A stretch of DNA of 63,503 nt, filler included, from Patellaria atrata CBS 101060 (taxonomy: Eukaryota): NCBI GenBank assembly GCA_010093705.1. It is 5 parts of 4 records of this genome, joined end to end, with 100 filler letters (N's around TTAATTAATTAA, not from the genome) between each part and the next. Parts side by side here need not be neighbours in the genome. Positions count along the whole stretch, not along the records: positions 18,655 to 44,769 come from MU006129.1; 4 more parts are not named here. One strand, written 5' to 3'. Under the pieces are notes generated by a model. It worked only from the letters and a program-made list of their open reading frames with translations. It was not told the DNA's origin and made no database searches. Positions within the stretch are counted from its first letter, which is position 1; each line of letters starts with the position of its first letter. The translations under genes were made by a program, and so were the position numbers. Below are positions 1-63,503 of this stretch, one piece after another.

Positions 1-65
1 AAGATCGGTTCTATGATCCAGCAGAGCTGGATTTCGGTCATTTACTGCGTGAGAGAGCTGATGAG

Positions 66-2393
66 GTGATCGTTATGCTTGAAGTTCCCCCTATGATCAC
101 TGCAATTGAAGAAGTTGACGAACCTGTACTCCTTGAAGATATCGTGGACGCTGAGGCGACTCAAGTTTGCAATTTGAAGCAGACGACGCAAACAGCAGTT
201 GGCAAGGCCAAAGATGGAAGGGTGGACCAGTCCGGGACATTTCCTACCCCCCCTCCAGACACACCTCCAACATCGGACTCACCGTCAAATTCGCATGTTT
301 TAACACCAACTTCAACACCTCCACTCTCAGCACAACCACAGCAACCAGATAGAACAGCTGGAAATGCTGAGGAAGCGCAAGAAACGAGTCTCAGTGGCCC
401 TACGGATTCAGCTGATGCTATGGAAGACCCCGAGGCCGCGCCGCCAAGCTTATCACTCTCCGACCATCCACGACAGAGGCAATCGTCGTCTTCTCTAAGG
501 ACAGATGAAGAAGGAGAGGTAATAGAGGTAGAGAGGGGCCAAGATAAACCCACACAGGAAGAGCTAGTGGAGCAGCAGATCCAAAGCGAGCTTCATACCA
601 GCCAGAAGAAGGGTTCAGGGGTAAATACCCGTCGGAATCGGGCCCCACGGGCAACAGAGATTTCCTCTAAGATGGCCGAAACGAACATCCTCCCAGAGGG
701 CTCAAAACGGGCCCGAAAACAACGCAAATATGACGATCCAGCTGTATTCTATGCTCAGCATATAGCCAAACAGCTGTCAGACCTGAAGCCGACTCATCAA
801 GACGATCTGCCACCTCCCCCAAAATACTACAAGGACGTTTTGAACCACCCCTACAGGGCTCAGTTCCTCGCCGCTATGGAGCTGGAGATGTCAGCGCTTC
901 AGAGCCGTGGCACGTACGAGCCAGTCAGCTCGACGAGTATCGGTAGTACTAAGCAGATACTTCCACTTATTTGGGTGTTTACGTACAAAACCAACGCGGA
1001 GGGATTTCTGACAAAGACAAAGGCAAGACTTTGTGTTAGAGGCGATTTACACGAGACAGAACTCGACACGTACGCAGCTACTCTCGCTGCCCGTACAATC
1101 AGGGCCATACTGTCTATAGCAGCCGCTTTTGATCTCGAAGCCGTACAGCTAGACGCTGTCAATGCCTTTGTCAACAGTGATCTTGACGAAGAAGTCTACT
1201 GCAGGTATCCAGACGGATTCCATAAGCAGGGGCTCGTCATGAAGCTTCACAAAGCGTTGTACGGGCTGAAGAGATCACCTCGGCTCTGGTATCAGTTGTT
1301 TTCAACGGCTCTGGAAGAGCTGGGAATGATGCCAATTCCTGGTGTCAATTGCTTGTTTACTGATGGCACAATAGTAGTGTTTTTCTACGTGGACGACATA
1401 GTGCTATTAGCACGCTCTCAGTTTGCAACGAAGCTTCATGAGTTCAAAGATAAGGTGATGAGAAAGTTTCCGATGCGGGATCTTGGAGATCTCCAGTATT
1501 TTTTAGGCATACGTATAATACGCGACAGGCCAAATTTGAAAATATGGTTATGTCAAGACGCCTATATCGACAAGATTGTTAACAGATTTGAGCTTCACAA
1601 CTGTCGTATGAGACATACACCCCTTCCCACGGAAGAGCTCGTTCAGAACGTGTCAGACGAGGCACCACCAAGCCGTATATCGGCATACAACACTCGGGTC
1701 GGCTCTATTGGCTGGTTGAGCAGCATAACCAGACCAGACATCGCCAAAGCCCACAGCAAGCTGTCGGAATTCCTCAAGAATCCGTCAAGCAAGCATCTCG
1801 AAGCTGCAAATCAAGTGCTGGCTTATCTGAAGCATCACAAGCATCTGGCAATTCAGTATGACGGAATGTCGACTGGAAGGGTGTTTGCAAGCTCCTCTGA
1901 TGCCTCATTTGCAGATAACCCTGACCGACGAAGCTCTCAAGGGTTCCTCTTCTCATTATTCGGTGGACCAATTGACTGGCAGGCTTCAAAGCAGAAGACA
2001 GTCACCACCTCAAGCACTGAAGCCGAGCTACTAGCTCTGAGCTTCGCTACCAGAGAGATGGTAGCTTGGAATCGGTTCTTTGAATCGGTTGGGTTTGACC
2101 CAGAGCACCGAAGCTCGATATGGTGCGACAATCAACAGACGATACGGCTTCTCAAAGCACCTGAGCCTCAGTTAACGACAAAACTCAGACACGTGGACAT
2201 TCACCACCTCTGGCTGAGGCAAGAGGTTCAGTACGACCGGATAGACGTAGAATGGAAGAATACAACGGAGATGCCAGCAGACGGGCTTACCAAAGTGCTG
2301 CCACGTCAGAAGCATGAGACCTTTGTGGACTTGCTAAATCTCGTCGATATACAACACCGTATATATACAGCGGACTTTGCAGCTACTGAATAG
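66..2393 (+). CDS. Copia pol polyprotein, C-terminal part (RT + RNase H); 5' part lies outside the window
   Basis: Open frame of 775 aa with YVDD and Copia RNase H motifs. Confidence 0.93.
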   Translation: MIVMLEVPPMITAIEEVDEPVLLEDIVDAEATQVCNLKQTTQTAVGKAKDGRVDQSGTFPTPPPDTPPTSDSPSNSHVLTPTSTPPLSAQPQQPDRTAGNAEEAQETSLSGPTDSADAMEDPEAAPPSLSLSDHPRQRQSSSSLRTDEEGEVIEVERGQDKPTQEELVEQQIQSELHTSQKKGSGVNTRRNRAPRATEISSKMAETNILPEGSKRARKQRKYDDPAVFYAQHIAKQLSDLKPTHQDDLPPPPKYYKDVLNHPYRAQFLAAMELEMSALQSRGTYEPVSSTSIGSTKQILPLIWVFTYKTNAEGFLTKTKARLCVRGDLHETELDTYAATLAARTIRAILSIAAAFDLEAVQLDAVNAFVNSDLDEEVYCRYPDGFHKQGLVMKLHKALYGLKRSPRLWYQLFSTALEELGMMPIPGVNCLFTDGTIVVFFYVDDIVLLARSQFATKLHEFKDKVMRKFPMRDLGDLQYFLGIRIIRDRPNLKIWLCQDAYIDKIVNRFELHNCRMRHTPLPTEELVQNVSDEAPPSRISAYNTRVGSIGWLSSITRPDIAKAHSKLSEFLKNPSSKHLEAANQVLAYLKHHKHLAIQYDGMSTGRVFASSSDASFADNPDRRSSQGFLFSLFGGPIDWQASKQKTVTTSSTEAELLALSFATREMVAWNRFFESVGFDPEHRSSIWCDNQQTIRLLKAPEPQLTTKLRHVDIHHLWLRQEVQYDRIDVEWKNTTEMPADGLTKVLPRQKHETFVDLLNLVDIQHRIYTADFAATE

Positions 2394-2426
2394 CCTCAAA
2401 CTCGCTCTTCAGCAGCTGGAAGGGTG

Positions 2427-2716
2427 TGTTAGATGGTGGAGCTATCGGGGTGTTGATTCTTGTGGTAACCAGGGGTAGTGAGCTAGTCGCTTATACCACC
2501 ACAATTACGGTATCGTCGTAANNNNNNNNNNNNNNNNNNNNNNNNNNNNNNNNNNNNNNNNNNNNNNNNNNNNNNNNNNNNNNNNNNNNNNNNNNNNNNN
2601 NNNNNNNNNNNNNNNNNNNNNAGTACACACCTGCAGTATATAACAGCTAGATAGAACCTCTCTTTTGAGAATCAAGCGACATATTCCATGCACCTGCAGA
2701 TCCAGTTTATCTAACA
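2427..2716 (+). repeat. 3' LTR (family A), contains an internal N gap
   Basis: Starts TGTTAGAT directly after the PPT and ends ATCTAACA (inverted termini). A related copy lies on the minus strand at 37622-37916. Confidence 0.9.
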
Positions 2717-3196
2717 CCTCTCTTGTTGCCGTGATTTCCCCGAGTGGCCCTTCTCTCTCCCACTCGTTGTCTGCACATCCTCATGGTCCGTGGCTGTAAC
2801 AGTATCCTGACTTGTGAACGTTGAACTACTATAAACTAAGATAATAGGATCTCCATTTTCGTCGGATTTTGAAGCGCGCTGCTTCCGGGAGCTCTATGGC
2901 GCTATGAAGGTTTAAGACATGGCTAAAAAAAGGCTTTCAAAATTGTTAATTTTAATAATAGTTATTTTCTAGATACCGGAATTCTATCTTTATACTAGTA
3001 TTTAATGGGCAATATCCTTTTCAGCTGAGAGGTATTATTTTATGCCAGCAAATTTATTTCCCTTCTAATTCTACAGAAGATGAACTTTCCTCAATGGGCA
3101 TAAAGGAGTAATATCCTATCCAACTTCTCACCATCACACTCTTTCCATGTCTCTCAAGTCAATTAAACCTTATCTATCAATAATAGTAATGGTGGC

Positions 3197-3613
3197 TTGG
3201 ATTTTATTACGAGCTGGCACGAGATACGCCAGGTTAAGCTCTTCCGAGACGCACACCTTATTGCCGACGTTCAGCTCCCTTTACTAGTCTTTGGGAGGGC
3301 TAGAATTCGAACATATTGCGCGGAGCTTTCACACGACTTAGAAATAAGGTCACTAAGAGTTAGAGACAGATCATTTATGTATAATAGTATACCATATATC
3401 TGGGATATACGCATAGGTTTTAGGTTTCGCACCTATCGGTTATTTAAGTGCGTCTAGGGAGGATTGACCGAGGTTGGACAATTTCAGCATCAGATACGGT
3501 AGGAAGTACAAGGGACTCTTATTCTTAATATAGATGAAGTAGATATCACGATGGGGATTATCACTTTAATCGCAGTACTCGGAGATATTACTGGGCAATC
3601 TCGAGTTATGTAG
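3197..3613 (+). pseudogene. RIP-damaged small hypothetical gene
   Basis: The frame reads on through TAG stops: ...RLFKCV*GGLTEVGQFQHQIR*EVQGTLILNIDEVDITMGIITLIAVL. Stops are consistent with C>T or G>A transitions. Family not recognised. Confidence 0.4.
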
Positions 3614-4171
3614 TTGTCTAAAGCGGGGGCCGATACGACTATATTACGTACTTATATATAGATGAAGCACAGTCCATTCCCCTAGTCCCATGTTCTTTGT
3701 AAAGAGAGTGCATGGCTTTGGTGTGAGCAGGCTTGAATATCTGATAGTGTGTAGTTGTGATACTGAAGCGACAAGAAGCGTTCACTGCCCGCCATAATAT
3801 TATGGGAAAAATTGAGCTTGAAGACTACGAAAAATAGAATAGTGATGGTATACCTAACTGTAACGAAACTAAGGTAAGGAAAATTTTATACTGAAGGGAA
3901 CTGAGGGATATATTTCAATAAGTTCCGTCCCAAGTCCACGAACTATCATAGGTATATCCTTCCGCATTACATCCTCCACTAGAGGATGACCCGCTTCGAT
4001 GTTCATTGCTTAGAATTATCTCTGGGCCGAGCAAGCCTGTAAGGGATATTAGGTGGTAATAATAACTGCTGAACCTTGGACAACATACCTTAGGGCGTCT
4101 GAGGTAGTTGCGATGATCGTGTATTATTATGAGACACGCCAACGTGTGACTTATTAACGATATCGTTGATA

Positions 4172-4625
4172 CTAATACCACCCGACGAGTGCTTCATCCA
4201 TGTTTCTATTTCTAGTAAGTAGAAGTACATGTAAGGAGGGGAGGTTACTACCATAGGTGGGCATTTCGGTTGTTGGGAGAGGAGTAGAAGCTGTCGAACT
4301 AGCTCCAGACGATACCTCCTTATCTGCATGCTGTGATCTCGGATTGCCGCTGACATGCAGAAGCGTCTCTGCAGCGATGACCCTCTTCAAAGTTGTGTCC
4401 AGAGCTTCAGTGACTGTGGTATTTGCTATAAGACTTTGCTAGTGCAAACGTAGACGATCGACTAGTGACTGGAAGGTAGCATCTACTTTTAACTCTATAG
4501 CGCGGGCTATTTTTAACGTCTTTGCTTGGTCTTGTCGTAGGTGCTCGATCTCCAATCGATCTTCCTTGATCTGGTTCTCAAGTCCACGAGCGTATAAGAT
4601 AATTTTGCAACGCTCACAACATTCC
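4172..4625 (-). pseudogene. RIP-damaged coiled-coil-like hypothetical gene
   Basis: The frame ECCERCKIILYARGLENQIKEDRLEIEHLRQDQAKTLKIARAIELKV...RLH*QSL... joins the 4172-4390 ORF across one TAG. Confidence 0.3.
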
Positions 4626-5594
4626 TAAAGTTGTTAGGAATTATTCTAACATTAGGTCTGGCACTGACTGGAACGTCGGAGCGGTTGTCAATAGCATGCT
4701 CCTCCATTATTATTCTAATTCCTAGCTTTAGGTCGGAGCTGGTTCTATAAGGCACTAAGGTGAGAGTAGGATAATTAGTGAAGATATAAGGAATCTTGTT
4801 ATTTGCTCAGGGGTAACTCGTAATACCCGGTTAAGCGTACTTTATATCAGAACTGTAGGTTTCATTTGTCGGGATACTGAAAACGACAAAACGTTTTCTT
4901 TTCAAACGAACGGCTGCAACGCCACTTGATCGCAGTGTGATAGTTCTACCTAGCTTAAGGGGAAGCCTACCGATAAGAGCCATTCCAAGGATATCATGAT
5001 TGTCAATACCTATAGAGAAAGATGTGCTCTAAATAAGGAGTAAAGCGCGCGTCTCCTAGGTAGCACTAGAAATTACGATGATCACTTTACGCTTATGGTA
5101 AAGCAGATCCCGACTATTGAATTGCGGCGTGCCGGTCCCCTTCGAGTAAGAGCTAATGTAGGGCAAGCCTATAGTATATAAGTATATAGTCTGCGCGTAG
5201 CCGGACTTGCCGAGTCGAAATGTCTGCCGTGAACGTTAGTTTGATGGAAGATAGACTGTCAATGGTGCCAGATGGATCCCGTGATTGATAATATATGTAG
5301 CCCTAACGCGGGGTCAACCAACCAGCGTCTCTAGGGTATAGTCTATCGCTTATCAGCGCCTGATTTTGCTAGGCAACCCTAGGCCAGAGCATCTTAGCCC
5401 TGTTTCTCCAAAGGTCTATGATTTTAGGCTTAACTAAAAATTCACGGGACTTATCGTCCATCGTCGATCCAAGATTCGCATGTTTATACAGCTTAAAAGT
5501 TTGCTCTATCTTATTATCGCACTTTTTTGATACATTGTTTTTAAGGAGTAAAATATAAGGTCCGTAATTCAAAAGTCTATGATAGCGCTATCAT

Positions 5595-7303
5595 GTGAGC
5601 GAATGCTTGCTCCATATGGTTTCATCTGGCTAGAACATGGAATTGTGAAGTTTAATATCTCTCCTCTACGCGTATACGGCTTTGCTAATGGACTTCTCGA
5701 ATGATGGTGTTCCGTATACTAGATTCTGTTAGCTGTATCGATACCATTGTTCGGGCTTTTGATTACCAGAAATCGCCATATTCCCGGCTTCAGCCATCCA
5801 CTCTCGATCGATAAGCCAGGAAATATTCAGCTTCTCATGGACTTTGTAAAACCGAGCGGAGATTTGGGAGAATTGCTGTGACTCGTTCCCCTTATCCACT
5901 TTACTAGAGCCTGAAGTCAGCTTTATCTCTACTGGTATATAGATGAGAATTGTTAGGATTTATCGTGTATCAAGTCTCATTAACTGGGTAAAGTACTCTA
6001 GAGCCCAGATTTCTTGCCCTAGAAATATGAGTTAGGGTAGATGATATCAAAATTTGAGATTATACCATGCGTATGCAAAAGCCAGACAAGTGAGAGCCGC
6101 CTCAGTCTTGCTGACTGGTCGTTATGCGCTTCCAGCAGATTTCTGATCGCAAGCAATTGCGATGCTAGGCTAAGTTCATTATAAAGGAAAAGAACTTTAT
6201 CGAATCTGTGAAGCTTATGTTCGGCACCATAAGGGCCTCTAATGATGATTGATTGTTCTGGTCTTATGTGACGGAGCATACTGGTAAACCCCTTCCGTTC
6301 CTCAATTATAATGTGTATCAGAGAAGCACCCGACCTAGGGCATTGATCTTCCCAGGCGATATAGTAAGGATGGCTTTGCAGAAAGAGCAATCTATGTTTA
6401 GCAAGACCTGGAATAGTAACGTAAATATACTGTCCAGGTTTCACTTCCCACTTTCTTTTGAGGCTGCAAGTAAGTCTAAAGACTGAAGGACCTAGTCCAG
6501 CAGAGGAGACTTGTTCAGCGACCATATCCGACCTAGATCTAGTGCCGGTGTTTCGATAGATTTGCAGGCTAGCCTATAGAACGTATTGAGTACTCTATAA
6601 CGTAGATGCTATACTGAGATAGATAAGAGGTAACCGGTGGTTGACGTTTATATGATACCATAAACTCACTAAAAGCGTAAGGACGGAGACAAAATGAATT
6701 TTTTGAAAGAGCTTAAAGACGTATCTCCGGAGTGGTAATAAAGTGAAGATTCCGATAGTAGCCATGCAAATGCCTACCTTGACAAAGTCAGTTAATGCTC
6801 AGAAATGAACACATCACACCTACTACGATGTTACGCCAGAGGAAGAAGGCTTTTAGTAACAATCTCATTTATATCCCCGCATGTAATATACCTTACATAA
6901 CGCATACCCTGCCGATCCATCTATGCATCAGCTCATAGGTAGGTAGGTCTATGGTGAACACTCTGTCGCAAATGATGTTGGTTCGTCCACCTAGAAAAGG
7001 TACTATAAGGTTGATAGCAGAAAGAGTCGCTGAGCGTTATATAAGCTCTTGCATAGTGGTGATACCTAGAACGGAAAAGAGGATATTGATGATAATATAG
7101 GAGATCAACAGGAATAATCTTGATACCGTCCATGAAGAACTTCCGTTGATACGTTTAATGACTTGTGTATAATATATCCATTTTCTTAAAAGGAGTAACG
7201 TCTGGAATTTGGTAGAGGAGCTGAGGAGGAGTGAAATGCGCCAGGTAGTAAGTAGCCCAAAAACTGAGCTTAAACAAATGATATAGATTATCTCGAGCTT
7301 CAT
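5595..7303 (-). pseudogene. Ferric reductase / NADPH-oxidase-like (FRE) gene, Starship-type, RIP-inactivated; 3' end approximate
   Basis: Transmembrane region with HRWIGRVCVM*GILH heme motif, FAD-binding PGQYIY...QSHPY, NAD-binding RGPYG. GT-AG introns. Several in-frame TAA stops that fit CAA>TAA (e.g. 7037). Confidence 0.85.
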
Positions 7304-7744
7304 GTCGACTTGCTTATTACTAGGAAAACCATCATCCATTGATAAGATGACCATGGTTTTAAAGGTGATGAGTTTTCCGATTCTAGATTCAACATACGTA
7401 ACTTACTTAAACGTCTAACCGCGCGCTAGACGTATCTATTAATACTGATATCGAACTAGTACTGCGATAGCTTAATCCTTCGCGCTAGGAGATGACCAAG
7501 GTCTAGATGGAATTTCAGGCCGATAATACGGCACGACTTCCGCGCTTACGGCGTAGGTCTTCCTTCTAGAATTAGATTCCTGATTTATAAAAGCCGTTTC
7601 ATGAACCGCGAGAGTCGTCCAACCTGTGGTATCAATCAGAGCTTATCGATTGCTTGAGCAAGCGTTACGTCAATCGCATACCTTCTACAGCCCATTCTGC
7701 AGCCCATTCTACAGCCCTACCTCATAGTTATAGAGCCTCCAATA

Positions 7745-8498
7745 ATGAGTACTTCTAACCGAAAGCAATGTGATGGGCGCAGAGAAGGGATACATAAAAA
7801 GCTGACGCAGTTGCAACAGCTGCACCCTCCTGAGGCTGAATTCAAAGCAATATTGATTCTATATGCTGCTAGTGTTTATCACATCTTCCGCTCCGCGGAA
7901 TTCGATAATTGGCCCCCTTCCATGAGTGAGCTTGTATGTCTCATCAGAGACTGCATTTACTGAAATTTTTCTAACACTTGTATAGAAAAATGAACCCAAC
8001 AAAATCGAAAAGACATCAGAAGACTATATGACCGTTAGAGAACGCAATCAGCTCGAAAGTGGCAACCCTATATGTGTTAAACGGCCGCTCGACGCCCTAG
8101 GGGAGGTGAACTCCTCAGTGAGATATCAAGATAGTAATCTGGATGAGGACATCAATTTGCATGCAGATACATTGGAATACGAGCTCTCACAATTACTCGA
8201 ACTAGAAACCGTTGATGATTCAGCCGAAGGCCGTCTCGGTAGTAGCGGTTTGCACTATAGCAATAAATCACTCGATTCTCCTATCTTCTCTCAACCAACC
8301 AAGGCTCCTTTGACATCAGCCAACAAACCACATAGTCCACCATCTGTAAAGCGCGCCAGAACCAATCCGTGGACCCGGACTCCGAGTCAAAGTCCGAATA
8401 GGTCCCAGTCGTCCTCTAGGACCCCATCAACCTTACCAACCTCTCAGAAAAGGTCTTTGTCCCATCGAGCCTGGGAGGGGGTTGCAAGGGACTCATAG
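7745..8498 (+). CDS. Small protein with MADS-box(SRF)-like N-terminus and Ser/Pro-rich tail; intron 7934-7985
   Basis: RREGIHKKLTQLQQL...YHIFRS...WPPS resembles a degenerate MADS box. The intron GTATGT...CTAAC...TAG joins the two ORFs in frame (about 233 aa). Confidence 0.55.
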
Positions 8499-8604
8499 TT
8501 CTTTAGAGTGCGCGTAAGCTTAGCTGGTGTGGTAACCTTGGGGCGGTTCAGAATTAATCATAGTATATGTTTGTTTATATTTGATCTTCTTCTGCGGCTT
8601 ATAG

Positions 8605-11600
8605 TCATATAGTATCATCAAAACGTCTCTTTTTAGTTAGGTCTGCTCTCGAATATCCACAATAAAGATATATTGTCTTACTCCGACCAATATACAGTAT
8701 ATGTTCTGGACCGGATGCAGCCGTGAGTGAGGAGATAGTGGGCGGATCGGTGAGCACTTGGAATCCATAACTGAATACACCGCACTCTTTAATCGCTGCT
8801 TTACATTTGTCGTAACCTTGAATGAAGTTTTCTAACTTCGAAATCGGAAAATAAAGCGGCTTCCTGTCATATGACTCTCCGGTATAGTATATGATATTGA
8901 CGGTGATTGTGTCCTCAAATGGACCGGTTTCATACGTTGGAAAATATTTCTCAAACTCTTCGTAACCTATTGTAGCAGTTCCGTCTTTCCGGCGCATAAG
9001 TTGGCCTTCAAGATTATGCCGTTCTATGGTCAGATCACTCAATTGCTTTTGGAGCGTCTCAGCTTGAATCTGTGTCACGCGCAATTGATCCTTTGTGGTA
9101 ATGAGCTCTCCGTCATTTATTCGCAATTGATCCTTTATGCTGATAAGCTCTGCATCTTTTGCTCGCAATTGATCTTTGATGCGGATAAACTCTACGGCTT
9201 CTGATGCCGATGCACTCAGTTTTTCTTTAAGGTGTCCAAGCTCCTGCTCCAAGTTCCTCTGGACCTCAGAAGCGATTTTCAAATCCTTTTCCTTTTCCTC
9301 TAATATGTCTGAAAGTCCCTTTTGTCGTTGCTGTGATTGCTCCAGTTCAGTTTGCATTACCTTGTTCTCAGCCTCCATACTCTTGATTCGCAAATCGAAA
9401 CTAATATTTTCTCTCTGAAGTTGATCGACGCGGTCTCGGGAATGGTCGGCCTCTGTATCCGATATAAAATCATCAAAGAGATAAGTTTCCGAAGCCACCG
9501 TCGCCGGGTTAATCTGCTCCAGCTCACTTCTTAATTGAGTGTTATCATTATGTAAGGATAGAAGCTCGGTTTCTTTACTTTTTAATTGCTTAGATTCGGT
9601 GTCGAGACGATTTTTCAACTCTATGTTCTTCTCGATCAGTTCCCCATTTTCATTCCGTAATGATTGAAGCTCGCTTGCTATATTTTCTGACTGCAAGGCT
9701 TCGGTTTTGATACGATTTTCCAACTCTATATTCTTCCGGATCAGCGCCCCGTTCTCATCCCGTAAGGATTGAAGCCTGCTTTCTATATCTTCTGATTGCA
9801 AAGCTTCGGTTTGGAAACGACTCTCTAACTCTGTGTTCTTCTCGATCAGCACCGTGTTCTCGTTTCGCAAGGCCTGAAGCTTGCTTCGAGTATCTTGCAA
9901 ATCCACGGTTTCGGTTTCAATACAACTCTCCAATTCCGATTTTTTCCTTACCAGTGCTGTGTTCTGGTTTCGTAAGAATTGAAGCTCGGTCTCTAGATTT
10001 GTCGATTATGTAGATTCCGTTTCTATGCGACTCACCAACTCTGATTTTTGTTGAAGTAGTGCCGCATTTTCCGCTCGTAGATTGTTGGATGCCATCTCGA
10101 GTTCCTATACCTTTATGAGCGCTTCTTGTAGCTGAGCTGCAGCTTTGGAGAGTCGCTCCGGCCAATTGTTATCAACGTTATGTCCTTCCGATATAGGCTC
10201 CGTATTGCGGCTAAAGTTTGACGGTGGATTGAGATCGTTTGAAATCACTAGGTGTTGGGAAATTGACTGGAACAATTAGTACAACTGAGAATCTATACGT
10301 AGTAGTCATACCGTACGGTATTTGGCCCGATTCTGAGAAAAGAGCGAAAGAAATCACATTTAACGAAATGTGAGGTTATATGCTGTCCGTTATTATCAGG
10401 TGACATACATAAATATGGGAGGAACATTGAGTCTAGATCTCGAGTATGGTCCTCCTCAAAGGGACGACCACAACGTCGCTCCAGCGGTAACGGACTACTG
10501 CTCGTAAATACTGGGGTAATACTTTGGCCAATCGGCCTCGATGCTTCGCGAAGGATAGTTGCGATTTTGTCTACACTTTGGATATCGTCACAGCCCGCTT
10601 GGACTTCCTGGAGGCATCGAAGTGCTTATTTACGGAATGGATCCTCTTCCTGCAGTTCTAGGGTTTTAGTGGTCCGAAAACCCAACCGAACGGCCAAGTC
10701 TCCGAGTCTATGCCATAGAACAAGATTCGGATGTTTCGGTGTCGGCTTTTCTCGCCCTTGTTCTTTTCTAGGAAGTGTGGATGTCATAGCTGGGTAATGA
10801 CGCATTGCAAATGCCCACAATTGGCCAAGAGCGTAAAGTTGGTCCTGCGCTCCTGATGCAGAAGATCGCAGATGGCCAAGTCCTTCAGCAAGCTCGATAT
10901 AATTCACAGGTGGTGGGAAGTAGTGCGCAAATAAGCCCTTTCGAATAGATTGCTTCTTCTCACCACCTAGTAGGGTTTTTAATATTGAGCAGCATGGTTC
11001 AAGCCAAGGAAGATTTTTGAAGAAAACGCGTAGACTCGGTACTAAACAAGGAAGGCTACATAGGTTCGTAAGGATTTCCCGCCTCATTCCGGGGTCTGTG
11101 ATGCTAGCGAAGATCTCACCAGAGGTCATCAGCTCTTCGACTCTATGGGCGTCGGACTGAGAGAAGCCTGGAGCAAGAAGCTCTAACTTTGAAACTGTAA
11201 CCATGTCGACTGCTGACTTTGGACCACGGGAGAGGATTCGCTCCCAAACAGCAGATATGTGTTTCAGTCCGTTCAATAACTCCTACAACATGTTAAAAAT
11301 GCATGAAGTGGTGAATATCTCGGGATTACTTTACCTCGTTACACTTTAAGCCAAGGAAACAGTGTAAGTTACCGAGCTTTATGGGCGGCCATTGTCCGGG
11401 CATGTCTAACAGTTTGTCAAACTCCGCTGCGAAGAGTTTATCCTTCAAAAGTTGCTTCAAATCCTTTTGTTTGCCAAGTGTCAGGCGAGCCCGCCAGCGA
11501 TTCTCGGCCTCTTCGTCTTTGTTTCGTCGGTATAACATGATCTTGTACCATTTTTCGCCATCTTTATAGTCTTGCTCGTTGATAGATTGCTCTATAAACT

Positions 11601-12103
11601 GCGTAGCTATGGATTCCGGTAGCCCTAGTGTGAATGAGTATCTCGAACGCAAAGTTGTATTAAGTAATTCTACACTTACCTTCTGCATACAATTTCACAG
11701 TCCACCACTTGTCATTCGCGTCTAAAAAAGCTTCGGCAGCTCGAACCCGGTGGAGTCCATTTAAGCACAACAAGCTTTCGATAGGCAATAGAGGTGGTAA
11801 GTCGGCCGATGCCTATTTGAGCTGCTCGATAGTAAAGCCCGATAATGACAAGGCACGACATAACTGGTCGTCTTTCACAAGGGCGACGATGAAGTTGTCC
11901 TCATCTGTTCGGCGACAACCCTCGAGCTCAAATGTTTTCCTTAGAATTTCTACTTTCTTTACGTCCTCTTGCCTATGATATATATTTACTGGAGTATCGT
12001 TAAATCGCAAGCAAGATAACCTGACACGAGCCAGCCCTCGAAAGTATCCGGTAGTTGTAGCGCTAAATGCACGCTCCGCTTCGGTCCCACAGCCCGGGGT
12101 CAT
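8605..12103 (-). pseudogene. DUF3723-family gene (Starship-associated) fused to a long repeat coiled coil; RIP-inactivated
   Basis: YFRGLARVRLSCLRF...EGCRRTDEDNFIVALV, CLNGLHRVRAA...WWTVKLY, KLELLAPGFS, VPSLRVFFKNL, LWAFAMRHYP, RRCGRP. Introns link the ORF pieces. In-frame stops at 11813, 10626 and two in the coiled coil all fit CAG/CAA>TAG/TAA. Confidence 0.85.
9545..10082 (-). repeat. Tandem 35-aa (105-bp) coiled-coil repeats, about 5 units
   Basis: Units such as LRNENTVLIEKNTELESRFQTEALQSEDIESRLQS and LRDENGALIRKNIELENRIKTEALQSENIASELQS. Confidence 0.8.
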
Positions 12104-12385
12104 GGCTGAGGAGACAACCTTCTGCTTCCTTATCTGAGCGTCGGGCCATGTTGAGAAGCTGCGATGGTGATAAATTAGACTGTGCTATCTTCATTCTCAG
12201 TATTACAGCGGCTAATAGGAGAGCTTTCGAGGAATTGATTTTCGGGGATCGTGTGTTCGTCTTAAAATGCGTGGTAGGCGCGGGCTAGTTCTAAGCGCCA
12301 ACACCTATCATATATTTTAGCAGCGCCTCTAGTGAAATGTAACTTACCAGACTATATCTTGGAATTTTGTCTGAAAGCTTCTACA

Positions 12386-13339
12386 ATGGAACCTAGCCCG
12401 TGGGTAGAGGTATCACACACTGGAAATAGCACTGTCTTGCGAGAATACAAAGTTGGTTTCGGCGGTATAGTTGAATCCTCTCAAACTACCCCCTGTATCG
12501 TTACCCTGATCGGTGGCCGAGCGAAGTCCGCCTTGTTGCGTCAGCTCCTCGGCAAGCCGAATTTGCCCACGCTTGTCGCGAGGCACAACCGGGTCTTCTT
12601 ATGGAGTGACCCAAAGACTCTGCGTAATCACTCGCCCACTGTCTTCATTGATAGTGAGCTTCATACACATAAGGTCGAGGATGTCCCTGAAGTGGGCGCA
12701 TGCACCAAAAGAGCGATCACCTGGTTCACGGATAGGTCCCAGCCGATGGGCAACAGATTCCATATTGAGGTCCTGTCTCCAGTGTCCGACGTCGTCTGTT
12801 ATTTCTCATCTGACCTCCGTGGCTTCGAGGGTATAGCTCAACTACTAGCGGAGCAAGCTTTACACGTCCCCACCCATGGCCTTCCCCGTTACGCTCTACC
12901 ACGTGTTGTCGTCGTTCTCGACACAAGCTCGGAGACCTTCGATCCAAGTGCGGCAGAGTCACGGCTCGTTCAGAAAATCACTTCCTTCATGCGCTCGGCG
13001 AGAGGTGAATCTTCAGAGGAGCAATTACTAGAATATCTGTATTCGAACTTTTTCTCCATAGGTATTCTCGGTTTGCGCACAGGGTGGAATAACGCAAGTC
13101 GAGCCAAAGTCTTCCGCAAAAGGATCCGCGCTGTAGTTCTAGGCGAGCACCAGAGCAGCGTTCGCCATCGGCATGGGTTCGCTTTCAACTGCGGGCATTT
13201 GAAAGCTATGTGCAGTCTTGCAATCCAGAGCTTCTGCGACTCCTCGCCATTCAACTTTATTGATGCTTCACGTCCCCTTGGTTACGACTCGCAGTTTTTC
13301 ACCTTCCACCTTCAGAACGTTCTGCAATGCATGCCCAGC
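12386..13339 (+). pseudogene. N-terminal part of a Starship-type patatin-like phospholipase (PLP) gene, interrupted by a Copia insertion
   Basis: The pattern FLWSD...PTVFIDS, LSPVSDVVCYFSSDL, LPRVVVV, FNCGHL...PFNFIDASR...HL resembles the N-terminus of PLPs found next to DUF3723. The gene is divergent from DUF3723 and its frame runs directly into the LTR at 13340. The patatin domain itself is not in the window. Confidence 0.65.
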
Positions 13340-13548
13340 TGTCAGACTGAAGAAGTTAGTAGTAACGGATAATCAAGTATATTTCCTACTGCCTTACGCT
13401 AGCTATTAGCACCATTCCTTTGACACAGCTGCCTAGTAGGTATCAACGCTGTTGCCTGCATGTTCTCATGTATTTAAACGCTCGTTAGAACAGTCATTAA
13501 ACAATCAAGCGATATCCCCCCATCGATTTGTGCATCACAAATCTGACA
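13340..13548 (+). repeat. 5' LTR (209 bp)
   Basis: TG...CA termini with an inverted repeat; followed directly by the PBS. Confidence 0.95.
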
Positions 13549-13561
13549 GTTATGAGCCCGG
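13549..13561 (+). promoter_or_regulatory. Primer-binding site GTTATGAGCCCGG (internal initiator tRNA-Met type, as in copia/Ty5)
   Basis: Lies directly 3' of the LTR. The same motif follows LTRs at 37609-37621 and 40096-40108 on the minus strand. Confidence 0.8.
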
Positions 13562-13707
13562 TTTGCCCTAGGTTCTAAAATCAGTTTATATCGGATATTT
13601 GTCTATCTTTTAGATCTTTGGTGTATCAAGTTCACCTTCTTTTGATCCTATCTTTGCTCAAATATCCTCCCTTTTTATCTGGTTTTCTGATACCAACCGC
13701 TACCACA

Positions 13708-16700
13708 ATGTCGTCTTCAAATACTATCAAATCTACTGTTGTTCTCAACTCCTCGACGGATTGGAACTTGTGGATTGGCCTTATAAGGGGCAAAGCAGGC
13801 ACGGCCTGGAAGTATTGTGATCCAAATGATGCTTCACCCCCTGTTTTAAGCGCACCAGATCAACTGACAGATAAGGACCCTGCTGCTGTCGAAAATCATA
13901 GAATTCTGTATAGAGAATTCGAAAAGGCTCAGACCAAGTTAGATAACGTATCTGACTTTGTGTTCGAATCTGTGTCAACTCAACATCTTGTTTTTATCAT
14001 CAGGCTGAATACCCTTCACGAAAGGCTTGTTGAATTAAAGAAGAGACTTCAACCAGACGATCGAGCCACCTATTTGGATCTTCAGGCCCGGATCTACCGT
14101 CTGAGATCAACTATCAAAAAGAGCTCAGTTCTTGACTGGCTCCAACGTTTTGAAACCGTCTATACTGAGTGCAAAACGTCCAACCATCCCCTCTATCAGG
14201 GCCATATGCTCGAGTTCGAACTACTTGAAGGCCTCAAAAAGATAGATCCACAATGGGCAACTTCCTGTCAGAAAGATCTTAACAGACAGATTAGATCCAT
14301 ACCAAAACTGACCTCTCAACCTATTACTCAGGAAGTTACACCAACCAGAGACACCGTGAAATATGTCGACGACGTCTATGACCTTATCTCAGAATTCACT
14401 AGTTATTACCGATCCGTTCAGGCTGTTGGGGGTAACTCTGGATCAGGCTCATCAAGCACAGCTTTTGCCACCTTTCAGGGAGAATCAAATAACCCAACAG
14501 CTAACATTGACAAAAAGGAGAAATCTAAGAAATCTCACACTGGTGATAAGCGGGATCCACCTACATGCCTTTGCGGAGAAAAACACCTATTCTATACGTG
14601 TTCCTACATCAATCCAGCTGTCAAGAAGACTAATAGCTACTCTGATCAGACTCAACGAGAGGTCGAAGAGAAGTATCAGAAATCTAGCGATAGAGTTAAG
14701 TATACTATTGACAATATCCGGTCAATTTTCAAGGAATCCTCTCAGGGGTCAAAACAGCAAAACGACTCCAAATCCTCTGAAACCTCAAGCAAAAAGGTCA
14801 ATCTGATGGCCACGAGCCTCCCTAACGACTTGCCCTTCAAATTCTCAGCTAGTTTCTTGCTAGACGGTGGGTCTGATGTCCACGTTTGCAACAATCCGGA
14901 CATCTTTAAGATCGAACGAGTAGAACCAGGTTTAACGCTCGGAATGGGCTTTGGATCCGTTCCAGTTGAAGCCATCGGAAGCTTTGAAGTCCCTGTAGAT
15001 ACACCATACGGAAGGGACTATATCACTATGAACGACGCCTATTTATGCCCACAATTCAGAACATCTCTGATCTCACAGTCTCGAGCTCAAAAACGAGGAG
15101 TATTCCACCACGCACGGAAAGGGATCTTTGAGGATTTAGACGGAAACGAAATTTGTAAAATCTACCTGATTGACACCCTATACGTACTCCATCATGTCGA
15201 GCTTGACATCAATCAACAGCGCGTCGCTATGGTAACTCGCTCCGCTCAGCCGAGGCCGCCAATATCAGCCCCTGCTGAGAAATGGCATAAAATGCTCGCA
15301 CATCCAGGACCTGAGACCCTCGAACATCTCCAAGCGAACGTGACTGGAGCTGAAGTCTTTGGCAGAGGTCCTACCACAGTCGAATGCGAAACTTGCGCTT
15401 TGACTAAATCAACAGAGATTGTTTCACGAAGACCAAGGGCCACTTTACCCGCAACGAGACCCTTTGAACGAGTTGCTTTTGACCTTATTTACCTTAAAGG
15501 TGGTTATAACGGAAGCAAATACGTATCTCACTTCTATGATAGGGCCACTGGCTGGCACGAAGCCGTATCTCACACTCGGAAAAGCCAAGTTAGCCAGATT
15601 TGCAAATATTTCGTTGCTCGTATCAAAGCTCGATTTGACCATACAGTTGTCTATTTTGAACGTGACGGTGAGAGTGCTCTTACAGCAGAATTTTACGACC
15701 TACTCGCCTCAGAAGGTGGCATATCAGAACCATCAGCCCCTGGCACTCAGGCCCAAAACGGAGGTGCTGAAGCTTCTGGAAGGGTGTTGGTAGTAAAGGC
15801 TCGCTCTCTACGAATTGGTGCTAATTTACCCCACGATATCTGGATTGAACCAATCAATACAGCTGTATATCTAGCTAATAGGACTCCTCAGAAACGGCTC
15901 AACTGGAAAACACCGTACGAAATGGTCACTGGTAGGAAACCAGATCTTAGCCACCTGAAAGTATACGGTTGCAAAGCATATGTTTTGAAGAAAGATATAC
16001 CCAAACTTCAAAAACTCGATCCACGTGCCCATATTGGCTACCTAGTTGGATACGACTCATCAAATATCTTCAGAATCTGGGTTCCTAGTCGTAAACGCGT
16101 TTTCTCCTCAAGAGACGTTCGTTTTGATGAAAACGAGCTATATAGGCCTCAAGCCATCGACATTGGTCACATTTTGAAGGAATCCACTGAAGATATCATC
16201 GACATAATCGAGATACCAGCCAAACTCAGGGCTATGGCCTTGCAGGAAGATTTCCCAGCCATACTAGACAATGACGATGATTTTTCGGAATTAGGGGTTG
16301 CCCCTAAGCTTGTTCCTACTCTTAAGGATACAACCAAAAATGGTCCCATACCATCGGCCAATAGTAGCGCCATATCCGCTCAAAGGTCACCCAATCCTTA
16401 CCTACCTAGCCCGAGAGCTACACCAGATGGTGTTGACCCCCAGCAACAAGTAGCAACTCCTCTGGATCAGTATCATGACTTTTATGATGCCTTAGATTCG
16501 GCTCCTGAGGATCCGTCCCATCAGCTCACCCAGGAGCTTGCCCAAGATTTAGCAAGGGATACTCAAGATACTCAGGATTTGGCTCAAAACGAGCCCAGCC
16601 CCTCCACTTCGTCAAACACCACAGCTCATGCTAGAAGTTCACGAAACACGGCCCCACGAGCTAATTTAATCTCGTCTGACTTTTCAGAATCAAATATACT

Positions 16701-18438
16701 AACTTCTAAACGTCGCCGTGGCCGAACGGACCATAACGCGCTATTTACCTCCTTTTTAGCCTCCCAAAAACGTGAAATCCAACCAACGAACCGGCTACAT
16801 AGAAGTCAGCTTCCCCCAGCACCAGGTGGTTGGAAGCAAGCTCTTAATCACCCTTTTAAGCAAGATTGGCTAACAGCAGCCACTCGGGAGTATACTGAAC
16901 TACAGCGTCGTGGCACGTTTACTGTTGAACGGAGATCCGATCTGCTAGAAGGAACTCAGATAGTTCCCCTGACTTGGGTTTGGACATACAAATACGACGA
17001 GGAGGGATTTCTAACCAAGTTCAAAGCGCGACTTTGCGTCAGAGGCGATTTGCAATACACAGATCTGGATACCTATGCTGCTACTCTAGCTATACGTACT
17101 ATGCGAGCTATACTATCGATTGCAGCTGCTTTTGGCCTAATAGCTCACCATTTAGATGCTGTAAACGCCTTTGTAAACAGCCCACTTGACGAAGAGGTAT
17201 ACTGCATCCCACCTAACGGATTTACAACCCCTGGATCCGTTCTTCACCTCAAACGAGCCCTATATGGTCTTAAAAGATCTCCTCTACTTTGGTGGAAGAC
17301 ACTATCTAGGTCCCTTGAAGATCTGGGTCTATCTGAAGTATCAGGTGTCAATTGCCTGTATACGAATGACTGGCTAACCGTATTTTTCTATGTGGACGAT
17401 ATAGTTTTACTTTGCTCACCATACTATTCTGAAGAACTAAAAGAGTTCAAATCCAAACTAATGGCTCAGTATCCGATGAAAGATCTTGGAGATCTTCAGT
17501 ACTTCCTAGGTATCCGTATCGTACGTGACCTAGACGCACGTAAGCTATGGCTCTGTCAAGATGCCTATCTTGAGAATATCTTCTCAAAATTCAAACTGAT
17601 CGAATTCGACGGAAAAGTTCCACGAACACCGCTTCCATCTGGTGTTTTAGAACGGTCCACAACTCAGGCATCTCCTTCTCAAATTCGCCTTTACCAGCAG
17701 TTAATTGGCTCAATTATTTGGCCAGCCTCAACAACAAGACCTGACGTAGCTAAAGCAGCTTCAGAACTGTCGAAATACCTCACCAATCCGTCGGAACGAC
17801 ATATCAAAGCGGCAAAACAAGCTATTTGTTACCTATACCATACTAGATTTTGCTCCATTGGGTATAGCAACGAGCCACAGGATAGCACGATCTTCGTAGT
17901 TGCCTCAGATGCATCATTTGCTGATGATACTATAGATCGCAAAAGTAGTCAGGGCTATCTATTTTCGTTATTTGGTGGACCAATTGATTGGAAAGCTTCA
18001 AAGCAAGATACGGTCACCACGTCAAGCACGGAAGCTGAACTGCTATCGCTCTCTTTAACAGCTAGAGAGCTGATCTCGTGGAAACGCCTTTTTGATCATA
18101 TTGATTTCGATCCAGAACAACAGATCTCAATTTTCTGCGACAATCGCCAAACTATACGGCTTCTTGAGGCTGATACGCCTCAACTCACAACTAAACTTCG
18201 ACACGTAGATATTCACCAACACTGGCTACGTCAAGAGGTCCAAAACGGTACCATTGCCGTCAACTGGAAGCCTACAGCTGAGATGCCAGCTGACGGATTC
18301 ACCAAATTGTTACCTCCACAGAAGCATCAACACTTCCTCCTACAGTTAGGAATGACGGATATCCAGCATCACGTCGAACAGCTCGATTCAAGAAAGAAGA
18401 CCCAAAACGGTTATACAGCACGAGTAGTCCCTCTCTAG
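13708..18438 (+). CDS. Copia gag-pol polyprotein (Gag, protease, integrase, RT, RNase H)
   Basis: Uninterrupted ORF with CLCGEKH knuckle, LLDGGSDVHVCN protease, WHKMLAHP...CETC, integrase core, YVDD and RNase H. The first in-frame ATG is at 13708. Confidence 0.95.
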   Translation: MSSSNTIKSTVVLNSSTDWNLWIGLIRGKAGTAWKYCDPNDASPPVLSAPDQLTDKDPAAVENHRILYREFEKAQTKLDNVSDFVFESVSTQHLVFIIRLNTLHERLVELKKRLQPDDRATYLDLQARIYRLRSTIKKSSVLDWLQRFETVYTECKTSNHPLYQGHMLEFELLEGLKKIDPQWATSCQKDLNRQIRSIPKLTSQPITQEVTPTRDTVKYVDDVYDLISEFTSYYRSVQAVGGNSGSGSSSTAFATFQGESNNPTANIDKKEKSKKSHTGDKRDPPTCLCGEKHLFYTCSYINPAVKKTNSYSDQTQREVEEKYQKSSDRVKYTIDNIRSIFKESSQGSKQQNDSKSSETSSKKVNLMATSLPNDLPFKFSASFLLDGGSDVHVCNNPDIFKIERVEPGLTLGMGFGSVPVEAIGSFEVPVDTPYGRDYITMNDAYLCPQFRTSLISQSRAQKRGVFHHARKGIFEDLDGNEICKIYLIDTLYVLHHVELDINQQRVAMVTRSAQPRPPISAPAEKWHKMLAHPGPETLEHLQANVTGAEVFGRGPTTVECETCALTKSTEIVSRRPRATLPATRPFERVAFDLIYLKGGYNGSKYVSHFYDRATGWHEAVSHTRKSQVSQICKYFVARIKARFDHTVVYFERDGESALTAEFYDLLASEGGISEPSAPGTQAQNGGAEASGRVLVVKARSLRIGANLPHDIWIEPINTAVYLANRTPQKRLNWKTPYEMVTGRKPDLSHLKVYGCKAYVLKKDIPKLQKLDPRAHIGYLVGYDSSNIFRIWVPSRKRVFSSRDVRFDENELYRPQAIDIGHILKESTEDIIDIIEIPAKLRAMALQEDFPAILDNDDDFSELGVAPKLVPTLKDTTKNGPIPSANSSAISAQRSPNPYLPSPRATPDGVDPQQQVATPLDQYHDFYDALDSAPEDPSHQLTQELAQDLARDTQDTQDLAQNEPSPSTSSNTTAHARSSRNTAPRANLISSDFSESNILTSKRRRGRTDHNALFTSFLASQKREIQPTNRLHRSQLPPAPGGWKQALNHPFKQDWLTAATREYTELQRRGTFTVERRSDLLEGTQIVPLTWVWTYKYDEEGFLTKFKARLCVRGDLQYTDLDTYAATLAIRTMRAILSIAAAFGLIAHHLDAVNAFVNSPLDEEVYCIPPNGFTTPGSVLHLKRALYGLKRSPLLWWKTLSRSLEDLGLSEVSGVNCLYTNDWLTVFFYVDDIVLLCSPYYSEELKEFKSKLMAQYPMKDLGDLQYFLGIRIVRDLDARKLWLCQDAYLENIFSKFKLIEFDGKVPRTPLPSGVLERSTTQASPSQIRLYQQLIGSIIWPASTTRPDVAKAASELSKYLTNPSERHIKAAKQAICYLYHTRFCSIGYSNEPQDSTIFVVASDASFADDTIDRKSSQGYLFSLFGGPIDWKASKQDTVTTSSTEAELLSLSLTARELISWKRLFDHIDFDPEQQISIFCDNRQTIRLLEADTPQLTTKLRHVDIHQHWLRQEVQNGTIAVNWKPTAEMPADGFTKLLPPQKHQHFLLQLGMTDIQHHVEQLDSRKKTQNGYTARVVPL

Positions 18439-18459
18439 GCCTCTCGAGCTGGAAGGGTG

Positions 18460-18554
18460 TGTCAGACTGAAGAAGTTAGTAGTAACGGATAATCAAGTAT
18501 ATTTCCTACTGCCTTACGCTAGCTATTAGCACCATTCCTTTGACACAGCTGCCT
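18460..18554 (+). repeat. 3' LTR, truncated by the assembly spacer
   Basis: Identical to 13340-13434. Confidence 0.95.
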
Positions 18555-18654
18555 NNNNNNNNNNNNNNNNNNNNNNNNNNNNNNNNNNNNNNNNNNNNTT
18601 AATTAATTAANNNNNNNNNNNNNNNNNNNNNNNNNNNNNNNNNNNNNNNNNNNN
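18555..18654. other. Artificial contig spacer
   Basis: 44 N + TTAATTAATTAA (stop codons in all six frames) + 44 N. Confidence 0.97.
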
Positions 18655-18761
18655 CCTTTACTGATTTGCAGCAAGTTTTTTAAATCAGTAATACCCCTGC
18701 TCTTCAGGTGCGCACGGTCCACATTTAAATCAGTTATACATTTACTGATTTAAGCATTGCA
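18655..18761 (-). mobile_element. Terminus of a putative DNA element inserted into the DUF3505 gene
   Basis: Inverted repeats TTACTGATTT/AAATCAGTAA and TTAAATCAGT...ACTGATTTAA, ending TAAGCATTGCA|GTTAGGG. Same architecture as the terminus at 19715-19826. Confidence 0.55.
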
Positions 18762-19424
18762 GTTAGGGATAAACCTATTCTTATCCGGTTCCACGATCGA
18801 GTATAAATTCTTCTTTATCTTCTTTAACTAGCTAGATATATTGGCGAATATTTCTTCTAGTTATTAGCTTATCTTAACTTCCTCTTCTTATATATCTCTT
18901 CCTACTATATCTATCTTCTTCTTCTCCTCCTAACTATTAACCTTAAATAGCTTTCCTAGCTTACCGGCTCCTATAAACTTTTGGTAGTGTATACCTTAAA
19001 TCTATGACTTTTCTCTATCTAGCTATAGACCGTCAGCTAGTCGTCCTCTCTACTTGCTAACCTATCTATATTTCTTGCGATAGTGGCTCTTCATATTTCT
19101 TATATCCCTATTAATATATCTACACTCCTTTAGTCCCTCTATTATTGCTTTTACTGTATATCTGAGCCTATCCTTATAGATTGCTAATCCTAGGATCGGA
19201 TCTAAACCTAACACTGGCTAGACCACCTAATCTTCTGTCATCGCAAATCCTTTAATGCCGGCCGTAAACTGGACCATCTCTTTCCTACTTCTTGCGGTCA
19301 AGTGCGCATGCCTTGCTGCTAGATATGTACTACACTGCGTCAGTAAACAGCCAATCCGACACTCTCTACAGATTATAATGCCGTATCTTGATGCATAGTC
19401 GAAAAGCTGGTTAAACTGATCCAT
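18762..19424 (-). pseudogene. DUF3505/OrsD-like N-terminus (type usually found on fungal RecQ-helicase-associated genes); RIP-damaged and truncated
   Basis: YGIIICRECRIGC...HAHL...DPILGLAIY...KECRY...MKSHYRKKY...GIHYQKF...RFIPN| with many TAG/TAA stops. Recognised by eye. Confidence 0.65.
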
Positions 19425-19714
19425 AATGATGATAACTCTAACTGATTTTCTTGCTAACTGCTCCGTAGAGGCATAATCGCTAGGAGAGAATACTTCTAGA
19501 GAGGCTTACTCTCCCCCTAGACTAGGAGATGGAGGTCCTTAGCAGTGCGCACGGATGGAAATTTGCCTTATCCAAAGAATTCTAACCTGATATGTTAACA
19601 TGATAGTCTAGCATCAAAAAACTAGCTAATAAACGAATCTAACTTTATTAGAATATTCATCTAGGTTAATTGCACCCTTCTATCGGTTTGCATCGCAATA
19701 TATCTGAAGATTTT

Positions 19715-19820
19715 AACCTTAAAACACTTTTGAAAGTAAGAAAGTGTTTTAAGCCCCCGGTTTTCAGAATCTTGGCGCCAAAAAAAAGTGTTTTAGACCT
19801 TAAAACACTTAAGCATTATA
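19715..19820 (-). mobile_element. Hairpin-rich terminus of the DUF3505-carrying element
   Basis: Repeated TAAAACACTT/AAGTGTTTTA inverted pairs ending TAAGCATTATA|GTTAGGC, abutting a Copia integrase fragment. Confidence 0.6.
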
Positions 19821-20059
19821 GTTAGGCTACAATGGATGTGAGTTTTTGACCCATTTTTACGACAGATATTCGGGGTGGCACGAAGCCATAGCCCACCACT
19901 TGAGAGGCCAGACAGCCCAGATAGCTATGAACTTTATAGCACGTATTCGGGCCGTTTTCGGGCATGTTGTCGTCTACTTTGAGAGAGACGGAGAGACAGC
20001 TCTAGCTGGAGCCTTTGCTAAAAAGCTTCAGGCATCAGGCGGAGTAGCAGAGTCATCAG
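19821..20059 (+). mobile_element. Copia integrase fragment
   Basis: LGYNGCEFLTHFYDRYSGWHEA...VVYFERDGETAL is homologous to the integrase of the 13708 ORF (GYNGSKYVSHFYDRATGWHEA...VVYFERDGESAL). Confidence 0.9.
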
Positions 20060-20513
20060 TGTGAGATTGTGGATAACTGAATGTAGTCACTTGATTCTTC
20101 GTACAACTACGGATTCTATCTAGTGTTTATATAATGATACACAGCGAATCCGACCTCCTGTTGCTCTTGGTCGGTATTGAATCCGAAGCACAACTTTTCA
20201 TGGTCCTACTTGGCCCACCACGCGATAAAGTTCCTGTTTGTCTTCTCTGTTCCCGTCACTATACCAACTGGGTTCTAGAGAGAAATATTCGCATGTTCCC
20301 AGTCCCCGTTTTGCTAGTGCTCCCGGTTTCAATGGGGATAAAAGACTCGACAAGAGTGTTCTGGTTCTATTGCTAGGAACACCTTTTCGGATGAAGGGGA
20401 GAATAGATAGTAGTTTGGCCTAGTCACCTAGAGAACGCCTGCGAGGGATTTCTAATATACTTGCTTCAATATGGGCAAACTCAAACGTGACCACTGCGAT
20501 AACGAGTCTAACA
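20060..20513 (-). repeat. Probable solo Copia LTR (about 454 bp) without TSD
   Basis: The first ~77 bp (plus strand) match the LTR at 53270 (TGTGAGATTGTGG.TAACTGAATGTAGTC...ATAATGA). The putative other end is TCTAACA at 20507-20513. The flanks differ (ATCAG vs CCGTC). Confidence 0.6.
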
Positions 20514-22925
20514 CCGTCGGTAAAAGAAAAGGCGAGGAGCACATCGCGGTTGCATTGCGAGGGCAATTCTTTGCCGCAGAACAAGTGCTAGCTGTTGCCG
20601 TGCGAAAGCCTGTTGCTGTAAAATGGCACGTTGCTGGAGCCCGGTTTCCCACTCGTTCCACGTTAATGGAGACGGCTGAGGGGGCGGCTGTACTATATAA
20701 TTCCGGTTGATGATGGGTCGGTTGGCCTTTCTGTATGGAATTACGGAGATCTCGGTGAACTCCCAGCGTGTCTTAAGGTGGGGTTTAGACATGAGATAGA
20801 CCATATACTCGCCGTAGATGACGGCGACGTAGTACTCGGCCGTAGCCCTTCTGCGACTGTCTGCTTTGGGGATGAGAATACCCTCGATGCCGGCACGGGC
20901 GAGTCGCGCGCAGACCGATTTCTTCCAGTCGCTGTACGCATACGTCATCCTTAGATGGCCCATCTGCGTGAGCATTGTGGTAGTCGGAGTGCTGATCCGT
21001 GCCGGCCGCGACCCCATGCCCGAGACAAGGTACAGCCGGCCCGGCTTCTTCAAGCGTGTCTTCAGCGCATTATTCGAAAGACCAGAAAGGCGGAATTTCA
21101 TTTGTAGCTTGGTCCACCGCGCCTGCTTGACCTTTTGCGGTTTAGCACCCACCCAGGAGATCAACTTGTCCATCGGACGACGATAGTTCCAGTCTTTCAA
21201 CGGTACCACGCCGTAGTCATGATATTTGAACCTCTGTATAGCCCACCGGTCGAGCTGATAAGGGCCGGAGGTGCGCTGGCTGGGCCACTTATCCCTGACC
21301 GTCTGGGCGGCTGCTCCAATCGTCAGAATCCAGCGACTGGTAGGTGGCTTGAAAGTCGAGCCGGAATTGATCACGAAGACGCCGTCACCAAGCACATTCC
21401 AGCGACCCTGGATGCGATCCCACTGGATAAAGAGCACAAAGCGGCGGTCGCCGGTTGTTCTGCCGCCGATTGGGGTGAGATACGTCCCGACTTGGGCTTT
21501 GCCGACTCTGCCAACGTAGACGACCTGGACGTTGCTTGTTCCGGCTGTGAGTCCAGGTGCGTGATAATAGAGACGCCCACGGTTGGTCTTGAGTGATATC
21601 TTGGCAATGCCACGTCTGGAATTGATGATACGGAAGTTGGACCATGGCCCGAAGGAAAACATGCGGGCGTTGATGATATGCGGGTGCGAATGCGTTACAA
21701 AGAGCATGTCAAACCGATCGATGTAATCGTCAAACGCGTCGACATACCGGCCCACCCATCTAGAAGGGCCCGCATTTGAAGTATAAACCGGTTGGCCGTT
21801 GGCCAGGGTGTCCGGGCACCGAGGAAGAATGCGGGATATCGGGTCCCGGGGATACCTACTCCCACCAACGCCGTTGATAGTAAACCACGATGGTCCGATT
21901 TTGCTGATGGCTGCTGTCTTCCGTGCGAGATCGCGAAACAGGTCCTTATAGGTTCGCACATCCCGGAAAGGGTCGATTTGAAGGCCGAAGCAGAGCATGA
22001 CGCTGTAGACAATGTCGACTGGGTGCCCGGACGTGCGCAGAAACATGCTCCTCCATATTCCGGCCGCACTTATCAGCCGGTTCGGGTGTATGGCGGTACG
22101 GAGCGCATGTCTTGGGACGTACTTCCTGGTGGGCGCAGCATAGAGGCCATCCAGAACCACGACATTACTATAGGGTGCACTGAAGTTATTGTCAGCCATG
22201 TCAAGAAGGTCCCTTAGACGGATGAGTCTTTTGTTCGGCTCCCCCGTTACGATCATCAGCGGATACCGGTTGCCAGCTGTGTCCCGAACACTGGTGGAGC
22301 CCGGCGGACCTGGCCAGAGCACGTAGACCCAGGTCTGTCGCCAGTTGACGAAAGACTCCTGGAGGGTCCACGCTCTATCCATCCATCCAGTAGGGGTGCC
22401 GACCGACTGTACCCGCGGAATGCCTCCAATCATGACTACCACGGATGCCGCGTTTTCGTAGATATCCCGCATAATACAGATCTGAAATGGGACCTCAGAG
22501 CCGCTGGCGGCTTTCTGGTCTATGCAGAGGAAGTCGAGCCAGATCCAGCCGGCGCCGAGCTGCGCGGCCGCATTTGCAATTTGCACGAGACCTACCCAGC
22601 TGATATCCTTGTAGTATGGGGGACTTTTGATCTTGATCCTTAGTCTCCGAATCATCATTCCACCTGTATAAGCGGCGGAGTCGACCTCAGCGCCGTATCC
22701 CCAAACGTGGGAAATAGCGATATAGGGCGGACTAATGGCCTGCAGGTCGCTAGAGAGAGTTTTACTAGGGAACCTGATGGATTTCCATTCATAGAGGTTG
22801 ACCTTGGGGTTCGACCTCAGGAGGTCTGCAACTTTGAAAGCTCGGAAAGCACCGTCTGTACGTCCACTTGGATAGACCCAAGTCCGTGGTGGTGTCTCCG
22901 ACTGAGAAGCCACGAATCGGACCAT
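20508..22925 (-). CDS. HET-domain protein with a long unrecognised basic/aromatic C-terminal region (about 805 aa, no intron needed)
   Basis: HET motifs PYIAISHVWG, WIWLDFLCIDQ, QICIMRDIYENAASVVV, WMDRAWTLQE. ATG at 22925. Confidence 0.9.
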   Translation of the reverse strand: MVRFVASQSETPPRTWVYPSGRTDGAFRAFKVADLLRSNPKVNLYEWKSIRFPSKTLSSDLQAISPPYIAISHVWGYGAEVDSAAYTGGMMIRRLRIKIKSPPYYKDISWVGLVQIANAAAQLGAGWIWLDFLCIDQKAASGSEVPFQICIMRDIYENAASVVVMIGGIPRVQSVGTPTGWMDRAWTLQESFVNWRQTWVYVLWPGPPGSTSVRDTAGNRYPLMIVTGEPNKRLIRLRDLLDMADNNFSAPYSNVVVLDGLYAAPTRKYVPRHALRTAIHPNRLISAAGIWRSMFLRTSGHPVDIVYSVMLCFGLQIDPFRDVRTYKDLFRDLARKTAAISKIGPSWFTINGVGGSRYPRDPISRILPRCPDTLANGQPVYTSNAGPSRWVGRYVDAFDDYIDRFDMLFVTHSHPHIINARMFSFGPWSNFRIINSRRGIAKISLKTNRGRLYYHAPGLTAGTSNVQVVYVGRVGKAQVGTYLTPIGGRTTGDRRFVLFIQWDRIQGRWNVLGDGVFVINSGSTFKPPTSRWILTIGAAAQTVRDKWPSQRTSGPYQLDRWAIQRFKYHDYGVVPLKDWNYRRPMDKLISWVGAKPQKVKQARWTKLQMKFRLSGLSNNALKTRLKKPGRLYLVSGMGSRPARISTPTTTMLTQMGHLRMTYAYSDWKKSVCARLARAGIEGILIPKADSRRRATAEYYVAVIYGEYMVYLMSKPHLKTRWEFTEISVIPYRKANRPIINRNYIVQPPPQPSPLTWNEWETGLQQRAILQQQAFARQQLALVLRQRIALAMQPRCAPRLFFYRRC

Positions 22926-24147
22926 ACTTTCCAACGGTGTCTCACAGTTCGGTTCGATCTAATAGTCAAAAGCGATACGCAAAATAAAGACACGATTGTT
23001 GTGAGACGAGAAGGATTGTGTGAACCTGAGTCGCATTGAAAGAGATACGAATGGAAGCGAGAAACGGACGCTCGACACTCTACTAGAACAGTGGTGTTAC
23101 GGCCAGCAACAACAGCTTCGTGGAAGAAGTCAACGATGGGCTCGTGATGGGCAAAGCGGTGGGAACCAGCAGTGCAGTTATGTACGAGGAAAGTATCTGT
23201 CCTGGCGGAGCCTCCGTATTAGATTATGAAAGGAAGTAATCCCTTTGGTCAGATAAGGGATGGGGGAGCAGAGGGAGCATAACAGAAAACAGGGTTTATA
23301 AGGGAAGGGGTACCTAAGGATACTCTTTCTTCATGTATTTGGAAACCTCCTGGTGCTTATATTAGTTTAGATTTGATTTGAATCTTAATTTTGACTGAAA
23401 GTTTGAAGTCTTTCAAGTTGCTATGACCCAAAGTGCAAAGGTCACCACGAATCCCTATCACAAACCGAGCCTTTAAGGATGTAATGAGAAACCTTGCAGG
23501 AACTAGACTTATCCAATTCCGTCTTAGCGAGAATAGACTCCACTCCTAAACCCCTTTAGCGGGTGCATGGGTAGTTAGAGGGACGCAAGCCACCCCTACT
23601 TTAGCCCATCGGTGGCTGGCAGGGTTCAGAGGACGTTATTTGACCTCTCGGAAAGCATTTTGGAAATAATAACCGAAAACACCGAGGACAAGACTGAGGG
23701 AGAAAAGTTGTGGCATTTTTCTTCAGAATAACGCAAGCTGAACATCCCCTGTTTGCTGACCTTATCGGGTCGAGGATAACAGGCTTAGAACCCAAAAGAG
23801 GAAATCCCCGCATCGACGCTGCTCTGCAGTAATATTGCAGTCTAATGACGCCTATCACCTTCAAGTCCCTGTTGATGCAGATATATTGTGTGACCTTTTT
23901 TTCTTTTCCCTTTAAAGAAAAGGCAACCAACGGGAAGAGTGAAAGAATTGGGAGTATGCCGTATATAAAGCATGTTCGTCCAAGGCCCGCTCCGGTGAAT
24001 AGCCCTTGCGGAAATTTCTGTCAGCAACACCCGGATAAGCTGAGAGCTCGCTGCTGGTACCTCCTGGTTTAAGAGACTTGAGGACATACCTGGTGGGAAT
24101 CAAACCGTTTGTAATTTTTTTTCTTTTTTGATATTCGAACAGCCACA

Positions 24148-25729
24148 ATGAATGCAGAAACGCTCCCTTTTGATAATCGTCTGTACCCTGCTTTAAAAGC
24201 GGTCTGGGTCAATATAGAGATACTTTTTAAATGTATGGTGCCATTCACCGGCCTGAAGGTCACGGCTTGCTCTCAAAGAAGTTGGCTGATGTATCGTGGC
24301 AAGACTACCCCTTTATACTCGTAATTCTTCCTGCGTTTTGGAGTGCTTCCACACTGAATCAACAACAATCTTTCGGGATCCTTTCTCTACTCGGCATTGT
24401 TTATTTTGGCAGTTTTTTGAGGCCAGTGAACCCTTCCACTCAAAGTGATGCTGGTACTGTTGCTACTACCCCCGATGGGCAAACCCTATTCACAGGCCTT
24501 CTCAATGCGCTTCAGGGACTGGCGGGACCTCTAGAAACCTGCGTGAAAGGTGAGTGACATTTTCTCGGGCGGACTCAGATCATGTCCCCAAAGTCACCTC
24601 TCCAAGGCTGCCGTTGCTGATTTAATCTGCAGTCAGTTTTCTCGTCGCTCTAGCCCTCAGCACCCCCTACAATAACCAACCCGCATCGGATTCCTTGATA
24701 TTCCAGCCTTGGACGTACGTCGTCCTCGCCATCGCACTTACCGTCATCGGAATCATCGCCCCGCCGCGAATATTTTCCGGCGCCGCGCGCTTTGCCTACT
24801 TGCAACACAACGCGGATTTCAGGCGGCACTACGAGTTACTTCTCACGGGTTGGGCATACTTTGCCTTCGCACTGCCCACCGCCTTTCCGGCCCTCTTCAC
24901 TTTCGTTTCGGTGGGCATCTTGTTCCTCAGCGTCCGGGCAGCCCTCGTGGTCCACCGCCACTACAGCACGATGGCCCGGGAAGTCGTCGATGCAGCAGCG
25001 GAGATTGCCGACAAGGCCCAAACGGGAGTCCAGCACGGTCGGGGGCGGTTACTTGTCGGCGAAGAATACGAGCGGCAGCTTCTCGGTATAGTAGCTGCCT
25101 CGCGGCGTGACGCCTTGGTTGCACTGTCGGTGCGAGCAACTGACTTCTTCGAGTGCGCGACGGCAGCGTGGGCCGCTATTGGGGTGGTGGTGACACCGGC
25201 CGAGGACGCGACCAAGAGGGCTCGCGATCTCGCTGATGCAGCCCAAGACGTGATCGATGTAGAGAAGCCCGAAGCAGATGAAGAGAAAATGGAGGAGCTT
25301 GCCCAATTTTTACTCCAGAGGGCGAACGACGCGGCTGCCGAGGGGGATGCCGTGCTGGGAAAGTTGCGCTCCGCACAGGAGGCTGTCCGGACGAGCCAGC
25401 GCGCCGAGGGTCAGGCGAGGACGGCGCGACAGGTTACTATGAAGAACGCGAGCGAGGCGGCCAAAGCTGCCAGTGATGTTGGCCAGAAATTGAAAGGGTG
25501 CTCGGAGCGGCTCTATCAGGCTACGCGGAATGCCGAAAAAGCAGTTCGGCTTGTGACCAGGGCTTCGGAGACGGCCGTTGAGGGTGATATTGACGCTGCA
25601 AAGGGCATTCTGGTGGCTGCGCGCGACGCCGCCAATGAGGTGGAGGCTGTAAGAGCTGTCATCAACTCCGCCGTAGATGGTAGCTATGTGATTTTGCTTG
25701 GCTTTTTGCAGAAGCTACCACTATCATAG
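24148..25729 (+). CDS. Multi-pass membrane protein with Ala-rich helical/coiled-coil C-terminus (paralog A); introns 24233-24303 and 24550-24632; about 475 aa
   Basis: Both GT-AG introns have branch motifs and restore one frame. Hydrophobic segments precede an Ala/Glu-rich helical tail. Homologous to the 29267-30514 gene. Confidence 0.8.
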
Positions 25730-25815
25730 GTGCGAGTTGAGAGAGATAATGTCGAACAAGTAAATATCCTGAGTGCTAAGATGATTGATTATGCTCTGAA
25801 TAATAGTGCATAGCG

Positions 25816-26580
25816 CTAATTACCGATCGCTTCTTCTTCTTCAGCGACTCTGATTTCGCTATCATCATCGTTTGGCTTTGAATCACTGCCCAAGGAGCGT
25901 ACTGACTTCCTCTTAGTCTTCCTCCTAGGGGATGATGAAGACATGCCTATTTTGACCGGTGTCTCTCTCGAACCCTTGCCTTCTACCAACCACGGACGTA
26001 CGTCCCGGTCAACGTATGCCTTGGAAATACCTATCCGCAGCGCTTCTCGGAGCCCTTCCTCCATCCGGAGAATGTATTCGTCCCAAGGCATACCGGGACT
26101 CGTATACTTATTACTTAAATAAACGAGAGCTGTTGCCGGCGTGCCTCTTGGCCACGATTCAGAATCCTGAAGAACAGAGGGTTGACGATGACGGCGATAC
26201 CGAACGATGTTGGCGACGTCCCTCCCCAGCAGGCTTGGCGGAGCCTGAAAGAGCTCAATCTCGACATCAACCTTCTGGTAAGCTGTCGGTACACCCTCAG
26301 CAAGGTCTAGCAACCCCTCGTCGGAGCCTACCAGGCGGTAGCACACCCCATCGACATAGGCAGTCGGGTCGGCGACGACATTGGCAAAGCCGCGCTCGTT
26401 GATCTGGAATCGGTGATTGCGTAGACGTGCGCGACCAATGAAGCGGCTCTGCGGGCAGCGCCGGGCCATCTGCGAGAAGGAGAGGTTGCTACCATATGCA
26501 AAGTAGAGTGCTTGTTTCTCATTTCCTCCTCTTTCCGCCCCTTCTGCTCGACGCTTTTGGCTAGACGGAAAGGAGAGCAT
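25816..26580 (-). CDS. Gamma-glutamyl cyclotransferase (GGCT/AIG2-like) protein
   Basis: YFAYGSNL, MARRCP, GFANVV, VDGVCYRL, LDLAEGV (candidate catalytic Glu). Confidence 0.9.
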   Translation of the reverse strand: MLSFPSSQKRRAEGAERGGNEKQALYFAYGSNLSFSQMARRCPQSRFIGRARLRNHRFQINERGFANVVADPTAYVDGVCYRLVGSDEGLLDLAEGVPTAYQKVDVEIELFQAPPSLLGRDVANIVRYRRHRQPSVLQDSESWPRGTPATALVYLSNKYTSPGMPWDEYILRMEEGLREALRIGISKAYVDRDVRPWLVEGKGSRETPVKIGMSSSSPRRKTKRKSVRSLGSDSKPNDDDSEIRVAEEEEAIGN

Positions 26581-27306
26581 TGTGCGGGTTCCAAAGTGGT
26601 AAAAACAAGGGAGTTTGAAAGCGCACTTACGCCACGTTATCGGAGAAACAATCTGGAGATAAATGTCAGCACGTACGTACGGCTAATTGATACTTCATCG
26701 TCGTCCCGATCCGGCGATTGTCGATCATGCATCTCCTGGTGGTGCATTATACAGTAGTCGCATGCAGTAAGCCTGCATTTTCGCGATGCTACAGCACATA
26801 ACGTACGTGTACCATTCCGGCGCCGGTATGGACACTATACATACAGTAGTCAAACGTGCTCTCAACCCATTGGGCAACAAGTTTATTAGAACACGAGCAG
26901 CCAGCTTCGCGTACATTCAGCTCCAAGACGTCTGCAAACCTCCTTGTCGAGCAGCGGGAAGCAGTGCTAGCACAAGCCTAGTGCTTATGCGTGGAGCAGT
27001 TGGATTAAGGGTTGAAGCTCACAGTTCGAAACAGCCTGCCCTTCTTTCAACACAAAAAAATTTTGAGCCATACAAGCAATATTTTGAGGTTCAAATTTTC
27101 ATATCAGTATTTCTCATGTTAAGAGGGTTTCTAAAGTGCTCTTTGAATGTTGGTATACCTCAATTTCGGTCTTATAATTAGTTTAGAGAACAAAACGGCT
27201 TTTTCTACGTCTGCACGATTGATGATTCTAACTCTTGAACAATAGATCCTATTCTACCACTGGGCGCCTCTTCGTTGCCGCTACTGTAGATATCTGCAAA
27301 ATTACG

Positions 27307-28324
27307 ATGGCCCCTAAATTGGGCTTTGGCTGTGAATTGGAGATGTCGGCGGAGCCTAGAGTGTGGAAAAATCTATCAAGAGCGGAAAAGATTAAGAGAC
27401 TCGTACGAGAGCTCCGAAATCACCATCTCAGCGCTAAACCACTCAGTGGCTCACCCTCGAAGTACGACCGGTGGTGGATCACTGACGACGTGTCGATCAG
27501 TCTGGCCAATTTGAGTCCATATGCCAGTATGTCGAGGTTCCCTAGACGAGTCTGAAAGTTTTACTGATGTCACCAAAACCAGTCAGAATGGAATGCGTAT
27601 CACCCGTTACAAAATTTGATAGTAACTGGCAGGACGACATGCAGGAATTCTGGAGCGTACTGACTGGAGCATTCAAGGTAACACGCAACGACAGCTGCGG
27701 AACTCATGTCCACATCGCGCCATGGAAGAAAAATTTTACTATCAAACAGGCGCAGACCGTCGCCTTCGCGTGTTGCTTATATGAGCCCTATGTTGTATCG
27801 TGCCTGCCGGATAATCGGCGCACTAGCCGTTACTGCCAGCGAAACTCTCGAGTCGAAGGTCTCTTGCTGAAGACTTTGTTCGAGAGAAAGTCCATGTCAA
27901 AGATTGCGGCCGCCATCAAGAGAAAGAAAGATTTCAAGAAGCTTAGAGACTTCATGCAAGGTGACAACCGGTACGTCCTGTGGAACTTTAAAAACCTCCC
28001 CAACAAGCGAAAAAGCACGATTGAGTTCCGCGGCGGTCAGCACGCGCAGGATGCAGATAAGGCGGAATGCTGGATCACTTTTGCGGTCGTCTTTGTTATG
28101 ATGGCTCTCAAAGAGGTAAGTCAACGCATGATATCTATCCTATCCCGACTGACGAGGACTAGAACCTGCTGTTCTCGAGATCAACTTATAGGATGGCTGA
28201 TAACGATAGTTATGACGAGGTGCAGCGGTTTTGGAAGAGGTTTACGGATTTCGCCAGGACCCTAGACGTGGGCGATCATTTTCCATTCGTGTTTAAGAAG
28301 ATGAGCGAGAGGTGGCGGGAGTGA
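27307..28324 (+). CDS. Putative amidoligase (Amidoligase_2, COOH-NH2 ligase fold); introns 27527-27582 and 28116-28162; about 304 aa
   Basis: FGCELE, WWITDDVSI, MECVSP, SCGTHVH, RYVLWNF, STIEFR. Splicing of the two canonical introns gives an open frame. Confidence 0.9.
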
Positions 28325-28484
28325 CCACAGGAAAGAGACGAGGCAACATGAAATGTACAGAGGTGCTCCCAGGGGTTACGTATACAAGTCTTCGTAAATG
28401 CAGTTTTCAGGTCAATTACTCACCTAGTTAAGACTAAGATTGTGAGCAAAGCACTACTTGAGCTGCCTATTCTTCCAACACTTC

Positions 28485-28950
28485 CTTAAAAGGGAGGTTT
28501 AAATCCATATACCTAGCGGGCATAGCCAGCTTTATACATGACGTTTTTTCAAGAGCTCTACTGACATCCATAACAAACGAGAGTAATTTCCATCCAGGAT
28601 ATCCGTTCATGGCTCCTTCTAGTGGTAATCTCAATTCCGGATAGTGATACGCACGATCTTATTCTTCTGAGCCTGAGTAAGCAGCTCAAGCCTTCTTCGG
28701 CCAGGTTCATTTTGTAGAGGGTAGGGCCCGTAGTAGGTAGAGCTCTGCCTAATTCTGTACCCTCTACATAGGTCTTTGATATGGTGCCCTGGTTTACGTT
28801 GAAGGTATCTGCTGTTAAACCCCGTAAGGCTTTCCGTTATATAACTTCGCTAATTAAGCAAAGCGCTCTACCACGGATAAATCTTTTCTATTTGTCTTGT
28901 TTGGACGTAACTTTCCTCTTCTTGTATTTCCTGTACTTTTGGTCATCAAT
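28485..28950 (-). mobile_element. Degenerate Tc1/mariner transposase N-terminal (HTH) relic
   Basis: Broken frames give RKDLSVVER...FNVNQGTISK...PGRRRLELLT...VMYKAGYAR*VYGFKPP. Confidence 0.5.
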
Positions 28951-29266
28951 TTGAATTACTATATAGTGATTTTTGGGCTTAGTAGTCGTATAGTCACGGC
29001 ATGTAGAAAGAGTAGTATTGATGTTGACAGGTGACGAAAGGTCAGCCATTCCTCACTGGATACTTATCCCCGTACCGGTGCTGAACATGTTTGTAAACAA
29101 AGGGAAAGAGTGTGCATTACATGCCAGGTTTTAGGGTTACCAAGGTCACCGTTAAAATTTTACTTAAATAATCTTCCATTTTCTCCTTCACCTGAACACA
29201 ATTTCACAATCCAAAATACATCAAAAGTGTCAAGCGTAAGTCTCTTATCATCTCTACCCAGGGTCA

Positions 29267-30514
29267 TCATCCCAGGTGAGTTTTCCATAGCGCCTCGCGC
29301 ACCCTCTGCTTGGCGGACAGAAGACGGGCTTCCGCATCGACAGTCTTTCTAGCTTCCTTGCCTGCGTCTGCTACCTGGGCGGAGGCGGCGGCGAAGTCCC
29401 CTCCTTCGGCGAACAGCTTTGCCTGGTCGGCAATCCATTTCACCTTCTCATATCCATGGGCAACCACGGCCGCATCGGCAGGCATACTGTGGACAAGGGT
29501 TACTAGATCTCTGACGTTCTTTGTGACATTCTGAGCGTTCAGCACCTCATCTGACCGGCCCTTAAGATACAGCTTCGTGGCATCCTGTGACCTTTGCACT
29601 TGGGCCTGTGCTTCCCTGGCATGATTGACTATCTGCTCGGAAATGTTAAGAGCGGACTGAGCTGCTACGGTGAGCATGTCCGCTGTGGAGCTGCCATTGT
29701 CGTCTTCATTAAGATCAGCATCCTGGCATGCTTCTGCTTCTTCCACCATCTTCTTGGCCGCCTGTCTTGCACTCTCCAAGGGCTGTGTAATCTGCCCAAG
29801 AGAGGACCACGAGGTAGCAGCTACGTCAAAGAAGTCGATGGCTTTGAGGGAATCCATCAACCTTGAGTCCCGTCGGGCTGTTGACGCTATAGCTAGGGCT
29901 TGTTTTTCGAATTCATTGGCTTCTTCCATGTGTTTACTGGCTGACTGGGCAGCCAGGGCGGCGCGGTAGCAATACTCTTCCGCTTTTTTGGTGATATTGC
30001 GGGCTCCTTCACGATATCTAAAGAGAATGTACTGCCACGCCACTGGTAGCACCGCAATTGACCAAATACGAAGCATGGGAAAGAAGATCAAAGAGATCAC
30101 AATCCCGTTCATCGACCAACCGGGGAGGTGCTGACTCAACGATTGCATCCATTGGTTGCCCTCGAGGTAAGCCCATCGGATCGGCCCCGACGAGTTGCGC
30201 GTTGAGGAGATGAAGCCGACAACCGTCAGTGAAGTAAGCAACGCAACTACAGACCAGAGCTCAGGAGGGTATTGGGACATGGAGCCAGCGCCCCAGCCAA
30301 ACCAGCCGTTCCATCCCCCAATGAAAGGGAGTAAGGGAAGAAGAAAGTCTAACAAGGTTCTATGTGAGATAGAGGATAAAGAGAAGGATCATTCGTAAGA
30401 CTCACATTGATGTTGCTCCAAGAAGCGAAATATGCTCTGTGTAGCCGAGAGAGCGTCTAGAAATGTCGGAGGAGTTGGCTGCGCCGTGGTAGGGGGAACA
30501 GCACCAGAGGCCAT
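29267..30514 (-). CDS. Multi-pass membrane protein with Ala-rich helical C-terminus (paralog B); intron 30349-30405; about 396 aa
   Basis: ACCATGG start and a GTGAGT...CTCAC...TAG intron. EFEKQALAIASTARRDSRLMDSLKAIDFFDVAATSWSSLG aligns with paralog A EYERQLLGIVAASRRDALVALSVRATDFFECATAAWAAIG. Confidence 0.8.
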
Positions 30515-31142
30515 GGTCTCCTTTTTCGATAGTTGTTGCACTTAACAGAATCGTAGTTGGTATTTTTGCGAGAGACACTTGTAATATATTAAAACGCTGA
30601 AGGCTACTTTCGTCGCTCTCATCCAAACCATTCAGGATGTGGTAAACTTGGACGCCAGGGTTATGCTATTCTACATCCCCATGCATTATCTAAATCGCTC
30701 ACTGAGGCTATCTTAGGCTAGCACCAAGTCTATTGCATGCTGAACGATGTGAACACGGGGGCCTTTCCCTGGTTAGTACAGATAATAGTAACGGAGAAGT
30801 ATTAGGTTACTGCAGGTCAGCTCATGTATGTCGTGTAACAAGGAGCTAGAGTAGTTTTGAAATATTGGTGTTCGGGTACTTGGTGCCGTCTGGTATCAGC
30901 TAGCCACTGTCATAGCTCAACATCAGTTGAAAGCTGAAAGGTATATTGCCATATGTACATGAAGCTTAAACTTAAGAAAAGAAAATGTTGAGACAGCCCC
31001 TAACTATGCTGTTCTACTAAAGTACAGTATGACTAAGCCGCTGAATCATCCAAGGCACTTAGTTATACCTATCGGGTCTAACCCGTGACAGTGGTTTCGA
31101 AATGGGATAAATCAAAGAGCCCGGAGGGGGAAAAGCCATGGT

Positions 31143-32769
31143 TTACAATTGATCAATGATCGAAAAATAGAATCCTGGTTTTAATCTGCAATACTGCGGC
31201 CTTTCAGTCTCGTATTTGTAACTAGTAAGCCTAACAATACCGAAGATCATACCTGTGGCGCGCATCATGTTGACCATTTCTCGATTAGGGCAGAAGAGGG
31301 CAGGGTTCTCTACAATGGTATGGTATAATCCAGAGAACGGTGAACACCATGCAAGATTTAACGACGGACGAACTTCTAGTACCCAGGAGGGCAGATAGTT
31401 GCGGTCCGTGATATGGATTATTAGCTGTTGATTAATCGTGGTGTCGATATCTACATCTTTCGGATCTGTGTTGCGCCGTCTCCGGCATAGTCCCGCCGAA
31501 TAAATTTGTGTGTTTAGGGAATATCTCCTAGTCAATTCCGTATAAGCTTCGGCTACGGTTTTGTTATAATCAGGAATTATGGAGTACGGGGATTTCGTCA
31601 TTGCGCATTGAGTAGACTCTGTCACGGTCGTCGGAACAAACCCTGTTGCTCATCTGTCTCCCGACAAGCTGTGTCATGGAATGATGATTTCTATTACTAC
31701 GCCGATACGGCATTCTAAAGACATCCCGATGTCGTAAAAGCTCCCAGGCCGACTTGACACCATCCAGCCTCGGTTGTTATTCTAGTGGCAATTGTCTATA
31801 AGCTCCGCGAAGTATTTCTAAAACGCAGGCGGAAGTAGTCCAGTCCATGGTATAATGTCCACAAGACATAACTAGCTTTGCGGCCAAGGTGACTTCTTGA
31901 ACAATCCATACTCCATTAAACCACGAGTGAAAGAGGGGATAGTCGACATGGGCTTTGACAGCATCGTGAGCGAGATTTATCGCTTCGTCATCGAAGATGT
32001 TGACAGAAAGGTAAACTACCATGGAACCATGGACCGAGGCCAGTAAACCTCACTACTGATCTCAAAAGATTCCGCATTCAATGAAAGATTTACTATGAAG
32101 TTCATAGCGTCCGTTGCGCATCCCGAGGCTAGCGCAAGTCATACTCGGACATTTTTTGTCTTGCTGTAAATATCAACCATGATAGCAATTTACTGGGCCT
32201 TCTCAGCTGTGTCCGCCTGATAAATATAGATAGAATCCGCTCACAGTTTTTGGGCGATTTTCAAAGCTTGATTTTCCAGGAAGAGAGTTTGATTAAACTT
32301 GGGATAGTTGCCCTAAGCGTATGATATAGCTTCATTTTCGCATTTTGAGTTGAGTTTGTGAACCTTGAGATGGTCTCTTAGCCTTGAGGGATCACCGTAG
32401 GCGGGTTCTAGGTGAAGGACTCGAGTGTAGTCTCGGCCGGTAAGTCGATGATATTAGAACGACTTGAACAGAGTGATGAGATAGCAATCCTTTTCTGGCG
32501 GACCTAAGCTCGAAATGTTTGGTCGTGCAATGTTGTCCGGTAAAAAGAGGTAAAGCTGCGGAGTCCCTAATGACGTTCTTCCCGAAATATTTCGTTCCAT
32601 ATACGGCTCGGGCTTCTCTCCGCTCGTCGTTTTCATTCCATGTCTTCGAGTTATGTTGTGGGGCTAGATCAGCGAGTGGTTGGTTGAAATTATTGTAGAA
32701 ATGTCCTGGAAAATGATCCCTCATTTGCTTAAAGGTCGCTACGATATATCCGTATGGATTGCTCCACAT
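31143..32769 (-). pseudogene. HET-6-like HET-domain pseudogene
   Basis: Broken frames give EAISYA, L*ADSIYIYQAD..EKAQ*IAIMVDIYSKTKNVRV*L, WFNGVWIVQEVTLA, IPDYNKTVAEAY and LPSWV, with stops and frameshifts. Confidence 0.8.
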
Positions 32770-33738
32770 TCAGGACGACCTGTACGAACTGCTCGGTAGT
32801 AGCGGTCTTTTGATCGGCCTGCTATGGCGTGTACGTTCTGGAAGTCTATCTATAGACGTACCGTCGGGCGGTTGGCCCCCCATGTCCAGTAACTTTTGTT
32901 GAAGTGCTACGACCTTTCCTTAGGTGCCTGGTAGGAACAACTCTCGGGCTATCTTTCGTTACGGGCAGCGTCCTAGTCTACACTTATTACTATGTCTAGT
33001 TTAGTTGACCACAGTATATTATAACTATAGTGGTATTACAAGCCAGTCTACAAGTCAGTCTACTATACCTCCCCAACGAACGGATCGTAGCGCTGTCGAT
33101 TCGAGACTCCTAAACTTTGGAATCTCCAAATTCTAAGGAGAGATATACCGTTCTCGAGGTCGGAAAATACCGTCTAGTACTCAAATCACTTTAAATCCGT
33201 CGTCTTATAAAAGATTTCGTAGGTAGAATCCATAAGAATAAGCTTATTATATAAGGTACTGTCACAGCGGTCCAAAGCGTTCACCAAATCAGTTAAGTTT
33301 GGAAAGGTGGAACGGGCCGGAGTTGAGCCGGCCACTACCTTGCTGTAAGGAGCAATAAAGCGAAACCTATATCTATTTCTACTTCTCTCCTTTCTCTTCG
33401 GTTTAAGCTTTTTTTCTTTTCCAGTAGGTAACAAGTAACGATACCATCATAATTGCGTCCCGAGTGCTAGAGTACGCCACGTGAGTTCGTGATATATTAC
33501 AATTGAGCGCACAGGTCACTGTGGTAAGACGTATGGCTCGGCTTCCCCATCCAATAAGCCGGATTTACGATCTTACTTAACCACTTATTCATTAAGCGGG
33601 GGCTAATCCCCATTCTAATTCAGAATGGCTCTGCACTTAAGGCTTTTAATCCAAGAGCTGAATCATCCCATCTCAAAGGCACAGTTATCCCTCATTCTTT
33701 TCGACGACAAACCTCACCAATGTAACCGAATCATCAAC

Positions 33739-34998
33739 ATGGCCCCTTCTCGTCTGTTATCGCATCGCTCATTCGACGCGTCCATTGCCTCGGATCAACT
33801 TGAAAGTCAATGGGTTCTACCGGGCGATGTCTTCAGTGTTCTGCTTATTCTGGGAGGAGATGTCGTTGCTCGCGCACTCGCGCAACTCGCGGGCGGTGGA
33901 CTGACACCTGTCTCCTTTTCCTTCGGTAAGTTTGGCTTCCCTGTAAATCGATTGAGTGCTATACAAAGGCGCTAATATACTCATCATACAGGATGGGTGG
34001 CGTACTCGATCTCGGCTCTCGTCTCTAGCTTTGGCGAAAACAAGCTCATGCCACAGGACCCGGATTGCCATTGCAAGATCATCAATGGCAAGTCTGGCTA
34101 CTCCAGAGATAACACGAGCTGGATCTTGGGCAGAATGATGCGGGACTTCGACCACTGGCGCGATCCAGCTACAAAGCGGAAGACTGTTGAACTGCTAGAT
34201 CTGAAGTGGGAACAGATGAAATCCAAAACGCCTGAAGCGACGCGACCCACAAGGGCCGGGCTCGTGGTTACCGTCTACCAACCGAGCACCACCAAGCCTG
34301 CCGGTGTGCCAGAGCGCGATTATGTCTATTGGAGTGGAATTGCGACTCTCATAATGCAGCTAGGCATCGCGGCCGTACCGTGTGGACTTTTCGGTGACTG
34401 GGGGATCTTGATGATAACGGTATGTGGGTCGGCGCTTTCCCTAGTGACGGGCTGCCTCCCGCAGTGGGCGAACGAGAAGTGGTCTTGCCGCCGCGGGTCG
34501 AAAGATAACTTCATAATGACACGAGGCAACGGCTCCCAGCATGCGGTCGTTATCCTTGGCAATGGACATGGTTTGAACCTCGAAGACCTCGCCGCAGGAC
34601 AAGACAACATCGAAGTCTCGACGAACAAGCTAACGCGCGCGTCACTCTTCATTCTCGCGACACTCTGGATACTTCTCCTTATCAGTGCTGCCGGAATGAC
34701 GGCCAATACATGGTTTTTGCTCGCTGTCGGTGCTGTTGGAATAGTCCAAAATGTCTTCGTGGCAGGCTGGAGTCGGAGACCAGAGAACTTTGGCATTCCA
34801 CTCGATTTTGTTAAGGTCATTGGGCACCCGAAGGTTATGGATACGTTGATCGAGGTAGAAGATCGGTGCCCGCGTTTGGGTCAGAGCATGCGTGACGAAT
34901 TTTTCCCTGGAAAGCTGAATGAGAAAGAGGAAAAGATCTGGGAGCAATTTGAGCAAAAAGCCCGAAAAGCTCCTAAAACCAATGGCAATTGGACTTAG
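33739..34998 (+). CDS. Conserved fungal membrane protein of unknown function; intron 33926-33991
   Basis: VLLILGGDVVARALAQ...PVSFSFG|WVAYS, SWILGRMMRD, LPQWANEKW, TRGNGSQH, LNLEDLA. Canonical intron GTAAGT...CTAAT...CAG. Confidence 0.85.
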
Positions 34999-35753
34999 AC
35001 ACAATCAAAGCCTATGCTCTACTGTACACCGCCAACCGAAAGATCATTCATAAGTAACACCGGATTTCAGCATCGAGATACCTGACAACTGACCACAACA
35101 CCTTCGTATGCGAGTAATTACAGAGTCGCCGAAGATGTCTGAGATACACGTCTAGAGATGTTTAGAGCACAAGCCCCACCATAAGGTGCGATAGAACGGC
35201 GGCGCTGGGATGTCTGCTGAGCGGAGAGCATGCGAGCTGTACAAAACGTACTAGGACACGCCCTCGGCAGTCTCGGCGCTGTATGCAATCATGCTACTGT
35301 GGACGTGAGACATACCGGTGAAGTAAAAAAAAAACGAGCATTCTGGGACGAGCTGAACGAGAGGGATGAGATGCAGGGTGATGATGCCTATGGCATGTGC
35401 AGCTTATTCATAAGTCATTGGACAAGACAGCAAGCCTAAGCGAAGAGATCCTAAAAGAAGGTCCTCGGAACGAATTGTAGCGCTGTTGATCAGAAACCGA
35501 ACAACGTCCTCATGCAAAACCCTCCTAGACTTTAGGATTTCAAAAATCTAAAGAGATATTCTATTCTCGAGAGCAAAAGCATCATCTTACACTTCTAGTT
35601 CCTCGGGGTGGGTACCGAGAACCCCCCCTGGTATTCAAGCCGGCACTTGTCCACACTGGGGGTAAATACCTACTTTCTACATGAAGAGTTTGCTGTTATG
35701 CCCGCCAAAACCTCCAGATCTCACCCAGATATGTCTGTTATTGATGTGATTCA

Positions 35754-37162
35754 TTAAGCAGATGTGTTAACTGTTTTGACAAATTCACACTCTTCACTGT
35801 TTGCAAAGTGCTGACCTTTACAGTTAGCACATATAGGAGTCAAATGCTTGCACGGCCTCCCTGTTATCATGCAAGTCTGGCAAGCATGATCTTTTGAGAG
35901 ATGGTTTCCAGCACAGAACTTGCAGGTCTTTGATAAGCAGTTTTCTGCACTGTGATTGACTTCTAACACCTAGTGTATTGGTTAGAGTCCGGGACCTCCA
36001 TATACTTAATAACTGTAATGCCTGCTACCTGGATTTTTAGGTGTGCTGGGATCTTTTTTCTGATCTCTTTAGTCTCCACTGCAAAGGCAATAGAGCCATA
36101 CCTGGCAGTTTCTCTTTCCTCTCTTTTTGACAGCCATCTTGGCCTTCCAACAATTGTGAAAGAGTTAAAGGTTTTAATCTCTTCCTTTAATATTTGCATG
36201 CCCTCTGCTTCTTGGAATGGTTGGATGGGCACTCCATGGACAATGACCTTTGCCCAGGGCTCTATCTTCTGGTCCCTTTGAAATTGGAAGAACTCTTGCC
36301 AAATGTGTTTGTGCTGTTGTAGGAATTCAGCTGTGTAATCTTCTGTTGTTGTTAAGATGATGTTCCGTCTTTCTTTTGACCTGCCAATGGTTACCATCAC
36401 TCGCTGCCCTAGTTGCAGCTCCTTTTTAAACTTTTGATTAATTTTGTTGCGAGTGGAATAGGGTTCAAGCAGTTCTTTATCCTCTGCAACTAGAACTTAC
36501 GGTCGTTTTTGTAACTGTTGCTTTTGCTTTTTAGCTGAGAAAGCTTTCTGAGAAATTGTGTTTGCTGTGAATTTGCCGGGCTGAGGTATGTTGGACTTGA
36601 CTACAGTCAAAAGTAGTCTTTGGTGCTAGGCTCTTCTTACCCCCCGTCTTTACTGCTGGGAATTAGAAATCTTGCCATCTCTGCGTATGATTTCTTCTGG
36701 GTGACTTCTTGTGTCACTCTTTCTTTGACAATACTTAGGTCCTCTCTGATAGAAAGTAGAATAGACCTCTCTGGTGCAAATGGCTTTCTCCCTTGTTGAA
36801 TGGCTGTGAGTGCTTCTAAAAGGCCTTGGATCTGAATCTGGGTTTCTAGATTGGTATATGCTTGCATTCCTTTCTTAGCCATATTATATTTCTGGTCTAA
36901 GCATTCTCTTCCTCCTATACTATGCTCTTGATTTTGTATAGCTTTTTTTACTTCTCTAGTAGTTTCCTGGGGTGAGGAGTTTAAAAAGGGTCATTTTTGG
37001 CCTGGAAGTAATGTCCTTCTGGGGGGGCTGGTTTTGTGGTTGGGTCTTAGGTTGGGCCAGGCGGATCTCTTCATTTGAATCTTCTGATAATCCTGTATTA
37101 TCGTCTGATATATATTGAGGTGTTGATGGTCTTTGTGGAATTATAGTCAGCTGTTGTTGCAT
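35754..37162 (-). mobile_element. LINE (Tad1-like) ORF1/gag relic
   Basis: WAKVIVHGVP, RPRWL, YGSIAFAV and zinc knuckles CKFCAGNHLSKDHAC and CANCKGQH. Has stops and frameshifts; no RT seen. Confidence 0.75.
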
Positions 37163-37317
37163 ATTTTGTTTCTGCTTTAGTTGAGTCTTTGTAGTTGGTT
37201 GTGGCTTCGATTGCTGTAACTTTAGACGTTGTGATCGTTGCGATCTTAATCGATATGACTTTATTTGTTGTGGTTATTGTTTAATTGATGCTGATTGCTT
37301 GGCTTTGTCTGTTGTGG

Positions 37318-37388
37318 TGTGAGATTATACCACTACGGCAAAAGGCCGACCTTAATGCCGAGTTTGGCAGTAAGGCTTATATCTGACA
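37318..37388 (-). repeat. 3' mini-LTR (71 bp)
   Basis: TGTCAGATATAAGCC...ATAATCTCACA; a few substitutions relative to 40109-40179. Confidence 0.92.
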
Positions 37389-37621
37389 CACCCTTTTAGC
37401 ACTGGACTGATACCCTGTTCAGACAGTGCTGCAGCTCGCAACTATCTCCTCGTGGGTCTATACGATCTTTTAACGTGATGGCGAAAAGTTCAGTATCTTA
37501 CCCCTCAACTGGGCTCGAACTTGTGACGCCGTCTTTTATCACGTGATCTTCCAGGCTAGATACTCTGTGGGTGGCGCATTGGTGCTCTATGAATGAGCAT
37601 AAGGCAAGCCGGGCTCATAAC

Positions 37622-37916
37622 TTTCAGATATATGAATAGCTGATGGATTTAAGAATGTCGCTTGATTTTCTAAAGAGTGATTCTATCTGGTTATATACTG
37701 CAGGTGTGTACTAAAACGGACGGAACAGTATGAAATCTATGTCTCAGAAAATAACGAAAATAGCACTAACAGTAAGAACTAAAAGACAGTGTTATTTTAG
37801 TCTAGTAACCCTAGGTTACAACGATACCGTCATTGTGGTGGGATAGAACTAAGCGACTAGCTCGCAAGCCCCGGTCACCGCACAAATCAACACTCCGATA
37901 GCTCCACCATCTAACA
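37622..37916 (-). repeat. Family-A LTR with its own PBS, inside the mini-LTR element
   Basis: Homologous to 2427-2716 (TGTTAGATGGTGGAGCTATCGG..., AGTACACACCTGCAGTATATAAC) and followed by GTTATGAGCCCGG. Confidence 0.88.
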
Positions 37917-40108
37917 GTAGATACTATCTAACACAACATCACTGCTACCACTAGGAGTTGCCAGCAGACGGACTCACAAAACTCCTACCCCCTCAAAAAC
38001 ACCAAATCTTTCTCCAACAGCTGGGGATGACCGATATCCAGCATCACGGGCTCGTTTTGAGCAAAACCCCAAATGTCTGACATATCCCGGTTTTCCTGAG
38101 TCTCCTGAGTCTCCCGTGCCAATCCTTCAGCAAGCTCCTGGGCGAGCTGTTCGGACGGATCCTGAGGGAAATTCTCTATGACATCACCAAAATCGGCACT
38201 TTGAGGCTTTGGTCAGGGCGCAGGTTTCGCATTCGGACGTTGAGGGCCCTCTGCCGAATACTTCCGCTCCGACCACGTTGGCCTGGAGATGTTCGAGGAT
38301 CTCTGGTCCGGGGTGGGCGAGCATTTTGTGCCATTTCGAAGCCGGCGCCGACAGTGCTGGCCTGGGCTTTGCGGAGCGGGCTATCATGGCAACGCGCTGT
38401 TGATTGAGGTCTAATTCGACGTGGTGAAGAACATATAAGTCATCAATGAGATGGACTTTACAAACTTCCTTTCCGTCTGAATCCTCGAAAATCCCGGCAC
38501 GAGCGTTGTGGTAAACTCCTCGTTTTTGAGCACAAGATTAAGAGATAATCGATGTCCGGAACTACGGACAAAGATATGCATCTGTTATTTTGAGATAGTC
38601 TCTTCCGTGAGGCGTTTCCACGGGGACTTGGAAGCTTCCAATGGCTTCAACTGGCACGGAGCCGGATCCAAGGCCGAGTCTCAGCTCCGGGTCCACCTCT
38701 TCAATGGTGAAGATAGACGGATTGTTGCAAACTTGGATATCGGCGCCTCCGTCGAGCAAGAAGCTGGCAGCGAATTTGAAGGGAATATCTTCAGGGAGGC
38801 TTGTCGTCATAAGCGTCACTTGTTGTTTAGGCTCATTTGAGCTTTTAGAGTCGGATTTTTGTTGTTTCTTGTTCCTTTCTCTGATCCTGTCAATGGTACC
38901 CTGAACACGTTCATTTGCTTCCTTATAGCGCTCGTTCACCTCTTGTTACATCTTCTCTGAGTAGTTGTCTGGCTTCTTGGCTCTAGGGTTGATATAATGG
39001 CACGAATTGAAGGAGTGTTTTATCCCGCAGAGGCATGTTGGCCACTCCTTTTGGGACGCTGTTTGGGACGACGTTTGGGAAGTTTGAGCAGTATAGGATT
39101 TCCCAGGTTTCCCTTTTCCGTCACTGTCGCCTGAGGATGCATTAGACTCTCCCTGGAAAGTAGCAAGAGCTGTGCTTGCTGAGCTGGCTCTGATGTTACT
39201 CTGGATAGCTTCAATGTTGCGATAATAATTAGTGAATTCCGAGATAATGTCATAAACACTGTCGACATGTTTTTCGGGTTCCCTAGTTTGTGTGTCCTCC
39301 TGGTTCCTGTGTACATACGTGGTTAAAGGCTTATTTCTCACCTGTCTGATCAACTCCTTCTGAGCTGATGTCGCCTACTGAGCATCCACCCTTTTGAGGC
39401 ACTTAAGCAGCTCAAATTCGAGCATATTACCTTGATATTGGGGGTGATTGGCCAGCTTATACTCCGAATAGAGAATCTCAAAGCGGGATAACCAGTCCAG
39501 AATGCCAGTCTTTTTGACGGTGGATCTTAGTTTGTACAGACGAGTGTCCAGCTCTAGATAGGTGACTCTATCGTCCGGCTGAAAGCGCTTTTTCAGCTCA
39601 ACTCGTCGTTCATAGAGAGTATCAAGACCCAAGATAAACGCTAGGCTTTGTGTCGAGACGGAGTCAAAGACGAACTGGTCGATTTGAGCCAAAGTGGTCC
39701 GTGCGAGACGATATTCCTCGTAATCCGTCCTGTAGAGAGCAGCTGCAATCGGATTCTCAGTTATCTCCCGGCTGGGAGGTGTCAAAACGGGGGGAGTATC
39801 CTTATACGGATCGCAATACTTCCACGCTGTGCCTGCCCTGACACGGATCATGCCAATCCACCTGGTCCAATCCGACGAGGTATGCAAAACAACGTTGGCT
39901 TTGCTGAGGTTTGAAGAAAGATTTGAAGACAACATCATGGCAACGGAGGTATCGAAAACCAGGTGGGAGTGGAGGATATTTGAGCAAAGATATGATCGAA
40001 AACCGGTGGATTTATAACACCACAACTGAGATCAAAAGATAGACAAATATCCGATATAACCACTTCAAAACACTGGTTTTAGAACCTAAGGCTAACCGGG
40101 CTCATAAC

Positions 40109-40179
40109 TGTGAGATTATATCACTACTGCAAAAAGCCGACCTTAATGCCGAGTTTGCCAGTAAGGCTTATATCTGACA
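40109..40179 (-). repeat. 5' mini-LTR (71 bp)
   Basis: Matches 37318-37388 and is followed by the PBS. Confidence 0.92.
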
Positions 40180-40821
40180 TGTGGACTGTAGGGCTATCAC
40201 TAGACCTTCCATCTCATCACTCTGGCCATCAATTGCTCTACCATCTTGAGGCTGCATTGTCTGCAACAATCAGGAATGGTTTTGCAACGACTTCTTGATT
40301 TAAATGGTATGCGTTTCAGCTGTAAAGCAGGTAATAAAAGTTTTTGTCAGAGATACTTTTGTGTTAGAGATCTGTTTTAATACCGTTTGACACAACGTGT
40401 CAAGCTAACGTTCCATACCACTATTTCCACTAGTCAGCATCACATTTACCCGATGGTAAGCTCCACCATATAAGGTAACTTAACACATCATGCAGCTTAC
40501 CAATAAACTCTGTTTTTGTCGGCGTGCTACTTGGAAAATAAGATAAGAAACGCTCTATCATAATATTCGTATTGCTTCTAGCGACTTAATTAAAGCGGAG
40601 TGTGCCTAATGAATACAACCGGCTTCATCGGTACTAGACCACGGAAGCTAGGCCCGTTTAACGCCTTCGCGTACACTGCCTCGACCGCTGACTTCACAAC
40701 CCACCCCCAGCCATTATAATCCATCAACCGCTTCTGTTGTCCCTCACAATTCGTAATCGCTATCTTTACCCCGGGCCGTTTGGTTCTCCTGCCGTCCCGT
40801 GCTAGAATCGATGTTATAGCG

Positions 40822-43800
40822 ATGCGACTTCTTCACTTTAATCATTCTGGAGGACTAATCTTGACGGACTTCGGCAGGAAGAGCATCCCGCCATATGCTA
40901 TTCTTTCACACAGATGGCGAGATGACGAGGTTCTCTTCGAAGATCTAGGAAGCGACACCTATAAAGAGAAGGATGGTTTTCGAAAGATTAAGTTCTGCGC
41001 TGAACGGGCGGCCCAGGATCAGCTCCAGTACTTCTGGATCGACACATGTTGCATTGATAAATGGAACCTCCGTGAGCGCTCGAAAGCGATCAACTCGATG
41101 TTTCGTTGGTATAGAAATGCAACAAAATGCTACGTATTTCTGTCGGATGTTTCGGTATCTACTGCGGCGGAGATACCCCAACGAAGTACCTGGGAGGCAT
41201 CCTTCCGGAAAAGCGAATGGTTTACTCGAGGTTGGACACTTCAAGAACTTATTGCCCCAGTATCGGTCGAGTTCTTTTCCAGTGAAGGACTGCGGATAGG
41301 CGATAAAATATCTCTTAAACAGCTAGTATGTGAGGTTACTGGCGTTCCACTTAAGGCGTTATCGGGTTGTCCCTTAGACGAATTCACTGTATCTAAGCGA
41401 ATGGAATGGGCCAAACATCGCAAAACAACTGAAGAAGAAGACAAAATATACTGCCTTCTTGGAATTCTCGATATCTCCATGCCTACCTCCTATGGCGAGG
41501 GAAAGGAGAAAGCATTAAGAAGACTCCAGATGGAGGTGGAAGCAGCTACTAGCGCACCATCTATCATTCCGTTTTCCCGAAACGATCATTTCGTGGGTCG
41601 AGAATCACAGCTTGCGGAACTGGAAGCAAAGCTCCTTAGAGACAAGCAAACTACAATATCAGCGATAGTAGGACCCAGAGGGATAGGCAAATCACAGCTA
41701 GCGCTTGAGCTTGCATATAAAATAAGACAAAGGAACAAGAACTGCTCTATTTTCTGGATTGATGCAAGCGATATAGATAGTCTCTATCAATCGTATATAA
41801 GTATTGCCCAAAAGCTCGATGTTCCAGGGTGGGACGATGAGAATGCAGACATCAAGCAGTTGGTGAAATTTCAGCTAAGTAAAAAGGATGCAAAGCAGTG
41901 TTTGCTAATTTTTGATAACACGGAGGATATAACCCTAGGGTCCGGCGGGTTCTCCACGGCACGAGCTACTCACTTACGCGACTACCTACCACAGTCGGAA
42001 CTATGTTCTATCATCTTCACAACAATTAACAGTGACACAGCCAAGAGTTTATCATCGCAAAATATTGTAGAGTTAGGGGAAATGACACCGGATACGGCCC
42101 AAAGGATGTTAGAAAACTATCTAAATACTCCGGTTTCAAGAAGTGAGCAGCAAGAGGCAAAGCTTTTACTACAAGAGCTATTGTATCTCCCCCTAGCAAT
42201 TGTCCAAGCAGCAGCGTATATTAATACTAGAAACGTTACGTTACAGAAGTACCGATCACAATTAGTCAGGCGAAAGAAAGAAGCTCTCGAGCGTGATAGC
42301 GAATTATCTAAGGATAAGCTACAGGAGTACGGTATAAAAAGTTCTATAGCTACTACACTACTTATCTCGATGGACCAGATCCACCGTAGTGATACGCTAG
42401 CAGCAGACTATCTATTCCTTACCGCCTGCGTAGACCGAAAAGACATCCCGCTGGATTTTCTAGAAGCATCGTCTCCTCGTGAAAGGGAAGATGCGATAAA
42501 AGTTCTCAGCAGCTACGCGCTTATTTTAAGGCGGCCTGCCGAATCTGCACTCGATCTTCACCAACTAGTGCATGGCGCTCTACGGGAGTGGCTTCGAAAG
42601 CAGGAGAGGCTGGACCAATGGACCCGAAATGCTATTAAACAGCTACTCAGGGTGTTCCCAGATCCTTATCATGGTAATAGAAGTAAGTGGAGACGATTAC
42701 TTCCGCATGCTAAGTACGCTTTATCACATAGTCCCGTTGAACAAGAGGGCGGGAATAGATTAACCTTGACATGGAAGTATGCTATGACGCTATATAGTGA
42801 TGGACGGTACAACGAGTCTGAAGAGTTATTTATGCAAGTGATGGAGACGAGGAAGAGGGTGCTTGGGGACGAGCATCCAGACACGCTGACTAGCATGGCC
42901 AACCTGGCTTCGACGTACAGGAATCAGGGGCGGTGGAAGGAAGCCGAAGAGCTGGAGGTGCAAGTGATGGAGACGAGCAAGAGGGTGCTTGGGGATGAGC
43001 ATCCAAACACGCTAATCGGCATGGGCAACCTGGCGTCGACGTATAGGTATCAGGGTGGGTGGAAGGAAGCCGAAGAGCTGGAGGTGCGAGTGATGGAGAC
43101 GAGCAAGAGGATGCGTGGGGACGAGCATCCAAACACGCTGACCAGCATGGCCAACCTAGCTTCGACGTACAGGAGTCAGGGGCGGTGGAAGGAAGCCGAA
43201 GAGCTAGAGGTGCAAGTGATGGAGACGAGGAAGAGGGTGCTTGGGGACGAGCATCCAGACACGCTGACTAGCATGGCTAACCTGGCGTCGACGTACAGGA
43301 ATCAGGGGCGGTGGAAGGAAGCCGAAGAGCTGGAGGTGCAAGTCATGGAGACGAGCAAGAGGGTGCTTGGGGATGAGCATCCAAACACGCTGACCAGCAT
43401 GACCAACCTGGCGTCGACGTTTTGGGATCAGGGATGGTGGAAGGAAGCCGAAGAACTGGACGTGCAAGTGATGGAGACGAGGAAGAGGGTTCTTGGGGAC
43501 GAGCATCCAGACATGCTGGCTAGCATGGCTAACCTGGCGTCGACGTACAGGAATCAAGGGCGGTGGAAGGAAGCCGAAGATCTGGAGGTGCAAGTGATGG
43601 AGACGAGCAAGAGGGTGCTTGGGGACGAGCATCCAAACACGCTGATCGCCATGGCAAACCTGGCGTCGACGTACAGGAATCAGGGGCGTTGGAAGGAAGC
43701 CGAAGATTTGGAGGTGCAAGTGATAGAGACGAGGAAGAGGGTGCTTGGGGACGAGCATCCAGACACGCTGACCAGTATGGACAACCTGGCGTCGACGTTT

Positions 43801-44769
43801 TGGAATGAGGGGCGGTGGAAGGAAGCTGAAGAGCTGGAGGTGCAAGTGATGGAGACGAGGAAGAGGGTGCTTGGGCACGAACATCCAAATACACTGATCA
43901 GCATGGCCAACCTGGCGTCGACATACAGGAATCAGGGGCGGTGGAAGGAAGCCGAAGACCTAGACGTGCAAGTGATAGAGACGAGCAAGAGGGTGCTTGG
44001 GGACGAACATCCAAACACGCTGACCAGCATGACCAACCTGGCTTCGACGTACAGGAATCAGGGGCGGTGGAAGGAATCCGAAGAGCTGGAGGTGCAAGTG
44101 ATGGAGACGAAGAAGAGGGTGCTTGGGGACGAGCATCCAAACACGCTGACCAGCATGACCAACCTAGCTTCGACGTACAGGAATCAGGGGCGGTGGAAGG
44201 AAGCCGAAGATCTGGAGGTGCAAGTCATGAAGACGAGCAAGAGGGTGCTTGGGGACGAGCATCTAAACACGCTGACCAGCATGGCCAATCTGGCGTCGAC
44301 GTTTTGGAATCAGGGGCGGTGGAAGGAAGCTGAAGAGCTGGAGGTGCAAGTGATGGAGACGAGCAAAAGAGTGCTTGGGAATGAGCATCCAAACACGCTG
44401 ACCAGCATGGCCAACCTGGCGTCGACGTACAGGAATCAGGGGCGGTGGAAGGAAGCTGAAGATCTGGAGGTGCGAGTGGTGGAGACGAGCAAAAGGATGC
44501 GTGGGGACGAGCATCCAAACACGCTGACTAGCATGGCCAACCTGGCTTCGACGTACAGGAATCAGGGGCGGTGGAAGGAAGCCGAAGAACTGGAGGTGCA
44601 AGTGATGGAGACGATGAAGAGGGTGCTGGGGGACGAGCATCCAAACACGCTGACTAGCATGGCCAACCTGGCGTCGACGTACAGAAATCAGGGGCGGTGG
44701 AAGGAAGCCGAAGAGCTGGAGGTGCAAGTGATGGAGACGAGGAAGGTGGCGCTTGGGGACGAGCATCCA
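40822..44769 (+). CDS. Fungal NLR: HET domain - NB-ARC - TPR repeats (3' end truncated by the spacer)
   Basis: HET: PYAILSHRW, YFWIDTCCIDK, INSMFRWY, WFTRGWTLQEL. NOD: FVGRE, P-loop GPRGIGKS, Walker B LLIFDN, LPLAIVQAAAYI. Followed by 42-aa TPR repeats. Confidence 0.95.
42838..44769 (+). repeat. High-identity 126-bp tandem TPR repeats, 15 complete units plus a partial 16th
   Basis: Consensus VMETxKRVLGDEHPNTLTSMANLASTYRNQGRWKEAEELEVQ. Confidence 0.97.
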
Positions 44770-44869
44770 NNNNNNNNNNNNNNNNNNNNNNNNNNNNNNN
44801 NNNNNNNNNNNNNTTAATTAATTAANNNNNNNNNNNNNNNNNNNNNNNNNNNNNNNNNNNNNNNNNNNN
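44770..44869. other. Artificial contig spacer
   Basis: 44 N + TTAATTAATTAA + 44 N. Confidence 0.97.
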
Positions 44870-44971
44870 AGGTGCCGGATAAACTCGTGGTCTTCGGTCT
44901 TGATACTCTCAAGCACCGGGTTGGAATATTATGTCGCCTTTCCAAGGCCGTGGTGGTAGAACTTAATCTAA

Positions 44972-45161
44972 TGTGACGGCGTAGCGGTTGTAGAGAATCG
45001 AATTGGATTGTAACTAGTATAACCTAACTACAGTGTAAAGAGATTAAGTTAAGGAAAGAAGAAGTTATAGTCGCGCGATCTACTAGTATCAAGCACGTAG
45101 CGGTAGAACCTCGGCGCGACTACTACTAATAAGGGAAAGTAGGAAATGATAATCTGTGACA
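44972..45161 (-). repeat. Possible Gypsy-type LTR (about 190 bp)
   Basis: Termini TGTGACGG...CTGTGACA bound a moderately GC-rich segment next to the RIP relic. No second copy is in the window. Confidence 0.4.
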
Positions 45162-45164
45162 TCG

Positions 45165-48100
45165 TCATAATACTATTATTTTAAACTTTTTTTTATTATT
45201 TAATAATAGATTTTTATCTTCTTTAAGTCTATTTTAGATTAAAGAATTAATTTTATATAAACTTATAACTTTAATAATTATATTTAATCTCTAAATATTT
45301 TATAGATAATCTTTAATACTAATTATATAAATATTTAACTTTATTTTAAATATATTAATATATTAATTTACTTTTAATTTCTTTAAAAGTTTTAAGGTCT
45401 TTTTTTCTATTATATTTAATAGCTTTATCTTTATTTTTTATATATTTAAATTTAGTTCTCGTCTTCATAATCTCGATTATTTTTATTTAAATAATATAGA
45501 CTTTTCCTTTTATTTAATCTTAATCTTTAAATATTATATCTTTTATTTATTAAATATTTTATCTCTTTATTTTATATTAACTTAGTGAATTAAATCTATT
45601 ATAATCTATAATTTTCTCTTTAATATTATAATATCTTATTACTAGTTCTCGATCGTTATAGTCTATAATAATTAGAAGATTATATTATATTTATAGTTTA
45701 ATAAATTATCTATTTTTAAGAATTACTCTCTTCTAATTAATATATTAATATAATCTATATTAATTACTAAAATAGGAGTTTTCTATTATTTACTAATAAA
45801 TATAAGATTAACTTTAACTATCTCGTCGATTAATTTTATTATTAAATTATTAAAACCTTTTATATTAATATATAATATTTTCTTTAATTTAATATCTAGT
45901 TATTATTTTAATATAAATAATTATTTTCTATTTAAAAGAGTATATCTTTAAACTTTTATATTAATTAAGGCTTTAAATTATATTATAATTCTATTTCTTA
46001 ATATTTAATATAATATAATAAAAGATTTCTTTATAATTAAATCGTTTATTAATACTTTTAATACTTTTACTAATAATTTTAAAGTAAAGTCTTTACTTAA
46101 AGTTTTTTATTTTCTAGTTTTAATTTTTAGCTTAACTTATTTTACTCTATTTAAGTTAATTTAACCTTAACTATTTTTCTTTATATTCGATAATTAGTTA
46201 ATTAATACCCCGGTTTATTATAATTAAAGTAATTTTCTATAAACTTTTAAACTATTATAATACTTTAATTTATTAATTATTATAGAGAAATAATTATATT
46301 TAAAACTTTATTTAATTATTAAATTATAGTTTTACTCGTTATTATAATATTTAAAGTTATTTTAATAATTTTATATTTTTATTATTTCTTTTATCGTTTT
46401 TTTAACTCTTAACTTTATTTCTTTAAACTTTATATTTAAAGTATTATTTATTAATAAAACTTTTTAAAATTAATATTATTATTTATTATATCTAATATTA
46501 TAATCTATTATAAAGAATTATATAACTTCTTATAAATCTTTTTTTTCTATTAGTTTTTAGATAACTTAATCTTTATAATTAAATAAATAAAGTTTAATTA
46601 AAATTTTATAAAGTTTATTAAATAACTTTAATTTAACTTTCTTAATTTATCTTTAATCTTAAGATATTTATTAGAATCTTTATAAATCTAGTAAATAAAT
46701 TTAAATAAATTTTTAAATATAATAATTTTATTATTTTCTATTTTTAACTCTAGATATAAATATATTTAGTTAATTAATTATTTATTTATTCTCGTTTTAA
46801 TATATATTATCTAATCTCTATTTATTAGATATTAATTAATATTATATTTAAGTTTATTTATTAATTAACTTTTCTATATTTAATAAATTAAATCTTTACT
46901 ATTAATTAATATAAATAAATTAGGAAATTTATTTAATTTATTATTTTTATTTTTTAAGATTCTCGCGTTTTCTATTATATCTTTTATTATAATATAGTTA
47001 GTTTAGTTCTAGTTAATCTATATTTATATTAGTTAATTATGTAAAACTTAATTCTTATTTTAAAGATTTTTTATAATCTTTTTATTAACTTTATATATAG
47101 CTATTTTCTATATTATCTCTTTATAATATTATTTAATTATTCCGGTTAATATCTTTATTTACTTCTTATAGATTATTAATTATAATAAACTTTATAAATA
47201 TTTTTTTATAAAATTATTTAAATTATTTTATAATATTTATTTAATATCTTTAATATTATTAATATATTTTTAATTTAAAATAATTTTATATTTTAATTTC
47301 TATCGTTTATATTTATTCTTATATTATTATAATATATTTTAAAGATCCTCCTTAAATATTTTCTCTATAATTAATATATTAATTAACGCGACTTTTAAGA
47401 AATATTAATTATATTTAATATTTTTCCCTTTTAATTTAATATTATATTTTATAATAAAGTAGTCTATAAATTTAATATCTTTTATAATATTTTTCTATAT
47501 TATTATTTTTAATAATCTAATTATTTTATAATAATTTATTTATTATTAGTCTTAATACTCTCGAGTATTAGATAAACTTATAATCTTTAATCTTAATATT
47601 TTTAAATATTAAGTTTCTTTTATTATTATCGATTTTAATACTTTTAAATATTAAATAAACTTATAATCTTTAATTTTAATATTTATAAACGGTCTTTAAT
47701 AATTATATTTTAATTATTTAATCTAAATACTATTTATAATTAAGATAAAATAAAAAAGAAAAGTCTAAAAATAAATTTAAAAAAAATATTATTAGTTAAT
47801 CTTTAAATATAAAATATATTTATATTATTAAATTTTAATTTATTATATTATCTTTCTTCTCTTTTTCTTTAAAATTTATCTATATTTCTAGTCTTTTAAT
47901 ATTTTTAAATTTTAATTTATAGTTTTTAGATATTTATTTTATAAATATTTTTAACTAATTTTTAAGTTAACTTTATATAATTAATTTATTTTATCTTAAT
48001 TTCTTTAATATTTTTTCTTTTAACTTTTATAAATCTTTTATCTATAATTTATTCTATTAATTATATTTATTCTTTATTTATTAATAATAAACTCGGCTAA

Positions 48101-49000
48101 AAATTATTAATTTATTATAATAGTAAAGAATTATTTAATATTAAATATAATAAATTTATATAAAATATTAGATAAATCTTTTTAAGAATATTAAATTAAT
48201 ATAAATAAAAATTTATTTATTTAATAATTTAATACTTTAAGTATAATTATAATAACTTATTATAATATTAGTCTTATTTCTATATTTAATAAATTTATAT
48301 AAGATTTTAACTAGTTTAAATATAAAAGAGATTTTATAACTATAATTAATTAAATAAAAGATAATTAGATTAAGATTTAATAAAATAAAATTATTATAAA
48401 TAAATATTTAATTTATAATATAATTATTTCTTAACTTAATCTTTATATTTAGTAGTTAATAATAGAGATAATTAAAATATAATTATTATAACTATATTAT
48501 ATTATTATATTAAATTAAGTTCTTCTTTAATAGCCTTTAAAAAGATAATATAATATTTTAACTAAAGTATAATATTAGTCTATAACTAAAGTATAATATT
48601 AGTTTAACTAATAAATAATTATTAAATTAATTAGAAATTTATAAATAATTAAACTTTATTAATAATAAAATATTTAATATTTAAAAATATTAATATTAAT
48701 AATAATAATTTAATACTTAAAAGAGATTAAGATTAATAAATATAAATTACTTAAAAAAGTAAATATTATAATAAATTAAATAAAATAATTAAATCTTTAA
48801 TAATTTTAATAAAATAGATAAATAATAAATTAATTATAAATTTAGAAGTAAAAAATAATATTAAATTAAAAGAAAAAGGAAAAATATATTAATATAAATT
48901 AATATTAAAAATAATCGACTAATAAATTATTAATAATATTTTAAAAGTGAATTTATAGAATTTATTAAAAGAAATTTTTAGAATAATAGAAGAAAGAAAG
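45165..49000. repeat. Extremely AT-rich, heavily RIP-mutated transposon relic
   Basis: CpA/TpG almost absent and TpA in excess; surviving C/G mostly in CG, CT or AG contexts. Confidence 0.85.
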
Positions 49001-52000
49001 TTTTTTAAATATATCGCTATTATAAATAATTAAAATATCGATATAATTAATAAAATAAAGAAATAAATAGTTAAAAATCTAGATTAATTTATAATAAAGT
49101 ATCTCTATATAAGAGTAAAGTTTATAATTTAAAAGATATAATTTAAAAAGATAATAAATCTTATTAATAAGATAATATTTAACTTATAGTTAAAACTATA
49201 AATATAATAAGCGAATAAAGAAGTTATAAAATATCTTTAAAATAAAATTAATAATCTAAAAAAATAGATTAAATAATTTAAACTAAATTAAAGAAATATT
49301 TAGTTTAATAATAAATTTAATAATAAAGAACTATTAATATTATATAATTATAATAATTAAGTTAAAATAGTCGATTTAACTAAAAGCTTTAAAAGTAGAA
49401 GCGATAATAAAATAAAGAAATTCTCTAATCTATTAAAATTAATCGATAATAAGAAGCTAATTTATAAAGAATAAAAGAATAAAATAAATAATAAACTTTA
49501 TATTAATAGCGATTAATTCTAAGATAAAAGGACGAAGACTATTTATATTAAAATATAGATTAATAACGAGGTAGTTAAATATATATACTCTTTCTTAAAA
49601 TTAAAGAAGAACGATATAACTTTAATAAAGTTAATAAGATTTCTAGACTAGATTTATAAGGACCTAAATAGGCGATTAAAAGCTAGAGACGAACTAAAGG
49701 AGTTAAGATAAGGCTATCTAGCGGACTTTTTAAAGTTCTAGTCTACGTTTATCCGGCTAGCTAATGAAGCTAGGTTATCACGCGACTAGTGGAAAGAGGA
49801 ACTCCACGATAGACTCTACGATAGTCTAAGGCTAACAATGGCGGAAGCCGTGGGTAACGACGAAATTAGCTTCTAGAAGTACTATAGTAAAGCCACGACG
49901 TAGGCACGAGAGCTAGAAAGGTTAGGCAAAGCTAGTAAGGCCCGTAGAGAGAGTTAGAAGCGTGGTAAACCGACTAGAATAACTTCCACCTTAATAACGA
50001 TGAATAGAACTTTATACCGATTAGGGAGCGGAGGAACCACCCCACCCATAACACTATAAGTGACGGAGCAGACCATAACTATTCGGAAGTTTACGGGTAA
50101 CTGCTTCAACTACGGCAAGGCCGGACATAGAGCGTTGGAATGCCGAGGACCAAAGAAGATAACCGAAGTAAAGTCGGTCCAGAAAGACGAGCATCAGAGC
50201 TCAAAGTCCGATTCAGGGTTAGATTCGGAAAACGAGAAACCATGAGTAGAGACTCCGCATTAGGGCTAATAGTAGGAGCACTAGCAACACCGATCAGCGA
50301 TCCGGTATTAGAAAAGCCATTCACGATACCGTGCCGAATCTCGAAGAACGGAATCGTAATACAGCTTAGGGCCCTAATCGACACTAGAGCTTAAGGGTAT
50401 GCCCTATTGAATAAAAGATGGCTACCCGCTCTAAAACAACGCCTCGGAATCGAAGTTAGAAAGATAGACTAGGAGATCGAAGTCAATACATTCAATAATT
50501 CGAAGGTAGCACCAATTAACCAAGTACTCGAGGCGAGCCTCGTGATTGGAGGACGAAGGTGGCCAACACCGATCATGGTGACGGATACGGGCCACAATGA
50601 CATACTCATAGGCAAGGAGTGGTTCTCCAAGACTGGTGGCCTACCTGATTGCAGGCACCATCGGATTGTTTGGCCGGAATGGGCTACTGCAGTTGAAGAC
50701 CAGCAACGAGACATCGTGATTCCGAAGAGCGAGCTGCGAACCCAAACTGACCCACAGCACCAATTCGACATGGAACGACGAGACAAAGCCATCGATGAAC
50801 GAGAACGCAACCGACAGAAAGCATTAGTTAACCAGAGGAGGAAACCGTAACTATTCCAATGGAAGCAACCGAGTTCATGGGCTAAGAACGTCGGCTCCGA
50901 TCTCCGAAAGATGAAATTAGAACTATCGGACCTAACGGAGAGGGAGACGCCGGAACTCTCTAAAAAGCCGAAGCCGAAGCCGAGTAAGCGGGTCAATGTT
51001 ACCGGGATCTATATGAATATCTGCTTAGTTAGCGGAGAGAACTACCTACGGAATGTAAAGCGTAAACATGTCGTTATAGGCGCCACGAGCCTACACGAGA
51101 TTAACTCCTTAATATAAGATCGACTTACGGAAGACGAAGACCCTCTAGACGAAGACGAAGACGCCCATAGGGCGATGATCTACGAGAAGCTACCTAAGGA
51201 GTACCATCACTTGGCCCACGTGTTCTCAAAATCCGCATCAGACAAACTACCACCGTTCAGAGAAGGTGTAGACCACGATATAGTGCTAGACTAAGATAGT
51301 AACCTCACTACTAGCCCCTTATATAACATGCCCATTAAGCACTTACAATTAGCGAAAGACTACCTAGAAGAGCATCTCTAGAAGGGGTTTATCGTTCCGA
51401 GCGAAGCATTATACGCGTCTCCAGTGCTATTCGCTAAGAAGCTAGGAGGTGGCTAGAGATTTTACGTCGACTATCGGAAGCTAAACAGCATCACGAAGAA
51501 GGATAAATACCCGTTACCATTGATCGAAGAGACACTAACACGACTGCAGCGAGCCAAGATCTTTACCAAACTAGACGTGAGATAAGCATTCTACCGGATT
51601 CGGATAAAAGAGATAGCTGAAGACCTCACCACATTCCGAACGAGATACGGATCGTTTAAATATAAGGTACTACCGTTCGGGTTATATAATGGGCCGGCCT
51701 CGTTTCAACGGTTCATCAATAAAGCACTCTTTGATTACTTAGACGACTTCTACACGGTATACGTCGACGATATCTTGATCTACTCTACGTGCCCGTTAGA
51801 ATATAAGATTCACGTCACCAAAGTATTAAAAGTATTGGCAAAAGCCGGCCTGCAAGCCGATATAAAGAAGAGCGAGTTCCACGTAACGAAAACCAAATTC
51901 CTGGGGTTTATTATCAGCACCGACGGAATAGCAATGGACCNNNNNNNNNNNNNNNNNNNNNNNNNNNNNNNNNNNNNNNNNNNNNNNNNNNNNNNNNNNN

Positions 52001-53269
52001 NNNNNNNNNNNNNNNNNNNNNNNNNNNNNNNNNNNNNNNNNNNNNNNNNNNNNNNNNNNNNNNNNNNNNNNNNNNNNNNNNNNNNNNNNNNNNNNNNNNN
52101 NNNNNNNNNNNNNNNNNNNNNNNNNNNNNNNNNNNNNNNNNNNNNNNNNNNNNNNNNNNNNNNNNNNNNNNNNNNNNNNNNNNNNNNNNNNNNNNNNNNN
52201 NNNNNNNNNNNNNNNNNNNNNNNNNNNNNNNNNNNNNNNNNNNNNNNNNNNNNNNNNNNNNNNNNNNNNNNNNNNNNNNNNNNNNNNNNNNNNNNNNNNN
52301 NNNNNNNNNNNNNNNNNNNNNNNNNNNNNNNNNNNNNNNNNNNNNNNNNNNNNNNNNNNNNNNNNNNNNNNNNNNNNNNNNNNNNNNNNNNNNNNNNNNN
52401 NNNNNNNNNNNNNNNNNNNNNNNNNNNNNNNNNNNNNNNNNNNNNNNNNNNNNNNNNNNNNNNNNNNNNNNNNNNNNNNNNNNNNNNNNNNNNNNNNNNN
52501 NNNNNNNNNNNNNNNNNNNNNNNNNNNNNNNNNNNNNNNNNNNNNNNNNNNNNNNNNNNNNNNNNNNNNNNNNNNNNNNNNNNNNNNNNNNNNNNNNNNN
52601 NNNNNNNNNNNNNNNNNNNNNNNNNNNNNNNNNNNNNNNNNNNNNNNNNNNNNNNNNNNNNNNNNNNNNNNNNNNNNNNNNNNNNNNNNNNNNNNNNNNN
52701 NNNNNNNNNNNNNNNNNNNNNNNNNNNNNNNNNNNNNNNNNNNNNNNNNNNNNNNNNNNNNNNNNNNNNNTGATCACTGACCATAGAGCACTGGAATACT
52801 TCACCACGAAACGGTTACTCAATGCTCGACAAGCCCGATGGAGTGAAACCCTATCCGATTTCCACTTCCGAATCACGTACCGGCCCGGAGCCCAGAACGT
52901 CGTCGCGGACGCGCTTTCACGTAAGCAAGAGGACCTGAAGACGGCAAAAGATAAAGACATTGCGGCACGGACCTAGGTGCTAATCGACCCGAATATAATG
53001 GTAGCACCCCTCCAGTTCTTTACAAAACAATAACCACTATCTAAGAAGATATCTCAGAATAGCAGAAAACGTGTAGCCTCCGAAGAAGAAAAGGAGGTCA
53101 GGTTTCAAGAGGAAGAAAGGGAGGATATACCCACAGATTCGGAGCGGCATGTCCAAAACGAGCTCGGTCGGAACCAGGAACCGTTAGCAACATACCTACT
53201 AGTGGACCGGATCTTAGAAGTAAACAGGAAGCATGACTCTCTATCGGTATACCGAAAGTAAGCCGAAGC
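49000..53269 (+). mobile_element. Ty3/Gypsy retrotransposon, RIP-damaged and interrupted by a Copia at 53270; start approximate
   Basis: Gag knuckle CFNYGKAGHRALEC, protease ALIDTRA, RT motifs (ASPVLF, VDYRKLN, LPFGL, YVDDILIYS) and RNase H end TDHRALEYF...RQARW. Many TAG/TAA stops. Confidence 0.9.
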
Positions 53270-53606
53270 TGTGAGATTGTGGGTAACTGAATGTAGTCGC
53301 TTCATTCTCCGTACAACTACGGATTCTATCTAGTGTTTATATAATGACAGACCACCTTATTGATTAACCCTTTGACGTCACGAAGCCTAGCTACGTAATC
53401 TCCAAATCAAGGCGAACATAACGATACTACCTACGTCAGATATAAAATAAGAGATGACATCAAAAGAGTGAGCTAATGTTATAGTTTTGGTGATACTTAA
53501 CCGATAAGTCGGAGCTGAGCATTTAGCTCTGAAGATCTCCAACACGAACTCCTGGAGATCCTGACGATCTTCCAACATAAGGCTATCGGGGATCAGCCAT
53601 CTGACA
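53270..53606 (-). repeat. 3' LTR (337 bp, family C)
   Basis: TGTCAGAT...ATCTCACA on the minus strand. Near-identical copy at 56715-57009. Confidence 0.93.
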
Positions 53607-56600
53607 CACCCTTCCAGCTCGAGGAGCTTGGGGATAGCTACTCGGGCTGAACCGTAGTCCTAATGGTGTTTTAGGTGGAGATGGAGAGATTTCGAGAGGT
53701 GTTCTTATGCTTTCTCCTCTGTTCGTGTTCATGGATATGATGCTCGATATCAGCCATTCCAAGCTGTTTGAGAAAGGATTCGTGGTTCTGACGACCAAGA
53801 AGCTTTGTGAAGCCGTCAGCTGGCATTTCAGTCGTAGATCTCCACTCCAATCTGATACGTCCGGACTGAACTTCCTGTCGTAGCCAGTGCTGGTGGATAT
53901 CCACGTGTTTGAGCTTTGTTGTCAGCTGAGGCGTGTCAGCCTTAAGGAGACGTAAAGTCTGTTGGTTATCGCATAAAATCGAGATTTGATGCTCTGGATC
54001 AAAAGAGATTCCATTGAAAAGGCGTTGCCAAGCAATGAGCTCTCTGGCAGTCAGAGATAGAGCTAGAAGCTCAGCTTCAGTGCTTGACGTAGTGACTGTA
54101 TCTTGTTTTGTAGCTTTCCAATCGATTGGTCCACCGAATAGTGAAAAAAGATACCCTTGAGAGCTCTTTCGATCTACGGAATCATCTGCAAAAGAGGCGT
54201 CACTTGCAGAGATGAAAATGGAGCCATCTGATTGGTTAGAATATTCCAAAGCTAGATGTCTGGTGCTATATAGATATGCTAGAGCTTGTTTTGCAGCATC
54301 GATATGCTTGTCTGACGGATTAGTCAGATATTTGGACAGCTCAGAAGCCGCTCTAGCAACATCTGGTCTCGTGGACGTGGCTGGCCAGTTGATGGATCCA
54401 ACTAGCTGCTGATAGTGGTGAATCTGAGATTGAGATGCTTGAGTCGTAGAGCGTCTCAAAGGCTCAATAGGTAGAGNNNNNNNNNNNNNNNNNNNNNNNN
54501 NNNNNNNNNNNNNNNNNNNNNNNNNNNNNNNNNNNNNNNNNNNNNNNNNNNNNNNNNNNNNNNNNNNNNNNNNNNNNNNNNNNNNNNNNNNNNNNNNNNN
54601 NNNNNNNNNNNNNNNNNNNNNNNNNNNNNNNNNNNNNNNNNNNNNNNNNNNNNNNNNNNNNNNNNNNNNNNNNNNNNNNNNNNNNNNNNNNNNNNNNNNN
54701 NNNNNNNNNNNNNNNNNNNNNNNNNNNNNNNNNNNNNNNNNNNNNNNNNNNNNNNNNNNNNNNNNNNNNNNNNNNNNNNNNNNNNNNNNNNNNNNNNNNN
54801 NNNNNNNNNNNNNNNNNNNNNNNNNNNNNNNNNNNNNNNNNNNNNNNNNNNNNNNNNNNNNNNNNNNNNNNNNNNNNNNNNNNNNNNNNNNNNNNNNNNN
54901 NNNNNNNNNNNNNNNNNNNNNNNNNNNNNNNNNNNNNNNNNNNNNNNNNNNNNNNNNNNNNNNNNNNNNNNNNNNNNNNNNNNNNNNNNNNNNNNNNNNN
55001 NNNNNNNNNNNNNNNNNNNNNNNNNNNNNNNNNNNNNNNNNNNNNNNNNNNNNNNNNNNNNNNNNNNNNNNNNNNNNNNNNNNNNNNNNNNNNNNNNNNN
55101 NNNNNNNNNNNNNNNNNNNNNNNNNNNNNNNNNNNNNNNNNNNNNNNNNNNNNNNNNNNNNNNNNNNNNNNNNNNNNNNNNNNNNNNNNNNNNNNNNNNN
55201 NNNNNNTTGTGCTCCGTCTGGAAGCTCAGATCTCCTTTCAATAGTAAACGTGCCACGATTTTGAAGCTCGTTATACTCACGAGTAGCTGCAGATAGCCAA
55301 TCGTCACGATACTGGTGGCTCAATACACCCTTCCAGCGAGACGGTACGGGGGGGAGCTGACTTCGGTGAATCCGGTTGGTTGGCTGAATCTCCTTTTTAA
55401 GGGAGGTGAGGAAAGAGGTGAACAATGCATGGTGGGTGGTACGACCTCTACGGCGCTTACCAGTCAATATATTTGACTCATCAAATTCAGACGATATCTG
55501 ATTAGCTCGAGGGGCTTTGTTATGAGTACGACGAGTGCTTATTGTTATATTTTCACCAATGGAGGAGCTTGGTGACTGATCCCGAGCTTTTTCGGTATCC
55601 CTAGCCGGCCCCTGAGCAGTGTCCTGGACAAGCTGGTTTGACGGATCATATGATGGATCCTCAGAGTCCGAAACAGCATCTGGTGTCGGTTGTGGCGAAG
55701 GCAGGTATGCTCTGGACGACTTTTCAGTGTCTTGAAGGGGAGTATTACTCAACGGTAGAGTAGCTGTAGATAGTATAGGATCTGTGGTTCCTATCGGATT
55801 ATCATTATCCAAGATCACCGGATATTCCGCCTGCATCGCTTTTGCTCGGAGACTTGGTGGTATCTCGAGTATATCGATCACTTCTGTCGTGGATTCCTTG
55901 AGCAGGTGACCGATATCAATATCTCGAGGATTGTAAAGTGAATTTTCGTCAAAACGAACGTCTCTGGAGGAGAACACACGCCTCAAACTAGGCACCCAAA
56001 TACGGAAGATATTTGATGAGTCGTAGCCAACCAAATATCCAATGTGAGCACGTGGATCAAGTTTTTGAAGCCTGGGGATGTTTTTGTTCAAAACGTAGGC
56101 TTTACAGCCATATACCCGTAGGTGACTAAGATCGGGCTTCCTACCAGTGACGAGCTCAAAAGGGGTCTTCCAATTGAGCCTTTTTGTCGGTGTTCTGTTC
56201 AGCAGATACACGGCTGTGTGTATCGGCTCAGGCCAGATATCGTGTGGAAGTTGAGCACCAACACGTAAGCCTCTGCTTCTCAAAATAATCACCCTTCCAG
56301 AGGACTCAGCTCCTGCATTCTAAGCAGGAGTATAGGGAGCTGAGGGTTCTGAAATTCCTCCTATGGCAGCAAGTTCGTCATAGAACTCGTTAGTAAGTGC
56401 TGACTCACCATCTCGTTCAAGATAGACGACGGTATATCCGAATTGAGCCAAAATCCGGGCGACGTAGTTCTTGCAAATTTGAACAATATCGCTTTTCCTT
56501 ACGTGGGCGACAGCTTCGTGCCATCCAGTGAAGCGATCATAAAAGTGGGTAAGGTATTTACACCCATTGTAAGCTTCTTTCAAGTAAATCATATCAACGG

Positions 56601-56614
56601 CCACTCTCTCGAAT
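53270..56614 (-). mobile_element. Ty1/Copia element, 3' half (integrase, RT gap, RNase H, PPT, 3' LTR), nested in the Gypsy
   Basis: ORFs 56320-56604 and 53671-56292 are one frame split by a single TAG (PYTPA*NAGAE). PPT AGCTGGAAGGGTG; LTR 53270-53606. Confidence 0.95.
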
Positions 56615-56714
56615 NNNNNNNNNNNNNNNNNNNNNNNNNNNNNNNNNNNNNNNNNNNNTTAATTAATTAANNNNNNNNNNNNNNNNNNNNNNNNNNNNNN
56701 NNNNNNNNNNNNNN
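56615..56714. other. Artificial contig spacer
   Basis: 44 N + TTAATTAATTAA + 44 N. Confidence 0.97.
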
Positions 56715-57009
56715 TACAACTACGGATTCTATCTAGTGTTTATATAATGACAGACCACCTTATTGATTAACCCTTTGACGTCACGAAGCCTAGCTACGTA
56801 ATCTCCAAATCAAGGCGAACATAACGATACTACCTACGTCAGATATAAAATAAGAGATGACATCAAAAGAGTGAGCTAATGTTATAGTTTTGGTGATACT
56901 TAACCGATAAGTCGGAGCTGAGCATTTAGCTCTGAAGATCTCCAACACGAACTCCTGGAGATCCTGACGATCTTCCAACATAAGGCTATCGGGGATCAGC
57001 TATCTGACA
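56715..57009 (-). repeat. Family-C LTR (partial) inserted in a Gypsy gag
   Basis: Near-identical to 53312-53606; flank is GATAG. Confidence 0.92.
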
Positions 57010-60000
57010 GATAGTGAACGTGTACTCGATGCATCAGCGTACCTTAAAGGAGACGCTTTGGAATGGTTCGAACCCATTGCACGAGATTATCTTGAGAACA
57101 ATGAAGAACACTAGGAAGACGAAACAGTGGAGATCTTCAAGTCGTTTCCAAAGTTCGAAGAAACGCTAAAGAACGTCTTTGGGGAAGTCGACGAACAACA
57201 GGCAGCAGAAAGAAAGCTTTAAGGACTCAGGCAGAAAGGGTCAGCTTCGAAGTATACGACTACATTCCAGTAGGTAGCATCAACATTGGGTTAGCCTAAT
57301 GAACCACTGATAATCGCTTTCTATCAAGGTTTGAAGGAAGAAGTAAAGGACGAGTGGGTTCATTATAAGAGACTAACGACCATGTAGGACGTAGTGACCT
57401 TAGCAGTTAGAATAGATAATAGGTTGTATGAGCGTAGACAGGAAAAGGGAGGACGGAAGAATGTTATGGTTGGATATAGAAAGAAGGTAATAAGGGCCAC
57501 GAATAGACAAGATTAGGGGGACCCGATGGACCTCGACCGACTGCAATAGACGAAACAAAAGAAGTCGAAGAAGCAACGATAGTTCACCCAAGAAGAAAAA
57601 GAACGCTTTACGAACAGAGCATGTCTACAATACGGAGAAGTGGGACATTTCAAGAGAGACTGTCCACAAAAAACGCAACCACCCTCACGATATAACCGAC
57701 GTATGCAACTCAGAGTCATGCACCTGACACCACCATCACCAGTCTCATCACTCGAAGAAGAAGAGATTGAAGAAACGCCACTACCATACTAGACGGGGGT
57801 AAGCAGACCACCGACACCATTTCCAACAGCAGGAAACTGGTTGGAGGAGGAGACACTCCGACAACGTTTAGACAACCGACAATGTTGGGCGTGTGGGAAC
57901 GTATGTACACACACAGCATCAGAATGCCCAACACAGAATCAAGGTTAGAGGATCAGAGTATAAACATCTGACGGACCAAGCCTCACGTATCGGATCATGG
58001 AGCAACAGCGACAGCTCGAACAAGAATTTCAAGATTGGGAACCGATCGAACCCGAACCCAATACCGATGCGAGCGAAGAACAACAACTGAACCTTGCACC
58101 AAGGGCAGAAGACTGTTTAGCCTTTCGATGGATGCAATGTAAAGAGGGTGACTGTTTATACTATAAACAGCAGAGGGCTACAGCAAAGTTCAGGGACCGA
58201 GACCCTACACATATACATTTACCTGAAAGCGAGTGCCAGGTAAAAGGGTGCAAAACACACGAAGGTGAAACGAAAACACTTGAAAAGAATCGAGGACTCG
58301 AACCACCAGTAGGCGACTGTGGGAAGTACGACAGTTTCAATTGCACAGATAAACTTAGGTGCAGACGACATTACTGGGCGCTAATCCACGCAGAATGTGT
58401 AGCAGCAACGTGGGTAGATTGCGAATATGGCACAGATTGCTAGTACTATAGAGGATTAGAAGAAGAGTTCTATAAAGGAAAAGTGTTCCCATGGGAAACA
58501 GAAGCGCTTAGAGACGAAAGGGAAACCATCGAGCAAGCCACTAGATGTGACGCGATAGACTTTGGGCAATGCGCTATTAAAGGGATGTGGTGCGATTACT
58601 ATACCGCGCAAAGATGGAGAGCAGGAATTAAAAGTAACCCAAGTCACAACGCAGTTATTAAACGAGAATGTCGAGAATTGGAATGCGAGGAACATCGTAA
58701 AGGTCCATACTACGACCGACACGACAGACTACACTGGACCGTGTGCGTGGAATCCGGTTGCCCAGTACATGGCTACGCAAAAAACTACTAAGCCACTCGA
58801 GACAGGAACGATCGAGAAGTATAGCTCCTAAGTTCCTCAAAACCCTACGAAGCAACGATAGGACGCTTTAGGTAGATGTTACCATACACGGCAAAAGAAC
58901 GACAGCGCTAGTTGATAGCGGCGCCACCGATTCGTTCATCTCACCCCGATGGGTAGAAAAGAAGAGTATACCTTACACGAAACTTGAAAATCCAGTCCCG
59001 TTGCGACTAGGAAATGGCGAAGGAACAGGATATGGACGAGGTCTGATCAACTTTAGGACCATACCAGTAGAAGTCAACGTACAAGGGAAGGTAACTACTC
59101 AGCGCATCCCCATAACCGACCTGGGAGATGTAGATATGATTCTAGGGATGGACTGGTTACAAACAGTGAACCCAGATATTGACTAGAAGACGAGAAGTAT
59201 CCAGATTGACCAAGACACCTCACGAAAGGACAGAGTCAAGCGAACAGGACGTACTAAGCAGACGGACGCTAGCATATCCGTAGGACGTATTTCGCACTGC
59301 AAGATGATGAAGATCTGCAGAAACAAACCCAAGAGCGTAGGAGCAGTATGGCTCAGGAAAATAGACGCTAAGAAGGTTTCCGAAGAACCTAAGATACCCG
59401 AAGAGTATAGCGAGTTCAAAGATTTGTTTAAGGAAGATATAGCGACTGTACTTCCGGATCACCAGACGTGGGATCATGAGATAGTGCTAAAGGAGGGTGC
59501 GAAACTACGACCCGGTCCAATTTACCCGTTGACGAGAGAACAACATGAAGCACTCGAAGAATATATCCGCACCAACTTAGAAAAGGGATATATACGACCT
59601 AGTGAAAGCCCGATGGCTTCACCGATTCTATTTGTACCAAAGAAGAATGGCAAGCTGAGATTATATGTCGACTATAGACAGCTAAACGATGCCACGGTCA
59701 AGAATAGATACCTATTGCCCTTGATCTCAGAAATCCAGGATAGGTTATAAGGAGTAAAATGGCTTACGAAATTCGATATCCGAGACGGTTACTATCGAAT
59801 CAGAATGAAAGAAGGCGAAGAATGGAAGACAGCTATGAGAACGAGGTTCGGACTGTACGAATACACAGTAATGCCGTTCGGCTTAACCAACGCCCCAGCA
59901 ACGTTCCAAGCAGTGATTAATCACGCACTAAGAGAGTATTTGGACGTATTTGTAACTGCTTACCTAGATGATATGCTAGTGTACACGAACGGAACACTCG

Positions 60001-62383
60001 AAGAGCATAGGGAGTATGTAAAGAAAGTATTAACGAAACTACGAGAAAAGAGACTCCTAGTACACCCAGACAAGTGTGAATTCCATACTAAAGAAACGGA
60101 ATTCCTAGGCTTCATCGTTACCACTGAAGGCATACGAGTAGACCCAAAAAAGATAGCTGCAATCCAAGATTAGCCGACACCGAAGAACGTAAAGGACGTA
60201 TAATCGTTCCTAGGTTTCGCGAACTACTATAGGAAGTTCATCTAGGGGTACTCGAAGGTAATAACGCCGCTGTTAGAGTTAACAAAGAAGGAAAATACCT
60301 TTGTTTAGATAGAGAAGGCCTAGGAAGCATTCGACGAACTTAAGAAGAAGTTCACCATAGCACCTATTTTAGTCATATTTGACCTAGAGAAACCGATAGT
60401 GCTAGAAACTGACGCATCTGATTATGCACTAGGTGCATGTATAAGTCAGCCAGATGAGAAAGGACGACTACACCCAGTAGCCTTTCATTCACGGAAATTC
60501 ACGGCCGCAGAGCTAAATTACGACGTACACGATAAAGAGTTGTTAGCAATCGTCGACGCATTTGAACAGTGGAGGTTATACCTTGAAGGACCCAAGTTCA
60601 CTGTAAAAGTTTGGTCAGACCATCAAAACCTGACAAACTTCCTCATAACAAAGAAGCTGAATCGAAGACAAGTAAGATGGGCAGAAACACTCGCATCTTT
60701 CAACTTCAAGATATTCCATAGACCAGGAGTCGAAAATAAACTAGCCGATACTATGAGTAGAAGATCCGACTACCTAGAAGGAACAAAACCGGTACACGAC
60801 GCGGTACTGAGGAAAGAAAACGACGCGATCACCTACAATCAACCAAAATTAGCTACAATGCTAATAATCGAATCCACGAGAGAACAACAAATTCGTGATG
60901 CCTATCAGAAGGACAGTATGATAGAAGAGTTCCGAAAGGGTAGCGACCCTAGAGCAACACAAACAGCTTAAGGAACATGGCTATACGACGGGCTCGTAGA
61001 TGTGCCAATGACACTACGAAAGACTCTTACTAAAGAGATCCATGAAGCACCAGCACATGGTCACCAAGGCATTGACAAAACCTTAGAAAGGATCCTAAGG
61101 AACTACTACTTTCCAGGGGTAAGAAGTACAGTGAAGAAAGTCATCTCAGAGTGTAATGACTACGCACGGAATAAGAGTGCAAAACATGCACCTTATGGAC
61201 AGATGCAACACATTGAGCCACCAAAGCGAGCATGGGACTCAATAACGATGGACTTCATCACAGGTCTACCAGGATCTAAAGATCCAGCAACAGGAGTAGA
61301 GTATGACGCGATATTAGTTATCGTAGAACGACTAACAAAGTTCACCTACTTCATACCAGCAAAGACGACGATGACAGCACCACAAGCAGCAGCATTAGTA
61401 ATGAGAACAGTACTAGCAAATCACTAGATGCCGAGAGAGATTATCTCAGATAGAGATAAACTGTTCAAATCAGCGTTTTAGCAAACTCTAGTACAGAGTC
61501 TAGGGGTAAACTATAAGCTATTAACGAGCTTTCACCCACAAACGGATGGCCAGACTGAGAGAATGAATCAATCTCTAGAGCAATACTTACGCAACTATGT
61601 GAATTACCAGCAGAACAACTGGGTAGAGCTACTACCAATGGCATAATTCGCACATAACAGCGCGAAATCCGATACCACGAAGGTTTCACCCTTCTATGCG
61701 AACTATGGTTTTGAACCGGAAGCATATCGTGAGCCGAGAACAGTTCAGAGCATTTCACAAGAAGCAACGTTAAAAGCAGAGCAAATCAAGGAATTGCACG
61801 CACAACTATCACGAGACATAGCTTTCCAGACGACAAGGGCTGCGAAGTACAGTAATCAGCATAGGTCGCTGGAACCGACCTTTAAAAGGGGGGACAAAGT
61901 TTACTTGTTANNNNNNNNNNNNNNNNNNNNNNNNNNNNNNNNNNNNNNNNNNNNNNNNNNNNNNNNNNNNNNNNNNNNNNNNNNNNNNNNNNNNNNNNNN
62001 NNNNNNNNNNGAGGTAGAACGAATCTTGGACCTGCAACGAGTAAATGGTCAGTACAAGTATTTAGTAAAATGGAAAGGCTACGAACACGTAGATAACACG
62101 TGGGAACCACTCAAGCACTTGACGAACTGCGATCAGAAACTTGAACAGTTTCATCGCCAAAACCAGGGAATTCCAGACCCTCGAGGGCAGAGAAATCCAA
62201 ACCAGACCAACCAGAGGGAGACACGACAGCGGAGGAAGAAGGAGCGACCGAGGAAGCTCGCTGCCCTTCGGCTGCTCGCTCCAAAGCCTCAAGTTCCTCG
62301 ATGGAACCAAGCTCACGACGAATCATTTCGCCCTCCTTCTGATCGAGAAGTTGGAGCTGCTGCATTAATCGCTCCTCACGAGC
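57010..62383 (+). mobile_element. Ty3/Gypsy chromovirus, lightly RIP-damaged
   Basis: Gag (ASAYLKGDALEWFEP), protease LVDSGATDSFIS, RT (MPFGLTNAPATFQ, YLDD), RNase H (LETDASDYALGA), integrase (HEAPAHGHQG, MDFITGLP) and chromodomain (YLVKWKGYEHVDNTWEP). Confidence 0.95.
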
Positions 62384-62483
62384 NNNNNNNNNNNNNNNNN
62401 NNNNNNNNNNNNNNNNNNNNNNNNNNNTTAATTAATTAANNNNNNNNNNNNNNNNNNNNNNNNNNNNNNNNNNNNNNNNNNNN
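62384..62483. other. Artificial contig spacer
   Basis: 44 N + TTAATTAATTAA + 44 N. Confidence 0.97.
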
Positions 62484-63503
62484 TATTATAATTTTTTCTT
62501 TTATAATAATATATTTCTTTATAATTAATAATATTTATATAATTAAATAAAAGTTAAATTATTTTTATTATTTAAACTTTTTAATATAATAAAAAACTTA
62601 ATTATTAAAAAGTTATAATAATTTATAATATCTTTAAAACTATTCTCCGCGTAAAAATAAACGATTAAATTTTTAAATATAATTATCGCTTTAATTTTTA
62701 AAAGTTAATAGAAATTAAAGAAAAAATAATTATTTAATATATTTTAAATTTAAATATATAAGACTTTTTATCTTAATTAATTAATATAGAAAAAATAGCT
62801 AATTTACTTTTTATAGAATATAATATAAAATATATTAAAAAATATTAAATAAAGAATTTTATTAAATAATAATTAAAGTTAAAAATATATTTTTCTTATA
62901 TTTATAATTTCTAAAAAACTCTTTATAAAAATTTAAATATAATAAATATATAGTTTTATCTAATAATTAATATATATATAAAATATATAATTTAAGATAT
63001 TAATCTTTATAATTTTAATAAAATAAACTTTATAATAAATATTATTTATAATAATATAATTATTATATATATTAATAAATATAATAAAAATAAATAACTT
63101 TAATTTAATAATTATAAATAAACTATAATAATTAAATATATAAATAATAATAATTTATATTATTTTCTTTCTTAATTATATAAAATATTAACTATTTTAT
63201 ATTTTAATATATTAAATATAATCTTTTATTTTTCTAAATTATTAAGATTTTATTAAATAATTAAATAGATAAAAAGATAATTATAAACTAAATTTAATAT
63301 TTCTATTAATATATAAATATTTAATAAAAAAATATTTATTAAATAATTATTTTTAATAAATATATAAGCTATTTATTAATTTAATTTAAGAAATTTTATA
63401 AAGAAAAAAATATTATTATTATTTATTTATTTATATATTCTTTATATTTTATTTAATCTTTAAATATTAAATATTTTAATATATTAAAATAAATATATAA
63501 TTA
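62484..63503. repeat. AT-rich RIP relic
   Basis: Almost only A/T, depleted of CpA/TpG. Confidence 0.85.

Follow-up and report, generated by a model that had tools for sequence, protein, structure and literature searches.

The locus

At the left edge of one contig in the window (the whole stretch of Patellaria atrata CBS 101060 DNA that was analysed, 63,503 nt long), two termini of like architecture lie in succession next to a fragment of a Copia integrase gene (Table 1). Each terminus marks the 5' boundary of one of two nested elements, related to each other and called A and B here, that belong to the telomere-linked helicase (TLH) family; the gene of B is cut after ...RFIPN by the start of A. 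An initial annotation had described two nested elements of a DUF3505/OrsD-helicase family that share one junction, each terminus having its own set of inverted repeats, and this description holds. A search of the window with the pattern TTAAGCATTRYAGTTAGG gives exact matches on the + strand at 18750-18767 and 19809-19826, each preceded by two inverted-repeat modules; 0.02 matches are expected, and two or more are found in 0 of 100 shuffles. At both termini the junction takes the form TTAAGCATT(GC/AT)A|GTTAGG, which on the minus strand reads CCTAAC followed by T(G/A)(C/T)AATGCTTAA. Beyond these two junctions TTAAGCATT does not occur in the window, and tandem TTAGGG or CCCTAA repeats are absent from it.

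Table 1. Positions of the elements, their parts and their targets in the window
Feature	Position	Strand	Remarks
Element A, first 107 nt	18655..18761	-	module at the 5' boundary of a TLH-type element, truncated where the contig ends
Inverted-repeat arms of A	18658-18667/18682-18691 and 18725-18734/18744-18753
Hexamer CCTAAC at the A/B joint	18762..18767	-	GTTAGG on +; codons (I)PN native to the B gene
Element B, first 1059 nt	18762..19820	-	396-nt leader with boundary module, then OrsD/DUF3505 codons 1-221
B gene remnant	18762..19424	-	19424-19227 open frame; 19226-18762 full of stops
B boundary module	19711..19820	-	TATAATGCTT and two inverted repeats
Inverted repeat 1 of B, arms	19786-19795/19801-19810
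Inverted repeat 2 of B, arms	19718-19730/19741-19753
Hexamer CCTAAC at the B/Copia joint	19821..19826	-	GTTAGG on +; pattern match
Copia integrase fragment, target of B	19825..20058	+	aa 642-719; tblastn, 54% identity, E 3e-24
End of another LTR	20060..20137	+	78-nt piece; context outside the element

Element A comprises, in order, TGCAATGC, inverted repeat 1, a box AAATGTGGACCGTGCGCAC...CAGGGG, and inverted repeat 2, and this order recurs in the relatives L001-L004 and L017 and in L003b. Since positions 18555-18654 are a contig spacer (N44-TTAATTAATTAA-N44), terminus A lies at the very start of its contig. Among public sequencing runs, the stretch was found in one only, here called X1, at 0.06 of sampled words. 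An X1 contig is 100% identical to 18655-18767 (113 nt) and extends 1279 nt further left.

In the boundary module of B, the 10-mer TAAAACACTT and its complement occur four times, in the order a, a', a', a. The ORF 19505..19227 (-) matches OrsD/DUF3505 (PF12013) with E 1.1e-7 and 32.8 bits (cut-off 26.6), its open frame from 19424 to 19227 covering positions 1-49 of the 114 of the OrsD model. In the remainder of the gene remnant, the many stops stem from C-to-T and G-to-A changes of a RIP-like kind. P0001 (PF12013, E 1.7e-20), which of all database proteins is the closest, aligns by tblastn over aa 1-222 with 19424..18759 at 79% identity and reads ...NRFIPN|AWLDRTGW; the end of B at 18762 is a true interruption. 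The window copy of B stops at codon 221, ahead of the TLH domain and the helicase region. X1 carries B at 94% identity, in a non-mutated copy. When five X1 contigs are compared with 18655-22000 (20223-22000 having no cover), 72 of 74 differences run A>G or T>C from window to X1, and X1 contig 3, which lies over B (19027-19826), carries 48 of them.

Folded as single-stranded DNA, the modules of A and B reach z -3.5 to -4.2 on either strand, and 0 of 200 shuffles are equally stable; among the boundary modules of relatives, three of six fold no better than shuffles. Other candidates were set aside. At 18929-18946, a stretch 83% complementary to the B end, and so a possible inverted copy of it, lies in the RIP-mutated coding part and has mismatches that are not transitions, and is ascribed to chance; a hAT-like reading of TAGGGATAAA at 18764 was dropped, the stretch being B's own coding sequence; and an Rfam match to U5 is sub-threshold, with 25 bits against a gathering score of 40.

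On its other side, B abuts the Copia piece that had been noticed from the reading LGYNGC...: the frame LGYNGCEF... at 19822 indeed corresponds to the integrase of the intact Copia of the window (13579-18438), which served as the tblastn query. At the place of the B joint, AAAGGTGGT and AAAGAAGCT stand in two further Copia copies of the window, so that Copia homology is traceable only as far as GGC TAC AAT GG. Protein search gave no closer Copia copy that shows the empty site of B, and the two other window copies are too diverged. The LTR piece that follows is 95% identical to 53270-53347 and 100% identical to 56715-56750, and X1 contigs 4 and 5 also match it.

The hexamer at the junctions

CCTAAC lies directly 5' of this type of terminus in five of five independent junctions, whose flanks are unrelated: A and B of the window, a second B locus in run X1, L003 at position 195 (L003b), and L017 at position 4857. 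L003 and L017 are distant metagenome relatives with proteins 41-44% identical to P0001. The base that precedes the hexamer varies among the five junctions (C, G, A, T, A). In X1 the second copy of B runs through GTTAGG and then into unrelated DNA, TTTGGCAAAG....

For one of the two joints, an uninterrupted target is available. X1 contig 2 holds the B gene with CCCTAAC|GCATGG, translating to ..RFIPNAWLDRTGWAK; thus CCTAAC pre-exists in the target of A. Both this contig and P0001 read through the point at which the DUF3505 gene had been said to be interrupted at GTTAGG (18762). Further copies and an uninterrupted, "empty" target, both of which the proposal of mobile elements called for, do exist. 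CCTAAC also aligns with a hexamer that lies inside the shared part of sister subfamilies. Judged from these alignments, the hexamer behaves as a putative crossover core common to element and target, and not as a pure target. In the sister clade and in L024/L025, 11 flanks are visible, and upstream of the element's own hexamer neither CCTAAC nor anything else shared was found in them (0 of 11), a result that fits a core inside the element and equally fits plain fixed ends.

Anatomy of the family

An element of the family begins with the hexamer core and continues with 8-13 nt; then come two modules of inverted 10-13-mers that are specific to the subfamily, with a conserved box between them, and ~400-600 nt into the element the gene starts. 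In the lineage of A and B the core is CCTAAC, one C-strand telomere unit; in a sister clade it is (T/C)CTATC. In the tree, the six rows whose start is of the CTATC type, L024 excepted, fall in one clade, with support 87/95, a clade that also includes three rows whose terminus is unread. Because the CTATC-type rows group together in this way, the hexamer evidently changes while the family stays TLH-like. The subfamily 10-11-mers are confined to the 5' module, where they are arranged a, a', a', a, and no second copy is found where the 3' side of relatives is visible.

The gene of full-length relatives encodes, in order, an N-terminal OrsD double zinc finger, the "TLH domain" and a RecQ-like helicase. 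The protein family has 1039 representatives at E≤1e-3; when 12 long members were scanned, DEAD and Helicase_C were present in 10 and OrsD in 11, with RecQ_Zn_bind faint. Viral contigs contain no relative. By Pfam, a reverse transcriptase family is found in neither the B ORF, P0001 nor the long relatives, unlike in the telomere-targeted retroelements of the non-LTR or Penelope-like kind (MoTeR, FoTeR, PLE).

Nesting is not peculiar to the window. Where one 5' end lies within another, the incoming element has 3-6 nt at its start in common with the target. Three starts are stacked in L003, with start pieces of just 34 and 62 nt; a tandem start is found in L010, at ACCCT|ATC; and in L002 the start of one element lies inside the 3' coding part of another. 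Of the CCTAAC-type elements only 5' ends are seen, with no 3' end. The 3' tails of type I relatives are AT-rich, or else G-rich and C-poor, with scattered TTAGGG, and no second core can be placed at the 3' side of L001, L004, L007, L019 or L049. L049 has a G-rich tail at its 3' end. L004, which like L009 is not of the CCTAAC type, has AT-rich DNA on both sides and two TTAGGG units at its end. In L009, which starts with the hexamer TCTATC, a G-rich tail leads into a telomere, (TTAGGG)7 plus variants, at the end of the contig.

A recombinase-like fold in the TLH domain

The TLH domain of L009 (441 aa) was modelled with AlphaFold2 from a 55-row alignment; aa 115-517 of the L009 protein and its Cys-rich C-terminal part lie outside the model. 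The model has a pLDDT of 82.2 and a pTM of 0.82, and the stretch that holds H375 and Y384 has a pLDDT of ~46-53. The initial annotation had suggested looking for a tyrosine-recombinase or other integrase fold, and comparison by VIA-align with 48,161 PDB representatives points to the former. Z≥5 is reached by 28 chains, and every one of them is a tyrosine recombinase, a type IB topoisomerase or Ndc10. The best match is the archaeal Xer 4a8e (Z 11.1, rmsd 3.6 A over 176 residues, chain 99-279), followed by XerH (9.6), XerA (9.5), Cre (8.8), XerD (8.2-8.6), the IntI structure 2a3v (7.8) and Flp (6.7), while the first unrelated chain has Z 4.5. Foldseek alone gave no match at E≤0.001.

Residues of catalytic type (R, K, R, H, Y), as well as E174, are nearly invariant in an alignment of 55 sequences that reaches down to 21% identity: R171 (54/54), E174 (54/54), K206 (55/55), R331 (37/39), H375 (33/36) and Y384 (35/36). 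The histidine that usually stands three residues before Arg II in tyrosine recombinases is absent from the TLH domain. In P0014, to which among the long relatives P0001 is closest, the motifs of Arg I, Lys and His/Tyr are present, and the Arg II pattern gives no match.

At the level of sequence, Pfam detects a recombinase family (Phage_integrase, DUF3435, NDC10_II) in 0 of 33 long members even at E≤10, and no recombinase family in three TLH-domain pieces. A profile search of PDB sequences with the TLH domain returned nothing, and among the 92 matches of a TLH-domain profile in a large protein collection, none carries a recombinase Pfam family. Alignment of the TLH domain by hhalign gives E 0.11 with XerD and E 0.31 with 13 E. 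coli recombinases; the latter score, 15.2 against 11.3 +/- 2.3 in column shuffles, is not significant, since it is approached or surpassed by 8 of 120 shuffles and by the reversed template (14.1). The ESM Atlas yields weak leads only (0.82-0.84), to Phage_integrase, NDC10_II, DUF3435 and ResT-TelK. As modelled, then, the TLH domain has a recombinase-like fold that could make joints of the kind seen in the window.

Possible mechanism and alternative explanations

The best reading of the locus, held with about even confidence, is a Crypton/Starship-like, site-specific joining at the hexamer core, carried out by the element's own recombinase domain. It builds on the anatomy, the constant hexamer, the one target hexamer that existed beforehand and the fold. 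What it says of catalysis, of the position of strand exchange and of one- versus two-ended joining goes beyond these and is conditional. The element-encoded recombinase domain would bind the inverted repeats, and strand exchange would take place at the hexamer with a site elsewhere that has an identical or nearly identical hexamer. Such an exchange could integrate a circle; alternatively, a one-site exchange could move the whole cassette, telomere included, to a new chromosome, and this would be more in line with the 5'-only pieces than integration of a circle. In the window, B would have joined the Copia integrase first and A would later have joined the gene of B at the (I)PN codons. Because the (I)PN motif is common in the family, self-targeting would be built in.

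The main rival is break-induced copying by the host. A broken chromosome end whose 3' strand stops at or close to CCTAAC would anneal to the CCTAAC of the inner boundary of a TLH region on a different chromosome and copy this region as far as the telomere, by microhomology-mediated break-induced replication (also called "telomere capture"), and repeated events would stack Copia, B and A. We regard this as a serious explanation that is nonetheless unlikely. It would account for the presence of 5' parts only, all oriented alike and each ended by the start that follows (the window, L003, L010 and L002), for a gene that reads toward the telomere in relatives and in Magnaporthe oryzae, and for microhomology in the target, which the uninterrupted gene of X1 displays; M. 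oryzae ends are described as frequently truncated and re-formed, and a contig break inside A is what would be expected near a repeated chromosome end. However, annealing should give variable registers, whereas exactly the single innermost unit is found in five of five junctions, at a fixed distance to the first inverted repeat. The 34- and 62-nt starts of L003 would require repeated breaks within the first 100 nt, and L004 lies between AT-rich DNA with just two TTAGGG units behind it. Moreover, host repair gives no role to the family's recombinase-fold domain and its near-invariant catalytic-type residues. The initial annotation had instead supposed that the elements target telomere-like motifs and that this preference could explain their location at telomeres. 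As a cut-and-paste or copy-and-paste transposon that accepts any such motif, this version is quite improbable. CCTAAC is a permuted telomere unit, it stands beside all five termini of this type, one target held it beforehand, and telomere arrays would present one site per repeat. Yet in M. oryzae, the one case in which descriptions cover both ends and where the gene reads toward the telomere, the CCTAAC at the inner boundary is the reverse complement of the nearby terminal repeats; being inverted relative to the terminal TTAGGG array, it is not a remnant of insertion into that telomere. L009, with its non-telomeric TCTATC, still sits at a true telomere, the CTATC-type clade (87/95) shows a change of hexamer with the family remaining TLH-like, and the window has no tandem telomere repeats. 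In view of the inverted CCTAAC of M. oryzae, the TCTATC of L009 and the core-like behaviour of the hexamer, motif targeting finds no support as the reason for the telomere linkage.

Two further explanations carry little weight. A Helitron-like, rolling-circle element, in which a Rep/helicase recognises subterminal hairpins, makes no target duplication and gives tandem 5' ends by read-through, is very improbable here. It recalls the Fusarium Helitron2-type elements, which have near-end hairpins and multiple 5' termini (PMC5148889), and the Botrytis TLH genes, described as flanked by "Helitron-like" repeats (preprint 10.1101/2022.03.07.483234). But no Rep/HUH family is detected by Pfam in the 33 long members; the helicase is of the DEAD/Helicase_C type with a faint RecQ_Zn_bind, not Pif1-like; the only extra enzyme-like domain is the tyrosine-recombinase fold of the L009 model (aa 115-517 outside it); and the start T(G/A)(C/T)AATGC... 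is unlike the reported FoHeli ends, TCAG.../...ATTTT and TGCCT.../...CTCCTGT (PMC5148889). That the resemblance is fortuitous or an assembly artefact at a contig edge is scarcely credible: terminus A does adjoin a contig spacer and the stretch is known from a single public run (0.06 of sampled words), but that independent run has A at 100% over 113 nt and B at 94%, the architecture recurs in metagenome contigs of other samples, and the pattern count is 100x chance.

Returning to joining by the element's own recombinase domain, a broader proposal may be built on it, tentatively and with a somewhat less than even chance of being right: TLH genes, which for more than 20 years have been known as puzzling subtelomeric "helicases", would encode the transposase of mobile elements that form a new class in eukaryotes; this transposase, in which a tyrosine recombinase and a RecQ-like helicase are fused, would move telomere-bearing chromosome-end cassettes onto any site with its hexamer core, and yeast Y' and fission-yeast tlh would be descendants or relatives of such elements. 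One recombination site would then suffice, because the other end is the telomere. If so, these genes would be the recombinase counterpart of the Helitron Rep-helicase, the core of the CCTAAC lineage would itself be a telomere unit, and such elements could both scramble and heal chromosome ends.

Significance

Many fungi, and a choanoflagellate, have TLH genes at their chromosome ends, and the function of these genes and of the "TLH domain" is called unknown in the literature available to us. A recombinase fold, a sharp boundary module and a shared hexamer make the telomere location of TLH helicases testable. If the recombinase reading is true, the turnover of fungal subtelomeres would be driven in part by a selfish, site-specific system, with effects also in plant pathogens, whose effector and toxin genes lie near such ends, and a helicase-fused member would join the tyrosine-recombinase elements known from eukaryotes (Cryptons, DIRS, Starships). 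If it is not true, the window would still be a clear example of a chromosome end replaced serially under the guidance of microhomology.

Comparison with known systems

The nearest described arrangement is the TLH "region I" subtelomere of M. oryzae, bounded by HAR-CDEF (Rehmeyer et al. 2006, PMC1635262), in which a palindrome-bearing repeat block lies 181 bp ahead of the TLH start. As described there, it resembles the elements of the window, or their relatives, in several ways: its inner boundary is discrete and opens, in HAR-C, with CCTAAC(C), which is the telomere unit in reverse complement; upstream of the gene lie repeats that include an imperfect palindrome; the gene, whose 3' end faces the telomere, combines RecQ motifs and a TLH domain with two C2H2 motifs; and copies are truncated and mutated. 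However, the M. oryzae boundary has a tandem array of 14-mers where a single hexamer and two inverted-repeat modules are found here, and the region is presented as a subtelomere domain, not as a mobile unit. In the available text of PMC1635262, neither copies nested at internal coding sites nor an empty site are mentioned, nor is the TLH domain given an enzymatic fold.

Cryptons are tyrosine-recombinase DNA transposons (Kojima and Jurka 2011, PMC3212892; CryptonF-1_cRei, PMC9977147). Like the elements described here, they are reported to carry at the element end a short core, 4-6 bp, that agrees with the target (CACCG with CAYCG, for instance), to lack terminal inverted repeats and a true target duplication, and to encode a protein with a recombinase fold; translocations with the core at each breakpoint are also described for Cryptons. 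Unlike TLH genes, Cryptons are described as carrying GCR1_C or nothing, not OrsD, and a helicase is mentioned 0 times in the available text of PMC3212892. The TLH family has no sequence similarity to Cryptons that Pfam detects, and the 3' core repeat of Cryptons is not seen here; the other end of the TLH element may be the telomere. Strand exchange of the kind placed here at the hexamer is, in the literature available, proposed for Cryptons and shown for Starships.

In Starships, as here, a gene leads at the 5' end, there that of the "Captain" recombinase, and the termini are homologous to the target (TTAC), as reported by Urquhart et al. 2023 (PMC10104507). The same source reports that the Captain was recognised mainly through AlphaFold similarity to Cre, that it has a variant residue at the histidine position, and that copies are hit by RIP, all of which have likenesses here. 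Starships, however, are described as giant carriers of cargo with inverted repeats at both ends and with neither a fused helicase nor a link to telomeres. Captains belong to DUF3435, which 0 of the 33 TLH members match.

The yeast Y' element is a subtelomeric, helicase-encoding unit of 5-6 kb, able to stand in tandem, that lies beside the telomere and is amplified upon failure of telomerase; we know of no recombinase-fold domain or defined boundary module in Y' elements. In the integron attC/IntI system and in CTX phage with XerCD, tyrosine recombinases recombine single-strand hairpins. By analogy, the TLH elements would combine a predicted tyrosine-recombinase fold with sites able to form hairpins, for which the fused helicase could supply the single strand.

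Two nested elements in the window

Spacers divide the 63.5-kb window, a pseudomolecule, into at least five contigs, and sequences on the two sides of a spacer are not necessarily linked in the genome. Terminus A, the end of the first of two nested TLH-type (telomere-linked helicase) elements, A and B, lies at the beginning of its contig, directly after a spacer. The junction that the initial annotation had described as common to both termini is exact (see table); the pattern of terminus plus GTTAGG has two matches in the window versus 0.02 expected, and no third TTAAGCATT is present anywhere in it. Two inverted-repeat modules with arms of 10-13 nt precede each junction and fold more stably than 200/200 shuffles on either strand (z -3.5 to -4.2). 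As had been proposed, each terminus has its own arm sequences (AAATCAGT-type versus AAAACACTT-type) within an identical layout. Because GTGCGCACGG is found 44 nt from the end of A but 266 nt from the end of B, the two outer repeat modules of B may be a later addition.

Coordinates of features in the window and in metagenome contigs (a hyphen after the sequence of a terminus marks the joint)
Feature	Position	Strand	Remarks
Terminus A	18750-18767		TTAAGCATTGCA-GTTAGG
Terminus B	19809-19826		TTAAGCATTATA-GTTAGG
GTGCGCACGG in A	18708-18717		within conserved box
GTGCGCACGG in B	19545-19554		
ORF of B	19505..19227	-	OrsD/DUF3505 domain, E 1.1e-7
Match to P0001	19424..18759		P0001 residues 1-222
Intact Copia	13579-18438	+	1619-aa open frame; RVT_2, SH3_retrovirus; rve and Pol_BBD weak, below cutoff
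Copia pieces	3-2375, 39902-38199, 56613-55207, 54474-53701		diverged or truncated
HET open frame	22958..20508	-	816 aa; HET (heterokaryon incompatibility) domain, E 1e-10; adjoins transposon pile-up
AT-rich DNA	45001-49000, 62484-63503		GC 8-17% in 1-kb bins; last contig (62484-63503) almost pure A/T
Spacers	18555-18654, 44770-44869, 56615-56714, 62384-62483		N44-TTAATTAATTAA-N44
Hairpin units	L020 560-850		five in tandem, ~58 nt each
OrsD genes	L011 480-5075, 8178-12959		tandem, one contig
3' tails	L049 7215-9784, L001 5900-6773, L007 5570-6500		strongly strand-biased

The database protein closest to B's gene is P0001 (487 aa, annotated as a Patellaria atrata hypothetical protein), which is 95% identical over B's open part. 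From its alignment over residues 1-222, B covers an element's initial 1059 nt, with a 396-nt leader ahead of 221 codons. The window copy has many stops downstream of 19226. B is also present in X1, an independent sequencing run, and 72 of the 74 window-to-X1 differences in five X1 contigs together are A>G or T>C (48 of the 72 in contig 3, over B); by this comparison, the window copy shows RIP-like decay.

At the A/B joint, P0001 continues (...NRFIPN-AWLDRTGW) where, in the window, ...RFIPN gives way to the start of A, which confirms that GTTAGG here lies within an interrupted DUF3505 gene. The suggested comparison of filled and empty sites bears this out: one X1 contig holds the uninterrupted gene (CCCTAAC-GCATGG..., translation RFIPNAWLDRTGWAK), and thus the hexamer was in the target before A arrived. 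An X1 contig with 113 nt identical to A stops exactly past GTTAGG. Since a PN..W motif is common across the family alignment, the TLH family's own gene often presents such a site.

At the B/Copia joint, the frame LGYNGCEF... corresponds to Copia integrase aa 642-719, and behind it lies a 78-nt piece from another LTR. The earlier placement of this GTTAGG in an interrupted Copia integrase therefore stands for the frame; a Copia origin of GTTA does not follow, since the homology is traceable only to GGC TAC AAT GG. At this position two further Copia copies of the window have AAAGGTGGT and AAAGAAGCT, and the second B copy, in X1, runs through GTTAGG into unrelated DNA (TTTGGCAAAG...).

Relatives and the 5' boundary module

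The search with P0001 found 1039 representative relatives (E<=1e-3). Long members (~1400-1740 aa) contain OrsD, ~900 aa without any family, DEAD/Helicase_C and a faint RecQ_Zn_bind; this order is the TLH architecture published in a preprint (10.1101/2024.02.27.582403), in which two C2H2 motifs are combined with a "TLH domain" and with RecQ motifs. Scans of JGI metagenome contigs yielded 33 loci, and scans of prokaryote genome bins 5 further loci on evidently fungal contigs. The latter (L048-L052) lie inside bacterial metagenome-assembled genomes (Mucilaginibacter, Erythrobacter, others), likely by binning contamination. Contig L011 carries two OrsD genes; the first (1532 aa) keeps recombinase-like motifs (..GGQLPRVSEL.., ..HHK.., ..CRQ.., ..SGH........Y..) and has no match to a helicase family.

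Many loci have a 5' module ~400-600 nt upstream of the start codon, consisting of the terminal 8-15 nt, inverted repeat 1, a conserved box (AAATGTG..CCGTGCG....CAGGGG) and inverted repeat 2. Its 10-11-mer repeats are subfamily-specific, confined to the module and ordered a, a', a', a. Of six relatives' modules, three fold more stably than every shuffle; the other three are not set apart from shuffles in this way. The L020 units, all of them hairpins (ATTTCGGCATG...CATGCCGAAAT), stand ahead of a decayed TLH gene; they are an amplified boundary module and recall the repeat blocks of Magnaporthe oryzae.

Two kinds of start are found. In type II (window A and B, the X1 copy of B, L003 at 195 and L017 at 4857), CCTAAC immediately precedes T(G/A)(C/T)AATGC or ACCAATAGG. 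The hexamer is present at 5/5 type II junctions, a small sample that includes the metagenome relatives L003 and L017, and the base preceding it varies. Type I starts (L002, L003a, L004, L007, L008, L009, L014, L016, L010, L049) read (T/C)CTATC, 4-5 nt, ATGG; among these, L008, L009, L014 and L016 are 99-100% identical to one another, and each has a flank of its own. L024 and L025 start with TATCCC. CCTAAC is absent from all 11 visible flanks of type I and L024/L025 starts. When starts are aligned on ATG(G/C), CCTAAC takes the place of TCTATC/CCTATC, inside the part common to copies; judged by this alignment, the hexamer acts like a core that the element brings with it and that has its match in the target. 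In a tree of the first 300 residues of family proteins, the six rows with CTATC-type starts (L024 apart) form one clade (support 87/95) with three rows of unknown terminus. Type II rows fall outside it, and L024 and L019 are long branches.

Nesting recurs elsewhere. In L003, 62 nt of one start and 34 nt of a second are stacked before a type II start, L010 repeats its initial ~62 nt at ACCCT-ATC, L002 has a start within the 3' coding part of another copy, and L049 has two tandem copies with a masked junction. All nested starts share one orientation, and at visible joints target and incoming start have 3-6 nt in common.

The 3' sides are known from relatives (L009, L004, L049, L001, L007), none of which is a type II copy. 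L009 starts at 179 and has a 1580-aa ORF, after which its contig finishes with (TTAGGG)7 and variants of this repeat. L004 closes with two TTAGGG units, beyond which the DNA is AT-rich. The L049, L001 and L007 tails are G-rich and C-poor or are A/G/T-only satellites, and in them TTAGGG is scattered and CCCTAA absent; the 2.5-kb L049 tail contains 1004 G, 218 C, 10 TTAGGG and 0 CCCTAA.

The TLH domain

Four motifs common to all members lie ~300 residues before the helicase: ..HMTGGxPxRGxEL.. (1), ..YHK..GKxKVIHRYLPREVGEL.. (2), ..WRH..A.YRRY.. (3) and ..QTGHxxxxxGxIYGR.. (4). Across 55 sequences (down to 21% identity), R171 (54/54), E174 (54/54), K206 (55/55), R331 (37/39), H375 (33/36) and Y384 (35/36) are conserved; the second arginine lacks the histidine that usually stands three residues ahead of it. 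Sequence methods tie the domain to no family: Pfam linked 0/33 long members to a recombinase family, a profile search of PDB sequences found no match, and none of 92 matches to a TLH-domain profile has a recombinase annotation. In hhalign all motifs are colinear with Xer-type recombinases, and the score is not above shuffles (15.2 versus 11.3 +/- 2.3; 8/120 shuffles as high or higher; reversed template 14.1).

An AlphaFold2 model was obtained for the TLH domain of the metagenome relative L009, rather than for the truncated window copy (pLDDT 82.2, pTM 0.82; low confidence in the C-terminal stretch holding H375 and Y384). Foldseek ranked almost only tyrosine recombinases at the top, yet with E 0.3-2.5. 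An independent fold search of 48,161 PDB representatives placed archaeal Xer 4a8e first (Z 11.1; rmsd 3.6 A over 176 residues, the entire catalytic domain of 4a8e), followed by XerH (9.6), XerA (9.5), Brujita integrase (9.3), Cre (8.8), XerD (8.2-8.6), IntI (7.8), type IB topoisomerases (6.2-7.8), Flp (6.7) and Ndc10 (5.3-5.6), versus 4.5 for the first unrelated chain. All 28 chains at Z>=5 share the tyrosine recombinase/type IB topoisomerase/Ndc10 fold. For the predicted structure, therefore, the test proposed in the initial annotation gives a clear result, a tyrosine-recombinase fold.

No TLH-recombinase link was found in the freely accessible literature searched. "Recombinase" occurs 0 times in two TLH preprints (10.1101/2024.02.27.582403 and 10.1101/2022.03.07.483234). 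By titles and abstracts, none of the papers found on Crypton and RecQ bears on such a link, nor does any of those listed that combine tyrosine recombinase, RecQ and subtelomere.

Possible mechanism and comparison with known systems

The data show a unit, mobile or exchangeable, that has one sharp boundary and shares a hexamer with its target; they also show nested 5' pieces in one orientation and, in the model, a recombinase-fold domain with conserved catalytic-type residues beside the helicase. The protein would bind the inverted repeats of the boundary module, and strands would be exchanged at the hexamer with a site bearing the same hexamer. Such exchange at one site would move a whole chromosome end to a new chromosome. 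It fits better than integration of a circle, both being putative, because only 5' ends are seen and, in relatives, the other end is the telomere. The main rival, break-induced copying primed from CCTAAC microhomology, accounts for the stacking of 5' pieces but leaves unexplained both the fixed register and the conserved enzyme-like domain. A preference for telomere-like motifs, earlier offered as the cause of telomere linkage, is unsupported, because relatives of the TCTATC type are telomeric too and because, in M. oryzae, the hexamer has the orientation opposite to that of the local telomere.

Strand exchange at a target-matching site has been proposed for Cryptons (PMC3212892), and the same kind of site-specific exchange has been shown for Starships (PMC10104507). 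The boundary hexamer itself is already published for M. oryzae. As described by Rehmeyer et al. 2006 (PMC1635262), eleven TLH ends in that fungus have the 3' end of the gene towards the telomere, and a compound repeat block, which includes an imperfect palindrome of 23 bp, stops 181 bp short of the start codon. That boundary, interpreted there as a subtelomere domain, is the type II boundary found here, in another class of fungi.

Follow-up and report, generated by a model that had tools for sequence, protein, structure and literature searches.

We propose, with about an even chance of being right, that the five-gene cluster of Patellaria atrata CBS 101060 consists of two separately conserved two-gene units, the HET-domain protein HET-long with membrane protein A and an Amidoligase_2 protein with a GGACT/AIG2-like cyclotransferase, together with protein B, a further, long-diverged member of the membrane family. 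The cluster was studied within a window of 63,503 nucleotides, filler included, in which scaffold joins at 18555, 44770, 56615 and 62384 leave it in a contiguous block at 18655-44769 (Table 1). A preliminary description of this DNA had presented the five genes as one intact module; translations and NCBI models confirm that they are real and intact, with the order, strands, open frames and canonical splice sites it had given, and the HET, GGACT and Amidoligase_2 domain calls all score above the curated Pfam cut-offs.

Table 1. Features of the Patellaria atrata cluster and one neighbouring gene (positions in the window).
Feature	Position	Strand	Structure and basis
HET-long gene	20508..22925	-	one exon, 805 aa; ORF and Pfam HET
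HET-long/A divergent intergenic region	22926..24230		1.3 kb
Membrane protein A (A-type 'TM-coil') gene	24231..25729	+	exons 24231-24549, 24633-25729; 471 aa
GGACT/AIG2-like gamma-glutamyl cyclotransferase gene	25816..26580	-	254 aa; Pfam PF06094
Cyclotransferase/amidoligase divergent intergenic region	26581..27306		726 bp, common to both genes
Amidoligase_2 gene	27307..28324	+	exons 27307-27526, 27583-28115, 28163-28324; 304 aa
Membrane protein B (B-type 'TM-coil') gene	29267..30514	-	exons 30514-30406, 30348-29267; 396 aa
HET / NB-ARC / TPR NOD-like receptor gene (context)	40720..44769	+	Pfam HET, NB-ARC/NACHT, TPR_10/TPR_12

Gene A has a single GT..AG intron (24550-24632), the amidoligase gene has two (27527-27582 and 28116-28162) and gene B one (30405-30349). 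Protein A is identical to the NCBI protein P0001 of the same strain, the amidoligase gene model equals P0002 and membrane protein B equals P0132. Furthermore, contigs from two DNA runs, both of one sample that is probably that of the assembly and with no variants shown, span 20360-30984 and 22398-30997 with 0-2 letters differing from the window. The only scanned ORF of at least 60 aa between HET-long and A (23601-24020, minus strand) is without a Pfam match, and the five proteins gave no match to either the PADLOC anti-phage profiles or the NCBIfam prokaryotic families.

The HET domain is marked by three conserved blocks, SH.WG, W.D..CIDQ and RAWT.QE. HET-long carries all three, as ISHVWGY, WLDFLCIDQ and DRAWTLQE, and has a Pfam HET match (PF06985) at residues 68-168 that scores 42.6 bits (E 1e-10; gathering cut-off 22.5 bits). 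Pfam detects no known domain, a lectin included, in the approximately 600 aa on the C-terminal side, and no second copy of HET-long was found within the window.

The first unit is supported by Geoglossum simile, which belongs to a different fungal class, the Geoglossomycetes. There a single annotated protein of 1,314 aa, P0134, combines an A-type membrane part (residues 65-473) with a Pfam HET domain at residues 583-684; its residues 505-1238 are 46% identical to HET-long over 778 aa, all three HET blocks being conserved. The apparent fusion might result from two genes merged in one model, given that methionine 502 precedes the HET-long part. Among the relatives of protein A that were found, none is closer than the N-terminal region of P0134 (39% identity over 418 aa, compared to 18-35% for 32 other aligned relatives), and in a tree built from 39 of 49 rows of the family the two group together (UFBoot 95 / SH-aLRT 89). 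HET-long and A are divergent in P. atrata whereas they lie on the same strand, in one model, in Geoglossum; hence the adjacency, seen outside the window in one genome only, a MAG, has survived a rearrangement. At HET loci generally, little synteny is conserved between species (PMC4540973). These observations support the view that HET-long and A form a conserved HET-plus-partner pair comparable to het-B or het-c/pin-c.

As had been claimed, A and B are related: their alignment over 257 aa gives 27% identity (E 3e-26), and they are true but ancient paralogues. The family to which they belong is an uncatalogued one of the Pezizomycotina, with 105 representative clusters, and pieces of A and B have no Pfam match. 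In the tree, B groups with a protein of Diplogelasinospora grovesii (support 100/98). In the window the enzyme pair is flanked, within 5 kb, by a member of each ancient clade, an arrangement that is odd for unrelated units. Distant family genes are adjoined by WD40-repeat genes in three of the four metagenome loci having context, and family members with tandemly multiplied hairpin units are found beside WD40 genes; a HET, amidoligase or GGACT gene lies beside the membrane-family gene in none of the four.

Protein A shows about four hydrophobic helices followed by an all-helical bundle of 250 aa, which the AF2 model (pLDDT 78) resolves into helices at 192-272, 276-315, 323-393, 396-423 and 426-467. 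Such a shape could suggest reversed roles, in which HET-long would act as sensor or enzyme and its partner as the downstream, membrane-damaging executioner, by TIR-type signalling or in a HeLo- or pore-forming-like manner. Indeed, the anchored helical hairpins of the model weakly resemble soluble alpha-pore-forming toxins and translocators, the tandem-hairpin relatives adjoin WD40 genes, and some het genes encode membrane-targeting coiled-coil domains, as a review points out (PMC12881547). However, the scores for IpaB (Z 10.5) and XaxAB (Z 9.2) are at a level that VIA-align itself rates as a common arrangement for helical bundles, the Foldseek match to AhlB has an E of 0.1-0.15, the best VIA-align matches are trypanosome three-helix receptors (Z 12.6-14.4), and the fold comparison yielded nothing beyond a generic elongated helical bundle. 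Moreover, HeLo, HELL and SesA (PF14479, PF17111, PF17107) were matched in neither A, B nor 12 further family members at E <= 0.01, the protein is not a soluble pre-pore but already lies within the membrane, and the HET domain alone is sufficient for death in known systems (PMC12881547). We consider this reversal quite unlikely.

The second unit is formed by the two enzymes. The amidoligase matches Pfam PF12224 with 61.6 bits (E 1.3e-16; gathering cut-off 22 bits) and phrog_2443 (E 2.5e-13), and the cyclotransferase matches PF06094 with 32 bits (E 2e-7; gathering cut-off 22.8 bits) and phrog_2520 (E 3.4e-15). In the GGACT/AIG2 fold the YGS.L motif and a conserved glutamate are catalytic. The cyclotransferase has its YGS.L-type motif at Y26-F-A-Y-G-S-N-L33, and its motifs YFAYGSNL, QINERG.ANV and LD..EG are conserved among 15 aligned sequences, with G30, S31, N32, L33 and E95 (of LD..EG) invariant and Y29 present in at least 90%. 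In the amidoligase, the motifs G-H...P and TxEFRGG are invariant in 10 aligned sequences (G113, H115, P120 and E221-F222-R223-G224-G225, among other residues), and FGxExE occurs in all five that possess the N-terminus.

The preliminary description had also associated the two enzymes with each other, and here it gains support. Indeed, amidoligase and cyclotransferase genes are again adjacent in two Orbilia oligospora strains (TWF106_000742/000743 and TWF192_003666/003665), and two Clostridium prophages have families phrog_2443 and phrog_2520 at a distance of two ORFs (PMC11318856). Given the Orbilia adjacency and the prophage pair, the pairing is not due to chance. The two enzymes represent the known ligase/AIG2 cassette, here in fungi. 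Pattern scans for close prokaryotic or viral relatives of the fungal subfamily returned none in viral contigs, and in genome contigs a single 22-residue match and no close prokaryotic relative.

The linkage between the two units, on the other hand, is not conserved. Among the detected family members, no linkage of membrane-family genes to enzyme genes is seen in six genomes from four lineages: O. oligospora TWF106 (membrane 009398, enzyme 000742) and TWF191 (000964, 001452), Arthrobotrys megalospora (006960, 011376), Fusarium sp. LHS14.1 (01469800, 01247900), and F. vanettenii and Diplogelasinospora grovesii, where they lie on different contigs. Since these genes are so far apart, the five-gene unit is not conserved. 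The reading of the preliminary description makes the cluster one system, in which the amidoligase would write a gamma-glutamyl mark onto the membrane proteins or the HET protein and the cyclotransferase would erase it, gating HET-dependent death or acting as a toxin-antidote. It could draw on the tight and symmetric packing, A(+)/GGACT(-) and AMID(+)/B(-), with the convergent stop codons of A and the cyclotransferase gene 86 bp apart, on the position of two long-diverged members of this rare family on either side of the enzymes, and on the intactness of all five genes with invariant motifs kept in both enzymes. In addition, all three named lineages with the amidoligase subfamily (P. atrata, O. 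oligospora and the Fusarium solani complex) also have membrane-family genes, which hints at co-occurrence, and the membrane loop and bundle are predicted to be cytosolic and might be reachable for soluble enzymes. Besides the non-linkage, it is opposed by Geoglossum, where HET-long and A occur without B nearby (the B-type gene M1840_001160 is on a separate contig), and by the relatives found of the GGACT subfamily (134), far commoner than those of the amidoligase subfamily (10), so that GGACT is not tied to the amidoligase. Furthermore, the k-mers shared between the 726-bp region and the other two upstream regions did not exceed shuffled controls, no shared peptide motif was found, and the alignment of the membrane family shows neither a lysine that is invariant nor another evident acceptor site. 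A single five-gene system is thus unlikely in our estimation.

The genomic context raises the question of whether the genes are related at all. Composite RIP indices are negative for all five genes (-0.16 to -0.88), and the rest of 1-45 kb is nearly all negative or near zero as well, with a maximum of +0.21 at 18001-19500; the contrast that had been drawn with RIP-damaged neighbours was therefore overstated. Clear RIP signatures are seen at 45-52.5 kb and weaker positive values at 58.5-63.5 kb, and these stretches lie beyond the scaffold join at 44770-44869. At 52-53 kb and 54.5-55.2 kb GC is also low, but these blocks are runs of N and not RIP. Elsewhere the window holds Copia and Gypsy elements and, by Pfam, fragments of DUF3723 and ferric reductase, and the NOD-like receptor gene lies inside the cluster's contiguous block with its 3' end cut by the 44770 join.

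The five could be accessory genes brought together by chance in a region that is rich in transposons and possibly derived from a Starship. Common descent or transfer of a segment, rather than joint function, would then account for the Geoglossum adjacency. The window does contain Copia, Gypsy, DUF3723, ferric reductase and NLR genes, and at least three accessory markers without a captain define a 'degraded Starship' according to PMC9156397; the sequence to either side of the cluster has a summed depth in the DNA runs that is 20- to 50-fold higher, and outside support for each pair comes from one genome only. The likeness to Starship remnants lies in the DUF3723, FRE-type ferric reductase and HET-NLR genes of the window (PMC9156397); unlike in a Starship, the DUF3723 and FRE markers are beyond a scaffold join from the cluster, which makes their physical linkage to it uncertain, and no DUF3435 captain was found among window ORFs of at least 130 aa, although an element could extend past the scaffolded window. 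No bounding repeats were seen within 17-34 kb. Against a chance assembly also stand the survival of the HET-long/A adjacency through rearrangement, the recurrence of the ligase/AIG2 pairing from prophages to two fungal classes, and five intact frames with no RIP signature. We regard the absence of any functional relation as improbable.

We therefore return to the two-unit reading and to what each unit might do. HET-long and A would constitute a cell-death pair of a HET protein and its linked partner, as at het-B (Bh/Bp) or het-c/pin-c. The partner would be anchored in the membrane via 2-4 helices, the cytosol being the probable location of its conserved loop (GP.RF.Y) and of the elongated 250-residue helical bundle, and the C-terminal region of about 600 residues of HET-long might sense the partner's state or variant. 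An altered or foreign partner could then lead this region to free the TIR-like HET death domain at the N-terminus; PMC12881547 describes the mechanism of HET action as undetermined. The divergent Amidoligase_2 and AIG2/GGACT genes would be a fungal form of the bacterial and phage ligase-cyclotransferase cassette, the ligase using ATP to form an amide of the gamma-glutamyl type with a protein or a small amine as acceptor and the cyclotransferase taking it off as 5-oxoproline. A bolder version, to which we give only a slim chance, would make the membrane family a recurrent partner, as guardee or trigger, of fungal death proteins, HET-long here and in Geoglossum and WD40-type receptors in the metagenome loci; in P. 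atrata the family would be glutamyl-marked by the phage-type pair that it flanks, loss or gain of the mark leading to HET death. If true, this would give the Amidoligase_2/AIG2 cassette, an orphan since 2009, its first substrate and its first physiological role.

The composition of the cluster had been called undescribed in fungi; the literature searched indeed contains no such combination, but each half has a close known analogue. For the enzymes this is the bacterial and phage cassette, in which a GAT-II/Ntn-type peptidase or a second ligase is frequent and non-obligatory; by Pfam, neither of these nor an ATP-grasp partner is present in the scanned window ORFs. Neighbourhoods of Amidoligase_2 with an AIG2-family cyclotransferase or a GAT-II-like peptidase were reportedly described in bacteria and phages by Iyer et al. 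(2009, Mol Biosyst 5:1636). As in that cassette, the same two families are neighbours here, and the PHROGs that they match, 2443 and 2520, are those of the prophage pair (PMC11318856). Unlike it, the window copy is eukaryotic, intron-bearing and divergently transcribed.

For HET-long and A, pairs of a HET gene with a neighbouring partner are already established. PMC10890737 describes het-B of Podospora anserina as Bh, a protein with HET and a lectin fold, and an adjacent PII-like Bp; the two stay clustered in 28 of 31 taxa, in orientations that vary. Here too adjacency is kept across taxa while orientation varies; compared with het-B as described there, the partner is a predicted polytopic protein of the membrane that carries a helical bundle instead of a PII-like trimer, and Pfam detects no lectin domain in the C-terminal region of HET-long. 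In Neurospora crassa, the gene of the plasma-membrane protein het-c adjoins the HET gene pin-c, and for het-c/pin-c as for het-6/un-24 a non-allelic interaction triggers cell death (PMC2988816). The P. atrata pair resembles het-c/pin-c in the close linkage of a HET-domain gene to a membrane-protein gene; the pin-c/het-c linkage is limited to Neurospora and Sordaria (PMC2988816), whereas the HET-long/A pair spans two fungal classes.

We read the cluster, with about an even chance of being right, as a HET-plus-membrane-partner death pair standing beside a ligase/cyclotransferase cassette, each of the two being conserved, together with a second membrane paralogue. All five genes are intact, and their order and strands agree with the preliminary description, as judged from open reading frames and GT..AG splice sites, and the splice models of membrane protein A, the amidoligase and membrane protein B match the NCBI proteins P0001, P0002 and P0132 respectively, the translated A being identical to the NCBI protein of Patellaria atrata CBS 101060 (Dothideomycetes). 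The domain assignments were confirmed by HMM, since HET, GGACT and Amidoligase_2 were each assigned by Pfam above curated cut-offs; A and B matched no Pfam family. These two membrane proteins are homologous to each other (27% identity over 257 residues, E 3e-26), in agreement with the paralogy previously claimed. None of the five families was found again elsewhere in the window, and the cluster is spanned by contigs from two DNA runs, probably of the assembly's own sample, with 0 to 2 differing letters. Promoter words common to three upstream regions were not above shuffles, and the only peptide motifs common to the five proteins and the NOD-like receptor (NLR) described below were three 5-mers. 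Neither tRNA genes (whole window) nor Rfam families (18655-44769) were found.

Features of the cluster, of its surroundings and of related metagenome contigs (L004, L005, L007)
Feature	Position	Strand	Remarks
HET-long (HET-domain protein)	20508-22925	-	one exon, 805 aa
Membrane protein A	24231-25729	+	one GT..AG intron, 471 aa
GGACT/AIG2-like cyclotransferase	25816-26580	-	254 aa
Amidoligase_2	27307-28324	+	two GT..AG introns, 304 aa
Membrane protein B	29267-30514	-	one GT..AG intron, 396 aa
HET/NB-ARC/TPR NLR gene	40720-44769	+	Pfam; cut by join
Ferric-reductase fragment (FAD_binding_8)	6019-6573	-	beyond join from cluster
DUF3723 fragment	10626-11282	-	beyond join from cluster
Copia-type element	3-2393	+	beyond join from cluster
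Copia-type element	13579-18438	+	beyond join from cluster
Gypsy-type element	59187-62439	+	beyond joins from cluster
OrsD-type domain (PF12013), short ORF fragment	19227-19505	-	E 1e-7; just outside cluster
Joins, 100 bases	18555-18654, 44770-44869, 56615-56714, 62384-62483		N44-TTAATTAATTAA-N44
Plain N runs, 100-830 bases	2522-2621, 51941-52770, 54477-55206, 61911-62010		
Low-GC block, 4.5 kb	45001-49500		GC 0.09-0.15
Membrane-family gene, distant	L004:5813-9064	+	1,084 residues
WD40-repeat gene	L004:9225-10928	-	runs off contig
Membrane-family gene, distant	L005:4622-7450	+	943 residues
WD40-repeat gene	L005:7583-8884	-	runs off contig
Membrane-family gene, distant	L007:3080-4951	+	624 residues
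WD40-repeat gene	L007:5126-6655	-	runs off contig

The five genes had been described as intact amid RIP damage. Their integrity stands, the composite RIP index being negative for all five, but the contrast with the neighbourhood holds only in part, as nearly all values at 1-45 kb are likewise negative or near zero (maximum +0.21). Clear RIP was observed only at 45-52.5 kb. The 4.5-kb low-GC block there, where the composite index exceeds 1, is a repeat heavily mutated by RIP; from its end to 52.5 kb, and again at 58.5-63.5 kb, the index is positive but weaker. Given the four joins, whose central word TTAATTAATTAA is a six-frame stop, and the plain N runs, the window is a scaffold or concatenation, and the cluster falls in one contiguous block, 18655-44769, between the joins at 18555 and 44770. 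The seemingly long ORFs and low-GC stretches at 52-53 kb and 54.5-55.2 kb arise from the N runs and are artefacts.

Summed contig depth over the two DNA runs is ~ 290-430 inside the cluster compared to 5,800-18,000 at 20000-20366 and 30643-31000. Hence, the 10.6-kb cluster is bounded on each side by multi-copy sequence. The two high-depth flanks are not repeats of one another, and no direct or inverted repeats of at least 40 nt bounding the cluster were found within 17-34 kb. The OrsD-type ORF fragment is probably what is left of some other gene or element. In the same contiguous block as the cluster, and 10 kb away from it, is the NLR gene, which has at least 16 TPR_10 repeats; the similarity between the HET domain of the NLR and that of HET-long is only distant (24% over 136 residues). 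Together with the DUF3723 and ferric-reductase fragments the NLR gene matches the 'degraded Starship' marker set of PMC9156397, in which three accessory markers occur without a captain; the physical linkage of these markers across the joins is uncertain. No DUF3435 captain gene was seen among the window's ORFs of at least 130 aa.

The association of HET-long with A was observed again in P0134, a protein of 1,314 residues from a Geoglossum simile MAG (Geoglossomycetes), annotated as M1840_004997 (KAI9768167.1). Its residues 65-473 are an A-type membrane protein while residues 505-1238 align to the whole of HET-long (46% identity over 778 residues), with a Pfam HET domain at 583-684. The N-terminal part is the closest relative of A that was found, with 39% identity over 418 residues compared to 18-35% for the other aligned members, and A groups with P0134 in the tree (support 95/89). 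Methionine 502, which follows a 28-residue linker, suggests that the annotation may have joined two tandem genes into P0134 and that P0134 may not be a fusion; in either case, the HET-long and A-type genes are neighbours in Geoglossum. As they share one strand there and are divergent in P. atrata, their adjacency has outlasted a rearrangement. In PMC4540973, HET loci are described as generally conserving little synteny between species, which makes this adjacency in two species notable. Residues 1238-1314 of P0134 form a lysine/arginine/glutamate-rich repeat (REKQRKL three times) with three terminal cysteines; HET-long ends in a glutamine-rich tail with a single terminal cysteine, and this tail is not conserved with P0134. 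Complex prediction of HET-long 1-740 with A 215-471 gave no verdict for or against an interaction (score 0.00). A protein atlas search returned only Ascomycota clusters without names, and the DUF8212 domain it proposed in the C-terminal part of HET-long (0.90) was not confirmed by Pfam.

An amidoligase/AIG2 neighbourhood was reportedly predicted by Iyer et al. in 2009, and we know of no substrate of the Amidoligase_2/AIG2 cassette since that prediction. Among the matches listed, the closest named relatives of the amidoligase are Orbilia oligospora TWF106_000742 (52% identity) and TWF192_003666, and the cyclotransferase relatives include TWF106_000743 and TWF192_003665; given these consecutive tags, the enzyme genes are adjacent in both strains. 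Invariant motifs are retained in both enzymes, which are thus probably active, and the gamma-glutamyl chemistry of the pair would be that expected from family knowledge. The cyclotransferase subfamily counted 134 matches among 1,757 candidates and the amidoligase subfamily 10 among 85, so that most cyclotransferases of this far commoner subfamily would work without this ligase. Amidoligase pattern scans of viral and prokaryotic contigs gave no viral relatives and one marginal 22-residue match, hence no close relative of this fungal subfamily in either set. The window enzymes match phrog_2443 (amidoligase) and phrog_2520 (gamma-glutamyl cyclotransferase), the two families that PMC11318856 lists at a distance of two ORFs in each of two prophages of Clostridium clostridioforme.

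The membrane proteins belong to a real, unnamed protein family. A profile of A and B retrieved 105 representative clusters at E <= 0.001, 81 at <= 1e-10 and 47 at <= 1e-30, and of 27 clusters looked up all 14 that were named by organism are, by our reading, Pezizomycotina (Geoglossum, Diplogelasinospora, Talaromyces, Orbilia, Arthrobotrys, Aspergillus, Polyplosphaeria, Byssothecium, Amniculicola, Fusarium/Neocosmospora, Parahypoxylon and Botrytis). Family-wide, two to four helices form a hydrophobic core, a loop GP.RF.Y is conserved, and the motifs RRD and TDFFD...W stand where the long helical region begins. For A, AlphaFold2 (33-sequence alignment, pLDDT 78, pTM 0.59) predicts helices at 132-147 and 166-190, followed by an 81-residue helix leaving the membrane and by a further four long helices that pack into an elongated bundle. 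Since arginines are concentrated in loop 148-170 and directly after the last hydrophobic helix, the loop and bundle probably face the cytosol. A word-based search with A found only itself among 8000 candidates, and Foldseek gave no matches to the model at E <= 0.001. VIA-align ranked trypanosome three-helix-bundle receptors first (Z 14.4 and 12.6) and chemoreceptor and BAR domains next; the tool flags this Z range as common in helical bundles, and we read these matches as reflecting a generic elongated bundle and not homology. PDB sequence searches yielded chance helical matches only. In a maximum-likelihood tree of 39 of 49 candidate rows (ten excluded on length), A falls within a 26-row clade (100/99) and B with a Diplogelasinospora protein (100/98), in different deep groups, the basal split being weak (76/90).

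Three distant members of the family, on contigs L004, L005 and L007, contain tandem arrays of the helical hairpin unit: their proteins are matched by the family profile in 12, 10 and 6 segments respectively, and each gene lies tail-to-tail with a WD40-repeat gene. Such variation in repeat number, next to what may be an NLR-type gene, resembles an immune-type locus.

The preliminary description had proposed that all five genes form one modification-gated system, for which conserved linkage would be expected. Judged by positional locus tags or contig identity among detected members, membrane and enzyme genes are apart in six genomes: O. oligospora TWF106 (009398 vs 000742) and TWF191 (000964 vs 001452), Arthrobotrys megalospora (006960 vs 011376), Fusarium sp. 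LHS14.1 (01469800 vs 01247900) and, on different contigs, F. vanettenii and Diplogelasinospora grovesii. In Geoglossum, the B-type M1840_001160 is on another contig than the A-type/HET-long gene. A metagenome scan for the membrane family reduced 109 pattern matches to 7 loci, 4 of them with flanks, and none of these 4 had HET-long, amidoligase or GGACT beside the membrane-family gene. On the other side, 3/3 named lineages with the amidoligase subfamily also carry membrane-family genes among the members detected, a weak hint of co-occurrence, and in P. atrata the enzyme pair is bracketed by both ancient membrane-family clades and sits between candidate targets. Our literature search found no paper tying amidoligase or AIG2 to HET or incompatibility, save incidental co-mentions. 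Tight clustering in transposon-rich fungal regions need not mean a single system; the comparison of genomes does not support the five-gene system, and we consider it unlikely.

The death pair beside a separate cassette thus remains our preferred reading. To our knowledge, partners that trigger HET domains outside NLRs are known in very few cases, and a HET and membrane-partner pair across two fungal classes is a new, testable one. A protein family of ~ 100 clusters, listed in no domain library, is newly named, and an intron-bearing fungal ligase/AIG2 copy, present in a saprobe that can be cultured, should make the search for the product of the cassette tractable. PMC10890737 describes in het-B a HET protein that has a recognition domain at its C-terminus and acts on the protein encoded by the neighbouring gene, a clustering kept in 28/31 taxa with variable orientation. 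The HET-long/A architecture fits this arrangement of a HET gene and an adjacent partner with changing orientation, and by analogy the C-terminal region of HET-long may sense A. Moreover, in het-c/pin-c, as described in PMC2988816, a plasma-membrane protein is the partner of the HET protein.

Follow-up and report, generated by a model that had tools for sequence, protein, structure and literature searches.

The window analysed here, 63,503 nucleotides of DNA from Patellaria atrata CBS 101060, carries two genes that start head to head, one encoding a protein of the GGCT type and the other an amidoligase of the Amidoligase_2 family. An earlier note on this DNA had described a divergent pair with a 726-bp spacer and complete catalytic-type motifs, and both parts of that description hold. 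The gene models lie at 25816-26580 on the minus strand and 27307-28324 on the plus strand, and in translations and alignments the YGSN motif and Glu of the GGCT and the ExE, ExxSP, HxH and EFR motifs of the ligase were all found intact. Both reading frames are intact, the catalytic residues are kept, and no RIP signature was found at the pair. The pair is laid out as follows.

25816..26580, minus strand: GGCT gene (C7orf24/GGCT type), intronless, ATG at 26580, stop at 25816, 254 aa
26581..27306, no strand: intergenic region, presumed shared promoter, 726 bp between both starts
27307..27526, plus strand: Amidoligase_2 exon 1 (ExE at E10/E12, WWITxD), from the splice model, P0122
27527..27582, plus strand: Amidoligase_2 intron 1, GT-AG, 56 bp, between the WWITxD and ExxSP motifs
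27583..28115, plus strand: Amidoligase_2 exon 2 (ExxSP, HxH, WNF, EFRGG), PF12224 at E 2.8e-16
28116..28162, plus strand: Amidoligase_2 intron 2, GT-AG, 47 bp, model identical to P0122
28163..28324, plus strand: Amidoligase_2 exon 3 to the stop, from the splice model, P0122

The spliced ligase is 304 aa long and letter-identical to the database protein P0122. Two sequencing runs, both probably of DNA, cover its introns in unspliced form. It matches PF12224 with 68.7 bits against a cut-off of 22 (E 9.1e-19), and its ExE (E10/E12), ExxSP (E77-P81), HxH (H115/H117) and EFR (E221-R223) motifs are 80-100% conserved among 90 homologues. The predicted structure (pLDDT 93) matches YbdK at E 7e-6 in a structure search, and the model aligns with 1tt4 at Z 13.7 (rmsd 4.2, 242 aligned), with plant GCL at Z 13.3 and with naphthylamine GS at Z 12.6. 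With a GS/GCL fold and ExE, ExxSP, HxH, R and ExR in place, the protein is a member of Amidoligase_2 (PF12224). Twenty-four positions are at least 70% conserved in fungal and viral ligases alike, including E10, E12, E77, H115, H117, R203, E221 and R223; the Glu, His and Arg residues presumably bind metal, ATP and the gamma-carboxylate, roles that we assign from knowledge of the fold. YbdK (1r8g, 1tt4), plant GCL (2gwc), 1-naphthylamine GS (8wwu), GmaS (9qur) and PafA/Dop share this fold (Z 9-13.7 for the whole model) and have metal- and carboxylate-binding Glu, His and Arg in common with the window ligase, but identity is only 9-18% and the window protein is compact. No solved structure from the PF12224 ligase's own family was among the structure-search matches. 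The C-terminal region of Aspergillus FluG also belongs among the GS/GCL-fold gamma-glutamyl ligases (PMC6478659).

Within its family the window ligase is atypical. It differs from the consensus in 14 conserved columns against a median of 4, the highest number among 86 aligned rows, a count somewhat inflated by an alignment that is weighted to other subclades. The departures fall mainly around S218 and A228-A234, beside EFR, and the enzyme may be drifting or retargeted. The GGCT is ordinary, with 1 departure from conserved columns against a median of 2. It matches PF06094 above the cut-off (E 1.4e-7), and consists of a catalytic domain to about residue 197 followed by a basic/acidic low-complexity tail. 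Three of its elements are of particular concern here.

26485..26496, minus strand: YGSN motif, residues 29-32, with its G, S and N unchanged across 57 aligned relatives
26296..26298, minus strand: catalytic-type Glu95 (LDxxEG), invariant in 57 aligned rows
26131..26271, minus strand: extended loop at about residues 104-150, a typical feature of GGCTs in the ligase-linked clade by alignment spacer lengths

Residues 21-197 are predicted with a pLDDT of 92.7. The model aligns with human GGCT (2i5t) at Z 17.7 (rmsd 1.8, 139 aligned) and with B. subtilis YkqA (2qik) at Z 16.6, and is more distant from ChaC (Z 10-11) and from GGACT/A2LD1 (Z 8.9). In the alignment, E95 corresponds to the human GGCT residue, a Glu, that is mutated to Gln in PDB 3cry. 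By fold, YGSN and catalytic Glu, which it has in common with human GGCT and YkqA, the protein belongs to the GGCT-like superfamily and is of the GGCT (C7orf24) type; the Pfam name that it receives is PF06094, although its fold is far nearer the C7orf24 type than GGACT. It differs from human GGCT, YkqA, GliK and BtrG in the lengthened loop typical of its clade and in the charged tail. The loop spacer measures 40-72 aa in 11 of the 13 GGCT rows shown to be paired (the others being a partial model with 22 and one unparsed), 24-30 aa in 7 of 10 other fungal rows (3 unparsed) and 13 aa in 8 of 10 rows of the bacterial sister group (2 unparsed).

The possibility, raised in the earlier note, that the pairing is unique to this genome is ruled out because the pair recurs across four ascomycete classes. 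Consecutive tags or accessions for both genes were found in 10 named species of these classes. The best named homologues of both proteins come from Orbilia, with consecutive tags (TWF718_010449/450 and TWF106_000742/743). Paired tags are present in Orbilia javanica and O. oligospora (3 strains, including TWF192 and TWF191), in Claviceps purpurea (CPUR_06524/06525 and two more strains) and in C. africana, C. pazoutovae, C. humidiphila, C. arundinis and C. sp. LM77, the pair being present in every Claviceps taxon seen (six taxa). Consecutive accessions were found in Delitschia confertaspora (KAF2199492/93) and Hyaloscypha hepaticicola (PMD25923/24). The cluster look-ups covered 14 proteins chosen for the linkage test, and tags give adjacency, not orientation. 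Across the linked pairs of the four classes ligase identity is 30-47% and the neighbourhoods are varied; the window ligase is 46% identical to the Orbilia ligase, and two O. oligospora ligases are only 81% identical to each other. Among the 120 of 214 ligase matches listed, there was no adjacent-tag ligase for the linked-type GGCTs of five other Orbiliales species, for those of Xylogone, Phaeomoniella and Phlyctema, or for a 9-member O. oligospora GGCT cluster.

Orientation was read from DNA at 17 metagenomic ligase loci, 10 of them with at least 1 kb upstream. The divergent pairing exceeds chance: the GGCT lies on the opposite strand upstream of the ligase in 9 of these 10 informative loci, or in about six of seven independent cases, since L013-L016 look like one organism (identical match statistics). 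Seven loci are too short upstream, and one of them (L010) has the 3' part of a GGCT downstream. The ligase of L021 is without a GGCT within 6 kb on each side, and the second ligase of L007 has none of its own. L013, L015 and L016 each hold two complete head-to-head units in tandem, an arrangement that may explain 20 candidate doublets among the ligase matches, in which both ligases lie on contigs of the same length; near-neighbour status is confirmed only for the doublet CTRI78_v006382/6384. The motif-to-motif distance is 743-1022 bp in the six units measured, the window included, and all 10 other fungal gene copies in which both motifs were parsed have 48-88 extra nucleotides in the interval of intron 1. 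In the intergenic regions of six units no shared 7-9-mer rose above shuffles.

The linked genes belong to dedicated subfamilies, one clade each. In a GGCT tree of 78 rows and 146 columns (mixture model), the linked-type GGCTs form a clade (99/87) of 27 rows, 13 of them known as paired, with the stand-alone GGCT of the window genome as its sister (92/84). In a ligase tree of 62 rows (mixture model, quick search), the GGCT-linked EFRGG subfamily (SH-aLRT 99) nests among other fungal ligases. For the 13 pairs compared, the two trees agree in 6 of 10 splits, three of the six being near-duplicate cherries, and both group Delitschia near Claviceps. A Mantel test of co-divergence gave r 0.30 (p 0.018), and r 0.18 (p 0.16) without 3 near-duplicates. 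The window genome has a stand-alone member of each family with no partner within 10 kb, and the linked copies therefore look specialised. A wider-family PF12224 gene lies on another contig (C3), where there is also a decayed, distant paralogous second copy of the pair, with only both 3' ends left, facing outward.

The linkage, the folds and the residues are observed, whereas both reactions and the co-regulation of the two genes are inferred. The pair is probably a dedicated two-enzyme module that adds and removes a gamma-glutamyl cap, old in filamentous ascomycetes and inherited head to head. The amidoligase, as a minimal GS/GCL-fold enzyme, would activate glutamate at its gamma-carboxylate with the help of ATP and Mg and join it to an amine, most likely that of an amino acid, a peptide or a protein residue. 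The donor would be free glutamate because cyclisation by GGCT requires a free alpha-amino group. The GGCT would then cyclise the gamma-glutamyl group to 5-oxoproline and free the amine. A shared promoter would keep the eraser with the writer, making the cap transient or shielding the cell from its own ligase. The earlier proposal of a linked pair with opposing chemistry gains support from the recurrence of the pair and from folds and residues, the reactions themselves being predictions. There is a hint of a role in conflict; a role in protecting and deprotecting a small molecule seems about as likely, and both are versions of the cap/uncap reading.

In one version, which is possible if somewhat doubtful, the cap protects, stores or detoxifies a small amine, unlinked enzymes act, and the GGCT then removes the cap. 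The structural neighbours of the ligase include enzymes that glutamylate small amines (8wwu, 9qur), and the GGCT is nearest to the dipeptide-cleaving C7orf24 type. Release of 5-oxoproline uncaps pathway intermediates in biosynthesis by BtrG (butirosin) and GliK (gliotoxin) (10.1101/2025.01.15.633182, PMC10086836); the window GGCT lies outside any ETP cluster. Against this version, the 26 flank ORFs scanned held no tailoring enzyme, transporter or transcription factor as a recurrent neighbour of the pair, and a ligase and a cyclotransferase by themselves would make a futile cycle. No recurrent third gene of any kind was found in the same 26 ORFs (of 53 listed, the rest mostly overlapping the pair).

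The surroundings of the pair in the window bear on the other readings and contain the following features.

24626..25729, plus strand: orphan ORF that converges on the GGCT, with a hydrophobic N-terminus and a C-terminus rich in Ala, paralogue of 29267-30388
29267..30388, minus strand: second orphan paralogue, converging on the amidoligase, paralogue of 24626-25729
20508..22958, minus strand: HET-domain ORF (PF06985, E 1e-10)
40720..44814, plus strand: HET-NB-ARC-TPR NLR
10335..11917, minus strand: DUF3723 (Starship-associated), the sole locus found in the genome, on another contig across the gap 18555-18654
6022..6573, minus strand: ferric-reductase FAD-binding exon (Starship-associated; PF08022, E 1.7e-10), on the same contig as DUF3723

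The two orphan genes that flank the pair are 27% identical (E 3e-26) and are the only copies found in the genome; they were considered as members of the module and rejected, as 19 loci (L003-L021) held no counterpart.

The cap/uncap reading also has a more pointed form, which we regard as rather doubtful: a conflict module, either toxin-antidote or non-self defence, in which the ligase would do harm by gamma-glutamylating an essential cellular target or a foreign molecule and the GGCT would be the antidote. Both families are carried by viruses and prophages, and HET and NLR genes lie in the window, in a setting that resembles a degraded Starship. Of 6 independent metagenomic loci scanned, 3 have ankyrin, NACHT-N or HeLo genes no more than 6 kb away, one of them being the unpaired L021; this count has no control, genes of these kinds are frequent in accessory regions generally, and L012 and L018 also border on housekeeping genes. 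The divergence of the O. oligospora ligases and the tandem units with the decayed remnant fit such a role, as would a single HET-amidoligase fusion model (P0202), but the latter is possibly a gene-model artefact. The retention of the pair in all Claviceps taxa seen speaks against such a role, as do PADLOC searches, which like NCBIfam returned no match for 6 proteins each, and the available portions of two Starship supplements (PMC9156397, PMC11162782), in which no amidoligase was found as cargo. Two GGACT cargo genes are listed in one of these supplements. In its most specific and more speculative form, the pair would be a reversible system of protein or metabolite gamma-glutamylation, widespread but undescribed in filamentous ascomycetes, which derives from a viral pair taken up before the classes separated and later turned head to head, and which serves as a writer/eraser conflict module beside HET/NLR genes.

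We consider it unlikely that the linkage is inherited baggage, with two genes of unrelated substrates behind a shared promoter, or with the ligase as a decaying relic in a degraded Starship. The long ligase branch with its 14 consensus departures and the broken second copy are consistent with decay, and the setting resembles a degraded Starship, the working definition of which (PMC9156397) is at least 3 conserved cargo genes and no captain. DUF3723, FRE and an NLR in the window agree with it, but over two contigs joined by a gap. The DUF3435 captain has at least 3 matches in the genome, all with stops and none on the contig of the pair or that of DUF3723 in this gapped assembly. Unlike a Starship, the window yielded no boundaries, and elsewhere the pair stands beside housekeeping genes. 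Linkage in four classes over the wide range of ligase identity and neighbourhoods given above, intact frames and catalytic residues, the lack of a RIP signature at the pair and an unremarkable GGCT all argue against baggage.

As to origin, 5,331 ligase matches at E 0.001 or better came out of a profile search against 1.84 billion representatives, and 7 of 8 distant full-length representatives looked up were from named fungi. The ligase tree splits fungal from viral sequences at SH-aLRT 99; a constrained alternative that groups the EFRGG ligases with the viral set was not rejected (AU p 0.346). All fungal GGCT rows form one clade (99/92), next to which stands a bacterial clade that includes Nitrospira and Thermodesulfobacteriota (100/95), and a tree constrained to unite the linked GGCT clade with the two paired viral rows nearest to it had an AU p of 0.0506. 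FastTree had placed a bacterial clade beside the linked GGCTs (0.935), a placement that was lost under the mixture model. Thermodesulfobacteriota were tried as donor and rejected: 5 of 301 genomes had weak matches (E no better than 5e-11), and their 1.5-kb flanks held no GGCT. No ligase was found near the bacterial GGCT at any of 80 loci, 55 of them with near-full flanks, and PF12224 was absent from the 5 genomes of those loci that were searched.

Amidoligase_2 genes next to AIG2/GGCT genes in phages, prophages and firmicutes were reportedly described by Iyer et al. in 2009 (Mol Biosyst 5:1636). That neighbourhood is also cited in PMC11318856. The phage neighbourhood invoked by the earlier note is real: a ligase lies within about 4 kb in 58 of the 80 best viral GGCT loci, picked by GGCT similarity, and all 46 viral ligase calls checked, out of 69 profile matches, pass the PF12224 cut-off. 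Blautia phage PV036434 is an annotated viral example of both families. Viral scans with the window GGCT alone or with a fungal ligase alignment gave no confirmed match. The same two families are adjacent in viruses and fungi and share catalytic residues, but the viral pairs are all co-oriented (56 with the ligase first, 2 in reverse order, none of the 58 divergent), whereas the fungal pair is divergent and bears introns. A phiEco32-type neighbourhood, seen in one phage examined, has GATase and ATP-grasp partners; the fungal pair is without both, with no class II GATase or ATP-grasp partner among the scanned window or flank ORFs (an ATP-grasp match in L012 is a biotin carboxylase). The role proposed for the phage neighbourhood, cell-surface modification, is not directly transferable to the fungal pair.

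The description of the locus as a bacterial-type neighbourhood is not supported in that wording, since head-to-head is the fungal form and both proteins lie in fungal families. Phylogenies with bacterial and viral homologues, called for by the earlier note, place each protein within fungal families, and the linkage recurs across fungi. Because both proteins sit inside large fungal families, any transfer is older than the split of these classes; and fungal nesting, viral distance and an intron in a shared interval together make the pair old in fungi, not a recent import. The pair may stem from an ancient co-transfer with inversion or from an independent re-assembly from fungal paralogues, with the best trees tending towards the second. 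That the lineage of this fungus received a bacterial or phage pair by recent horizontal transfer, a reading to which the adjacency in viruses and the bacterial GGCT clade beside the fungal one (and FastTree's placement) had pointed, is highly improbable and effectively refuted by fungal nesting, the intron interval, the layout, the lack of ligases at bacterial GGCT loci, and a best viral identity to the window ligase of 24-26%, against 46% for Orbilia.

No account of a fungal ligase-GGCT pair was found in the literature searched, although Iyer et al. 2009 or supplements may mention fungi; the pair is real, conserved and apparently undescribed in fungi, its partnership having already been predicted in prokaryotes. 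In fungi, phages and other eukaryotes PF12224 forms a large family, for which the literature searched gave no demonstrated substrate. As a eukaryotic version with two genes and none of the phage partners, present in tractable moulds, the pair makes the substrate question directly testable, with the GGCT as a built-in read-out (5-oxoproline release) and, as a Glu95 variant, a substrate trap for the ligase product. A protein target would make this a reversible modification new to fungi, and a toxic ligase would make it a new kind of toxin-antidote chemistry. The pair also shows a single gene partnership that has been either retained or rebuilt in viruses and eukaryotes, in two different layouts. 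Elsewhere in fungi, a PF12224-type domain is enriched in Sclerotinia and Botrytis (PMC3158057; further related literature is PMC3890496 and PMC7824862), and an Epichloe amidoligase is absent from 4 of 12 asexual strains (PMC8982410).

The GGCT-amidoligase pair of the window is flanked on both sides by orphan paralogues, which are inverted relative to each other and share 27% identity. These and three further features of the window are as follows:

20508-22958, minus strand: stop-free HET-domain ORF of 816 aa, with the HET domain N-terminal
24626-25729, plus strand: orphan paralogue 1
29267-30388, minus strand: orphan paralogue 2
33619-34998, plus strand: spliced gene predicted to encode several hydrophobic segments
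40720-44814: HET-NB-ARC-TPR NLR with about 16 TPR repeats

Both orphan paralogues have a hydrophobic N-terminus and an Ala-rich, helical C-terminus, and neither matched a Pfam family. A genome search detected only these two copies in P. atrata, and none was found in the related loci compared (L003-L021). The spliced gene matched no family in Pfam, PADLOC or NCBIfam, and the long basic C-terminal region of the HET ORF matched none in Pfam.

The wider setting, with DUF3723, ferric reductase and NLR genes, is degraded-Starship-like. Positions 6022-11917 carry a ferric reductase and the sole DUF3723 locus detected in the P. atrata genome; the setting also includes very AT-rich blocks and copia and gypsy retroelements (45-50 kb). 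Three loci elsewhere in the genome (G000) were recorded:

C37, 14792-15772: DUF3435 captain-like match, with stops
C3, about 716025-716541 (7026-7542 of excerpt L025): second GGCT-amidoligase pair, a collapsed remnant
C3, about 448170-449330 (4167-5331 of excerpt L209): second amidoligase gene, of the wider family, with an EYRPP motif

After the captain-like match come a HET-NACHT gene and then a kinase, and this stretch is possibly another Starship relic. The remnant pair, a distant relative of that in the window, is reduced to the 3' ends of both genes, which point outward among housekeeping-like genes. The EYRPP amidoligase has an in-frame stop or an intron close to the gene end, and no GGCT lies within 10 kb of it.

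Among the ligase homologue matches listed, at least 20 cases of two amidoligases on equal-length contigs were seen, mostly in Xylariales and often with members in different subclades; these twins are probably tandem GGCT-ligase units, as in the metagenomic locus L013. Records labelled Orbilia oligospora include ligase forms only 81% identical (P0001 and P0119) and GGCT in six 90% clusters (P0017, P0018, P0022, P0035, P0037 and P0040), a divergence for which balancing selection or cryptic species are possible explanations. Single gene models join the amidoligase domain to HET (P0202), to an APH-type kinase (P0380), and to CFEM and fungal rhodopsin (P0175), and these fusions may be artefacts.

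The fungal GGCT clade has its closest viral relatives on the viral contigs L027 and L045, where the ligase precedes the GGCT and an extra ORF with a YGTL (AIG2-like) motif lies about 1-2 kb downstream.
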